64,000 nucleotides of DNA from Epithemia pelagica (GCA_946965045.2 OX337234.1:3782001-3846000), one strand, 5' to 3'; positions 1 through 64,000 are shown, counted from the first letter of the stretch. The notes: generated by a model from the sequence alone, not told the origin. Program-made: numbers and translations.

Positions 1-1204
1 GCCAGCGTGCATGTGTTGGTGGTTGTCCTCTGGTCACCACGATTCAAATTTTGTGGGCAACCCTCCCGTCCTCGTCTGTCACAAAACACCAAAAACCGAG
101 CCAAATGCTTGACCATGACGTGAGGTGAGAACAATGGATGCAACATGCTGGGCTGAACCTGAACTGCTTCTCACTTCTCACTACTGTGGCTTATTTCTAA
201 TCTTCTTGTTTCTTTTTCTTTCTTCTCACTCATCACTGCTGCAATCTTTCCTCTTGTTCATGCATGATCCTTTGGCTTGTCTCTTGTTGAACGAGTAGAC
301 AAGGAACAAGCCGCTTGATGTCAACTGGAGTATCTTACCCGTCTCATTTGTTGATGTAGGAATAATTGTTTTGTTGTTTGATTGTTGGTTGGTTGCTTTC
401 ATGTCTTCTGTAGGATAGATGATTCACTATCGTCATAGGTCGTAGCATCATCTCATTTCTCAATGACCGAACACTTTGTTGTTTTTGCTTCAAATAGATG
501 GGAAGCCCTCTTGCTCTTGCCACACCCTACTTTCCATGTCTATCAGTTCATAGAGTCAAAAGTTGTAGCTGTAGCGTGTGAGAGCTGCTTGTGTTCATGG
601 TGAAACTGAGAGTCATTGCCATGCTCAAAACAGAAAAGAGATCTGCAACGAATTCAGAATGCACTGAACTCTACGAATGAATAGCACTTGAGTTCTATTT
701 CTACTCCTAGAATATAAAGAAAACAATGTCTGCAGTCTGTTTATGAATCGAATGAAAGTTATAGAAAATCCGTCATTTCAACATGTAGAATGGCACGTAA
801 TGAGCTACCCAGAGACACAACAGATGATCGCCTCTCTTCCCATGAGCAGAGCAAACAAAAGTGACAAGTGTCAGTGATCAGTGAGCATGAGCTATGTAAT
901 TGTCATGGCAATTGGCAACGGATCACACTCACCTGGAATGCCATTCGTACGATGTGCTTCGGCAACAAGAGAAAAGAGAATTGTGTGCTTGTCATTATGA
1001 ATTATGGAGCAACCAGCAGTTATCCACGCACGGCCGCTTGCTGGGCATGCGTCTGTTTCAAACTGTGAAAACTCCAGCTGGGTATGCGTGCCAATTTGCC
1101 ATTTGATCATTTCTATTTGTCTCAAAAGCAAAAAATGATGTCTGTGTCCACCTGGGAACCTAAAATGATGGCACAGACAAAAAACAGCTAAGCAGTGGAC
1201 ACTG

Positions 1205-1555
1205 ATACCGAGGGATTGAAATTCGAAATTCGTTGTCTCATGTTTGTTTTTTTCCCAATCGGGAAGGGCGCACCACAAAAAAAACACGGCGAGATATAAG
1301 GGTGATATGAAGAGCAAGCAGAGAAAGGAAACAACAATAACAACGACAACACACCAGGTACAGGCACCACTCTCCGTCACTTTCGGCGTAAAAGGCGCTC
1401 AGCGAGATACCAAGTGGGGAATTGAAATTGTCTTCTTCTTGCAATTTACGATACGATCAGGATCTAACCAACGAAGAACGAACAGGCAGCATTGACGAAG
1501 AACGCAGTCTTTGCTGCCAGTTTCCAGCACCATTGTATCTGGAGTGAGCGCATAA
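1205..1555 (+). pseudogene. 5' fragment (upstream region plus first codons) of the membrane-protein family at 1919-3123, in inverted orientation
   Basis: 1205-1290 matches the reverse complement of 4030-4110, and 1285-1555 matches the reverse complement of 2870-3140. Peptides agree (PLSVTFGVKGAQRD..GIEIVFF vs PLSLTFGAKGAQQD..GIEIVLF). Homology stops at about 1555. Confidence 0.65.
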
Positions 1556-1780
1556 ACGCTTGATGCGAGTTTCTTGAAACCGAGGTGGGCACTCAACATT
1601 TACGGCCCGCCCGGCTCGCTGGTGTTTTTGTATTTTGTATTGCCCAATGTCTGATAAAAACTTATGATATACATGATGTATAGAAAATTAATAAGCCCTA
1701 AATTTTTGCTAGATTATAATAATATTATACAGCTCCCCCACATCCGCGACTCGAAAAGATTTGTGCCTTTCGCAAATGCT
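1555..1780 (+). repeat. Dispersed AT-rich repeat X, copy 1 (inverted copy at 8170-8447)
   Basis: Blocks such as GCCCGCCCGGCTCGCT, TGTATAGAAAATTAAT, CGCAAATGCTAT and CTTGATGCG are shared with the reverse complement of 8170-8447; diverged, with indels. Confidence 0.7.
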
Positions 1781-1918
1781 ATGGAGCGCTACCCCCCTGT
1801 TTGCTGGAGAGATAAATACTCCAGTAGAAGGCATCTGAAATCAAGGTGGTACGGCATGGACAAACAGAACCACGAACAGTTGCTCTCGTTAATATATTCC
1901 GTTGGTGCGACGAGGAAA

Positions 1919-3123
1919 TCATGGCCAAGTCGTCCCGTCTCTCAACAGATAGGCATCCATTCGGTCCATAAAACAACCGTCTTGATCATCCTGGTCAGGC
2001 TTTTCTAAAGCCATTTTGCTGTGTTGCACAAGCTGATGGAAGGTGCAAGATTCCAATGTTGAATCCTTGTGGTGGACCGGAGGCATCCACCAATTCTTCT
2101 TGTCGTCGTTTCCGTGATGATGGCGATTGCACCACTGATTCAAAACGGCTTGGGGCGAACGATTGTCCTCGTGCGAGTCGTCGGAATGGTAGTGTGTACA
2201 CAAGCGTTGTCGCGTTCGATCATTGTCCCCGGTATCGGTTCCAAAGCAATGAGATCGATCCGTGTAACCACTCCCCGTTGGTAGTAGGGTCCAGCTCGTG
2301 GAACGAAAAGTGTCACTACTCTCTGGAGGATTGGTATGGTCGTTCATATCTTTTGGTTGCCGCCAAACGACGGCCAACTGGGTGGACTCACCGTGCATGG
2401 CATGGTTCATGAGTTGCGCGGCTTGTCGGCGGGGTAAGCAGAGAAAGGAGTACATGGTCGGTGGCAAAGCTTCTGCTGGTGACGACGACGAGGAGTGGTT
2501 GAAGGTTGGAGATTCCCATTGGTACACTGTGACAGGGACGACGGTGGCAGCACTTGTATATGCCAAGTCCTTGTGTGGCAAACGACCCGTTGTAGAGTCG
2601 CATTCAGTAATAGCTTGCCTAATTGTGTGATGTTGGACAAGTCGCATCAGTTGTACTCCAGTGAAGAGATTGACAGAGACTTGGAGGAGTACAACGACAA
2701 GCAAGGCGATGATTCCATGTCGCAAGTGACGGTTCGTTGTTTCCAACGCTCTCATTTCTCGAATCAAATCCCAAAGCACTCGTAGACTCTGTTGAGGTTC
2801 TGCAAAGGCGGCATCAACGGAAAGCCTCCGTAAAGTTGCTGTGTCTCTCCCTTGAGTGCATGACACGTTGTGGGTGCTCACTCCACATACAATGGTGTTG
2901 CACACTGGTAGCAAAGTTTGCTGCTCTCGGCAAACCATACTGCGTTCGTCAAAGCGGCTTGTTCGATTGCTGCGATGGATTGCGAAAACAAGACAATTTC
3001 AATTCCACTCGTGTTGTCCTGCTGAGCGCCTTTTGCGCCAAAAGTGAGCGATAGTGGTACCGGGTTGTCGTTGTTATTGTTGTTTGTTGTTTCCTTTCTG
3101 CTTGCTTGCTTCATCACGCTCAT
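1919..3123 (-). CDS. Uncharacterised single-pass membrane protein; 5' part is in a different frame (intron or frameshift near 2900-2940)
   Basis: 339-aa ORF 1919-2938 with hydrophobic helix GIIALLVVVLLQVSVNLFTGV; overlapping upstream ORF 2878-3123; paralogous fragments at 1205-1555 and 7810-8011. Confidence 0.5.
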
Positions 3124-3142
3124 TTCTCGCCGTGTTCTTTTG

Positions 3143-4031
3143 GGGAATAGGGAAATGAGGGACTTTTAGAGGAACATATAGAAGGACTTTCGGATAAATA
3201 GTTTTTTTGGTTGCTTCGAAATCCTCCAGTTGATTGCCGTGTGTCCTTGCCATTGCTCTCCTACGCCTCATCCATCCATACCAAAGCATCCATTGTCGTC
3301 CCTCCCTGCAATCTTCGTTCGTTCCATCATAATCCATCTCCAATGACGATCATCTCGTCGCGACCTTCCACCCCCAAAGTGGAAGTCTTTCCAAATGTTC
3401 TTGTAGGTCGATCAAACTCGCCAACTCAATGCCGCCCTTTTCACCCATCACGGTACACTTGATTCTGAAGACTCCTTGATGGTCGGAGGAGTGCTAGGAC
3501 CTTTCGTTGCAGGTGCACACCGGCTTGAGTGTGCCATTGTGGTGTTATGCAGTGCAAAATGACCGTAGTGGTCTTCCTACGAAAATAGAATCACTATAGA
3601 GAAAACAGTGGAGGCCTTGAAAAGCACGGGCTACTGCTGTAACAATGTCAGTCCGGTGGAGCTCGTATCGTAAGTAGTATTGTGCCCACAATTCGTTCTA
3701 GTAGTGTAAGGGGATCAAAAGTTTTCCCGAAAGTCTCTCAAAAAGCTATCCTAAAACTCCGAACGTCTCTCAAAAAGCTATCCGAAAGTCTTTCATTTGA
3801 CTTTGAGAGACATTCGGGGAAACTTTCGTTTTTAGGGATAGGGTTAAACTTGGGAATGCAGTTGAAGTGGCACTGACAAGACAACTAGGGTCATTTTCTT
3901 TAAGAAGAGTCAATATGGAAGAGTAATGGAGACATCGACGGTCACTGGATGGTCTGTCCGAATGTCAGTCTAATTTTTGAAAGTTTCTCCGAACGTCTGT
4001 CATGAAAGTCCCTCATTTCACTCCTCTCTAA
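3143..4031. mobile_element. Non-autonomous TIR DNA transposon (MULE-like), 889 bp
   Basis: 9-bp direct repeat GTTCTTTTG at 3134-3142 and 4032-4040; subterminal inverted GAAATGAGGGACTTT (3152-3166 / 4005-4019); internal CCGAA(A/C/T)GTC motif arrays; the paralog at 1268-1292 shows the empty site. Confidence 0.75.
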
Positions 4032-4480
4032 GTTCTTTTGTGGTGCGCCCTTCCCGATTCGGAACAAAACAACAAAATGAGAGAACGAATTTCAATACCA
4101 TTTTTGGTCTTGATTGGAATTGCCCCAATCCGTTGAAAGCCAATTATAACGTCATCCGTTATATGCCATCCTAATGGCCTAAATAGTTTGTGCTCAAAAA
4201 CCTTTTCACGCTTAACGGTAAGTCAGCCAGAATAGGAGTGCCGTCGCACGCTCACTTTTTGAAGGACCCAAACAGCGGCAGATTCGTTTGATCACAAGTG
4301 GGAGCGAGACCATCCGAACCTTTCGATCCTCTTGTTGTTGCGAGAGTTTTGGTCCGTTCATGACATGGAATGTGCCCCTTGAACAACACATGGTGCGTAA
4401 CGCGAGGTGTCGTGTGTTGCCACGAGAGAAGGAATAAGCGCTTCGGGCATTTCCAAACAACGACGAAAGCAGCAAAAGTG

Positions 4481-7400
4481 TCATGATTCTGGACTCCCAT
4501 TCACATCGTCCACCAGCAGTTCCTGTACTTGGGACTTGGAGGCCGCATCGATTCGGGAAGAACTGAACGGTTCTCGTCCTCGCAGTGTCGACCCAGTCTT
4601 GTTGCTGGTGAAGTTGTTTGTTCCATCATGGTCGGACGACACATTGTGTGCTTGCGACAGGGCCTCAACCTTGACGATTGCACCCCATTCCTGGTACAAA
4701 TCCATGACACGTTTCACATGGAGTTGGGCCGTACCGTGCGCATCTTGTGGTTCCTGATGCGACGACAACAAAAAGTCGACCAAGAGTTCATTGGTCATGG
4801 CACCATAATGGATCAATCCACTCCGGGCGAGCATGACAATGACGCTTTGCCACATCTTTTGAACCTTGGCCTCATCCGATACATTTCGTCGTTCTGCGGT
4901 GGCCTCGTAGGCCTCGAGCCACAGTCCGAGTGGAACCGTGTTAAGATTGGGTCGTTCCTTGAACCATTGCAGTGTCTGAATGGCATGTTTCCGATACGAT
5001 CAATTGTGCTTCTCCTTGCCCAACCAAAACCCCACCAAACCTTGCGCGAGCATACAAAAGTAATTGTTAAAGTAGTTGAGTTGAAAGATGCGATTCTCTT
5101 TGGGAATGCTCAACACTTTTTGAAAAGCAGCTTCGGTAACTTCCATGTCTCTCATGATAAAGGCATTGAACATTTGGGTACAATTCAGTCCCAACGCAAT
5201 GTTTGGAACGGAAATTTCTTCACCATCCTTGGTATATCCATGCTGTGCAATGACTTTCCAGCTAATGGTCACTGGATCCTTGGATTGACCCGTAAGATTC
5301 ATGGCCAGTTGGAGGGTTGGTAAGACGAGACCCAAGGTAAATTCACAGTGCAAAATCTTGAGTTGCTCGGCAAACTTGTGCAAGTCCGAAGCCAAGGCAT
5401 CCAACCTCAGTCCACTTCCCTTGTAGGCATCCACATAGGTGGCCAAACAGGCACTGGCAGCAATCAATTCTCCCATGGCCAATCCTCGTCGATAACCCGC
5501 CAAGGAGGTTTCCAAGAGCGAGGCCGAGGGCAGTTTTTCATGCAAGACGGACGCATAAGCATGCATAATGGCATCGGGTGGAATCTCTTCCTTTTTTTGC
5601 GCCTGGAGTCCAAACTGCGTCAATCGGTATCCTTGTTCGACGTCGCCCTCTTGGTCTCGGACCAAGGCTCCAAAGGCGGTAAAGGCAATGCCCGTGTATT
5701 GGTTCTGTCGCGATTGGAGTGCGAGACGAAACACTCCAAAGAACACAAGTGCAACAAGTTTCGATTGCTATGCCATCCACAGACCGATGCACTCATGTAG
5801 GTTTTCATGGCGAGCAATTTGCGGTGGTCTGCTTCCGTTTGTTGGTCAAAGAGCGCCGCCAGTTCTTGTTCCGATTTGCCCTCGACCAACCGTTTGGTTT
5901 GCCGGAGTTGACGGGCCACGACCCGTGGACGAGTGGCGGGCAGACATTCGCCACAAAATTCCAAGGCTTGTTTGGCATCGGCCAAGGCCAGGTCAAATTG
6001 CATTTCCGAAGTTCGTATTTGGGAGCGTGAGGCATAGGCCACAACAGTATCTTGTGCCTGTTTCGCATATTGTAAATTGAGTTGGACTGCGGCAATCCCA
6101 TCTGGATGGCGTCCTCGGGCGGTTTCCAAGGACACTATGGAATTGTAAATGTCCAAGACCAAGTCGTAGGAAGCATCCCAATCCACGTCGTGTCGCACCA
6201 ATTCCTTGGCCTGGTCGAGAAAGAGGCCCGTGAGATCCAATCCATGACGATCTCTTGCCATTTGTGCCGCTTCGTAATTCAGTTGCATCAACCAGACTCG
6301 TTCCTTGTCGTTCATCATTTTCGGGGAGGCTCGTCCCCGATTGAGTTTATCCGTGACCAAAAACAAGTACTTGGCTCGCGACAAGGTGCCCGATTCAATT
6401 TGCTGGTACACGTATTGACCAATCCACCAATGAAAGTCATTCCGTTCTTTTCCTGCCGGAATGAGTTCATAGGCCGTGCGTTGAATTTGATCATGGGTTA
6501 ACCGATACAATTGAGTGCCACGGGGTTCCAAATAATTTTCCTTCACCAAGGCTTGCAAAATGTCCTCCAGAGTTTCGTCATCCGTTTCTTCTTTTTCATC
6601 TTGTTCCGATGACTCCTTCTCCTCCTCTGCCTTGTTCTTTGAAGGTGGGGGATCGAGATTTGCACCGCTAGTCGTTGTTTCATCTGGTTGTTCTTGTTTT
6701 TGTTGTTCCGTGACGTGATGATGCTGATAAATTTGATGCAAGACAGTGACATCGACGACATGGCCCAAACCCGCAGCCCATTGCAAAACTTGACGTCGTG
6801 CCGGTGACAATCGTTGTTGCATGGACTGGGTCAAGAGTGTCACAACAATGGGCGTGACATTTGTGGCCGATTGAATCTGCGTCACATTCCACTGCCACTG
6901 ATGCGTGGCATAATTGAATTGCAAGAGACGATTCCGTTGGAGGACGGCGAGGAATTGACCGACAAAAAAGGGATTGCCCAAGGTTTTGCGATAAATCAAG
7001 TCCACCAACGCATGTTTGCTATTGTTGTTGTTATTGGTGTCGGGAGGATTGCTTTTATTATTATGAGTGGTGGAGGCAATGGTTGCAGTATCCTCCTTCT
7101 CCTTCTCCTCCTCCTTCTCCTCCTCCTCGTTTTGTTCCAATCCCAACATGTGGCAAATCCACTCGGAGGTTTCGGTGCGACTGAGATTACCAATCGGCAT
7201 GTCGTGCACATTCATGGGCCATGCGGGTTGGCCAGGATCCTTGTTTCGTGTGGTTTCTTCGAGCCATGTCTGAAAGCGGGCATACGAATTCTGGCTCGTT
7301 CCTTGAGATGCTGATGGTTCCTCCTTTTCGTCATCTCGATACAAGCCAAGGAACAGCAAGTGATGAATTTGTTGGTACTGGAGCAAGACTCGTAAAATGA

Positions 7401-7743
7401 TGAGCGAATCAGTATCGGCCCATTGCAAATCGTCCAAGACCAAAATGGTGGGATGCTGGGAAGAAGACAAGGTACTCAAAAAGCAGGCCATGGCAATGGC
7501 CAACAAATGGGGCGGCATGACCATGAGTTTGCCACTGCTGCCGCCGTGTGGTTCTTGTGGTGGTTGTTCTTGTTCTTTTTTATTTTTCGTTGGCATTGGA
7601 TCATTTTTGTGCTTGTTCTTCTCCTCTACCTCCAGTTCTTTAAGAGAAGGCATGAGTCGTGCCAAGACATGGTAGCATTCCGTTCCCATGGATTGTAGTA
7701 AAGATGTGTGGGTCGTACATCCCCTATCTTTTGCCTTATGCAA
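4481..7743 (-). pseudogene. STAND-class NTPase with TPR-like C-terminus; 5'-truncated, frameshifted and with a nonsense codon
   Basis: Walker B ILVLDDLQWAD, LLFLGLYRD, KTLGNPFF, LTHDQIQRTAY; no Walker A in the ORF; frameshift near 5737 (CSL/GVFRL); in-frame TGA at 5000-5002, after which the same frame continues (SYRKHAIQ...LYQEWGAIVKV). Confidence 0.8.
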
Positions 7744-7809
7744 ATGTATCGTACGTTCCCTTCTCTAGTGTGGTACTAGCAGGAGAATGTGGTGGGGCCC
7801 TGATGCCTC

Positions 7810-8011
7810 TTGAATCCAATACCCTCCCATTGACCTGGAACGTCACATTAGAAACAAAGGCCAAAGCCAGCATAATCTCGCCACGTTCCATCCGCTTGTG
7901 CAACACTGCCAAAGAGTCATGACCAAGCCTGACCAGGATGATCCAGACGTTTGTAATGTGGACCGAATGGATACCTATCTGTTGTTGACAGAGGCCATGA
8001 CTTGGCCGTGA
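7810..8011 (+). pseudogene. 3' fragment of the 1919-3123 membrane-protein family
   Basis: TFHPLVQHCQRVMTKPDQDDPDVCNVDRMDTYLLLTEAMTWP* aligns with TFHQLVQHSKMALEKPDQDDQDGCFMDRMDAYLLRDGTTWP*; in-frame stop upstream. Confidence 0.75.
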
Positions 8012-8169
8012 TTTCCTCGTCGCACCAATGGAATACTAGAACAAGAGTAGAAACGCCATGTCTAGTTCGTTTCTGTTTGTTCAGGTCGTGCCCCTTTCAG
8101 TTCGAGACGACAGATTGTCATTTTGTGCTGAGCTATTATTGTGTGAGATGGTAGTTACTCCTTTCTCTC

Positions 8170-8447
8170 TAATAATAGCATTTGCGGACGGCACAAGAAT
8201 CTTCTGTATTTGGGGGAGAGATATAAACTGTACTGCGCCTCAATATAATGTAGCACAAATTGAGGGCATATTAATTTTCTATACAACATGCTTATCAGCA
8301 ACTGGGCAATACGAAATACAAAATACATAAACAACTACCTAGGGGTTCATAGCACGAGCGAGCCGGGCGGGCAGAGAATGTCGTGTGTCCACGGAAACTA
8401 GCCTTGGTTTCAACAAAGTCGCATCAAGCAGCGTTTCAATTCAACGA
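8170..8447 (-). repeat. Dispersed repeat X, copy 2
   Basis: Reverse-complement homology to 1555-1780. Confidence 0.7.
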
Positions 8448-8496
8448 GCCTCAATAAGCCTCAACGCAAAGCCAGTCATACCCTTTCGAGCTTCTA

Positions 8497-11400
8497 CTAT
8501 AAGTGGTCATGGAAAACTTCATCTCTCCGAAGGAGACTTGTTTCCGTTCCCTTGGCATTCGGGAATACCGCATCGAGATCCTCCTCGACCGAAACGCCCA
8601 ACCATGCACTCAAGGCAAACCATATCGATTCCCAAGACAGTGTGGGAATCATTCTTCCATTTCCAGCGTTTAATGGACCAGTCAAATCAGCAGGGTATTC
8701 CCCAAATACCTTTCCCCCTTTAATGGCGCCACCCAAGGCGAAATAATGGCCAGCCCAACCTTCGCCGGTCTCATCCTTGTCATTGATGGGCTTCAGCGTG
8801 CGTCCAAATTCGGACAATACCAAGAGTGTCACGTTATTCCATAAGCCAGCTTTCTTGGTATTGTGCACGAAACAATCAATGTATTCGTTAAGATCTTCAA
8901 ACGCTCTGTCCAAATGAGCCTTTGTTCTTGAATGTTGATCCCAACCATCCATTTGAACATAGATCAAGTCACGGTCACTACCTCGCGCACCACGGGTGTC
9001 CATATATTGCACCGCTAGGTTCAGTGATTTGGACCCACACGATTTATCGGGGCGTTTCGCGTTAGCAAACGCATCCGTGAGCCATTCATTATGACTCAAA
9101 GCACGCACAAAGGACGCGGACCACAAATCGCCGAATAGGTTGCTTGATATCTTATTGACGTTGTTGAGTTTCTTCATGGCAGACAAAGGATTGTACGACT
9201 CCGACTCGGGCTTGTCATTGAACACCTGTGGTCCTTCTTGACTCATTACTACAGGCGCATGTCGCGCTGTTTCATTGCCTTTCACTGCGAGGTATAGTTT
9301 GTCCAGCGAAAGTGTTTGGGCATTGTGCCCATAGTCGTTTCGATTAAGAACGTGCGCCAGGCGTGCCAGTACTCCAGATGGGGGACCTTTGTTGTTTGGA
9401 TCAACATTTTGAGCTTCTGTAAGCATCGAGGAGCTATCAAAAAGTTCTGTTGTCGTTACTGTACGCCACGTCTCGCGGTCTGCGAGCTTGTTTATCATAC
9501 CGGCATTCAAGAAAAAGCTTAAATCACCCTGCTTGTAGAGGTTCTGGAGAACTGGTAATTTATAATGAACGGCAAAGCTTTCGCATGCTTGATCTTGTCC
9601 GTGCACATCGATTCCAAGTTTCCGTTCACCCTGATCGAGAGCATTTGCAGCGCGTTCCGCAATGTATTGATCAAGCACTGTGACTCCGTCGTCATTTGTT
9701 CCGATGCATGAATGTGGAACAACCAGATTGTAAGTATCACAACCACCCGCAAGCATTAATACCACGAGTGCTTTGTAAGGCGTTGTTGGCTCAGTTGTCT
9801 TTGGTTCGGTTGTTCTCGTCTCGCTACCCGGCAAAATCGTCCCAGTGCTGTGGAAAGCTGACGATGACGATATTAGCTGCTCCGCTTTGACTATACCAAG
9901 TAGTGGATCAGATTCTCCAGCAACGACATCCTTGATGAGCTCGTGATGTTCCGCGGATAGTCGCCCGCTTGTCATCAGGGTAGCGAGTTCGTCGACAATA
10001 CCACTGGGAGAGCTGGCATCGCTGGGGACATAGACAGCTCTGCTCGACATGTGCTCATATTTCCCTGCAACCCGTGATTTACAAGTCTCCGGGCCAGCCC
10101 AATTGTCAGTCTCTCCAAATCCATCAAAGCATCGGTCAAAACCATACTTTACCATGGCTAAAAGACCATTCATTGCTCCAATGATATGGAAATTCGTGTG
10201 GACTTCCGCTTCCGGCGACAAAAGTCTTTCCACGTTCTCCCCTCTAGGATGGAAATAAGGATTGAAAAAGCCGTAGCTACTCGGGGCTTGATACGCCATC
10301 TGTCCAATCGTTGCCTGCATATCCTTGGAGAATCGCGGGTACGGAAACTGAGGCGTGGGCTGAAACTCCAGATTTCTCATCAAACCTGTCACTTTTAGCA
10401 AAGGTTCTTTCAAAGATCCATGAACGGGGTCGGCGTCTAGTATGAGACTTCGCGCTTCACGGTCAAGAAGGGTCGCAGCAACTGCAGCTTTCAGGTCTCC
10501 GTACGAACCATCACCAAAGATTGTAGTGCTTTCCCCGTGATGATACTCAAAGCGGCCCTTTTGGAAAGCCCACGCAATGGCCCTGACATATCTCAGTGAT
10601 GGGTTACTTGTTCCAAACCGCTGGGCTAAATGAAGCGCCAAGAAGGGGGCGGTATTCTTGTGGTACAAGAAATGATCAATCGCTGCATCAATCTCGTACT
10701 GAGCGTCACGTCGCGTAGGTTCCGCAAGGGACATGAAGTGCACAGGGTTACGGAAGGCAATATCTGTAACTCCTAGGCGCGCCACGGAGAGAACATTCTT
10801 CCGGAGTTGAACAACACCAAATTCGTCCTCAACTTCGAAGATGGTATCTTCAGTAATGGTACCATCGACTGCATGCATAATCACGGATCCAACAGTTACC
10901 GTTCTATACGATCCACCCAAAATATCTGGTGAGTAGGCTCCCACAGTAAGCAACGAAAGAACTTCTTCACGACTGGAGGGCATCGAAGTGAACGCTTGCT
11001 CCTCTGTAACTGTGACGTCGCACATACAGTACCCATCCATAGACATGGAACATCCCTCGTTCATTTCACAGTTAGTGATCAAATTGGTAATTTGATCGCC
11101 CCCAGTATAGTACTCGACTCGGAAGAATGTCTTATTATCTTCTTCTTCATACCCTCTTTCTCGATCTTCGTCCATATCTTCTTCAGGCAGCTCGTGGACA
11201 ACAGCAATCTGACCACTGCTATGAATCTTGGCTTTCAACTGACACGTCGAAAAAGGTGACATCCAATAGTAATAACGGCCTTCGCATGAAGTCCCTTCAC
11301 AATTGCGGATATCCAGTTTTCCTGTGGAGCAGTATGCTTCTCCACTTGCATCGGCACAGCGTGCACCTGCGACGGCCGCTTTTACTCGTTCGCCCCAATA

Positions 11401-14400
11401 ATGTGGTTCGTGGGCATTTGCCAGAGCACCATCAAAGCAACAGGCGGTGGAGGCTACAGGGGTTCTTGGATCCGCACACTTGAAAGCTGTCCCACGACCG
11501 GCAAAGCGGAATCTCTTTTTGATCATTTGAGCATTCTCGTAGTACGTTTGGTGTACACAGGGAAGGGGAACATATTCGTAAAAGACTCCGCCCTCTACCT
11601 GTACCACGCGAATCGTATCTACTGCACATTCGTCTCCAACGCAACCCATGTTCTTTGCCACAGTTACAACGGACGGATAGGTACATTTGCCGCTTTCCTC
11701 GTCGGCATTACATAACAGAGAGTTCAATTCTCCTCTTGGATCGGCCACGAAATGAGCAGTTCGATCATCACTCCCCCAATCCACAGGGTCATCTTGGAGC
11801 TCTGGCAATGGATTGTGTCCCAACACAATGTATTTGGCACCACGTTTCAAAAAGTGCTGGTCTGGACGATCGGCGCAAAGAGGATATCCATCTCCCACAT
11901 AATGCCCACCCAGTCCCATTTTGGGGAACACATCTCGCCACAGCGGTTCAATATCCATGGGATCAATGTGGTTCGAGAAAGGGTCGTCTTTATTTCCACG
12001 GCCATGCTGTTCCTGAAATCCAGTCCACACCCGAGCATATTCCTTTACATCGTCTTTATCAAAGGCCGCAATTGGCTGCCCGTTACCGTTCAGCTTGAAC
12101 GTTCCATCTATGTTGAGTTGATACATTCCAATAGTAAACAGCTTCATCATGACACGGGCAAGATTCTGTAAACACAGAACAAGGCAAAGAAGATTGCAAT
12201 GACAATAAGTGACTCAGAAGGGTGAACGACACGACGCATCCCGTCGTCTTCTTGTGTTGTCTTACCTCATCTGGATAGCCCAAGCCAGCGCTCTCTCGTT
12301 GGCGCCATCGGAACCCCAAGGAACGAGAGTTGAGGTAATTTAACATGTTTCCCATTACCACGCTGTAGACAACTTCTTTGAGAAGCAGCCGATAGTTCCC
12401 AAATGCATTTCGCACAAAGATGTCATAAAATTGGAGCAACGCCTCGGTCCCAATACGAGTGCCACTGTGCACATTGGCCACCTATAATCATAGATCAGGA
12501 GGTGTAAAAGGGAAGATACATTTGAGAAAAAGCCAAAAGCAAGCCGAAAGAACCGTTGGACTAAAAACTCGGAGTGGTCCAGCACATTGAAACATGTGCT
12601 CTCCACTACACACACAGGTAACACGTACCATGATTTGACTGAGCGCCCAGGCCATGCGTTGTCGCAATTGATCCGGTGCCGTGAGAGCGACCGCCATCCA
12701 CACGGTTTGACTGTCCTGCAGGGTATGATTCTGAATGACGGCCATATCGGGTTGATAATAGACATTCATATCAAAGGCACCCCGAAAGACTTCTCCATCA
12801 TTGACCAATCGATTGGCTACTTCGCCGGGACTTCCACAGACAACGATACCGGCTGTGGAATCCATGTGTTTGTGATTGTGATTGTTTCGAGCACTGTGGC
12901 ATCCTTGATGGTAGTGATGATGGCCATGAGCCGCCGAATCGCTTCCGTCCTCATGCTCCGTCGTCTTGCCGTCACCATGGTTGGTACTAAAACTGCTCAG
13001 ATAACACGAGGCTTCATTCTGAAAGGTCCGTGGAACATTGGCGCACAGCGATTGATACAAGGCGCCATCAGATGTGGTACTATTGGGATTGGGTTTGGTT
13101 TGTCCCACCACTTTTTCTCCTCCATCCGGCAAGGGTGTTTCCAACGTATTTTCTTGCAGGACCAGACGCGGATCGTGAATCCAATACTCCGTCGTTTCGT
13201 CGTCGTTGACAAAGCGACCAATGACAATGGCCGGTTCGCCGCCTCCTCCACCCCGTTCGGTCAAGGTCAAGCACGTTGGGTCCTTCAAGGTGGTCACAGT
13301 CAAGAGCCGTTGTCGCGGAGGATCCATGGTTTCATAGTAACTGAGATCCATATCGGCAACACTGTCTCGAGGCAAATTCACGAGCCATTTGGGTGGTAGG
13401 ACGGCTTTATCAAAATGAATTTGGGGATTTCCTTTCATGGACGATCCAAACAAGACGGGACCAATGCATTCGCCTTGGTATTCCAAATAGACGGATCCAC
13501 CCACAAAGTTTTGCGGAGCTTGACAAAATTTGTACCTGTACATGAACATCATTGACAAACAAAAAGAGAGAAAGCACACCAAAGTGTTAGCACCAACGAG
13601 GCAGCAAACAGACCCGCCACAAGCCACCACGAGCAACGATTGGTAGTTGTGGTGTGTATAGTTTTGGATGATACGTACGATCCATCGGGAAAGACGAGGG
13701 CACTTTGTTTCCGTCCCTTGCGCAAGACTTGAATGGGCCCTTGGACCAGGGTATGGACGACATTGTGCACGGCCAAGACGCGGTAGGGATGCGTCGTCAA
13801 GGTGGACACTTCCAAACTGGCACCGAGATACAAGTTGGTAAAGGCAAAGTTGCGGTAGGCGGTAAATTCCTGACAGGCATGTGTCACCAAACCAATGGGC
13901 GACGAGGTGGCATGACGGGCCGTGGCGCGTTTCCGCCAAAAGACGCGATGATAGGACGGTTGAATGCGACTGGCATTGACTTGCCATTCCATCCACGAGG
14001 CCAAGACCGGGTCGCCCAGGCCCGGTTCCGATTCGTGGACCTTCCACCATTGTTTCGAAACGGCGGGACTGGCAAAGAATTGGTCGCGATGGGCCGTCAA
14101 AAATTCCAATTCACTCGGATTGGTCCCAAACGTGGCTTGTTCCAAAAAGCGGGCATAAATCGTCGCACCATAGTGGGGATCATCCGTGGCCACGGCATCC
14201 GGATGCGAATGGGGCCGTTTGGCAAAGTGTGCCAATTGCGGCGAGGTGGACAAGGATCGAGGGACCAAGGCATAGTACAGTGGCAGAGCGTCGGGATCGT
14301 CCGTGTGGGGCGGTGGCGGCAAGAGGGCTGGTACAGCAATGGTACAATACCGTCGATCTCGTCGATCGGAATCGTTATCATCATCGTCGTCGTCTTCCAC

Positions 14401-15885
14401 TTCGTATTCGTCAATTTCATAACAAACGATACTGCGCAATTGGGGTTGTCCATGGCCGGACCGTTGTCGATAGGGTTCCCAACAATGTCCTTGATAGGAC
14501 CGGGCAATGGGATTCCAAATGGACCGTCCATCCGTCTGTACGAGCATGCACAGAGTATCAATCGCACAGGTAATCAATTCCATGGTCCAATAGGCTTCCT
14601 CGTCCCATTGTTGCGCAATGGTCTTGTTGCTAAAGACTTGCACGGCAATCCCGAGGGGCACCACGGCCGTGCCCCGTCGCAATTCCTCTTGGAGTGTGGC
14701 CGGCAAGGCTGGAGACGACGAGGGCGACATGGCTTGAACGAGCAAATCACTGCAATTCAATCGTGGGGGTGGCAAGGGTGTCGGTGCCGCACTGGGTGAC
14801 ACGGAGGGTTGCACACTGACGGACGGTGTTTGCGTCGGACTCATACTAACGGTCGGATAATGCGTTGGTGGCACAGACGGCGTTTGCGTTGGTCCTTGAC
14901 TCGGCGTCGCCGACGGCACCAGGGAGACGGTTGGTACCGGAGAGGGTGCGGGAGACACGGTCGGAGCAGCCGTGGTGGGAACGGCTGGCAGCAACTCATC
15001 ATCTGTTTCGCCTTCCTCCAGAGGCGTTTCCCGTCGCGACAATAGCCATAGCAATCCCACCATGGGCAAGACCAAAAAACAAAAGAGCATGCAGGCCAAT
15101 CGTCGACGTCGTTGTTGCCGTCGCGCTTCACTGTGCCATGCCACACGCGACAAGTACGCCTCGTGGGGCAAACCACTTCCGGCGGCCGCTGCAGCGGCTG
15201 CGGCTGCCACGGCCGACGGCGTCTTGCCTTGCAAGCCCAACATAAATTCGGTTTCTCGTCGCGCCGCACCACTGGCATCTTCTTCATCCTCGCCATCGCC
15301 ATCCGCAGCAGCGCCACCAATGCCGACCATGCCCAAATCCATAATTTTGGGGGCCGCCGGTTGTGTTTGGGGATCGGTCGAGCTGTTGCTAGTCGCCGCT
15401 TGGTGTTGCATGGCGGCTGCTAGGGCATGTTCGTCACGCGGTGGAAACAAGTGCGACTCGGCGGCATCGTAAAAATGCGATTCCGATGTCGTGCTCTTGG
15501 CATTCCAATAATTGGGACCGTAAATGGTCGATGCTGTCGTTGATGTTGTCGTCCTTGGATGATTCGACCGAGTGGTTGTTGGTGGTGAGGATGGTAGTAG
15601 CATCGAGGAGGGTTGATCCGGATCGGGTGGCGAATGATCATCGTCACCGCCTGGACTGGTGCTGGGATTCAAGGCACGATCCCAGGTAAAGAGCCATTCG
15701 GCTCCGGTTTCCGAGGGTGCCGGAGGCATGATTTGCTGGTCATGTTGTTGTTGTGGTGGTGCGGCAGCTTGCTGTTGTTGTTCGTCATCGCCCCCTCGAG
15801 GTACCAAGGGTTCTTTTTCGGGTTGTTCCAATTCCGAAGGAGGTTGTGGATGCGGTTGCTGTTGTGGTTGTTGCAGAGGATCCAT
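8497..15885 (-). CDS. Membrane-anchored DUF1800-DUF1501 fusion protein, paralog 1 (about 2332 aa; exons 15885-13679, 13535-12629, 12481-12266, 12165-8497)
   Basis: GT-AG junctions give one continuous frame. TM helix LACMLFCFLVLPMVGLLWLL. DUF1800-type motifs ARFLEQATFG, DQLRQRMAWALSQIMV, PDENLARVMMKLFTIG, HKNTAPF, SNPS, LKEPLLK. DUF1501-type motifs YKALVVLMLAGGCD, GWDQH, SEFGRT, IPTLSWE. Confidence 0.88.
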
Positions 15886-15904
15886 AATGATGGACTATGT
15901 TTTT

Positions 15905-16135
15905 TTGTTTTTGTTGAATGCAATCTCTCTCTCTCTCTCTCGTTCGTATAAAAGGGTTGTTCGCGAGATGGAGCGAAACAGTGTCAGTTGCACACAAGAA
16001 ACTTGTCGTTCCAAACCCCCCGCAAGAAAAACTGTGTTGTCAATCGATTCCTGACGGTGATGTCGTTTCGGTTGTTTTGTTTTTTGGTTGAATGCAATCT
16101 CTCTCTCTCGTTCGTATAGGGATGTTCGCGAGAAG
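15905..16135. repeat. Local duplication of a (CT)n-containing segment upstream of paralog 1
   Basis: GTTGAATGCAATCTCTCTCTC..CGTTCGTATA..GTTCGCGAGA occurs at about 15910-15968 and again at about 16086-16131. Confidence 0.65.
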
Positions 16136-16929
16136 AGAAACAGTGTCCAAAAATACCTTCACCAACCAAACGGAATGCGTCTTGTTCTTCTTGTTGCTTC
16201 TGTTTTTGGTCTATGTCCAGTTAAAACACACACAAACTCAATCGATCCAACGCCAAGGGCCTGTCAGAGAAGAAAACACACCTTTCGAATGGCCACTGGC
16301 TTATAAATGTCTCTGTTTCTCCCACACCGAGCCTCGTTTTTACGGTTCGTTTCTTTTTTTGGAAAATCACGGAAGGGTCTTTGTTTGTCGTCGCACCCCG
16401 AACACCGCACCTCTCTCTCTCTCTCTCTGTCTTTGTTTGGTTGGATGATATCCCTCTCGCTCGTTAGAATAGAGTTGTTCGATCGATCGATCAATCGAAA
16501 GAGAGATAAAGCGTCGACTCAAACAGAACACGGGTAGTTGTAGCAACAGAAAACCAACAACAACGCGATATTGTTGCCAGTCGGTGGAGACAAGAATTTG
16601 GAAGCCTGGTTCCACTCGCCGGTTCCTTCTTTTTATATCGATTGTATATTGTTCAGCTACTTATTCGATGGTGTAGTTCTGCTTCTGTCGTGTGGCTGGC
16701 TGGATGCTTTGGAAGAACGACAACAACAACACAGCCAGTCTCTTGTTGGCTCTCTGTTGCATGCAGCAGCAGGTCAATGACACCACAAAAGATCCATCCA
16801 TCCCCAAAAAACAAAAGGCAGCGCAGTATATAGCGGTGTGATGCGGCGCGTGCGCGAGAATTGCGAATGGCCGTCTCGCCGTCGTCTGTTTTCTGTTCCT
16901 GTGTTCTGGTTCGGTACACCTCCGCGTGA

Positions 16930-17295
16930 TTGTTTCCCTTACATGGATTGATTCTAAACACAATTCACTGTTAACGACCGCTAGATATTTTGACTGGAGA
17001 AGAAGCGAATCAAATGCGTCCGATATAGAACGGATTCAGTCCCGCAAGATCATGATAATAATATTATAGATAGAGGCATAGAATGGAGGAAGGATTCGTT
17101 CTCTCTACGAGGAACAATGGAAACGACCACACGAAAACATGTCTGTATCTTGTTCCAGGAGAGGGAAACTCCCTCCCCAGCCGAAACGTCAGGATTGTCT
17201 TTGTTCGGGGTGTATCATGATGTGGTTCACCCTTTTGTATGAATGGAATTGTAATATATCCCAGGCCCCAGGAACGCAAATCCCAAACTCAGGGT
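16930..17295 (+). repeat. Direct repeat Z, copy 1 (366 bp)
   Basis: Highly similar to 29227-29625 from TTGTTT to CCCAAACTCAGGGT, with a few indels. Confidence 0.85.
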
Positions 17296-17675
17296 CCTGT
17301 AACGCGTCTTTGTCAGCACCACCCTTATCATCCCTACCGTTTTCGCGGTCTCGTTCTGCCTCGTCTTCCAGCACCATCGTCTCAAGGCCTTGTACACATA
17401 CCTTACACCGAGGGTGGAGTCATGAGACAGACACCCACACTGTGGCAAGCCAAAAGACTCTGTTGGTTGATTGCCATAGTTCTTGGAATAGCTTCAACAG
17501 ACATTTGTCACATGTCCCCGTGTTGGCATGTTCAGCTTTTCGCTGTCATACATTTTGGTGTCATTGTACACTTTAGACATTTGCCGCATGTCCCCCCGTG
17601 TTTGCATGTTCAGCGTATCGCTGTCAAACATTTTTATTTGCCTCATGTCCCCATTGCGTACAATTTGATGCACGT

Positions 17676-17844
17676 TGAAAAGGGCGCGACCTAATGGAGA
17701 CTAGCCATAGGGCTGACGTATAGGGTCGACGTCACCTTGCCCAACCAGCCTCACACTCTGGATGACGCACTACTTGCATATCTTTTAGGAACGTACGAAC
17801 TAGGTAATCTTCTATCATAATTTTACGAATACATACCCTTTTCA
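17676..17844 (+). repeat. 5' LTR
   Basis: TG...CA ends with a 9-bp terminal inverted repeat; identical to the 3' LTR except one base. Confidence 0.96.
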
Positions 17845-17857
17845 GGTTATGAGCCCA
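17845..17857 (+). promoter_or_regulatory. Primer-binding site, half-tRNA-iMet type
   Basis: GGTTATGAGCCCA immediately after the LTR; resembles the Drosophila copia PBS GGTTATGGGCCCA. Confidence 0.8.
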
Positions 17858-18177
17858 AGCATCACGCATTGAAGCCTGTTGCGAAAAGACCATAACGATT
17901 TGGTGGACCAGTTCAAGCGTTTGACGTTGAGGAAATCCGTACAAGCGGCCGTTGAAGTCCCCAAGACCTACCAGTTTCGATAGCCCGTTTAAAGAACGGT
18001 GGTGCGTCGAAGAAGCAAGAACCAGGTGGTTTCGTTGCGATTTTCCAGTGAATGGAAACGATAGCTGACTTTCTCAGAGTAGGAGCAGCTGCTGAAGACT
18101 CAAGCTTGGATTCCGGTTCCAAGAGAATACCAGGTTGGTCGTCCTCTGAAGACTCAAGTTTAAGTAGTATCGAAACG

Positions 18178-19651
18178 ATGAGTAATAAAGTAATTATTAA
18201 CGGAGAAGAGGTTGAAGTGAACACAAGTGCCACACGGTACACGGTCTGAAGATGTGGAGACAGCCCTGTTCAAGAAAGAAGACCGAGAAGGCATGGGTGC
18301 AGAGAAGCGCCAGGAACTCTTCTCGAAGGCTGCTACTTCAACCCCTGCCAAGTTTGATCTCCTATCAGCTAACATCACAGACGTGAAACAGCTGGAGGAA
18401 TGTTACAATTTGAATCTTTTGGTGTCTCGTCTGAAGAGCCAACATATTATGTACGACATGCATGATGTGTTTAGTATTGTTGTACCTGATGGAACAGGAC
18501 CGAACCTCAAGACGAATACGACACCCAAGGATTTATATCTGTTCTATGCAGATCTCTCAGAAGAAGAAGTCGCTGCCAGTAACGAGTGGTATTCCACATG
18601 GCCGAGTAAGTCTTGGTATCGTGAAAACTTAATGTTAACCGCGAAGCAACTTGAGGCCAGCATGAAGAATTCCCTTTGGACCAAGGTCTATGAACGGTAC
18701 AAACGTTACAAGACCGAACAGCAAGGTGGTCCTTTACTTTTTGTGATTATGATGAAGCTTCTCGTGACCCACACCGAACAAGCAACGAAGAATCTTGTAG
18801 ACACAGTTGAAAATCTTAAGATTTCTAAAGTCCGTGGGGAGAATGTTTCTAAGATCGTAAGCCTCATCCTCGGTGCTCACGAACGATTGGAGGCAATTTC
18901 GAATGTTCCCGATGATTTCTCTAATACGGTTCTAAAGGTCTTACAGACTAGTTCCGTGGATCAGTTTAATAAAGTGTTTGAGCTAATTGAGAGCCAAGCA
19001 CGCATTGCTGGCGCCTTGACTCGCTCTACGCCATCTACCCAAGCACAGTTCCAGATCCCCTCTGTTGAAGCCTTGTTGGATCTAGCCGAGCAAGAATATC
19101 TCTCCCTTTGTCGCTCCAACGATTGGACGGGGAGCAAGACACGGGGAAGCCCCTCTACATTCACGGCTGGTGGCCTCACGGCTGATTCCGGCGGTTCTCG
19201 GAAATGGAAGCCCGTCTGTTGGAACTGTGGTGGGGAACATACCATCAAGGACTGCCCCAAACCAAAGAACGAAGCCCTCATTGAGGCCAATCGTCAAAAA
19301 TATCAGGCCAAGAAGAAGGCCGGCGCTGGCAACGGCAATGGCGATCGTAACCGTAGCTCTAACAAGTGGCGCCCTCCTTCGTCCGACGAGAATGGCAAGC
19401 GCATCATTGATGGCAAAACCATGCACTGGGATGCCACTACCAAACGTTGGAACAAGCCTCAAGGCAATGTTGCCAACGACCAAGCCGCTCCAGCAACCGA
19501 CTCTTCGATCTCGACCTCCCAAGCGCGGTTTGCTGGTGCCACTGCCAATGTTGCTGCCACTGGCTCTGCTGCGACGACCCACGCTCAGTCTCGTCGCGTT
19601 CTTGAGCGCACCCTTGAGTCTTTAATGACCCAGGTGCAGAACTTATCTTGA
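18178..19651 (+). CDS. gag: Copia Gag with CCHC zinc knuckle; frameshifted by a 7-bp duplication at 18232-18245
   Basis: CWNCGGEHTIKDC knuckle; removing one ACACGGT joins MSNKVIINGEEVEVNTSATR to SEDVETALFKK. Confidence 0.88.
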
Positions 19652-22600
19652 TGGCGTGGCCGTCGACCTCGTGTCGATGCAGGCCACCCTTTCCCTCAAA
19701 CCTCTCTTCCCAGGAGGGATACCTGGGTAACCTCAGTTTGGTTGTTGTTTTCTTTTTCTGTGATCCTCGTTTTGTGTTTTCGTTCCATGATGCACTGGGC
19801 CTTGTCCTTTGAATCACAGTATTGCCCCCTTTGTCCGTTCGCTTGTGCGTCTTTCGTCTCCATCTGTTTGCGAGAGGGAGGTGCACGTGGACGCAACCCT
19901 TTTTCGCGTGCGATGTTTGGTCCCAACCAGATACGACGACGTCGCAAGACTCGGATTTATCACGTACGACGGCGCTTTACCACACAGAGTATGGCCTTTA
20001 ACGTCGTAACGGATTCGACGGTTACATGGGCTGGTACGATTGATATTCAACGGACTCCCTTTACTAAAGCCAGAGCGCGCCTTCCAAGACGACGCGCAAG
20101 GCGAGGCAAGAAACCGAAACACAAGAAAGCTACCATACCACGAAGAAGTGCAACGGATAGCTATGAGTTTAACTTCCAAGGAATCGATGTCCCTACAATG
20201 TGGACAATACAACAAGAGGAGCCGCCAGATCGAACATCAGAGCGACTTTCTCGTTGGTTTGGAACGATGGAGGAGCTGGAAGATGCCATCTTCAAGCCTT
20301 GGCCAAGAAAAGGTCCAGATCCTCTAGCCCAGTTCCACGCTATACGGGTACTGAGTGGGTCACCTTTCTCCAAAAGTCATGCACCAAAGAAACGCATGCA
20401 GAAAGCAATGATTGCTGCTGCCAAGCTGACTGGTACTGTGCCTTCCCAAGTCAATCAAGGATCACTGCCACCTTTGCTGCAGCAACGCATGTCAGTCTAT
20501 CTCAATGCAGCCGATGATGCCGACCTTCCTGTAGTGATTGATACAGGAGCATCAACGTCTTTGACTCCTCGGCTGGAAGATTTCGATGGACCAATCAAGG
20601 ATTGCGAGACAACCGAGCTCAATGGATTGTCGAGTACAACGACTGTGGTTGGAGTAGGGATGGCTGCCTGGACACTGAAGGACGTGTTTGGAGTGGTACG
20701 AACCATCCGAACACGTGCCTATTACGTTCCAGAGGCGCAAATCCGCCTGTTTAGCCCCCAAACCTACTTCCAAGAACAAGCCAAAGGCGAATTGTCGGTT
20801 AATGCTTTCCGTTCCAGGTTGACTCTTCATGATGGAAGCGAACTAGAGTTTCCCTTTCATCCCAACAGCAATCTCCCCTTAATGCTGTCTGGCCGCCAAA
20901 CCAAGATGGGACTTGCCTTTGAAGATGTCATGGCATTGTCCAAAGAGTTTGATTGTCATGGTTTGATGTCGGTGGCGGACGAAGTGAACCAAAATGTAAC
21001 ACAGGCTCAAAGAGAGCTGTTGACATGGCACTGGAAGCTAGGCCATGCGAATTTTGAGTGGATCCAAGATTTGTGTCGAGATCCTAAAACCGATCGACGC
21101 CGAATCCTTCGGACACGACACCGTCACGTGTCAAGTTGTCCCGTCAACGGTTTGCGATGTGCCGCCTGTCAATTGGGAAAACAGCGGCGTCGCGGTGCAA
21201 ACACACAGCACACTAACACCAAGGATGGTCGCTTTATGGTCACTCGGTCAAATAATCTTCGTCCCGGTGACTGCGTCAGTCTTGACCAATATGACTCGAC
21301 GTTGACTGGCCGTCTTCCGCATACACGCGGCAAAGAACCAAAGAAGGACCAGTACACTGGCGGCACGCTCTTTATTGACCATGCTACGGGACTGATGCAT
21401 TGTGTACATCAAGTGTCCTTAGACGCTGGTGAAACTATCGAAGCCAAATTGCACTTTGAACGGTTTGCTCAGGAACACGGAGTTACAGTCAAATCCTATC
21501 TGGCCGATAATGCCCCTTTTGGAAGTGCCAAATTTGTGGAAGCAGTCAAGAATGCCGATCAGACCCTATTGTTTTCTGGAGTTGGGGCTCATCACCAAAA
21601 TGGTGTGGCCGAGCGCGGCGTTCGTACGGTAACCTCTTGGGCCCGTACTATGATGCTACACGCTGTGTTGCACTGGCCTGAGCATGCTCACGATTTAAGC
21701 CTCTGGCCATTTGCCCTCAACCACGCAGTATGGATGTGGAATAACCTTCCCAAGCGTGGCTCGTTTATGGCCCCGCTTGAACTTTTCTCTGGCACAATCT
21801 TCCCTACCTTGGACCATCTACATCGAAGCCATGTGTGGGGATGCCCAGTCTATGTACTGGACCCAAAGATTCAGGACGGAAGGAAGCTCCCTAAATGGTC
21901 GCCACGTGCCCGACGAGGGCAATATCTTGGCGTTTCTCCCGACCATTCTAGCACGGTGGGCTTAATTCTGAATATTGCGACTGGCTATGTTAGCCCGCAA
22001 TATCACGTCGTCTACGACGACCTCTTTTCAAGTGTTCCTAATGCCGAAACCGGCGGTGTCCTACAACAAGATATGTTTACTGGGTCCTTTTGGGACCAGT
22101 TGGTGGCCTCTGGTCTGGAGCGAATTGATGATGGTGACTTTGAGGACGAGCAGCCTCAGCCACCACCCCTCCACCAAGATTGGCTCACTCCTGAAGAGAT
22201 TGATGCCCTACGGCACCAACACAACGACATGGCTCGTATTAACCCCTTACCTCTGCCTCCTATCCTTCCTCCACGCGCCCCTGCTCCAGAGGGAGCGGCC
22301 GCTCCAGAGGGAGCTCTGGTGCCCTTGGCTCCAGAGGGAGAGGACAATGGTGATGGTGAGATCAACGATGGGGAACCTCTTTTTCCTCCCCTTGATTTGG
22401 ATGTGGAGCCAAATCCACCAGCAGCTCCTCCTGACGACGATCCCCAGGACTTGATTCCTCCTTTGGTGATGGATGGAGTATGGGACGGCCCAAACAACTC
22501 CACCATTGACTCTGGAGACGAAGTTGTGATTTTTGAGAATGAGGAGCAGGATGTGGAAGATCCAGTCCGGGCACAGGAGAAAATGAGACGTGCCCAGCAC

Positions 22601-24534
22601 CTGGAACAGCCGGATGAAATGCATTTTGGTCGTGGCAAGCGCGCACGCAAGCCCAATCCTAAGTATGCTGCGTACTCGCGCGAACGGTGGAAAGAACACG
22701 CCTTATTTGGTCACGACGATTATGCGCGACTCAAGGTGAAACGTGACTGCCTTAACGATTCATTCCTGGCAAGACTTGATTGGACCTCAACCATTCGTGA
22801 CCTCAAGTCATCTCAGTCAACGCTGATGAGTCGCATCCTAGCTATGAACACCAACCCTAAGACGGGAACTGTGGAAGCTATGCATCCGATGTTCCTCATT
22901 ACCAAGGCCGACGCAGCAGATAACCCACGATGGAACGAAGCCATGAGTGGACCAGATGCTGCTGGCTTCATGGAAGCATGCAAGAAGGAGATCGATACGC
23001 TATTCCGCCTGATGAAAGCCTGGATAGTCGTCGATCGCGAACCTTGGATGAACGTCATCCCATCAACTTGGGCGTTCAAGAGGAAGCGTTTCCCAGATGG
23101 AACGGTCAAGAAGTTGAAAGCACGATTCTGTGCTCGTGGAGATTACCAGGTGGAAGGGATAGACTTCTTCGACACCTTTGCTCCAGTGGTGAACTGGACT
23201 ACAGTCCGCCTAATGCTTATCCTGTCGATTATCCTTAACCTTGCAACGGTGCAGGTAGACTATACTGCGGCATTCCTTCACGCCCCAATTGATCGTGATC
23301 CCAAATGGGACTCAATGACACGTCAAGAGCGGGAAAGGAGCGGTGTCTACGTTGAGATGCCCAGAGGATTCGGACAAGACGGCAAAGTACTGAAGCTGAA
23401 GCGTTCACTGTACGGCCTGAAACAAGCCCCACGGAATTTCTTTCAACACTTCAAAGGGCAATTGGAACGAGTCGGCTTTGTTGCCCAGGACTCGGTTGAT
23501 CCATGCCTATTTATTTCGGACAAGGTAATAGCCGTAGTCTATGTGGATGACACGCTATTTTACAGTCCCAAGAGAGAGTACATTGATGAGGTACTCAACA
23601 GACTGAAAACCGAAGAGCACGCAGAACTCGATGTTGAGGATAGCGTTGCTGGTTTTCTGGGTGTCCATATTGAAAGGGACGAGACCCAAGGAACAATCAA
23701 GCTGGTACAGAAGGGCTTGATTAAACGTATCTTAGAGGCCCTACAAGTTGGTGACTTGGACCGGAGTTGTACCCCAGCTCTTTCTAAGCCCCTGGTAGAG
23801 GACAAGAATGGAGATCCCCCACAAGGCAGATACAATTATGCAAGTGTGATTGGGATGCTACAATATTTACAGGCACACAGTCGCCCCGACATTACCTATG
23901 CGGTGAGCCAATGTGCACGCTTTGCTTTCAGTCCAAAGAGATCCCATGAGCAAGCGGTTGAAAAGATTGGACAGTACCTTAAGCACACGCAAGACCAAGG
24001 ACTGATCCTTAAGCCCGCCACAAGTCTGGACATCGATTGTTTTGTCGACGCCGACTTCGCTGGATTGTGGCCATATGAAGAAAAGCTGGACTCGACCTGT
24101 GTGAAAAGTCGTACATCTGTCTGGCAAATTGTCCCATGGTTTGGACAAGCAAACTACAAACATCCATTGCCTTGAGCACTATGGAGGCCGAATATAATGC
24201 ACTGAGTGAGTCGCTGAAATCGGTCCTACCACTACAAGAGTTGCTGACCCACGTTGCAGAAGGAGTTGGGCTCAGCAAAGAATACACAACAACATTTAAA
24301 ACGACAATCTGGGAAGATAACATGGGAGCCTTGACTTTGGCCAACCTAGAACCCGGGCGGATCACACCACGATCGAAATACTACGCTGTTAAGATTCATT
24401 GGTTTCGACAGCATATCAGTGATCGGCTGCGAGTCGTCAAAGTGGATACGACACAACAACGCGCCGACATCTTGACGAAAGGTCTCACACAAACCACATT
24501 CGAACACATTCGGAAGCTCCTCTGTGGGTGGTGA
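19652..24534 (+). CDS. pol: Copia Pol (protease, GAG-pre-integrase, integrase, RT, RNase H); frameshift in RNase H near 24115
   Basis: VIDTGAS (protease), WHWKLGH...CAACQ, VSLDQ...DN...ERGVRT (integrase), LKARFCARG, SLYGLKQAPR, YVDD (RT), FVDADFAG then, in another frame, STMEAEY...EDN...ADILTK (RNase H). Confidence 0.93.
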
Positions 24535-25477
24535 CCAAATCTATTCTCACAATTTCCCTCCGATTGCGGGGGTACCTCCCGTCTGCTGTCCATACGGTTA
24601 TTCCCAAATTTTCCTAAAAAATGTAAAACTTATTTCTTTCAAATTTCTTTTGATTTAGCACATTATTATAACGTCCAAGCCAACTGTAATAACTGGCTTC
24701 GCCCTATTGTGTAGCCGCTTGCGCTCATGAATGGGAAACAGGAACCGGCGTGAGCCGTGAGACTTGACGAGACATGCACAAAGAAATCTACAAGCCCATT
24801 TTGTACTCTATAGTCTATACTGTTTCAGAAGCGAGTACTCTTTACGCAGTAGTGGATCAATCTTCACGGAATCATCACACACACACACCAAACCATGAAA
24901 TACACACACATGGTGCAATGCACCTCGAGGAGTATCAACACAAGCTCCTGGCACTTTGTCTATGGGAAAGGTAAAAGCATAGTCCACTACTAGTTTAGGC
25001 TTCCTGCTTCCTGGGCTTACATACCCCATGATGACGCTGTCAAACCTTCGCTTCATCATTGCAGTGGTTGATTGTTCATTGCAGTGGTTGATTGTCATGT
25101 TTCATGTTGTCATCCTTCCTTTTATGCATTATGCCTTCACTTGTGATCTAGGTTGATGCATTCTGCCTTCACTTGTGATCTAGGTGGATGGTTTTGACCA
25201 TAAAGTTGTCACTGTGGTCGTTCGTCCGGCTGGATGGTTTTCTTTTGGTTTTTGGTGTGCTCATGGTCGTCTTTTGTGGTGTTGCTCGAAAAGTGAGACG
25301 ATATACAAGGCGTGACCGGCGCGTCGATTTCGAACGATCGAAGAGAGGCTGGCGATATCACCCGGCTGGCGCTTTGGGAAAAAATACGAGACAATTTTTT
25401 TCCTTTCGGATGACGGACGAACAAAGGTACCCCCCCAATCGCACCCTTCAAAGCCATTATCTCATCCGTGTTCGGCT

Positions 25478-25486
25478 GAGAGGGAG
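25478..25486 (+). promoter_or_regulatory. Polypurine tract
   Basis: GAGAGGGAG directly abutting the 3' LTR. Confidence 0.8.
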
Positions 25487-25655
25487 TGAAAAGGGCGCGA
25501 CCTAATTGAGACTAGCCATAGGGCTGACGTATAGGGTCGACGTCACCTTGCCCAACCAGCCTCACACTCTGGATGACGCACTACTTGCATATCTTTTAGG
25601 AACGTACGAACTAGGTAATCTTCTATCATAATTTTACGAATACATACCCTTTTCA
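25487..25655 (+). repeat. 3' LTR
   Basis: Matches 17676-17844; followed by the CACGT TSD. Confidence 0.96.
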
Positions 25656-25725
25656 CACGTTTGGCGTTTGCCCCCAAGAGAGGCCACTTGGCGATTTGCT
25701 CATAAGGGGATTCTGTCAAGATTGA

Positions 25726-25885
25726 TTGTGGGAGGCAAGCTTTCCCTCCCTTTTGGATAGGATCTCTCGCGATGAAACATTCATTTGCATGTTTCACGAA
25801 AAGCCATTGTGGGAGGCAAGTTTTCCCTCCCTTTTGGAGGGGATCGCATGGAAAGAAAAATTCATTTTCATGTTTCACATAAAGG
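25726..25885. repeat. Two-copy ~81-bp tandem repeat (also at about 32306-32465)
   Basis: TGTGGGAGGCAAG(C/T)TTTCCCTCCCTTTTGGA...TTCATTT.CATGTTTCAC occurs twice in succession. Confidence 0.75.
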
Positions 25886-26914
25886 CCTCTTCACATTCTG
25901 CTCATGGAGGTTCTCTTTCTATATTGATCGGGGTTCAAGACATAACAAGCAATCCATAAGCAACTTTGAATCAAAACAATGAAACAACGACGAAGCTTAC
26001 TGGTTTCTCCGTCACCCTGAATCCTGTCTGTTGTGCTCTCGAAGGAAACTCTACGCATATGGCGCAACTAAACGACGAGCCAGATCCTGCTCTCTCTCTC
26101 TCTCTCTCTCTCTCTCTTTATCGGCATGGTACTAGCAGCCTTTAGAGATCAAAGGTCCGGTCTGACGACACGCCTGTGTAGAGTACCTCTCGTGCTCCAC
26201 TCCGTCATTCTGACCGTCCTTCTCGTATATGTAATCGAATGTCTTGAACCGACCCGCTATACAGTGAGGGAAACAGCACCATAGCAACGCTTGAGATATC
26301 ATGTGCGCAATTCCAATACTCTAGCCTGACAATATAGAGCGGACTCCATTGGATAACGAGCATCACAACTCCGCTCGAGAACATGTGCAACCACCAACGG
26401 CGCCTGGAGTTACGGAGTCATGCGAACAGCCGCCACAGAAAGTCAACGAGCATTCCCAGGCACTATCATTGGTGCGCTTCCACCCCAGTACCTATTGCGG
26501 GCTTTGTTTCCATAGCGTGCCATTGTTGAGAGTGGAAAGGGACTTCAGGTTTTGGGGCACCCGAAAATCCGTGACATAAAATGTGGGACAAGACGTGTCG
26601 ATCGGCTCGCAGAGCTACGCCTGTCGTGCTACGTTTCTAAATAATCCAAAAAAGATACTAAGTAAAATTGAAATCATAGCAAACGGGAATCGGCGAGCCA
26701 TTAACAAACATGTCTGTAATCGCCGGCCAGTGGGTGAGCTGCCTTCTCGAGCGAGCCGAGACGCTGGAGGGCAATAGAGGTGCAAAGTCTCTGATCTGTT
26801 TCTTCTCTCGCTCCATACTGAGAGCACTACTCGTGCACACCAATCAACAAGTCGCATGGGACTCGAACGTTGGTGTTTAGAGTTTAGAATAAAGAGTCTC
26901 TCATCCTTATTGGT

Positions 26915-29226
26915 CTAGTTTCGAAAGACTTGCGCTTGACGAAGCATTTCGGTCCCCGTTCGTTCGCTATTGGGCAATACATACTCACTGCAGTCGTTTC
27001 GACTCACACCAAGCCACTCACAAATCGGCATGTAGATGGATTCCCAGGACAAGGTGGGAATCAATCGCCCCCGTCCCACATTGAGAGGACTGTCGGCCGT
27101 CAAATCCAATGGATACTGACCAAGAGCCTTGCCTCCATTCAACGCTCCACCCATGGCAAAGGAATGACCGGCCCATCCGTGATCAGACCCCGAGTTTGTA
27201 TTGGGTGTGAGTGTTCGCCCAAATTCAGAAACGACCAATAGCGTTGTCTTGTCCCACAGCCCCTTGTCCTTGAGGTTTTCAACGTAGCATGCCAAGGCCT
27301 CGTTCAATTCTTGAAACCCTGTGCTGAGCCGCGACTTGACGTCCGAGTGGTGATCCCAATTACCCGTCGAAACATAAAAGAGGTCACGATCCACTCCGCG
27401 GTCTTTTCTGGTTTCCATCATTCGAACAACCATGTTAAGCTTGGCAGAACCACAACTTTTCTTCAACTGAATATCACGCAAGGAATCTTGCAAGAACGCA
27501 TTCTCTGCCATGGCACGCTGAAACGGTTCGGACCAAAATTCACCAAAAAGGCTACTCGTGGCATGGTTCAATCCGTTCAAACGATCGAAATAGGTCTTCG
27601 GGTCGAACTGTTCTGTGCGTGGCTTGGCGTTGAATGCCGTTGGACCTCGTTCGCTCATGACCAGTGGAGACTCCGAGTCTGTCGTTTCCCCGTTCACGGC
27701 AGGGTACAAATTGTTGATAGAAATACTTTGAGCTTGGAACCCATACGTCTCATTGTTCAGTGCATGGGCAAGACGACCCAAGATTCCGGTTCCAAGCACT
27801 TCTTGGTACGGATCTACGGTCTGTGCTTCTTTTCGCATTGCATTATGGGCAAAAAGCTGCGATACGGTCATGGCCTCAAAGTTTGCCTTTGTCGGTGCCA
27901 TATTGATCAAGCCCGTGTTGAAGAACATGCTCAAATCCCCCTGGTTGTAGAGTTCCTGCAAAAGTGACAGTTTCTTGTGGATTGCAAACTTGGAGCAGGG
28001 CTGACGGTCCACGTCAATAGTCAGCTGACGTTCGCTTTCTTTGAGTCCAATCGTTCCCCGTTCGGCCACATACTGCTCCAAAACGGTCAATCCCATTGGA
28101 TTGGTTTGATTGCAAGTGTGGGGGACGACCAAATTGTATGAGTCGTACCCTCCTGAAAGCATGAGCACCACCAACGCCTTGTATGGTCTCTCTGTTGGAA
28201 CAACCTCTTTCTTGTGTCTTCTCGCCTTTCCAGTTTTGCTGACAATACCGTTGCTGTGGAACTCACTGGAACCAACAATCAACTGTTGCGATTGCATTGC
28301 AGCCGATTGTGGGTTCTCGGCAGTGTCCACGGCTTCTCCAATCATGCGCCGAAGTTTCTCATTCAGTCGACCGCTTGTCATAATTGTCGCTAATTCGTCC
28401 ACAATTTGTGCAGTTGTGCTTCCTTCCGTAGGTGAGAATCCAGGATACCCTGACATGTTGACAAATTGTCCTGCCATCCTCCATCGGCAGTCAGAATATT
28501 GCGACCAGTTGGACGTTTCGCCAAAACCACCAAAGCAGCGGTCTAATCCGTACTTCATCATTGCCAACAGACCATTCATTGTTCCCAGAATGGTAGGTGT
28601 GGAATGGATTTGAGCTTCTGGAGACACCAAACCAGCGTTCGCAACGACTCCACTGGGCTGATACTCGGGAAGGAAAAAGGAAAAGATGGACGGCGACTCG
28701 TAGACTTTTTGACCGATTGCCGCTTGTAGGTCTCTTTTGAATCGAAGAAACGGAAACTCTGGCGTTGACTGAAACTCAAGGTTCCTCATAACCGCTAGAA
28801 CCTTGAGTAGCGGCTCCTTCAATGAACCATACGCCGGATCTGTTCCCAATACCGCACTCCGTGCTTCTCGGTCTAGAAAAATAGCAGCAACCGTAGCAGC
28901 AAGATCACCATGTTGTCTAGATCCAAAAGATACGTCGAAATTCCCTCTGTTATACGTGTAGGCTCCTGTTCGGAACGCCTCAGCAATCACTTGCACGTAT
29001 CTCGGTGACGGGTTACTGATTCCGAATCGTTGGGCAAGACGAGTTGCGAGAAACGGAGCAGTATTCTTATGATACAAGTAGTGGTCGATGGCCGCGTCCG
29101 TCTCGTACTGCGCATCGCGCAAGGTAGGCTCAGAAAGCGAAATAAAGTGAACTGGGTTCCTGAAGGAAATGTTTGTTCCGACAATGCGAACCACCGAACG
29201 AACATTCTTACGCAAGTGCTCCACAC
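26915..29226 (-). pseudogene. 5'-truncated copy of the C-terminal 769 aa of DUF1800-DUF1501 paralog 2
   Basis: Open frame nearly identical to 33479-35790 (roughly 14 aa differences by eye); begins mid-exon at the junction with repeat Z. Confidence 0.9.
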
Positions 29227-29625
29227 TTGTTTACCTTACATGAAAAAATTCTAAACACAATTCACTGAGAACGACCGCTAGATATTTTATCTGGCCAAGA
29301 AGCGAATCAAACGCGTCCGATATAGAACGGATTCAGTCCCGCAAGATCATGATAATGTAATATGTGATGGTGGAGTAATAGATATAGGCATAGAATGGAG
29401 GAAGGACCCAATCGTTCTCTCTACGAGGAACAATGGAAACGACCAGACGAAAACATGTCTGTATCTTGTTCCAGGAGAGGGAAACTCCCTCCCCAGCCGA
29501 ACGTCAGGATTGTCTTTGTTCGGGGTGTATCATGATGTGGTCTATCATGATGTGGTCCACCCTATAGTATGAATGGAATTGTAATATATCCCAGGCCCCA
29601 GGAACGCAAATCCCAAACTCAGGGT
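29227..29625 (+). repeat. Direct repeat Z, copy 2 (399 bp)
   Basis: Matches 16930-17295. Confidence 0.85.
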
Positions 29626-29871
29626 GGCCCAACATCGTCTCACCTGCACATAGACTCCTAACGACCGAGCGAACCATTGGACGATTCGTACACACCCGTT
29701 GAATGGTCCTTGTAGCACAACCAGTCCTTTGAGATAATGTTCTAGATAGACCTCCTGTGTCGCTTAATGGGTGCTGGAATGGTCATTCTGTAGGTAGTAT
29801 TCAATCTTGTTCCGTGACGGCCCATTCTCTTGTTGGAACTGGAAAAACGTGTTTGGGCCCTGTCTCTGGAG

Positions 29872-30279
29872 TCATTTCCCCTTACAGTCACCACGGGCAC
29901 CAATTCCACTACTCTGGAGCAAAAATTCCGGGTGGTAGATGTCCGGACAAGGTTGACACTCCTTGGTTTCTGCCCAGAAACAATTGCCAGAAATCGTACA
30001 TTTCTCTTTTCTGAGGCCATTGCACTCGTTCTCTTTGAGATCACGGGTCTGCTGCGTGGACTCTGCCGTCGATGGTACACGTCGTAGGTTGGTTGTCTTG
30101 ACATTGGATGCCAACACGGGATAAGAATCCTGTTGATCTGGCTGATCATTTCGATTGTTTCCTGTGCCTTGGTACTGTGTTGTGTCCGCCAATGTCGTGG
30201 GTACCGACCCCAACCACAGCAACAGCACGATGCTCGCACGGAGAAACGGCTTGGTCCACGACACTGTTGTCTGGATCAT
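29872..30279 (-). CDS. Small putative secreted Cys-rich protein (3' end uncertain)
   Basis: Signal-peptide-like ASIVLLLWLGSVPTTLA; C-terminal CNGLRKEKCTISGNCFWAETKECQPCP. Confidence 0.4.
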   Translation of the reverse strand: MIQTTVSWTKPFLRASIVLLLWLGSVPTTLADTTQYQGTGNNRNDQPDQQDSYPVLASNVKTTNLRRVPSTAESTQQTRDLKENECNGLRKEKCTISGNCFWAETKECQPCPDIYHPEFLLQSSGIGARGDCKGK

Positions 30280-32665
30280 GATTGAGGCCCTTTGTCGTCA
30301 GGATACGTTGAATTATTGTGGGTTGTCTGTGTATGTCCCCGTAGCGACCTTATTCCTTGTCACCCTTTTTGCGAGCGCAACAGAAACAAATCTCCCTCTG
30401 GTTTGGGCCGCTACTGGAAGAACTCTCGGCTCTTGGCAGATGTGCTCACGTCATGGGCATCTTTTTTCTCTCAATCAAGCATACAATCTTCTGGTGTATC
30501 AAGAAGTGGTGTCAAGACAATCCGAAGGTTGAATCTCAGAATTCTTTGAAAATCTTTATTCGTCATTGGATCGCTCAGGAAATGCAGGCAATAGCTATTC
30601 TTGCTATCTTCTCGATAGTGAGTGGACAGGAGGACAAAAAGACGAATTGCGATGTAGCCTTCTCCTTGTCCTCTCTTCTACCTTACTAGAGACGAAGGAC
30701 GAACATATTCGAGATTGCATCAAGTGTGTAGACGTGGATTTCTTGACTGTCTCTATACCACTACAACAGATCTACATGATAGATTCTGCGCCCACTCTCT
30801 CTCTTCCACGCAGCCGAAACCCAAAATGCACCAACCCCAAGAGAAAACCATCTAGCTCCATCAATTGGCTCCACTTGTTCTTGTTCCTGCTATTCCTGCT
30901 GCTGGTGTCAGAAGGAACCCAAAAACAAGCCCATCCATCATCACCATCTTATCACTGTGGAGTCATGAGACAGGCACCCAAAGTCGAAAGCCAAAAGACT
31001 CTGTTGGTTGATTGTCATCTTTCGTGAAATGGTATATTTCCAATCACGGGCCTGAGAAGAGCACACAGTGAGACCAGACATTTCGGAATCCAGTAGACAA
31101 ACGGTGTGAAACGGCACTGGATGAACGTGTCGTCCGACGAGAGGAGGCAGTGTAGTGGAATCAAATGAGTGTGGCACCGAACCAATCCTGGTTTGAACGG
31201 AATACCGATCGACCAACGCTTTGGTTCGAGAGAGCTAAAGGGTCTTGAAAATGAAACGTACGGAAGGTACTTGGACATGTGGATTCCACAGTGGGAGTCC
31301 ATTCGTGCAAGATCACATGGTAGGAATAGGCCGTTGTGCGGTAGGAGCTCCACAACAGTGCATCCAAAGGAGGACACGCACCAATGGGAGACACACACAA
31401 AAAAGATATATTATGGAGCGCCATTGTCCCCCTATCCACACCACTTCTGTGTGTTCTGGTCCATCCCTGATCGAAACACTCATGAGTGATGGCCTGTCGC
31501 AACGATCTCATTCCCCAGTGATCCCATGCATCTCTCTACCTAGTTTCGTGGTCTTCCTCGTCCACAACATCCACTGACAGATCCTTTCCAGCCTCTCCGA
31601 AACGAGTCCCTTTTAACGTACCCCCGTTCTTGGCAGCGACCACCGCCGTTCCTCCTCCTTTCCATCAAGCGCTACTTTCGCCATGGCAGCCAGAAGAGAA
31701 CGCAGTGAAACGGCAGGTGCTGCAAGTCGTCGAGCTGCACGTGCCTGGTGTAGCGACGACACACAGGACATTGTGGTTCGCAAGCAAGCCGCCAATGCTC
31801 AATCTCCGTCCTGGAGGAGTTCTCGTACCAAACGTCGCCCCTTTCAATCCAACCGAACACGCTCCTGTAACGCGTCTTTGTCAGCACCACCCTTATCATC
31901 CCTACCGTTTTCGCGGTCTCGTTCTGCCTCGTCTTCCAGCACCATCGTCTCAAGGCCTTGTACACATACCTTACACCGAGGGTGGAGTCATGAGACAGAC
32001 ACCCACACTGTGGCAAGCCAAAAGACTCTGTTGGTTGATTGTCATAGTTCTTGGAATAGCTTCAACAGACATTTGTCACATGTCCCCGTGTTGGCATGTT
32101 CAGCTTTTCGCTGTCATACATTTTGGTGTCATTGTACACTTTAGACATTTGCCGCATGCCCCCCCGTGTTTGCATGTTCAGCGTATCGCTGTCAAACATT
32201 TTTATTTGCCTCATGTCCCCATTGCGTACAATTTGATGCACGTTTGGCGTTTGCCCCCAAGAGAGGCCACTTGGCGATTTGCTCATAAGGGGATTCTGTC
32301 AAGATTGATTGTGGGAGGCAAGCTTTCCCTCCCTTTTGGATAGGATCTCTCGCAATGAAACATTCATTTGCATGTTTCACGAAAAGCCATTGTGGGAGGC
32401 AAGTTTTCCCTCCCTTTTGGAGGGGATCGCATGGAAAGAAAAATTCATTTTCATGTTTCACATAAAGGCCTCTTCACATTCTGCTCATGGAGGTTCTCTT
32501 TCGATATTGATCGGGGTTCAAGACATAACAAGCAATCCATGAGAAACTTTGAATCAAAACAATGAAACAACGAAGCTTACTGGTTTCTCCGTCATCCTGA
32601 ATCCTGTCTGTTGTGCTCTCGAAGGAAACTCTACGCATATGGCGCAACTATACGACGAGCCAGAT

Positions 32666-32699
<34 letters not shown>

Positions 32700-33478
32700 A
32701 TCGGCATGGTACTAGCAGCCTTTAGAGATCAAAGGTCCGGTCTGACGACACGCCTGTGTAGAGTACCTCTCGTGCTCCACTCCGTCATTCTGACCGTCCT
32801 TCTCGTATATGTAATCGAATGTCTTGAACCGACCCGCTATACAGTGAGGGAAACAGCACCATAGCAACGCTTGAGATATCATGTGCGCAATTCCAATACT
32901 CTAGCCTGACAATATAGAGCGGACTCCATTGGATAACGAGCATCACAACTCCGCTCGAGAACATGTGCAACCACCAACGGCGCCTGGAGTTACGGAGTCA
33001 TGCGAACAGCCGCCACAGAAAGTCAACGAGCATTCCCAGGCACTATCATTTGGTGCGCTTCCGCTGCTGGGCCTATCGCGGGCCATTGTTGAAAGGCTGA
33101 CTTTGGACTTTTGTGCACCCGAAAATCCGTAACAGAAAATGTGGGACCAGAAGTGTCGAGCGGCTCGCAGCGCTACGCCTGCCGTGCTGCCTTACTAAGT
33201 AGTCCGAAAAGGATATTAAGTAAAAGTTTGATCCGCGCAAACGGGAATCGGCGAGACCAATACAAACATGTCAGGAATCGCCGGCCAGTGGATGAGCTGC
33301 CTTTTCGCGCGAGCCGAGACGCTCGAAACCAATAGAGTTTTACAAAGTCCCTTATCTTTTTCCTACAATATCCGGACAATCCGGACCTCTCATGGTGCAC
33401 GAGTCGCATGGGACTCGAACGGGAGTGTTTTGTGTTTTGAAAAGTCTCTCGTCCTTGTTATTTGGATGGTTGGTCTAC

Positions 33479-36400
33479 CTAGTTTCGAAAGACTTGCGCT
33501 TGACGAAGCATTTCGGTCCCCGTTCGTTCGCTATTGGGCAATACATACTCACTGCAGTCGTTTCGACTCACACCGAGCCACTCACAAATTGGCATGTAGA
33601 TGGATTCCCAGGACAAGGTGGGAATCAATCGCCCCCGCCCCACATTGAGAGGACTATCGGCCGTCAAATCCAATGGATACTGACCAAGAGCCTTGCCTCC
33701 ATTCAACGCTCCACCCATGGCAAAGGAATGGCCGGCCCATCCGTGATCAGACCCCGAGTTTGTATTGGGTGTGAGTGTTCGACCAAACTCAGAAACGACC
33801 AATAGCGTTGTCTTGTCCCACAGCCCCTTGTCCTTGAGGTTTTCAACGTAGCATGCCAAGGCCTCGTTCAATTCTTGAAACCCTGTGCTGAGCCGCGACT
33901 TGACGTCCGAGTGGTGATCCCAATTACCCGTCGAAACATAAAAGAGGTCACGATCCACTCCGCGGTCTTTTCTGGTTTCCATCATTCGAACAACCATGTT
34001 AAGCTTGGCAGAACCACAACTTTTCTTCAACTGAATATCTCGCAAGGAATCTTCCAAGAACGCATTCTCTGCCATGGCACGCTGAAACGAATCGGACCAA
34101 AATTCACCAAAAAGGCTACTCGTGGCATGGTTCAATCCGTTCAGACGATCGAAATACGTCTTCGGATCGAACTGTTCTGTGCGTGGCTTGGCGTTGAATG
34201 CCGTTGGACCTCGTTCGCTCATGACCAGTGGAGACTCCGAGTCTGACGTTTCCCCGTTCACGGCAGGGTACAAGTTGTTGATGGAAATACTTTGAGCTTG
34301 GAACCCATACGTCTCATTGTTCAGTGCATGGGCAAGACGACCCAAGATTCCGGTTCCAAGCACTTCTTGATACGGATCTACGGTCTGTGCTTCTTTTCGC
34401 ATTGCATTATGGGCAAAAAGCTGCGATACGGTCATGGCCTCAAAGTTTGTCTTTGTAGGTGCCATATTGATCAAGCCCGTGTTGAAGAACATGCTCAAAT
34501 CCCCCTGGTTGTAGAGTTCCTGCAAAAGTGCCAGTTTCTTGTGGATTGCAAACTTGGAGCAGGGTTGACGGTCCACGTCAATAGTCAGCTGACGTTCGCT
34601 CTCTTTGAGTCCAATCGTGCCCCGTTCGGCCACATACTGCTCCAAAACGGTCAATCCCATTGGATTGGTTTGATTGCAAGTGTGGGGGACAACCAAATTG
34701 TATGAGTCGTACCCTCCTGAAAGCATGAGCACCACCAACGCCTTGTATGTTCTTTCAGTGGGAACAACCTCTTTCTTGTGTCTTCTAGCCTTTCCAGTTT
34801 TGCTGACAATACCGTTGCTGTGGAACTCACTGGAACCAACAATCAACTGTTGCGATTGCATTGCAGCCGCTTGTGGGTTCTCGGCAGTGTCCACGGCTTC
34901 TCCAATCATGCGCCGAAGTTCCCCATTCAGTCGACCGCTTGTCATAATTGTCGCCAATTCGTCTACAATTTGTGCCGTTGTGCTTCCTTCCGTAGGTGAG
35001 AATCCAGGATACCCTGACATGTTGACAAATTGTCCTGCCATCCTCCATCGGCAGTCAGAATATTGCGACCAGTTGGAGGTTTCGCCAAAACCACCAAAGC
35101 AACGGTCTAGTCCGTACTTCATCATTGCCAACAGACCATTCATTGTTCCCAAAATGGTAGGTGTGGAATGGATTTGAGCTTCTGGAGACACCAAACCAGC
35201 GTTCGCAACGACTCCACTGGGCTGATACTCGGGAAGGAAGAAGGAAAAGATAGACGGCGACTCGTAGACTATTTGACCGATTGCTGCTTGTAGGTCTCTT
35301 TTGAATCGAAGAAAAGGAAACTCTGGCGTTGACTGAAACTTAAGGTTCCTCATGACCGCTAGAACCTTGAGTAGCGGCTCCTTCAATGAACCATACGCCG
35401 GGTCTGTTCCCAATACCGCACTCCTTGCTTCTCGGTCTAGAAAAATAGCAGCAACCGTAGCAGCAAGATCACCATGTTGTCCAGATCCAAACGATACGTC
35501 GAAATTCCCTCTGTCGTACGTGTAGGCTCCTGTTCGGAACGCCTCAGCAATCACTTGCACGTATCTCGGTGACGGGTTACTGATTCCGAATCGTTGGGCA
35601 AGACGAGTTGCAAGAAACGGGGCAGTATTCTTATGATACAAGTAGTGATCGATGGCCGCGTCCGTCTCGTACTGCGCATCGCGCAAGGTAGGCTCAGAAA
35701 GCGAAATAAAGTGAACTGGGTTCCTGAAGGAAATGTTTGTTCCGACAATGCGAACCACCGAACGAACATTCTTACGCAAGTGCTCCACACCGAATTCATC
35801 TGTGAGCTCAAAGATGGTTTCGGGAGAGTACGATTCTAGTTGGCCTTGAGTTGAATGGACTTTGACGCTGTTCGGCAATTGTGTGATCGAATAGTTTCCA
35901 TCCAGTATGTTGGGATGGAACGAACCGACTACAAGTTCCGAGAGAATCTCATCTTTTGTGGGTTCCGAAAAGAATACTTGCTGATTATCGACGATCACGT
36001 TGCACATGCAGTAGCCATCCTCTGCCACGTTACAATCAGGAATATCATCACATCGATTGATGAGGTCTGTAACTTCCTCCTTTCCAGACTGAAAGGCAAC
36101 TCTAAAGAAAGTTTTGTTGTCCTCTTCCTCTTGTCCCATCTCTCTCTCCTGCGAACTGTCTTCGTCAGGTACTGAGTGCACAATGGCAATCTTTCCCGCG
36201 TTGAAAGTGTCAAACTTGGCCTTGATGAAGCACTGCGTACTCTCTGCGAACCAAAAGAAGGGATGGTGTGGACCAGTACAGGAATTCCCTTCGCAATTTG
36301 ATATTCTGAGTTGTTCGGTCGATGTACACATGGGAATTCCGTCATCAGAACATCGTTCTTCTGCAGTCGACGCGAGAACTCGCTCTCCCCAGTAGACCTG

Positions 36401-39400
36401 TGAAGCATTAGCTCTACCTCCATCAAAGCAACATGCCGTAGAAGCCACTGCAGTTCGAGGATCGGCACACATGTACCTGGTGAATGCCAAGCCCTTCCCT
36501 CGATTTCGTTGCTTGATTTTGCGGGGATTCTGTACAAATGCATGGTAAACACATGGCGGTGGAACGTATTCGTAAAAGATTCCACCTTCAATTTGAACAA
36601 CACGAAGCATGTCTACCTGGCATTCTTCACCGGAACAATCGATGTTGTCTTGCAATATGACCGTCCCTGGATATGTACAGGAAGAGTCCTCTGGATCGGT
36701 GTCCTCTTTTTGACAAAGAATGGAGTTCAATTCACCCTCTGGATCTGCGACAAACAGGTTGGCGAGTTTGCCCCATTGATTTTCCGGTTGGAGCTCAGGA
36801 AACGGACTGGATCCCAACAGGATGTATTTTGCACCTTGCTTCAGAAAGTGCTGTCGTGGAAGATCTGCGCAAAGAGGGTAACCGTCACCAATGTACTTTT
36901 GGTTCAAACCCATTTTCGGAAAGATGTCTCTCGTCGAGACTCTTATTTTCATTGGATCAACTCGGTTGTCGGCAGCGTCATCCTTGTTGCCACGCGCTTC
37001 TTGCCTTTCAAAACCAGTCCAAACCCGAGAATACTCCATGATATCATCATTGGTGTACGCTCGAATCGGATGTCCATTGGCGTCCAAAGTTAAGCTACCA
37101 TCACTGTTCAGCTCATGCAGACCAATCGTGAACAGTTGCATTACTTCTCTGGCAAAGTTCTGCGTTTTGAAATCATTGAGTGAGATGGATATTCATGACT
37201 GACAAAGAAGAGGATCCAGTGCTACAACATACCTCGTCGGGGTGTTCCACAACACCAACGTTCCGTCGCCAGTTGTAGCCGAGCGATTTTGAGCCAAGGT
37301 AAGTCAACATTCTAGCCATCAAAACGCTGTATGAAACTTCTTTGAGGACATCACGGTAGTTACCAAAGGCGTGTCGAACGAAAATATCGTAATAGTGCAC
37401 AAAGGCTTCTGTTCGAGTGGATTGGTTGGCATCAAAGTTGACAATCTGATGGCGAACAAAATCGCGATGATAGTGAGTCAAACAATAATATATGCATATA
37501 CAAGAGCACGAACGTACGTCACAAAGCTGTACCTACCAAAATCTGGCTCAGTGCCCACGCCATGCGTTGACGCAGCTGGTCTGGAGCTCTAAGGGCAGTG
37601 GTCAACCAGATAGTTTCTTTGTCCTTCTTGTGGTTCCCGCCGGTGTTGTTCCATTCCGTCGCGATCCCAAAGGAGCCGCGCAATCGTTCTCCGCCCAATT
37701 GTAGATCGTTCGCAACCTCACCAGGACTACCACACACAACAACTCCGGCTCCGGTCTGTCCTCTAGAGGACAGGGAACTGCTGCTGAAGTATTGTCGAAC
37801 AGACGGCAATCTTTGCAATGGCTGGTTGGCCAAGTCGTTGTAAAAATCAATCGTTTCACCAAACCGCCCCATATCAAACAGCACATTATCGTGGTTATCT
37901 TGCCATTGTTGCATGTCGTGGTGAGATGGAAAGGTGAGCCACACCTTTCCACTTTGTGCAAACTCGGAAATCTTGCCTGCTCCACCGGGATGTAAATCCA
38001 ACCATTCTGTAAAGTCATAGACCTGGCCATGATTTGGATGAACATTGTGCCAGCAAGTGTCGCTGACCCATACTTCAAAGTCTTTTGCTGTCAGATCGGT
38101 CGAATTGCATCGACCAAAATTAGCATGTGCAGGCAAGAAAATGTCCCGAATGAGGTCGGTACCATCGCTGTGTGAGGCGATTAACCTTCCCAAGACTTCG
38201 TTCGTTTGCGAACCCAACGTTTGGCAGATTTGCTCGTTGCTCCCAGAGACTTGCATCCATCGAGACCGTGCCATCGGCTGGCAGGGCGGGGGAACTTCGG
38301 TGTCGTCTTGGATGCGCAACCCATCGACTGCATAGATGTAGCGAGGTGTCTTAGAGTCAACAGTAACGTTATACAACACTTCGAGGGTCGTCGCATTCAA
38401 GTTCAGCTCAAACGACTGTTGATCACGGTGATTGGATGATCCACAAACTTGACTGTCGTCACTAAGGTAACACGAGTCTTCATTTTGCCACGTCCTCGCA
38501 ACGTTCGCACACCTGGCTTGATAATTCAGATTCTCGCTGTATGTTTGCTCCACAACTGTCCCGCCACCATCCGGTAATGGATTCGACAACGAATTTTCTT
38601 GTAACACAAAGCGAGGATCATGAATCCAGTATTCACCCGAGCTTTGCTCTACTCCGAGAACAATGGGTACAGGTCCCCCATTGGAGTACTCGAATTGCGA
38701 GCAAATCTCATCTGTTAGTGGGTTTGTGGTCAGGAGGCGTTGTACACTCTTCTCTGAATCTTTGCTGGTATAATAATCCACATCCAAAGGCTGCGTGGCG
38801 TTTCCTGACAAGACAACTTGTATGGATGGCACCACCGGGTTCTCTGAATCTTGGACCATGTCCATTAATTGAATTGGTGGATTACCAGAAAAGGATCCAA
38901 ACTGGACTGGCCGCTTGCACGAATCATCTTGAGGATGGATCAGCCATACGCGACCATTCAGGAACGCTTCTGGAGCTTGACAAATTTCATAGCTGGTATA
39001 ATGCCAAACACACAAGACAGGGTAAGTCACAGCAAACAACAACACTAGCCTAGAAAACGAACTTCTAGAGTCCACCACTCACCTTCCATCGCGAAATATA
39101 AGCGATTGGGCATTGTTGGGACTCGTATGGAAGCGAATGGGCAATGTGGTCGGCAATACCGTGAGAACCGTACCGTCGATACTCAAGAGACGGTACTGTC
39201 CGTCACTCGAAGTGGACAGTTCCAACGTTTTGAGCGTGTGTGGCTCGACCAGGGCAAATTTTCGATATGTGGTTCCGGCCTGACAGGGATGCGTGACGGT
39301 CCCAGTCGGCGAAGAGCTTGCAAACCGCGCCGTGGCATGCCGTCGATAAAATTCCCGATGCAAGGTTGGTGGAACAGTCGTCATTTGTTCGCCGATCCAT

Positions 39401-42400
39401 TCCGCCATGACTTGCAGTTGAATGTCACTTTCGGTGAGGCTCGCGCTTTCGCCTGCGAGTCCATCCGACTTGATTTCGTGTCGTTCTAATAAATCTCGCA
39501 AATCGGCTCGGGTGGTACCAAAGGTGCCTTGTTCCAAAAAGCGTGCGTATTCATCTCGACGTCGTTGCAGTGGGTTGTCCTCCCACGGCAATTTTCGAAG
39601 CGTCACGGCAAAATACCAGGATTCGTCCGGGTGGATTGCACTCAAGGACCGCCGTTGTCTCGTGGCACCCCCTCCTATAGGTACCGTAGTGGTCAGGCTG
39701 TCTTTGTTGTTGTCGATAGTAGGGTCGGTCAAGGCAATGGTGCACGTTTGTGGATTGCAATTGAGGGGAACGCGCGATGGCGAGGTATAGGCTTCCCAGG
39801 CATGGCCATGGTACGATCGGGCCAAGGGAATCCACGAGGAAGAGGAAAAGGACGAGCCATTGGTGGTGGACAACACCTGGCCCTTGGTGCGGACCAGCAG
39901 ACACAACCGATTGGCGGGACAGGTTCGCACCACGAGTGAAAATGGCGTGCTCGCATTTTGGTTTTCGGCCATGACCAAGAGGGCCAGATCCGAGCCCTCC
40001 AAGGCCACGGTACAATCCAAGGGAGTTTCGGCCGTGACATTGGCCACGGATAATTGAATGACGGAAAAGTCCTCGGCCAATTCCTCCCACTCCGTACCCA
40101 ACCCACCGTCCGTCACACTTTGCAAATTGTCGGGGTCGTTGCCATTGGGATTGGCAAAAAAGACAATGGAAAGGACAATGAGAGTAGTACACAAGGCCAC
40201 GACCAAGAATCCCAACAACCAAAATCGAGCTTGTCGTTGGCGGGAAAGAGCGTGTTCCTGCTGATAATAGTCATTGTTGTTGTCCTGGTAGTTTCCGGAC
40301 CATCCCGCCCAGCCCAGTCGCTCCGAGAGGGTTCTGGTCGAGTTGGACCAGCACGGTCGCCGCCACCATGCCTTGCCAGATGCACCATTCGTGGTGGAGC
40401 TTGGGAGGGTGGTGCTGGTCGTCCAGACGGATTCGTTAATGCCATAATAGTCTTCGGGTACCGTGACGGGATCGGCCAAGTCCACGGCAATCGGTCGTTC
40501 GTGTTGTCGCAACAGCGCTTGAGGGGAGGAGACCAATGCGGCTGTCGTGGGGGGCGTGTCGTTGCGACTGTCGGTTGGGCTGAGACTGCGCAATCGAATG
40601 CCCTGTCCTCGTTTGCTGGTGCGGCTCATGGTACTGCTGTTGGAGGTTGTGGAGGATGCCATTGTGGTGGTGGTGGTCGGATTGCCCCAGCCAAAGAGTG
40701 AAAAGGAGGGAGAGAGAAAGGAAAAAAAGTAGGGAGACGTGGCATTGTGGGGCGTGGAGGAGGATTCGGCCGTGCGATTCTGGTCGTGTTTGGAGGAGTT
40801 GTGCTTGCCCCTCTTGTGATAATACTTTTTCTGTTTTCTCTTGTTCTGTTTGGTGGCCTTGCGGCCTGGCCACGAGGCTGTCAAGGCACTGCTAGCCTCA
40901 TCATCGTCGTCATAATCGGGATGATCGTGTTCGTCGGGTTCATCCTGCAATTGTTCCACGCTGCCTGTTTCTCCCTGATGATGATAGTAGTAGTCTCGAT
41001 CGTTGCGACTGCGCGTGTCATTGCTGTCTTCGTCATCTTGATAAATCATGATGGAGGATTCGACATCGTCCTTGTTCCAAAAGAGCAAGTCGGAATTTTG
41101 TTCGACAAAATTCGTCGTTGCGGGTTGGGTGGACGACGTTTGGTTCTTGCTGGTGACACTGGTCGTGGGCGTGGGTGGACTCCGGCTCGTGGTGTGGTTC
41201 TTGTTTGTTGTGCGTTTGCGGCGACTCTTGTTGTTTGATTTGGGCGGCGGTGGAGGAGGAGGAGGTGGCGGTGCCACACCACAAAAGGGTAAGGAGGAAA
41301 GAACGTTTTGCGTTGTCATGGCGGTCGCGTCTCCCAGCAAAAAGTCTTGGGTCGTTGTATCACCCTGCGTCGTTTCCGTCATGCTACTGACACTGGTGGA
41401 ACCATCGACCGAAAGGAGCGAATGGAGGGGTGGTCGTCGTGGGCCCCCTCGAGACTGTTCTTGTGGTTGTTGTTGATGTAAGAGTGCCGCCGCCAAGACG
41501 TGCGATTGGGTACGACGAGGAGGAGGCCGTGTGGAAGCTTTGGACTTGGACTTTGGTTGTTGGTCCTTGGCTGCTGCTTTGGATGGTGTGGGGGTGCGTC
41601 GGGGTACTGATGCATCCTCTCGGGGATGGGGACTGACGGATTGCAATCGCGTCGTCGAATAGGGCAATTCCATGTTGAAATCCAATCCACTGCTAATATC
41701 ATCATCGTCGTCACCATCCTGTTCCTGTTGGTTGTCTCGCAACAAGTAGCGTCGACCGGCTGGATTCGGCATGCTGTTGTGGTTGTTGTTGTTGTTTGCG
41801 TTGTTGTTGAGGTTCTTTGGATGATGCTTGGCACCCCAGCCGGACGGCAACCATCGTTTTTGGTTGGAGGGTCCTGCTCCACCCGCCGTGGCACTGGCCT
41901 GCGAGGAGGTGGCCACGCCATCAAAGACGGACGAAGAGGAATCCAAACTGGTGGTTTCATCCCACTGGGGATGAGAGTGCTGTGGTGGTGCGGAGGAGTA
42001 TGGCACGAGCAAGGACGGTGGGAGACGAGCATGTGTGGTGGGACCGACGCCTGCCGCCGCCACGACGGACGACGAGAGAGAACAAGAGGAAGAGGCGACG
42101 GACGAGGGCGAGGGTGGGACTTGCCAACTGGTTTCCTTGGTGACGGCATGATAATAGTAATGCTGACCGGAATGCGGATCGACCGCTTCCATCCACCACG
42201 AACCAGTGTCGTCCTGGTTGTTGTCGGGAGTTGTGTGTTGCGATTTGGAGTCTGGTTCGTCTTGACGTGATTGGGGTGGTCGGGTGCTGCTTGGATGCTG
42301 CAGTGCCTGTCGACTCGTCCTGGTGGCCGATTTCGTATGGGACACATTCGTACTGTGGGTTCGCACGGCCGCATCGGCAAAGGCATAGCGTGGTGACGGC

Positions 42401-42408
42401 TGTGACAT
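33479..42408 (-). CDS. WW-domain, membrane-anchored DUF1800-DUF1501 fusion with cytochrome-b5-like insert, paralog 2 (about 2891 aa; exons 42408-39083, 38992-37537, 37445-37233, 37159-33479)
   Basis: GT-AG junctions give one continuous frame; introns at the same positions as paralog 1. WW: WMEAVDPHSGQHYYYHAVTKETSWQVP. TM: FWLLGFLVVALCTTLIVLSIVFFA. b5-like: VYDFTEWLDLHPGG. PDENFAREVMQLFTIG; LFAHN; NWDHH; SEFGRTLTPNTNSGSDHGWAG. Confidence 0.9.
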
Positions 42409-44074
42409 GGTTGGAATTAAACTGGTTGGACTTGGTTCGTTCTCAAGCTAAGACCAAGGCGGAGTGTTTCTCGGTTTGCGTTCGTGTTTTTTGTGTGAGT
42501 GTGTCTTTTGGTTTGGGTTCAAGGATGAGGATGATGAGGATGAACGGTTCGAGAGTTTGGTCCATTCCCTTCACACACAAACACACGCCAAACAAGAAGC
42601 GAAACGGAGCAGCAGGAATCGATCGATGGAGGTGCAATGGCGATCCAAAGCAATCACACCACAGTCTCTTTCGTAGATGAGCTCTTTTTCGTGTGGGATT
42701 TGTTCGGCACCTCTTTGGCTATAGCGGATTGGATATACGAGAGAGACTGAGAATCCAGAACCACCACGCCGTTCGTTCCGTTCCGCATGCAACTCGAGCA
42801 ACACACAAACTCTCCCCTTTGGTTGTTGTTGTTGGTTCTGTTGCGTTCTCTCGTTTTGAGTCTCGTCTCTCTCGTCGTCGATTGCCTTTCTTCCTGTTTT
42901 TCTCATGACGAGGTCGGTGCGCGTCTTGACAAGAGTCATCGCGCCGGTCAGCTTTTACTTAGAATCCCCAGTCATTTCGGGTTGGAAAAAAGTCCCCCAT
43001 GGAAAAATTTCACCTACACTACAATGCAAAAGTTGCATGTGCCAAATGTCCTGTCCGTAAAATGCAAAATGCTCTTGAGCGCAATGCGCGGTCATTGTAC
43101 CAGTATTGAAGGCGGACTCGTGTGCAGGCCAAAGTTTGTTATGCGAGACGCGTGCCACAAGACCAAAAATCCCGTCGTTGCAAAAGTCAGCCCAGTCCGG
43201 CAAAGCGCAAAAGGGAGAAATTTGGGGCCGACGCTCACAAATTGATGTGTCTGTCGTGAAATGAAAGACAAGGGAACACGCCAACAATAGATCTATAGAA
43301 GATGGAATCATGAACGTACGAGTACGAGTATGGATGGACACTCTTGGTCCTCTTTCTCCCTGTCTCCAAACGGGGTCTACCCATGAAATCGTTTGTTCGC
43401 AGGGAGAGTTGGTTGGTGAATAGTCAATCGTTGTTTTGCTTTGCTTTGCTTTGCTTTGCTCCAACCGCCCAAAGCTCCCCATGGAATGACATGTATACGG
43501 TTGTCGCAGTACGTACAAGTCGGTGGTTCTTTCGTCATGCAGGTACGCGCAGTCGCCTCGGCAAGAAGAAGAAGAAGCCGCCAGGGCGATGGATACCATT
43601 TGGGGTTTTTGGTTGTTCCGAAATACACTACTAGGAGTACCTAGCTGGGTAAAAACATGAATGTTGCAGATCCAAACGTCGTCATCTTGGCTTTCTATTA
43701 GCGACAACAACAAGGGAACGGAGCGGCATGGCGTAACGATGGAGGGGGGCTACCTATACTCCAAGAGGAGTCTATGGAGTATATACCTCCTCTACCCCCT
43801 ACCAATCCGAATGGTCTGTACGTCGTAAGTTTATGGTTGAGGACTCATCTTCAACGTCAGTCACGGTTCGGACTTGCCCGTTTGTGGTGGGGCGGCGAGA
43901 GCGAGACAGCAACACGCAGCAAGGGAGTGTCTCGCTGCATCAACCAACCCATCACACATCCCCTTGAAACAACGATCCTCGTCTTGTGTCCTTGTCGTTG
44001 GTTGCGATTTGAGTGCATCTCTCGTTTGCCTATAAAGAAGACAGACAGTACAGGAACCAACCACACCAAACAAA

Positions 44075-44879
44075 ATGACTCGTTTTCCGCGTCCGCAAAA
44101 TCTCAATGATTGCTTTTATGCGGCGGCGCAGCATATGCGTCAAAAACCCGTGGCCTTGACCCACAAACAAACGGTACGGAATACTACTAGAGTTTGCGCT
44201 GCCACACACACCAAGTCGTTTGTTGGTGACCAAAACCGCTGTTGGTTTCGTGTCGATCCATCCACTCGTGATTTCATTCGTCTCATGTTGTCTTTTTGAT
44301 TCTTCTTGTGTGTCGAACTGATGGGGCGGTGTTCTGCTTCGGACATGGATTCTATATTGCCACTCGACACAGGTGTGCCGTTTGTACCGTCACTCTCTCC
44401 GTCTCATGTTGAGTTGGGTCATTGATCGCGACGTCTTTAATGAACGGGCCACGGAATTGAGAGAACGCTTTGATAAAAACCGGAACGTCACCAAGGCGGC
44501 TGCCGCACGGCTCATTGAGGTACGTTCGTTGGGTGGATGAACTGCAAGAATGTTCGGCTTGATTTTTGGTCATCTCACAAAATCCCTGAATTTCTTTCAC
44601 TCATGTTTGTATCAATCCAATCGGCCTCTGTAGGAAGCCCAAGATGAAATGTTTCGTTTCACGCATCCCGATCCCTACAAGAATCCCTACATGCCGGGTG
44701 GATCGGCCTTTATGCGAAACTCGCCCTTGCCCAAGGAAGTGTGTTTCCCCGATGGCGATGCCCCGGACGACTTTCCCGATTACTACCTCAATCCCGATTA
44801 TTCGCTCTGCACCCCCGAGAGTGGACGAAATGCCACGGGGACCGTCTTGGTGGACTTTTACAAAAAGAACATGGAGTAG
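44075..44879 (+). CDS. NDUFB9: NADH dehydrogenase (complex I) 1 beta subcomplex subunit 9, LYR family (exons 44075-44173, 44373-44519, 44634-44879)
   Basis: Spliced product has HKQTVCRLYRHSLRL...SWVIDRDVF and HPDPYKNPYMPGGSAFMRNSPLP; all junctions GT-AG, phase 0. Confidence 0.9.
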
Positions 44880-45304
44880 AAAAGACGTGCCGAGCAAACG
44901 AACAAAACAACAAAAGGACACACGCAACACAAAAAGAAAGAGAACCCATCGTCCTCTTTCCTCACTGTCCTTGTGTCTTGTGTGTGAAATGAATTCAGAT
45001 ACTCTGTAACGTTCTCCAAACGAAGCGCCGTTCCAGTTCCAATATACAAATAATCGAATAGCAGAAAAATTATTTATTGGCGAGCCGAGACCATCAACGT
45101 TGTAGTTGAATACGAATTGTGACTTGTACCGCACTGCCATCCTCCAACGTTGTATCCAAAACGTCTTCCAGGGACGAACTCTTGCATTTCGGGACGAACG
45201 TTCCCGGGTACCAACCATATATTTTGCCACACACACAGGCCCTTCGGAATGCCAATATCTACGCCCGACAAGAGGAATCCAACCATGTGTGTGTTTTGTT
45301 TCTT

Positions 45305-47135
45305 TTAGGATTGCTGTTTGGTTTGCAACTGAAATTGCAATTTTTGCAATCGCAATTCCGCCAACCGTCGTTCGTTTTGGAGGGCAAAGGACTTTTGGGC
45401 GGCATCGCCTCCTCGTTCCTTGGGCAATACCAAGGGTTGTTCCAACCAATTGGTCAAGGCTTCGACTTCGCCCGCGACATTGCCTTGACATTGATAAATG
45501 CGGGCCAAGACGGACAAGGATTCGGCACAATCCAGGTTGCGGGACAAATTGCACGAGGCTTGAATGGCCAACAAGGCGCCATCGTAATCCTGCAGTTCCA
45601 ATTTGGCCATGGCTCTAGTAGAGACGGAATATACCAAACGCACAAACAACAACACCCACGACAACAACCAATGGAACACACAATACACATGTGTGAGTTC
45701 GTTCGGCTACTACGGGCCGACGGGTGGACTGGAACATGCGCAACGAACAGCTCGTGCCATAGTAGTATACCAACCACTACTTACTCCATGCGTCGTACTT
45801 GAATGAGCCATTGCAATCGACTGGGAGCTTCGGTGGTTGTACTGGGTGTATTCGAGGCGGACAACGACGACCGTGAGGACGGCAACGAGGAGGACCGTCT
45901 GGAGGACGCGGACGGTGGTGGTTTGGAGGGTGGAGCTCGTGGATCACTGCCACTGCGACTGATTTGTTGTTGTTGTTGTTGTTGTTGTTTTTCGTAGGCT
46001 TGTTGCAAGTCCATGGCCGGTCGAAAGGCCACGGCCACGGCTTGTTCAAACAAGCGAATGGCCTCTTGGTACTCGTGTTGCTCCAAGGCTTGTTTCCCTT
46101 GAACTGCACCCAATTGACAGCCTTGCCACAAGGCCTCGGTGTTGCTCAACACTTTACGGTTGGTCGTACATTGTTGTGGATCCTCCAGGTCGGGAACCAA
46201 GAGATTCCAGAGTTTGCTCCCTTTTAGTGGAGGAGTTGTCGTCGTCGTCTCGGCCGGTTGGGAGGGAGTCTCGACACGACGCACCGTCTTGCTCTTGCTC
46301 TTGTTGCTGTTGGTATTGCGACTTTTGGGTGTGCCGGTTGCCCCTGAGGAGAATGCCGCATCCTGCCATTCTTGCGTGACAATGGGTCCACTGCCACAGA
46401 GTGAGCGACAGGGTCCTTCTTGGACGGTACTGTGGGGAGGCGCCAAGGCGTGCAAGGCCTGCAAGGTGGCACGAGCTCCATCGACCAGACATCCTGGAGA
46501 GGTACAAACGTACAGGGTGGTTGGAGGAGGAGGCAGAAGAATGGCCGAGGAGGATTCGTCCGTGTCGGTTAGTATGGTAGACTGGGTTGGCTTTGTGTGT
46601 GATGGTTGTGGCGGCTTGCCGTTTGGGTTTTGCGCATGGGAGGACCGCGATGGAGATGTGCTTGTGCTCGTGCTTGTGCTATTACTCGATGGTGGTCCTC
46701 GTCGTGCCATATGGCCGCAATACTGGATTCTGGGGGACGCTCTCGCCGACTGGGTCGTTGCGACGGCAATCCCAAAAAGGTATTGTCGTCCGTGCCAGCG
46801 CCTTGTCGATGTGACCGTCGGTTACCGGTGGTCCAGGACGACCAGAGGGAACGTGCCGTGTTCTTTTGTTTGGTGTGGGGCGGTGCCGGGTCCTCCAAAT
46901 CGTCGTCGTCGTCCTTGTCGTTGGTTGGGTCCGATGATGCAGCGGCCCATCGAGTCGTCGTCGTCGTCGTCGTCGTCGTTGGCCGGGTGAGGAATGGACC
47001 AATCTGTGGTGACGACAACAACGAGTCGTCTTTTCCAGGACGAAAGGACGACAAAACGGGTGATTCCAACACAAACGACCACGTGCCAAATGGCAAGGAC
47101 GTCCACAAGTGGAGTAGCAGCAGCCACAGTGACAT
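45305..47135 (-). CDS. Plastid-targeted thioredoxin-like [2Fe-2S] ferredoxin plus TPR protein; apparent 2-bp frameshift near 46712 (intron 45784-45615)
   Basis: Leader MSLWLLLLHLWTSLPFGTWS-FVL; VCTSPGC...GPCRSLCGSGP; TPR-like EAIRLFEQAV and RRMEAMAKLELQDYDGAL across a GTAAGT...TAG intron; the paralog at 55.8-56.3 kb lacks the extra AT. Confidence 0.7.
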
Positions 47136-47482
47136 GACGACACGGACAATTCGAGGAATACAACACGGGTGGAGCCGAAGGAACGGTGGACTTTTGTTTG
47201 GTGGTTCTTGCTGAAATAAATAATGGACCACAGGACACACACAGGAATAAGCTACTTGCCAAACGAAGGACCTGCAAAACAAAACGAAAAACCGACAATG
47301 ACAACGATGAGGACCACACCACAACCAAAGTGCGGAGATCCAAGCAACAGCAATAACGAATAACGAGTATTAGAACGAGAGAGATGCCACGCCGAAACTG
47401 GTTCAAGTTTTGCTATAGAGGAGTACTTCCGTTTGGTCCTCCAGTCGCAGATGTTCGGCGGGTTGTGAGCTTCGGTCGTCCG

Positions 47483-47503
47483 CGTCACGTCACGTCACGT
47501 CAC
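47483..47503. promoter_or_regulatory. (CGTCA)n pentamer run giving three overlapping TGACGT sites between divergent genes
   Basis: CGTCACGTCACGTCACGTCAC lies between the starts at 47135 (-) and about 47600 (+). Confidence 0.3.
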
Positions 47504-47581
47504 ATTAGTTACGAGACGCCGCGAAATGACCCGGAAGTTTGGGTCTGAGATTTCGTTTGTTGCACACTCGGACCGATTCGG

Positions 47582-48994
47582 TTGGCATCAGTTGGTTTTG
47601 TGGCAGGGCCATCTATGAAGGTAGCTACGAGTATAGAATATAGAACCATGATGTCCTGGTTGACTTTGATGCGCCGCACAGTGTGTCGTCCAGTGTTCCG
47701 TCGCCTCGTCTTGGTTGGTTTGCTGCTGTATAGTCTGTGGACCCTCGGTTCGTCTTGGTCCACGACGACGACGACGACGACGACGACGACAACGAGCTGC
47801 CGGTGCGATACTTCATTCCACGAACCACAAGCACCACCACCACAACAAGGCCAAACTACTCCCCCCTTGGAGACACGAATACCACTCTCCAATGTATCGC
47901 GAATTTATTTGCTCGGCGAACGCAATTCGGGTACCTCGTATGTGGAACATGCATTGTTTGGAGCCTTTCGAGCCTATAGCCGTTGGCCCGTCGCCCCGGA
48001 CTTGCTGCCGCCCCGGGTGGTCCACCACAACCAGACCACCACGCAGCCACCCACAACAGGCCACAACCACCGTCCACCGGGGACAACGCGTTTCCGAGTG
48101 ATTGGAACGGGGACACGTCTCCAAGGGGTTGGTACGGGGACACCCCAAACGAACAAAAACCTGCCGTTTCCCTTTGCCATGGACATTCCCGTGTTGGAAT
48201 TCAAGCACATGTTTCGACAATCTTTGTTGAATGAGACGGAATATCAAACCTTGGTCCAGCACTTTCGCGGCAATCACAACCACCAAAAGCCAAGGAGTGG
48301 TCGAGCTCTCTTTGTCTTGGTCGTACGGAGTCCGTGTGAATGGGCCGATGGCATGCGACGAAAACCCTGGCATTTGTGTCCCACCCAGCGCTTTCGGTCC
48401 CATAAGAACAATACCAACAAGAGCGACTCTATGGAGAATGACTTGTGTCATGGATCACCCTATATTAGTATGGAAGCACAGCGAGAAACGCAAGCCATGT
48501 CCTTGCACGACTTTTCCCGTCAACCCTGGAGAGAATTTCCCTTTCGCCAGGGGCTTTCCAGGAATCACCAGCAGAGTCAAGGCTTTGACCACATTTTTCA
48601 GTTGCGAACCTTGAAATTGCAACTCATGGTGCAAGTCATTCAAGCGGCTCAACAAGCCGTCACGTCGTTTCATCCACACCAACCAATTCCCCTGCCCATT
48701 GTCTTGATTCATTTGCCAGATTTTGAAGCCGCTCCTCATCGAGCCATTGTGCAAATGGCGCAACGACATGGTTTGACACTGGAACCCTCCTATCGACCCC
48801 TGCCACCGACCTCGCATGCCTTGCATCAGTCTCTGTGTATTCCCCCCGCCATGGCGGAATGGATTCATGGTACTCACAACCACAACCACAAGAAGAACAT
48901 GGTGGTCAATTGGACCTTGGAACAAGAACACTTTGGATTTGTTCCATCCCAAGAGTGTCAACCCTGTGCCACGACGACCACTGGACACTCCTAA
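47582..48994 (+). CDS. Type II membrane sulfotransferase-like protein
   Basis: TM LVLVGLLLYSLWTLG; 5'-PSB-like loop IYLLGERNSGTSYV; 3'-PB-like FVLVVRSPCEWADGM; intronless 470 aa (start may be Met near 47648). Confidence 0.75.
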   Translation: MASVGFVAGPSMKVATSIEYRTMMSWLTLMRRTVCRPVFRRLVLVGLLLYSLWTLGSSWSTTTTTTTTTTTSCRCDTSFHEPQAPPPQQGQTTPPLETRIPLSNVSRIYLLGERNSGTSYVEHALFGAFRAYSRWPVAPDLLPPRVVHHNQTTTQPPTTGHNHRPPGTTRFRVIGTGTRLQGVGTGTPQTNKNLPFPFAMDIPVLEFKHMFRQSLLNETEYQTLVQHFRGNHNHQKPRSGRALFVLVVRSPCEWADGMRRKPWHLCPTQRFRSHKNNTNKSDSMENDLCHGSPYISMEAQRETQAMSLHDFSRQPWREFPFRQGLSRNHQQSQGFDHIFQLRTLKLQLMVQVIQAAQQAVTSFHPHQPIPLPIVLIHLPDFEAAPHRAIVQMAQRHGLTLEPSYRPLPPTSHALHQSLCIPPAMAEWIHGTHNHNHKKNMVVNWTLEQEHFGFVPSQECQPCATTTTGHS

Positions 48995-49057
48995 TATTAT
49001 TATTGCGAGAAATAGACACGTGGGTTTTTTTTTGTATCCCTCCGAGAACACTTGGCG

Positions 49058-49104
49058 AAACATCGAAACGTCACCAAGGCCGCCGCCGCGCCGCTCATTG
49101 AGGT
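49058..49104 (+). pseudogene. Short duplicated fragment of the end of NDUFB9 exon 2
   Basis: AAACGTCACCAAGGCCGCCGCCGCGCCGCTCATTGAGGT vs GAACGTCACCAAGGCGGCTGCCGCACGGCTCATTGAGGT (44482-44521). Confidence 0.6.
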
Positions 49105-49340
49105 TCGGAAGCACAAACCAAGGAAAACAGACTTGGACATTTGCAACCATGGCGTCGACATGCAAAAGAGTTGGTCATTCCGGACTGGATATCCTTTACC
49201 GCCGACATGGCCAATCAGTTTGAAAATGTACGGCCCGTTATGACGGGTCCGACGGCACAGTTTATATGTGTTGAACAAGAATGCCAATCCGAAACAATGG
49301 GAAGCAGCCTTTTGTACGGTCGATGGGCAACGATGCTTTC

Positions 49341-50850
49341 TCACAGGTCAGACTCCGATTTGTCGTTCCTCTCTTTGCTTTCATCATCATTATTCTTCTC
49401 TTCGCTTTCGCTCGCCTCTGGCTTGACATCCAAGTCCAGTTCTTCCTCTTGTTCATTCTCATTCTTCTCCTTCAAGAGCATGGCCACGGTTTCAAAATCA
49501 GCAACACTCTGATCCAGAGCCGACTCAAACGACAAGAATGTGAAGGCCATTCCTTTGGAACTGGAACACCATACTTTGTTTCTAGATTGTTTCCATCAGA
49601 GCTTGTCTTTGTTGTGCCGATCCTTATACTACGCCAACCATTGATCAGTATCATGGTCGCCATCTTGCGGGGAACCAGGCAAGGCGACTTGGTAGTACTC
49701 CAACAGCTAGGCGACTCGTGTCGCGCTTCCACACAGATTCTTCCCAGTATGATTTACAAAACAAGAATCCACCAACGAATAGAATCGCAAAAAGGCTATA
49801 GCCAACCATTGTACTCATGGAGACGACCGCGTGCAGTCTTGACCGCCGGTACAACCGACTCTTGCTCACCTGGTCCCCATCCAGTCCTAAGTCCAAGACA
49901 AACTCAATTCCAACGTCGTTTCCTCACAAGCCATCTTTTTTCTTCTTCGTCATCTTTAATTTCTCCTTTAGCCGTTTCGTGAATTTGTGTATCCAACATC
50001 ACCAAAGGTAACCAAAGGTGCCAACGGGTTGCCAACCGGATGCGACGGACCATCTCGGCTGTATTTTTGAAAACTTTGGACTGTGAAGTCCAGGGCAGCT
50101 TTTTCACGGTGAGGAATATTTCGTGATGACTCTGCATCCTTGACTGCCTTCCAAAAGGCCTCGTCTTCTTCATGATCCTGATTGTATACAGTAGTCTCGG
50201 CATCTTTTTCTTTGGCAACACACGATCGCCGCTTATGAACGACGCATTCTGATGCTTTGAATTCCATCGAATACGGCCCTGCCGGTAAACGTCTATCAAA
50301 GTTGAAAATGACTTTGATTCGTTTGTCCACTGCACCAGTTCCTTCTTGGAGTTGCTGAAAGATTTTGGTCTGGTGCTTTTTTCGTTGTTCTGGCGTGTAG
50401 TATCGTGCCACGCCTGCTGTGGCAACCGTCGCCACCGACTGAACTCGTACTGGCAAATTGTTCTTGTTGTCCCGTCCGGACCGACTACCAACACGTCCCA
50501 GGGCAACACCTCCCAACAAAGCGCAACCTTTGGGGACGGCTTCCGGAGAAGGAGACAAGGCAGGTACCTTTTGCAGCCAGGATGCTAGGGAAGACGACGA
50601 GTCTTTGAGCCCTGTGGTCAAGGCCTGATGCAAGGCATCTTGCTCGGGCGAAGATCCATATGACAAAACTACCGCTGGACCATCCGAATCAGGTGCGACA
50701 GTATCCAGAATATGTTCCAGCTCTTTCAAGCAAGATTCTAACAAGATGTATGGTTTGTCCTCTTGGTTTGAGACAAGTCGACTCACATGTGCAACCATAT
50801 TCCCAGTCCCAAGGACTCCTCACAGCACATAAGTATCGTATCATGGCAGT
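49341..50850 (-). pseudogene. Degenerate gene of unknown function (several frameshifts and stops)
   Basis: 276-aa ORF 49968-50798; protein-like continuation in shifted frames (WIHKFTKRLKEK, VPAVKTARGRLHEYNGWL) and an acidic 49341-49550 tail. Confidence 0.45.
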
Positions 50851-50959
50851 ACCAAACACGATGAGAGTGTGATCGTTCATCTGATCATGACACTTTTGTC
50901 AGTCACAAACTAGAAATTTCTGGAAGCGTTGTGGGCGTGGCGGTTGCTTCCAGAGTTTG

Positions 50960-51685
50960 TGATGGCGGCACAAATGTATGAACTCTATACTACAATTGGA
51001 CTTTTAATAGTATGAATACACGAACTACAAACTGTCCCGTAGGAGGGAGTCTCAGTAGTCAACGCCGCAACACAGAACGAGTGAGACTGCGTCTCTCAAA
51101 ATCATCGTGCTGCAACAGCGTACACTAGGACGCATCTACTAGGAATAGTTGGAAACTGCGTCCTTAGGGATAAATTTTGACTTGATACCTTGCCCTTTCT
51201 GTCGCCTGAACGAGTCCAAATCGATCAGAAGGCAGTCATGTTGGTTGTTTTATTGGTCACCACAACACTCACCCTTGGTTGTTGAAAGTGGTTGTTTGGT
51301 ATGGACATGGCATGAATCGAAAAGAACGAAACGGAGATCCTCCATTATCACAACGTGTTTGCTCCTAGACAGCCGAATGTGACCAAATGCGACGACGAAT
51401 AGTGAATGTTGTTGCATACGTGGCCGAACGGTATCAGCTACAAAGAAATCATTGCACAGAGTCTTCGTATGAAAAACTCTAAGCAAATCCGAACGGATGA
51501 AATCACAAAAGTGACAGTTGAGGAGGAAAAGCTTGAAGCTACCGTTGGCTGTTTTTCAATAGGATCGATCATGGTAAATGGTCCCGTTGTTGTCGAACAT
51601 CAACTGAGCCAATTGGTTCGACACAGAGATACAATGCCTTGGGTCGTTCTCGCATCCACCATGCACCGACTGGAGGTTATCGCCC
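50960..51685 (+). repeat. ~725-bp duplicated segment, copy 1 (copy 2 at 56312-57045)
   Basis: Near-identical from TGATGGCGGCACAAATG to GAGGTTATCGCCC. Confidence 0.9.
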
Positions 51686-52145
51686 ACGTTGGATGCCCAT
51701 GTTTGATTGGGTGTCTCACGAATGGCAAGTTGTTCTTCTCAGCAATGGCTGGCTATCTTGTAACGACTGTGCTGAAGTCAGTTTGTTGTCACCAGATGAT
51801 AAACGAAATAATGTGTCATAGATGAGTTTCTATGTGTGCATCTCGCTCGAGTACCATCACTCAGCTACCTTCGTTTGATTTCAAATGGACTCCCCGTTTT
51901 GTTTGTTTCTGTGAAACAAGTGGAACCGTAACGTGTCCACGTTTTTATGCCAAACACCAAGTATCGACAATTCACACCCCGTGTATGCTTCCACATTCTT
52001 TGCAGCCATCATGTCTGCGTTTTCGAGTTGGACCCTTTGATTAACAGTGCCCCTTGTCGACCATGGCATCATGTGCAGTGCATGTTTCAGAATTGTCTTT
52101 TTCGGCCGCCATGTGTGTGTGTGTGTGTTTTCTATGGCGAACGTG

Positions 52146-53576
52146 TCAGTTACTAATAGAAGCTTGCTCTTTCTCCGAAGAACGAGTTCCATTCTTGCGC
52201 TCGCCAGACAGTGCACACACCGTTTCACGGACCCTTTGTTTCAACGAACCCTGCTTGCCAATTCCATCTCCTTTCAACAAAAAGAAGCGCTCTATTGTTG
52301 CAGTGCTGTTCGCAAGAATGGGTTGGTCCAACATGTGTTTGTAGGCCGTTTGGTTGGATTGTAGATGGACAATTTGATCCAGGGAAGGTTGCGGATCTGA
52401 CATATTGTAGTATACAAAGGCATGACGGTTGAAAATATCAAACACTTCTTCCGTACCGTAGTAGATTGGAATACAACCTGCCCAAAAGGCCAGGACAATC
52501 TTTTCGGTTACGTATCCAGGAGTGTATCGTTTGTCTGGAACGAAGCAAAATCGATAATGCTGATACATCTTGTAGTTATTACCCCATTTACTCCTTGGCA
52601 AAGGCCACTGAGTTTCACGGACCAAGGACGCATTCTTGAGGTAACCCCAACACTTGCCTCCCTTGTGGGCCATTTCAGAACGAGCAAGGGGTTGGGGCAA
52701 GTTGGATAGTGTTGCGGTAATTATCGAATCAAACGCCTTTTCCCTTAAGGGGTGACAGTTGCTGTTGGTATAAATGAGAAAGGCCTCTCCGGTGTTGCGA
52801 GGCTTCTTTGAGTGGTCAAACAGTAGTTCTTGTTCCTTTGGTGTTGCAATACTGATAACCATATTGCCATAGAACAGCCGTACGCTGTATTCTGAGTCCG
52901 CTACATATCCCAGATGAAGATTGCGAGGGGGTGGATGGGAAAGAGTCTTTTCTGACCCTCGGGTCGAATGACCATCAGAGGACGACTTGGTGGGCTCGCT
53001 TCTCCACTGGTCTTGTGACGATATGGAGTTGACATATCTATCCCAAACCTCTCCTCCGTAGGCCTCTCCATTGACGTGAAACACCATCCCCGGAAACGAA
53101 TGAAGCATCTGCTGAAGCGATACGCCACAGGGTCCGTTGGTTCCCATGATCAATACATCGTTTTTGGTCGTGTTTTTGAAATTCGATTGAGTCAAGAGGA
53201 TGGTTTCGAGCGAATCCAATTCTGGATAAGTATTCCTGACGACCTCTCGTTGCAAAACGTAGCCACAAACATAAATTTGGGCTGGTATGACAGTTGGCCA
53301 AGGATTGGCTTGGCACATGGGTCCGATGGGCAAGGCCTCTTCATCACTTTGATCCATTCGGGAATTATTTCTGTCCACCCCGAGTTTGCCACTACTTCTC
53401 AAGCTGGTTCCGTTCGCATGGATCCAGAGCATAGGTTCTTTGTGGTGTGTTGGAGTGAGTGAGTTCAAGCAAAGTGATAGAACAATAGCACTCCATACCC
53501 ATTTTCTTCGGGAATTTCGAAATTTACATGTCCAGTCCCGATCAAGCTTATTCTCTTTTCCATTCCATCTCGTCAT
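52146..53576 (-). CDS. Alpha-1,3/4-fucosyltransferase-like protein (GT10)
   Basis: FLIYTNSNC..REKAFD, HKGGKC, YRFCFVPDKRYTPGYVTEKIVLAFWAGCIPIYYG; N-terminal TM WVWSAIVLSLCLNSL; probable start MTRWNG at 53576. Confidence 0.85.
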   Translation of the reverse strand: MTRWNGKENKLDRDWTCKFRNSRRKWVWSAIVLSLCLNSLTPTHHKEPMLWIHANGTSLRSSGKLGVDRNNSRMDQSDEEALPIGPMCQANPWPTVIPAQIYVCGYVLQREVVRNTYPELDSLETILLTQSNFKNTTKNDVLIMGTNGPCGVSLQQMLHSFPGMVFHVNGEAYGGEVWDRYVNSISSQDQWRSEPTKSSSDGHSTRGSEKTLSHPPPRNLHLGYVADSEYSVRLFYGNMVISIATPKEQELLFDHSKKPRNTGEAFLIYTNSNCHPLREKAFDSIITATLSNLPQPLARSEMAHKGGKCWGYLKNASLVRETQWPLPRSKWGNNYKMYQHYRFCFVPDKRYTPGYVTEKIVLAFWAGCIPIYYGTEEVFDIFNRHAFVYYNMSDPQPSLDQIVHLQSNQTAYKHMLDQPILANSTATIERFFLLKGDGIGKQGSLKQRVRETVCALSGERKNGTRSSEKEQASISN

Positions 53577-53952
53577 CTTGTGTGTTATCATTATCACTCT
53601 CAAGAAACAAACATTCAAAATTCGACGACCTACGCAAATTTGCAAAAATGCATAGCGCATGGTTGGGGATGACCTACCTCCAAGTAGGGGTGAGTGGTTG
53701 CATCTGTGTCGTGCTTTTGTTGTGCAAATTCTTACTTTTCGATCACTAATCCTCATGACTCACCCACGCTGGGGGTTATAAGATGACAGATGGGAGTATT
53801 ATACAAAGCTCCTACCAAAATCGGCCACATAGCCTGCCAAATATGGGCCACAATTTCAATAAAAAGGGGGGGGGGTTGTACATTTGAGTCAAAAAAAAGA
53901 GTTGAGACAAACGACTCTCTTTCCGGTTGTTGTGTGCACTCGTTGATTCTCC

Positions 53953-55380
53953 ATGTCGCCGCCGATAGAAGAGGTCATCAAGACGCGGTCCAGTCCAACC
54001 AACCGCAATGGGTGTCCCACCCTTTATACCAAAGCTAGGTTGATGGCTTTTGGTGTTATTGTGTTGGTGTTCCTTCTTCAGACCCGTCAGATTGTGAATC
54101 TTCCTCTTTTCATGGGAGCTTCGTCCTTCTCGGGTGCCGTTGCAACCAACAATCCATCTTCTTCACTTGCCACAAATCCACCCACCGGGATGGGGCCGTC
54201 AATTTCTGCAAACATGGCGAATGATACACCTATTGGGGAGGAAGCAAATTTACCGGTTCCTTCTGCTGGTTTGCGCCTAGATTGGACTCAATTGGACCTG
54301 CACTCTCCCATGGCAAAACGAATCGCCGCTCATCAAAGTTCTTGTGACATCCCCGAGGCGATATTTCCATGGCGAAATAAAGCAGCTGGGATTGGCAGTG
54401 ATTTGACCCTGTGGTCCTATGGCATATGCAGAGGCATGCAGCTCGGTCAGCGTCTCATCTCGCCTCGACCGTGGATTCATCGGAGCCAAGTCGGTTGTCC
54501 CATCAACGACAACTCGTCCATGACCTGCTACTTTCCACGATCGGAGGATTTGTGTACCACAGTGAACGAGCAGGCTCTCGCCAAGAAGGGCAACACGAGA
54601 CGTCCTCCACGCTCTCAACTCAGGATTGAACAAGATGGAAGAGTTCGCGACGAATGTTGGTCTTTGCTACAACAGGCAAATCTCACCAAAAAAGATTTTG
54701 TCGGATCGGCCACGGAGTTTTTGTTTTCGAGCGTTTCATCCAGAGTAGTCGACTCTGCCGTTGAGAGGCTCCCACTTGTCTTTCCACCTCATGGCATTGT
54801 GCCGCCCAACATGATTACCGTACACATTCGGTGGGGAGATAAAGGAACAGAAATGGATTTAGTAAGCATTCACTCCTACATTGATGCTTGTCATCAAATT
54901 CTACAACGACGACGACACCAACTACAACGACCAAGAAACCAAGTCGCAGGGTCTCAGGGCACAAACCAGACAAACTTGGCGGACAGCATACCCATTTACA
55001 CCAACCACAGCGGTAGCAGCAAGGACGGAGATCCGGTACACATATTTTTGGCCACTGAAGATCCAACTGCAGTTCAAGCCATGCGTGCAAACATGCCATC
55101 GCATTGGAAATTGTATGTTGATCCCTATGTAGAGGAGTTTTCCCAATATCGTCAAAAGGGGTTCGGTGGGAATGCCCACATGACTAAAGCTCAAAGGGGA
55201 ACGCCTGGATTGGCTGGATTGGCCTCACTCCTGATAGCCATGGAGGCCAATGACTTTGTTCTGACTACGGCAAGCAACTGGAGTCGACTCATGAATGACC
55301 TTCGACGATTCATTGTGCAACAGCACTTTTCAACCACTGTTATTGACTTGCGGCCCAACAATCGTCCTTCGCGCAAATAG
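53953..55380 (+). CDS. Alpha-1,6-fucosyltransferase/NodZ-like protein (GT23-like)
   Basis: TM LMAFGVIVLVFLL; GIGSDL, VHIRWGDK, IFLATEDP, ANDFVLTTASNWSRLMNDLR. Confidence 0.82.
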   Translation: MSPPIEEVIKTRSSPTNRNGCPTLYTKARLMAFGVIVLVFLLQTRQIVNLPLFMGASSFSGAVATNNPSSSLATNPPTGMGPSISANMANDTPIGEEANLPVPSAGLRLDWTQLDLHSPMAKRIAAHQSSCDIPEAIFPWRNKAAGIGSDLTLWSYGICRGMQLGQRLISPRPWIHRSQVGCPINDNSSMTCYFPRSEDLCTTVNEQALAKKGNTRRPPRSQLRIEQDGRVRDECWSLLQQANLTKKDFVGSATEFLFSSVSSRVVDSAVERLPLVFPPHGIVPPNMITVHIRWGDKGTEMDLVSIHSYIDACHQILQRRRHQLQRPRNQVAGSQGTNQTNLADSIPIYTNHSGSSKDGDPVHIFLATEDPTAVQAMRANMPSHWKLYVDPYVEEFSQYRQKGFGGNAHMTKAQRGTPGLAGLASLLIAMEANDFVLTTASNWSRLMNDLRRFIVQQHFSTTVIDLRPNNRPSRK

Positions 55381-55756
55381 AACTGAGTCTCCTTCAAAAC
55401 GTGCCAACTGTGAGAATATAGTCTCTTGTTGCACTCTTCCTCGAGGCGATCCACCCTACAATTTGCCCATGAGCACCAACGGTCCCTGGCGCGAACCGGG
55501 ATTGACGGAACAAGACTATGGCACTGGTCATTTGGCCGTTGCCGCCTCGTTGCTAACTGCTGGATCGGTATTCTTGTCGGGCGGGGACAATTGTGTCTTT
55601 GCGGAACGCTTGGCCAAAAGTCTTTGCGGAACGCTTGGCCAAAACTACGGCCAAGGCCAACTTGCAACAAATAACCATTACGCCCACCTTGTTTGATTGT
55701 CTCAATGGGACACGAATTCGCTTGGATTTTCCCGAAAAAACCTCCAGTGCGCCTAC

Positions 55757-56315
55757 TGGGTCCACTTCCACAGAGCGAGCGACAGGGTCCTTCTTGGACC
55801 GTAATAATATAGAGAGGCGCCAAGGCTTTCAAGGCTTTCAAGGCATTCTAGGTAGCACGAGCTCCATCCGCCAGACACCCCGGAGAGGAACAAACGTACA
55901 GCGTTGTTGTTGGAGGAGGAAGAACGGCCGAGGGTGATTCGTTCTTGTCTGTTAGGGTTGGCTTTGTGCGTGGTTGGGGCTGCTTGCCGTTTCGGGTTTG
56001 CGAATGGGAGGGCCGCGATGGAGATGTTGTTGTGGTAGTGGTAGTGGAAGTGGAGGAGGACTTGTCCGGTCCAAGAATGAGGACATGCTGGTTGTGCTAC
56101 CGGGTGGTCCTCGTCGTGCCATGGCAGCAATGCTGGATTCTTGTGAACGATCTCGCCGACTGGGTCGTTGCGAAGGCAATCCAAAAAAGGTACCATCGTC
56201 CGTGCCGCCTTGTTGTGGCCATCCCTTTTGTTGCTTGCCAGTGGTCCAAGAGGACAAGAGGGAACGTGCCGTTTTCTTGTCGTCCGCCTTGTCGCTGTTG
56301 GTTGGGCCCGATGAT
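55757..56315 (-). pseudogene. Truncated, frameshifted paralog of the [2Fe-2S]/TPR gene
   Basis: TARSLLSSWTTG, FGLPSQRPSRR, SIAAMARRGPP and QEGPCRSLCGSGP match 46380-46935 (about 80% by eye); both ends missing. Confidence 0.8.
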
Positions 56316-57045
56316 GGCGGCACAAATGTATGAACTCTATACTACTATTGGACTTTTAATAGTATGAATACACGAACTACAAACTGTCCCGTAGGAGGGA
56401 GTCTCAGTAGTCAACGCCGCAACACAGAACGAGTGAGACTGCGTCTCTCAAAATCATAGTGCTGCAACAGCGTACACTAGGACGCATCTACTAGGAATAG
56501 TTGGAAACTGCGTCCTTAGGGATAAATATTGACTTGATACCTTGGCCTTTCTGTCGCCTGAACGAGTCCAGATCGATCAGAAAGCACATGTTGGTTGTTT
56601 TATTGGTCACCACAACACTCACCCTTGGTTGTTGAAAGTGGTTGTTTGGTATGGACATGGCATGAATCGAAAAGAACGAAACGGAGATCCTCCATTATCA
56701 CAACGTGTTTGCTCCTAGACAGCCGAATGTGACCAAATGCGACGACGAATAGTGAATGTTGTTGCATACGTGGCCGAACGGTATCAGCAACACAGAAATC
56801 ATTGCACAGAGTCTTCGTATGAAAAACTCTAAGCAAATCCGAACGGATGAAATCACAAAAATGACACATGACGCGCCATGAGGAGGAAAAGCTTGAAGCT
56901 ACCGTTGGCTGTTTTTCAATAGGATCGATCATGGTAAATAGTCCCGTTGTTGTCGAACATCAACTGAGCCAATTGGTTCGACACAGAGATACAATGCCTT
57001 GAGTCGTTCTCGCATCCACCATGCACCGACTGGAGGTTATCGCCC
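56312..57045 (+). repeat. ~725-bp duplicated segment, copy 2
   Basis: Matches 50960-51685; left junction has TGATG microhomology; right junction runs into CCCTAA. Confidence 0.9.
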
Positions 57046-58858
57046 TAAGGATATTTCACTTTTTTGGGAGCTTTTAGTACTAGAGACCGTAGAATTTGAA
57101 CGTGTGCATATGAGCACAAAATCCTATAGTGCCTGTTGCATATGAGCAAGGATTTGTTGCGGATGACTCCCGATTAAGCACACCCAGTTTTTTAATCCGG
57201 TCGCTCTTCGCGACCAACATTTTCATTTTCGTTTTTTGCGTTTTTGATGAAAATTTCTGGTCAAAATGAAAATGATCACGCCGGCCTTCTGGGTCCCCCT
57301 TTTGAAATCTTGTGAGCAGACGTGCGCGCTTTGACCGTTGGTCTTCGTTCGTCCTCACTTTCCCCTGTTCCAAGTTCCAATCGACACATTTTTTTCTCGT
57401 CTTCTCCTCTTCTCCCTCTTTCTCATGGACAATGGACATGCACCATGACCATGCATTCTCTATCATGCATACCACTGACATTTTTTACATGAATAGACCA
57501 TAGATAGAGTTTGGCTGTGCCCCATCCCTCCTTTTTCTAGTGTTTTTTTCTCCTGTAGTTCTCGGTTTAAAAGCACACCCTCATCCACAACACCTTGTCT
57601 ATGCCGTAGGCATGTCTCTTTGCAAGCAATTGTGAGAGACCTAAAGCTACTCCCTACACCCCTATTTGGAATGACTCTCTTCGTGCTTTTGTTATGGAGC
57701 ATGCAGAGTCCCAAATGCTGCTCAGAAACACCAGCATGCTCCGGGCAAAAAAAGAACAAGAGGAGCAAGTCGACAACACAAGCAACTGAAGACTCAATCT
57801 GAGCAACATATGATTTGCACCACTAATTCTATCTCACTGAGCTTTAAAACTCTATAGAATACTAAAAGAATCCTACAATTGATTTTAGCTGCCGCCCATT
57901 GAATGGACCAAAACTGGATGTTATACGGCACAAACACATGGCACTATGGCAAAGAAGTGAGAGAACCTATCCCAAACCATTGTCCAATTCCAATACAGGG
58001 GTTAAGCTATGTGGAACTTACCATGCTGACAAAGATGAGATGCTCAGTGCTCAGTGACGAAGCATGAGGCCGTTTTGGTGTTGTTGTTGGTTTGGTCGTT
58101 GCCTCATTTTGTTTTCTGCGTGGGTTTTGTGGCGTCCGGACCGGACCGGACATTCTTTCGAGTCTTGTTCATCAGAACGCCTGCCATCTTCCAACTGCCA
58201 TATCACGCAAGCCTTTCCAGACGGATGTAAAATTTTTTTCTAGACAAGTTTGAGTTTTTGGTGAGCGGGACAGACCATGAAAGAGTTGACAGGCAGACCA
58301 CTGGTGCCCAAAAACTGGGTGTGGTTAATCGGGAGTAATTTGTTATGCTTTTGTTGCGATTGAGCAGTGGCCTTGTCTATGCCCCTTTGACCACTCCCCA
58401 AAAGAAGTCATATTCAATATGCTCTATACTAGCCAAATACTTTTCAGAGCTCTGCCAGTTAGGTTTTTGTCTTGCCCTACTCTACATAGAAGAATCAACG
58501 TAGGATTGAATTTCCTTTGGTTTGCTGTACAAAATTTCCTTGTTACAACAAACCAGCTAGTATGTGTGTACAAGTGACATATATTTGTACACAAATGACA
58601 AACTAAATTTTTTGTACAATCTTTTTTCCCGCCAAATGACGCTGGCATTTCACAGAAAAATCTCATTTCACCCATCACTAGTTCTCATCAAAATCCCATT
58701 TTGACCATTCCTAGTTTATGCCTCTAGGTCTTTGTACCTACCCATCATTCGTCCAGTAAATTGGGCCCAATGCAATTCTGCAAAGGGTCATCACTCCCTT
58801 TCTTTGATGAACGATGAAAGATGTCTCTTGAACACTCTCAGCAAAACCTCTATCGACA

Positions 58859-61366
58859 ATGGCTTCCCCCTCTAATAATGGGCCAGGGACTCCTTCTCCA
58901 TCAAGGAGGAGACCAACGAAGAAAAAAAAGGAAGAGGACAAACTACAGGCTGTCGATGTCACGCTAGTGACCCCCTTTGGTATGGGATGTCGCCTATGTG
59001 GGAAACCGTTCGGAACCAGTCTATGGTCCATGCAAAGGCACCTTAATGGCCATGGTGTGTCTGTCTCACGTTCTGAAAGCCAGACACTGATAAAACATCA
59101 AATGACCCTCCTTCAAGGTGTTATGCAAGACATTTCAAGTGTCTCTCAATATATGAGGGGGGAAAAGGTCAAGGGCTATTCATGTCATTGTCTTGTTGGG
59201 AGCTTGAAACTTCAAAATGTGTACAGACATTTGTCCTCGGGTCGTACCTGCGGTGCTCCCTCCCCTACAGAAGAGGAACTACAAATCAGTACCTGTGGCC
59301 GTATGATTTCCCTCAAGGCATTACAGATCAAGTATTCCTGTCAAGAAGCCCCTTCACTCAAAACAAGCACACAACTACAAGCAACTCTTCATGTACTCCC
59401 CGATATGATGGGGTGTTTTGTACCCCTTTTCCATCCCTTGGCCCAAGACGAACCTTACCCATCCAGGCCCAAGGGAAGGTCATTCAAGGAACGAGTGCAT
59501 TTCTTATATGACTCCATCAACTTGAAACACATCATTGACAATCAACCACTCTTTGATTTGTTGTACCATCAAGGAGAAAACTGGCTCACAGCACAGGCTG
59601 CCCTCCATGTCCAGATGGTTCCAGCAAATTACCGATCAAGGCTGTTGGTCTTTGATGGAGCAAGAAGTCCCAATGCGATTTCTACTTTCACCTTCACTGC
59701 ATACCCCAAAAGACTTCTCCCCGAGTTCAAGAAATTGCTCTCGTTCCTGTGTCAAAGCAACCACAAACTTCTGCCACTCACTAGAGATATTCCCTCTTTA
59801 CTGGCAAAGCTTTGTTTAGAAACAGTGGATTCTGTTCAGCATCATACCACAGTCATGACCTACTGCGCGGGGAGAGTTGTCCGGGGGCAAGAAGGTTCAG
59901 AGACACTTTCTGTTTGGAGTCCCTCCTACATTGCGACAATGCTGTCAGCCATTTTGGCCATGCTTCGGGCCAGTATTTGCTCAATGATATACTTCATGGG
60001 ACGGGGCTACCATGAGAAAGCTTCTCGGCTGGTGGAAAATGTTCAAAACTCCATCACAGTCAATTTTTTGGCAAGTACGATTCGGCGTATGCGGGAGAGA
60101 GAGTCGCTCACACCGTCTTCACGGAAAGTGTCCCTTCAAGACAACTACGATATACTTGTTGATGGTTTTATGTTCAAGTTTCAAAAATGGTCGAACGTCA
60201 TTCCGATCATCTTTGACAAGTTGGTTGCTTCACTTTGCAAGGTGATCAAGGGTAATCGTTGGGTGAATCTACTGAATCGACGATATCCACTGTTCGTGTG
60301 TTGGAGTTCTATGGGCAAGACAACAATGACTTTGGCATCGGGTCACAATAATTACTCCCAAGAGGATATTGTTCTTCAGGACGACTATGATCTCTGCGAC
60401 ATTGATGTCCTTGCCTCCTATTTGAAATTGGCATTTCATGGAACAGGTTTGGGGTCCATGCGATACACTGAAATTTCTCGTAGCCTGTTTTCTGACGTGC
60501 GGTGGCATGGAGGCTGTGTGTATTACTACTCACACAGTGAAAAAGTGTTCAGTGTTCACCACAAAGGTAAAAATTTGACTGAGCACAAACTTTGCATGAC
60601 CTTGAGTCGAGCATACATGGTCTTTCGAGTGCTATGTGAGCTTCGCCATGAATCTCTTGGTTGCCTTGTTCCTGTGAGAAATAATTGGGCATTCTACATG
60701 GGTGATGCTGTGGCAACCATCTTTGGGTTTGAGGATCGCCTGGACTGTACACAAATCAGGCATTTGTGGACATCTGTGTCCAATGTACTTTTTCCCCAGG
60801 TGGATGAGACAGCAATACATAACCAGCATACAACTCAGATGGTCGCAGAGCAGTCGGGTCATAGTTATTGGACCCATAGAGATCATTATGGATCTCTATC
60901 CGGAAACACGAAAGAGGAGTTGTTCATGATATACCACAAGGCTTTGGGAGAAAAATTGGTTCAGAAAGAGACAGTCATTGCGAAGGGACTCAGTGACGAA
61001 CAGATACTACTCACATTACGTAAACTGTTTGGGCCTGCTGCCAATTACACTTGCGACTAGCAGCGGGACATGTTGCACTACACTTGCTCGGAATATGAGA
61101 GACATGGTCACTTTGGCTTGCCGTGTGGAGGGGGTAAATCGATGTCATGGATTTTGCCAACAACCGGGGTGAGGTTGTATGGAACCAAACAACAGACAAC
61201 ACTAGTCATTGTTCCCTATAAATTCCTGGCGGGATATCATGACGAGAGTATGATATCTACGGCGAAACAGACTAAAGTTGATGTCAGATCAGTGACTTTG
61301 ACAGCATCAGATTTCTCATTGGGTGAATTACCAGATGTCATTTCTGACATGAAGAACCTTCCCTAA
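58859..61366 (+). pseudogene. C2H2 zinc finger, tyrosine-recombinase-like and RecQ-like SF2 helicase fusion (telomere-linked-helicase-like); nonsense codon at 61058, truncated at 61366
   Basis: GCRLCG...RHLNGH; GSMRYTEI (R 60461), TQIRHL (R 60758), EQSGHSYWTHRDHY (H 60860, Y 60887); after TAG the same frame gives LPCGGGKSMSWILP and TLVIVPYKFL. Confidence 0.78.
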
Positions 61367-61380
61367 TAGTTTTGCTAGGA

Positions 61381-61530
61381 ATTGACCTTTTTCCGGTGCG
61401 CACTAAGTTCACTCTGTAGAATCACATGCGCGACCGGAAAAAGGTCGATTTCAAATCACTGTATTGCTGCGTGCTATATTTAGTGCGACCGGAAAAAGGT
61501 CGATTTCGACCGGAAAAAGGTCGATTTCAG
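61381..61530. repeat. Array of CGACCGGAAAAAGGTCGATTTC motifs (three direct plus one inverted)
   Basis: Direct copies near 61430, 61486 and 61507; inverted GACCTTTTTCCGG at about 61384-61397. Confidence 0.8.
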
Positions 61531-61718
61531 AACCTACATTAACTCTCCATAGTAAACCATATTCCTTCTTGTCGCTCAAAGATTTTGAGGTGAATGATCT
61601 CTGGTGTTAGGGCCTTTTCAGTTTTTGAGGTGAATGACCCTCTTTAGGGCCTCTTTTTTGGCTGCAAAGGGTCATACGTCCCAAACCTATTTTGACCATA
61701 GGAACGACAACAGCCACC

Positions 61719-62615
61719 ATGGAGTTTGACGATTACTTGGGGCTTGTGGACTTTGCCACACCCTGTGGCTTGGTCTGTAAACTCTGTGGTGGTGGTTTCC
61801 GAGCAAACATGAAGTGCCTTGCTCGTCACGCCAAGAATTGCTCTGAGGTTCATGCAGTGTCATTTCGGTTCCCTGGAAGACATCTTGGAAAAAAGATACA
61901 CGACTTGGTGGAGAATGCCAACAACCAACCGTTTGATTGTTTCATACACGAGTCCAAGGAAACAGATATCAAGTATTTCTGTGGTCACTGCGACAAGATG
62001 TTTCACAAGAAGCTTTTGTGCGAGAAGCACACTGCTGGTTGTTGCAACAATGCTGAAGTGATTCCGAAGACCTTCCACAAGCTGAAGTGTGGATGCTTCA
62101 TGCCAAGGCCCCAAAGAGAAACCATGCAGCAAGAAACCAACTGGACCCCAATAATTCAAGTTGAGAATTCAACATTTACCATGCCGCTGCCCTGCAGCAG
62201 GTTACCCAACGAGTTTGCAAGTTCAATTGAACCATTATTGCATCCAAGCGACACTTTGGGAAGGTGGCCCGATGTACTGAGTAATATGATTCCTGGCACG
62301 TTGGAGAATGCCCTTGGAGACATTGAACAAGGAATTATGTTTGAAGCCGAGTATCATAAGAGAGGAAATAACACTGCAATCAACCGACTCTATCAGGTTG
62401 GTTGTTACCTTCTGGACAGGATGGCTTCGATCGTAATGGGGATTCCAGCAGACATTCGGAGTCGGATTGCTAAGTTTGCTTTCCATGATGGTGATGTGGA
62501 TCACTCATGGAATTTCAGCCATCGACATGATTATGACAAACGAGTGAAACCTCTACTCCTCTCTCTCTTGTGTTTCCTGCATCAGAGGCAGTGGACGTCT
62601 AAGGAGGTTTTTTGA
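61719..62615 (+). pseudogene. N-terminal zinc-finger fragment of a second, diverged member of the 58859 family
   Basis: TPCGLVCKLCG vs TPFGMGCRLCG; GIPADIRSRIAKF vs MVPANYRSRLLVF; KRVKPLLLSLLCFL vs KRLLPEFKKLLSFL; ends before the recombinase region. Confidence 0.7.
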
Positions 62616-62644
62616 AGATAAGTGACTGGAATTCCACCAACAGG

Positions 62645-62825
62645 CGCGTGACACACGCCCAATAGGCGCGTGCAGCACCCCCAGAACAAGGATCACGCGC
62701 ATTTGGCGCGTACGAAGCGCGTGGCGCTCCAGATTGCGCGTGAATGCGCGTGAAACGTGTAGACAACGCGTGAAACGTGTTGACACCCGCGTGAGCATGT
62801 TTATTGTATGTGGAAACGCGTGCAC
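62645..62825. repeat. Cluster of CGCGTG / AAACGTGT motifs
   Basis: About nine CGCGT(G) copies in 180 bp within AT-rich surroundings. Confidence 0.7.
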
Positions 62826-63122
62826 AGAGCCTAACCTTTGCCTAGATACCTAACTACTAGCTACACATATAACACCTAGTATTCCAGTCGCACGTAAACT
62901 CCAAAAGCGACCCACAAATTTCTCCTCCACCACCAAATCACGTCACAGTGACATACGAAGAACAATGGACACAAAATCACAGAAGAACGCTGAAAATTAG
63001 ATTTTCCTCACACAACAACCACACAAAAGATATACTCTCCCACTTTTGTGATCACTTTTTGACGATAGTGTCATAGAGTGGCTCATCCAACTCACACCAA
63101 CCCCCAACGCCCCAAAAAACAC

Positions 63123-63178
63123 ACAACAGCAGCAACAACAACAACAACAACAACACAACAGCAACAACAACAACAACA
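63123..63178. repeat. (CAA/CAG)n microsatellite
   Basis: ACAACAGCAGCAACAACAACAACAAC... visible directly. Confidence 0.85.
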
Positions 63179-63240
63179 TCTACAACAAACAGGCGAACAC
63201 AAAGAGAATCATTTCCTTTTTCAAATTGGAAAGGTGCTAG

Positions 63241-64000
63241 GTAAGCCAAGTCGACAAGACAACAGTGAGAGTTCGTTTTGTCGTTTTCCTATATGCCCAC
63301 TAATCATTTTCTTCTGTTTCCATGAAAACCCAACCATGTGATCGCTGTTTGGCAACTATTTCTTCCCTCCTATCATCCCACAAGACAATTTTCAACGCTC
63401 TGAACGACTGGATTGATGGTTCTGTTTGAAAAAGGGCGAAGACACCAAGTTGGTGCACCCATTTCATTCTCCCATCAATTTCCATCGACCAAAACTGGTT
63501 GGATTGCTGGATTGCCGCTGCTTCTTCCCTCCTATTATCCCAGAAGACCATTTTCAACGATCTGAACGGTCGGATTGGTGAGGATTCTATTGAACAAAGG
63601 GCAAAAAGGTAAGCCAAGTCGACAAGACAACAGTGAGAGTTCGTTTTGTCGTTTTCCTACATGCCCACTAATCATTTTCTTCTGTTTCCATGAAAACCCA
63701 ACCATGTGATCGCTGTTTGGCAACTATTTCTTCCCTCCTATCATCCCACAAGACAATTTTCAACGCTTTGAACGACTGGATTGGTGGTTCTGTTTGAAAA
63801 AGGGCGAAGACACCAAGTTGGTGCACCCATTTCATTCTCCCATCAATTTCCATCGACCAAAACTGGTTGGATTGCTGGATTGCCGCTGCTTCTTCCCTCC
63901 TATTATCCCAGAAGACCATTTTCAACGATCTGAACGGTCGGATTGGTGAGGATTCTATTGAACAAAGGGCAAAAGACACCAAGTTGGTGCACCCTCTTCC
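63241..64000. repeat. 368-bp tandem repeat with internal ~178-bp subrepeats, running to the window edge
   Basis: GTAAGCCAAGTCGAC at 63241 and 63609; each unit holds two related CTTCCCTCCTAT..ATCCCA.AAGAC.ATTTTCAACG blocks. Confidence 0.9.

Follow-up and report, generated by a model that had tools for sequence, protein, structure and literature searches.

A spliced diatom gene that encodes a protein of 2891 residues, with DUF1800 and DUF1501 joined in one polypeptide, was confirmed in a 64,000-nt stretch of DNA from Epithemia pelagica (hereafter, the window). The explanation preferred here, to which we give about an even chance as a whole, is that the gene is expressed and that its product is a type II single-pass membrane glycoprotein, in which a cytosolic tail with a WW domain is followed by an extracytosolic DUF1800-DUF1501 metallo-esterase module that would include a glycan-binding partner. 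Both families are abundant in marine and soil bacteria, and no function is known for either. No published description of this fusion protein was found. The coordinates of the features are collected in Table 1.

Table 1. Features of the gene and its paralogs in the window (positions counted from the first letter of the window).
Feature	Position	Strand	Basis
Whole gene, 4 exons, 2891-aa product	33479..42408	(-)	CDS with one terminal stop; spliced contigs
Exon 1 (aa 1-1108 and two bases of codon 1109)	39083..42408	(-)	minus-strand reading; joint 38992>39083 in run X2
Intron 1, 90 nt, GT..AG	38993..39082	(-)	absent from an X2 contig
Exon 2 (aa 1109/1110-1594)	37537..38992	(-)	minus-strand reading, Pfam, contigs
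Intron 2, 91 nt, GT..AG	37446..37536	(-)	minus-strand reading; X2 contigs
Exon 3 (aa 1595-1665), DUF1800 core	37233..37445	(-)	minus-strand reading, Pfam, contigs
Intron 3, 73 nt, GT..AG	37160..37232	(-)	minus-strand reading; X2 contigs
Exon 4 (aa 1666-2891 and stop), remaining DUF1800 and DUF1501, one ORF	33479..37159	(-)	ORF, Pfam
WW domain, aa 71-98	42115..42198	(-)	Pfam PF00397, 32.3 bits against a cut-off of 26.9, E 9.9e-8
10-proline run, aa 380-389	41242..41271	(-)	sequence inspection
Predicted transmembrane helix, aa 728-751	40156..40227	(-)	sole Kyte-Doolittle peak, maximum 2.8
DUF1800 segment A, aa 953-1024	39337..39552	(-)	bacterial profile positions 45-100
b5-like module, about aa 1400-1500	37819..38121	(-)	Pfam PF00173, 26.3 bits against a cut-off of 23.7
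DUF1800 segment B, aa 1557-1755	36890..37650	(-)	profile positions 109-310, 168.5 bits; across introns 2 and 3
Insert 2, aa 1756-2157 (about 400 aa), Cys-rich	35684..36889	(-)	gap in the bacterial DUF1800 profile match
DUF1800 segment C, aa 2158-2426	34877..35683	(-)	profile positions 314-577, 92 bits
DUF1501, aa 2471-2891	33482..34744	(-)	Pfam PF07394, 110.5 bits; AF2 pLDDT 92; predicted alkaline-phosphatase-superfamily fold
Paralog 1, about 51% identical	8497..15885	(-)	sequence comparison
Truncated recent duplicate	25656..29226	(-)	94% nt identity to 32239-35790

The intact four-exon gene described in the earlier note was reproduced at its exact length: the CDS of 8676 nt including the stop gives 2891 aa, with no frameshift or internal stop in 2891 codons. 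Exon 1 comprises the cytosolic tail, the membrane helix, the juxtamembrane region, DUF1800 segment A and the start of insert 1, while exon 2 completes insert 1, including the b5-like module, and opens segment B. The C-terminus of DUF1800 and the in-frame DUF1501 lie within one unbroken exon of 1226 codons, so the fusion of the two domains is independent of splicing. The joints 37159>37233, 37445>37537 and 38992>39083, which correspond to all three predicted introns, were found in Logan contigs of run X2, a run that is not on record as RNA and whose contigs can establish neither the 5' end nor a single transcript of full length; a single 734-nt X2 contig joins exons 4-3-2. The introns are retained in the contigs of runs X1, X3 and X4. 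It could be argued that separate genes were joined by the model, or that the DUF portion comes from contaminating bacteria or is a dead relic, as an in-frame TGA divides the first two ORFs and none of the runs is recorded as RNA. However, this TGA sits within intron 1 and is spliced out in the X2 contigs like the other two introns, and the locus, with its spliceosomal introns and about 12 paralogs, is on a 1.73-Mb contig. Together with the undisturbed reading frame and the shared last exon, this already contradicts an artefact, which is given next to no probability.

The first 725 residues form an S/T/P-rich low-complexity tail that encloses the WW domain and the proline run, and this tail would lie in the cytosol. 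The WW call stands, being above the Pfam gathering threshold with both Trp (about 22 residues apart) and the terminal Pro in place (W..YYYH..T.ETSWQVP), and the domain is covered by an X2 contig (42074-42385). The helix is flanked by RQRQAR on its N-terminal side and by the acidic NPNGNDPDN on its C-terminal side, and 43 of the 47 Cys are located C-terminal of it. The charges fit the positive-inside rule, the Cys distribution agrees with them, and the type II single-pass topology proposed in the earlier note is judged likely. The C-terminal residues, about 2140 in number, would then be exposed on the cell surface or within the lumen of a compartment of the secretory or endocytic pathway. The WW tail would connect the protein to cytosolic partners in trafficking, turnover or signalling; a signalling role in particular is doubtful. 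That the protein could be a surface enzyme or sensor that signals into the cell, as suggested in the earlier note, stays an inference. The WW domain is missing from the paralog in the window and from the homologs of Seminavis, Hondaea and Triparma, and is thus specific to a lineage or to certain paralogs.

Pfam detects DUF1800 in pieces in exons 2 and 3 and, with 111 bits, in exon 4, and a bacterial DUF1800 profile matches with 270 bits over three segments, which are divided by two inserts. Insert 1 (aa 1025-1556, about 530 aa) carries the b5-like module, and no recognised family was found in insert 2. Both inserts are long, as had been described, but it is the second that is Cys-rich (17 Cys in aa 1801-2100). 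Likewise, all the domains named in the earlier note are present, but the b5-like module lies inside a DUF1800 insert and not between DUF1800 and DUF1501. When the bacterial invariants of DUF1800 were compared in an alignment by eye, five of 52 differed here (G201A, H298R, I343A, V359I and V456I); the residues of segment B were also tabulated independently. As the bacterial DUF1800 model has no solved structural analogue, a binding role is argued from the glycan-binding accessory domains of the family only, which on bacterial DUF1800 include Ricin-B, CHRD, Fn3_assoc and PKD. The probable task of DUF1800 would be to bind or present the substrate, as an obligate partner of DUF1501.

DUF1501 would be the catalytic part, a metalloenzyme near the NPP/PafA-type phosphodiesterases and phosphatases in fold. 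Its AF2 model has the fold of the alkaline phosphatase superfamily and is closest to NPP: the best VIA match was Xac NPP (Z 18.7), followed by ENPP7/1/4 and PafA (Z 17.4), and then by sulfatases (Z about 16). Within the NPP/PafA group, Z ranges between 17.2 and 18.7 with an rmsd of about 3.5 Å over about 245 residues (4.5 Å over 274 for PafA). Foldseek returned only members of the same superfamily, with sulfatases on top (probability 1.0). The fold is thus shared with the S1 formylglycine sulfatases, but their C/S-x-P-x-R motif was searched for in the domain and in the whole ectodomain without a match, and this assignment was rejected. Membership of the NPP/ENPP family was rejected as well. 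DUF1501 resembles these enzymes in fold, its Asp/His motifs follow one another in a similar order, and ENPPs are likewise type II ecto-enzymes, but the identity is 12-15%, a TFPNH-like motif with the Thr nucleophile is absent, and the 'DH' pair is replaced by 'EF' ('SDHG' becomes 'SEFG'; ENPP4 'ITSDHGMT' aligns with 'SEFGRT' in the profile alignment). DUF1501 has in addition a GSDH motif and invariant Arg residues, and it is proposed to require a DUF1800 partner, which NPPs do not have.

In domain numbering, the family-invariant residues D29, H128, D292, H294, R338, N343, D349, H350, R386 and R388 are without exception retained. Position 127, which precedes the invariant His in LFSHSD, is Ser in 45 of 45 bacterial sequences, and this protein has Ala there, as do most diatom-type copies; no conserved Ser/Thr nucleophile was found in DUF1501, Ser127 having been the candidate. 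This result and the 'EF' pair count against the preferred metallo-esterase. The replacement of Ser127 could mean that the ectodomain is a non-catalytic receptor or adhesin that does no more than bind a ligand, be it a glycan, a metal or a product of bacteria, with DUF1501 as a pseudoenzyme and the WW tail, which is unusually long at 725 aa, transmitting or sorting. In the same genome, five paralogs lack H128, D349-H350 and R386 and yet keep the invariants of DUF1800 segment C, from which it can be argued that the family can work without the metal site. However, this copy, unlike the degenerate paralogs, has lost none of the other family-invariant Asp, His and Arg residues. Residue 127 moreover varies freely (A, S, G, T or D) in eukaryotic copies whose remaining invariants are intact, and therefore need not be a nucleophile. 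A purely binding ectodomain is considered unlikely, and catalytic competence of DUF1501 is somewhat favoured. As the preferred metallo-esterase, it would cleave or transfer an ester of the phosphate or sulfate type, on a substrate that is extracellular and probably carried by a glycan; ester-hydrolase chemistry on glycans is put forward tentatively.

The Pfam match of the b5-like module is limited to profile positions 19-43 (25 of 74). His1443 (in HPGG) and His1467, about 24 residues apart, are invariant in nine aligned family members including Symbiodinium, and the insert is at the same position across distant members. Judging from this pair, heme binding is somewhat favoured, and the module would thereby supply redox input or control. 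A further explanation is that this heme exchanges electrons with the metal centre of DUF1501, and that the chemistry is oxidative or reductive rather than hydrolytic, with glycans or cell-surface Fe/Cu as examples of what it might act on, mirroring the modules of PVC bacteria in which DUF1501 goes with cytochrome c-type PSCyt proteins. The conservation of the two His and of the insert position would fit this explanation. Electron transport has been proposed for PSCyt/DUF1501 modules, and the abundance of PSCyt-encoding genes differs between lake layers, which the authors link to the availability of oxygen and the complexity of the carbohydrates (PMC3542564, PMC5615132). The Tat signal of bacterial DUF1501 also implies that a cofactor is loaded in the cytoplasm. 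However, a heme motif is absent from the DUF1800 partners that are closest among bacteria, their invariants being D/E/N/Q/R without a Cys or His cluster; all structural neighbours of DUF1501 are hydrolases or transferases; and an extracytosolic electron donor is not evident. The b5 module is lacking in many family members whose DUF1501 site is intact, such as the Seminavis, Hondaea and Triparma proteins; this counts against the redox explanation and, like the short Pfam match of the module, also against the preferred metallo-esterase. The redox explanation is regarded as improbable.

The nearest bacterial DUF1501 proteins are about 30-33% identical to this copy. The closest bacterial DUF1501 genes, in a Planctomycete and in a Pseudomonadota MAG, each follow a same-strand DUF1800 gene directly, 18-123 nt after its end, which bears out the gene pair described in the earlier note and matches the order of the fusion. 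Word-limited searches gave 7969 relatives of DUF1800 and 2639 of DUF1501. In a DUF1501 tree, 44 bacterial and 149 eukaryote-type sequences are split by a branch with a support of 100, and a Tat-like RR motif is found in 41 of the former and four of the latter. Here, DUF1501 is internal to the fusion and a Tat signal is absent; this is expected of a eukaryotic version, and is therefore no argument against homology. A bacterial origin by ancient transfer is very probable.

The ectodomain would unite in one chain the periplasmic pair of bacteria (PF08811/PF07394), which is extracytoplasmic as the ectodomain is predicted to be, and with which it shares both domains, their order and nearly all invariants of each. 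The fusion serves as 'Rosetta-stone' evidence for the proposal that the two bacterial proteins act as a complex. The differences are that one polypeptide replaces two, that a type II membrane anchor stands in place of the Tat signal, that DUF1800 is broken by two long inserts (one with the b5-like module), that a 725-aa cytosolic tail with a WW domain and spliceosomal introns have been added, and that Ser127 has become Ala. Glycan-binding F5/8-C domains accompany bacterial DUF1501. In some species, the DUF1800/DUF1501 operon adjoins bacterial chitin synthases (PMC5122149).

In Planctomycetes and Verrucomicrobia, DUF1501, with its Tat signal, pairs with PSCyt1/2-PSD1 proteins that bear a cytochrome c motif and often carbohydrate-binding modules (PMC3542564, PMC5615132). 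The combination of DUF1501 with a large partner that has a heme-binding motif is the same here, but the partner is DUF1800 in place of PSCyt/PSD1, and the heme module is of the b5 type (His/His) here and a CxxCH cytochrome c there. The parallel between the conserved b5-type insert and these cytochrome c partners points to a heme-linked activity. It is conceivable, although we regard it as a long shot, that this is a new enzyme class, in which an alkaline-phosphatase-fold metal centre (DUF1501) is active only with the large, helical, novel-fold DUF1800 and a heme module (b5 here, cytochrome c in PVC bacteria), and processes phosphorylated or sulfated glycans with redox assistance; the diatom version would be a family of transmembrane receptor-enzymes, with active and pseudoenzyme paralogs and WW tails that reach into the cytosol. 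If so, the bacterial genes for DUF1800, DUF1501 and PSCyt, which number many thousands, would be given a function. The gene is a tractable eukaryotic entry, by tagging and knockout, to this open question of bacterial genomics.

The fusion is a widespread architecture of a protist family and not particular to this gene: it was found in diatoms, Triparma (bolidophytes), Hondaea (labyrinthulids), dinoflagellates and Hemistasia (diplonemids), and glycan-binding C-type lectin and Laminin_G_3 domains accompany eukaryotic members. The conservation of the fusion across these protist groups is strong evidence that DUF1800 and DUF1501 act as one unit. The suggestion that a two-gene module had been fused and anchored holds as regards the bacterial module, but the fusion arose neither in this gene nor in this genome, as it is an old, family-wide architecture of marine protists. 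In diatoms, the family is expanded to about 12 receptor-like ecto-proteins in this genome, both active-looking and degenerate, for which cell-surface nutrient scavenging, remodelling of cell-wall or EPS glycans and the sensing of bacteria are candidate roles. Paralog 1, one of the five with a degenerate metal site, has the same type II layout with no WW domain and a His-rich linker in place of the b5 module. The ORF of the truncated duplicate (26915-29224) shares 98% aa identity with the last 769 aa of the 2891-aa protein.

Overall, the gene at 33479-42408 (minus strand) encodes a variant of a known but functionally undescribed protein kind. Its four minus-strand open reading frames merge into one frame on direct reading of the sequence, and the four-exon, 2891-aa model of the earlier note is borne out, as the spliced coding sequence of 8676 nt has the terminal stop as its only stop and gives a product of identical length. 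The locus is present in four public sequencing runs (X1-X4), all of which come from one study. Three runs retain the introns (contigs over 36900-42700). The exon junctions, which the earlier note had proposed to check against RNA-seq, are all present in contigs of X2, a run that is not labelled as RNA: the joints 37159>37233, 37445>37537 and 38992>39083 are the exact borders of the three predicted introns. One 734-nt X2 contig spans exons 4, 3 and 2, and the WW-coding part is also covered (42074-42385). These contigs are unable to prove one full-length molecule; the simplest reading of them is that the transcript is spliced as predicted. They contradict the view that the gene model is an annotation artefact. 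The DUF1800-DUF1501 fusion does not depend on splicing in any case, because the two domains are joined within the single 1226-codon exon 4. Readthrough of the TGA at 39079-39081 was considered and rejected, since this codon is intronic and is removed in the X2 contigs.

Runs X3 and X4, from another sample, differ from the window by many SNPs and by in-frame length variants, namely a 39-nt skip in insert 1 of DUF1800 (38583-38623) and, within the low-complexity tail (41697, 41772, 42112), changes of +6, -3 and +3 nt. They resemble differences between alleles or strains, and the frame is kept. A back-joint 41475 -> 40661 with five extra letters (TTGAT) is common to contigs of X1, X2 and X3, and several loose contig ends also fall in this low-complexity tail of exon 1 (40661-41475); the back-joint could reflect a structural variant or an ambiguous assembly.

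Features of the gene, its product and related copies in the window
Feature	Position	Strand	Remarks
Intron 1	38993-39082	-	90 nt, GT..AG; holds the in-frame TGA dividing the first two ORFs
Intron 2	37446-37536	-	91 nt, GT..AG
Intron 3	37160-37232	-	73 nt, GT..AG
DUF1800 segments	aa 953-1024, 1557-1755, 2158-2426		bacterial profile; inserts of ~530 and ~400 aa between
DUF1501	~aa 2455 to C-terminus		after DUF1800 segment C
Paralog 1	8497-15885	-	~51% identical in exon 4; no WW
Segmental duplicate	25656-29226 (vs 32239-35790)	-	3.6 kb, 94% nt identity; the gene's last 769 codons and 1.2 kb of 3' flank

The WW (aa 71-98), Cyt-b5 (partial, around HPGG), DUF1800 and DUF1501 domains all pass Pfam's own thresholds. 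Residues 1-725 are rich in S, T and P and include three Cys and a ten-proline run. The sole Kyte-Doolittle peak of the protein (aa 728-751) has RQRQAR just before it and acidic residues after it, and 43 of the 47 Cys lie C-terminal to this helix. The WW domain and the single transmembrane helix of the earlier note are thus confirmed, and its type II layout is consistent, as a prediction, with the flanking charges and the Cys distribution: the tail would be cytosolic and the bacterial-type modules outside. A profile derived from 57 bacterial members of the family served to map the DUF1800 segments. This mapping places the b5-like module in insert 1 and makes the Cys-rich stretch insert 2, so that the described splitting of DUF1800 by two long inserts, with DUF1501 in frame, stands, but only one of the inserts is Cys-rich. 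ESM-Atlas feature searches with the juxtamembrane region, insert 1 and insert 2 returned only the protein's own DUF1800 cluster.

A search with exon 4, in a length window of up to 2135 aa, found fused DUF1800+DUF1501 proteins across diatoms (Fragilaria, Seminavis, Nitzschia, Epithemia), in Triparma, Hondaea, Symbiodinium and Hemistasia, and on many marine metagenome contigs. About 11 further paralogs with 51-65% identity are located on megabase contigs of apparently the same assembly, one paralog row (P0009) being on a 4.3-kb Logan contig instead. Ten DUF1800 proteins were reported for Emiliania huxleyi (PMC7563939). Judged by these homologs, the fusion is a family trait and not, as had been supposed, an event at this locus. 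In nine family members, that of Symbiodinium among them, the b5-like module sits at one and the same position, and both candidate heme-ligand His are invariant. The in-window paralog and the scanned Seminavis, Hondaea, Triparma and Symbiodinium proteins lack the WW domain, which on this comparison is not general to the family. The fused homologs exist in databases solely as uncharacterised proteins, NCBIfam has no model for DUF1800 or DUF1501, and no description of the eukaryotic fusion, or of the function of either domain, was found in the searched literature.

The closest bacterial DUF1501 proteins (~30-33% identity) come from Planctomycetes, Verrucomicrobia and Pseudomonadota. In two bacterial genomes, the DUF1501 gene sits 18-123 nt downstream of DUF1800 on the same strand, which is the order of the fusion and agrees with a reported operon prediction (PMC5122149). 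A FastTree tree of 193 DUF1501 domains has a branch with support 100 that parts 44 sequences, among them all five named bacterial ones, from 149 eukaryote-type sequences; a Tat-like RR motif is present in 41 of the 44 versus four of the 149. The tree and the gene order support the proposed origin from two bacterial genes. These data fit one old acquisition from bacteria, with a bacterial sampling so narrow that the donor cannot be named. The interpretation of the earlier note was right on origin and layout and too local in its timing of the fusion. In Planctomycetes bacterium CA13 (locus L001:302-2653, minus strand), the DUF1800-DUF1501 pair lies downstream of an animal-heme-peroxidase/dockerin protein and is followed by a set of type II secretion genes.

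The predicted structure of DUF1501 (pLDDT 92) matched only the alkaline-phosphatase superfamily in Foldseek, mainly sulfatases with low TM-scores. VIA-align ranked Xac NPP first (Z 18.7, rmsd 3.4 Å, 246 residues), followed by ENPP7/1/4/6 and PafA, and then by sulfatases at Z ~16. Exon 4 had no match among PDB sequences, and a DUF1501 profile search gave nothing but a marginal ENPP4 motif. Across 65 aligned DUF1501 sequences, H128, D292, H294, D349, H350, R338, T339, N343 and R386 (domain numbering) are invariant and D29 and R388 nearly so; the studied copy keeps all of them. A sulfatase identity was rejected, because the formylglycine motif C/S-x-P-x-R was not found in DUF1501 or the ectodomain. 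The Ser of LFSHSD, invariant in bacteria, is variable among eukaryotes and is Ala in the studied copy and most diatom-type copies. This residue, Ser127, and the Thr after 'EP' were both rejected as a conserved nucleophile since neither column is conserved family-wide, and the conserved columns of DUF1501 yielded no nucleophile candidate that held throughout the family.

The model of a bacterial DUF1800 protein (P0241, L001:4064-5875; pLDDT 92) gave a best E of 0.28 against solved structures in Foldseek and a best Z of 4.1 in VIA-align over 48,161 chains. Phycobilisome linker domains recurred as a weak resemblance (Z 3.0-3.6, ~125-154 residues) from which no fold was assigned; a similarity of DUF1800 proteins to ApcE was remarked on in a 2026 paper (PMC12981691). 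On this model, the DUF1800 fold appears so far to be without structural precedent in the PDB. Bacterial DUF1800 clusters in the ESM Atlas often bear Ricin-B, CHRD, TSP3, PKD/TIG or Fn3_assoc, one DUF1501 cluster carries F5/8-type-C, and two eukaryotic family members have C-type lectin or Laminin_G_3. Going by these accessory modules, glycans are a likely target.

The anatomy is what was established here; for chemistry, heme binding, location and signalling, we infer the following. The ectodomain would be a single-chain DUF1800-DUF1501 complex, with DUF1800 binding a glycan-type substrate or presenting it. DUF1501 would belong to the alkaline-phosphatase superfamily and may have metal-dependent esterase or transferase activity. 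The b5-type module could supply a heme-based redox input, echoing the PSCyt/PSD1 proteins with cytochrome c motifs that partner DUF1501 in PVC bacteria (PMC3542564; PMC5615132), and the cytosolic WW tail would tie the protein to partners in sorting or signalling. Alternatively, the protein could be a true redox enzyme, or a ligand-binding pseudoenzyme receptor.

In this genome, the whole DUF1501 site is kept by the studied gene and four others, and H128, D349-H350 and R386 are lost in five, including the in-window paralog 1 (P0011, 8497-12150); the invariants of DUF1800 segment C are still present in those five. The loss beside this retention suggests that the family contains both probable enzymes and probable pseudoenzymes, and that DUF1800 appears to have a role independent of DUF1501 catalysis. 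Paralog 1 shares the type II layout (RRQQRRRR, then a helix at aa 264-283) with a shorter tail of 260 aa, and has a His-rich linker (HGHHHYHQGCH..HNHKH) at the position of the b5 module. The changes H128S, D349G, H350E and R386N make its DUF1501 site degenerate, so that it is probably a pseudoenzyme.

Within the segmental duplicate, the ORF 26915-29224 is intact, 98% identical in amino acids and in possession of the key DUF1501 residues, and unrelated sequence with many stops lies upstream. Either the duplicate is a truncated copy of recent origin, or it belongs to a chimeric gene. A 245-bp LTR-like pair (17432-17676 and 32000-32244; 99% identical) lies on either side of the gag-pol region and of the truncated duplicate. 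Its second member runs 6 nt into the duplicated segment, which starts at 32239; this suggests a link between the duplication and a retroelement. The gene and the duplicate each have an 81-bp unit, repeated ~1.9 times, in their 3' flank (32308-32461 and 25725-25878, respectively).
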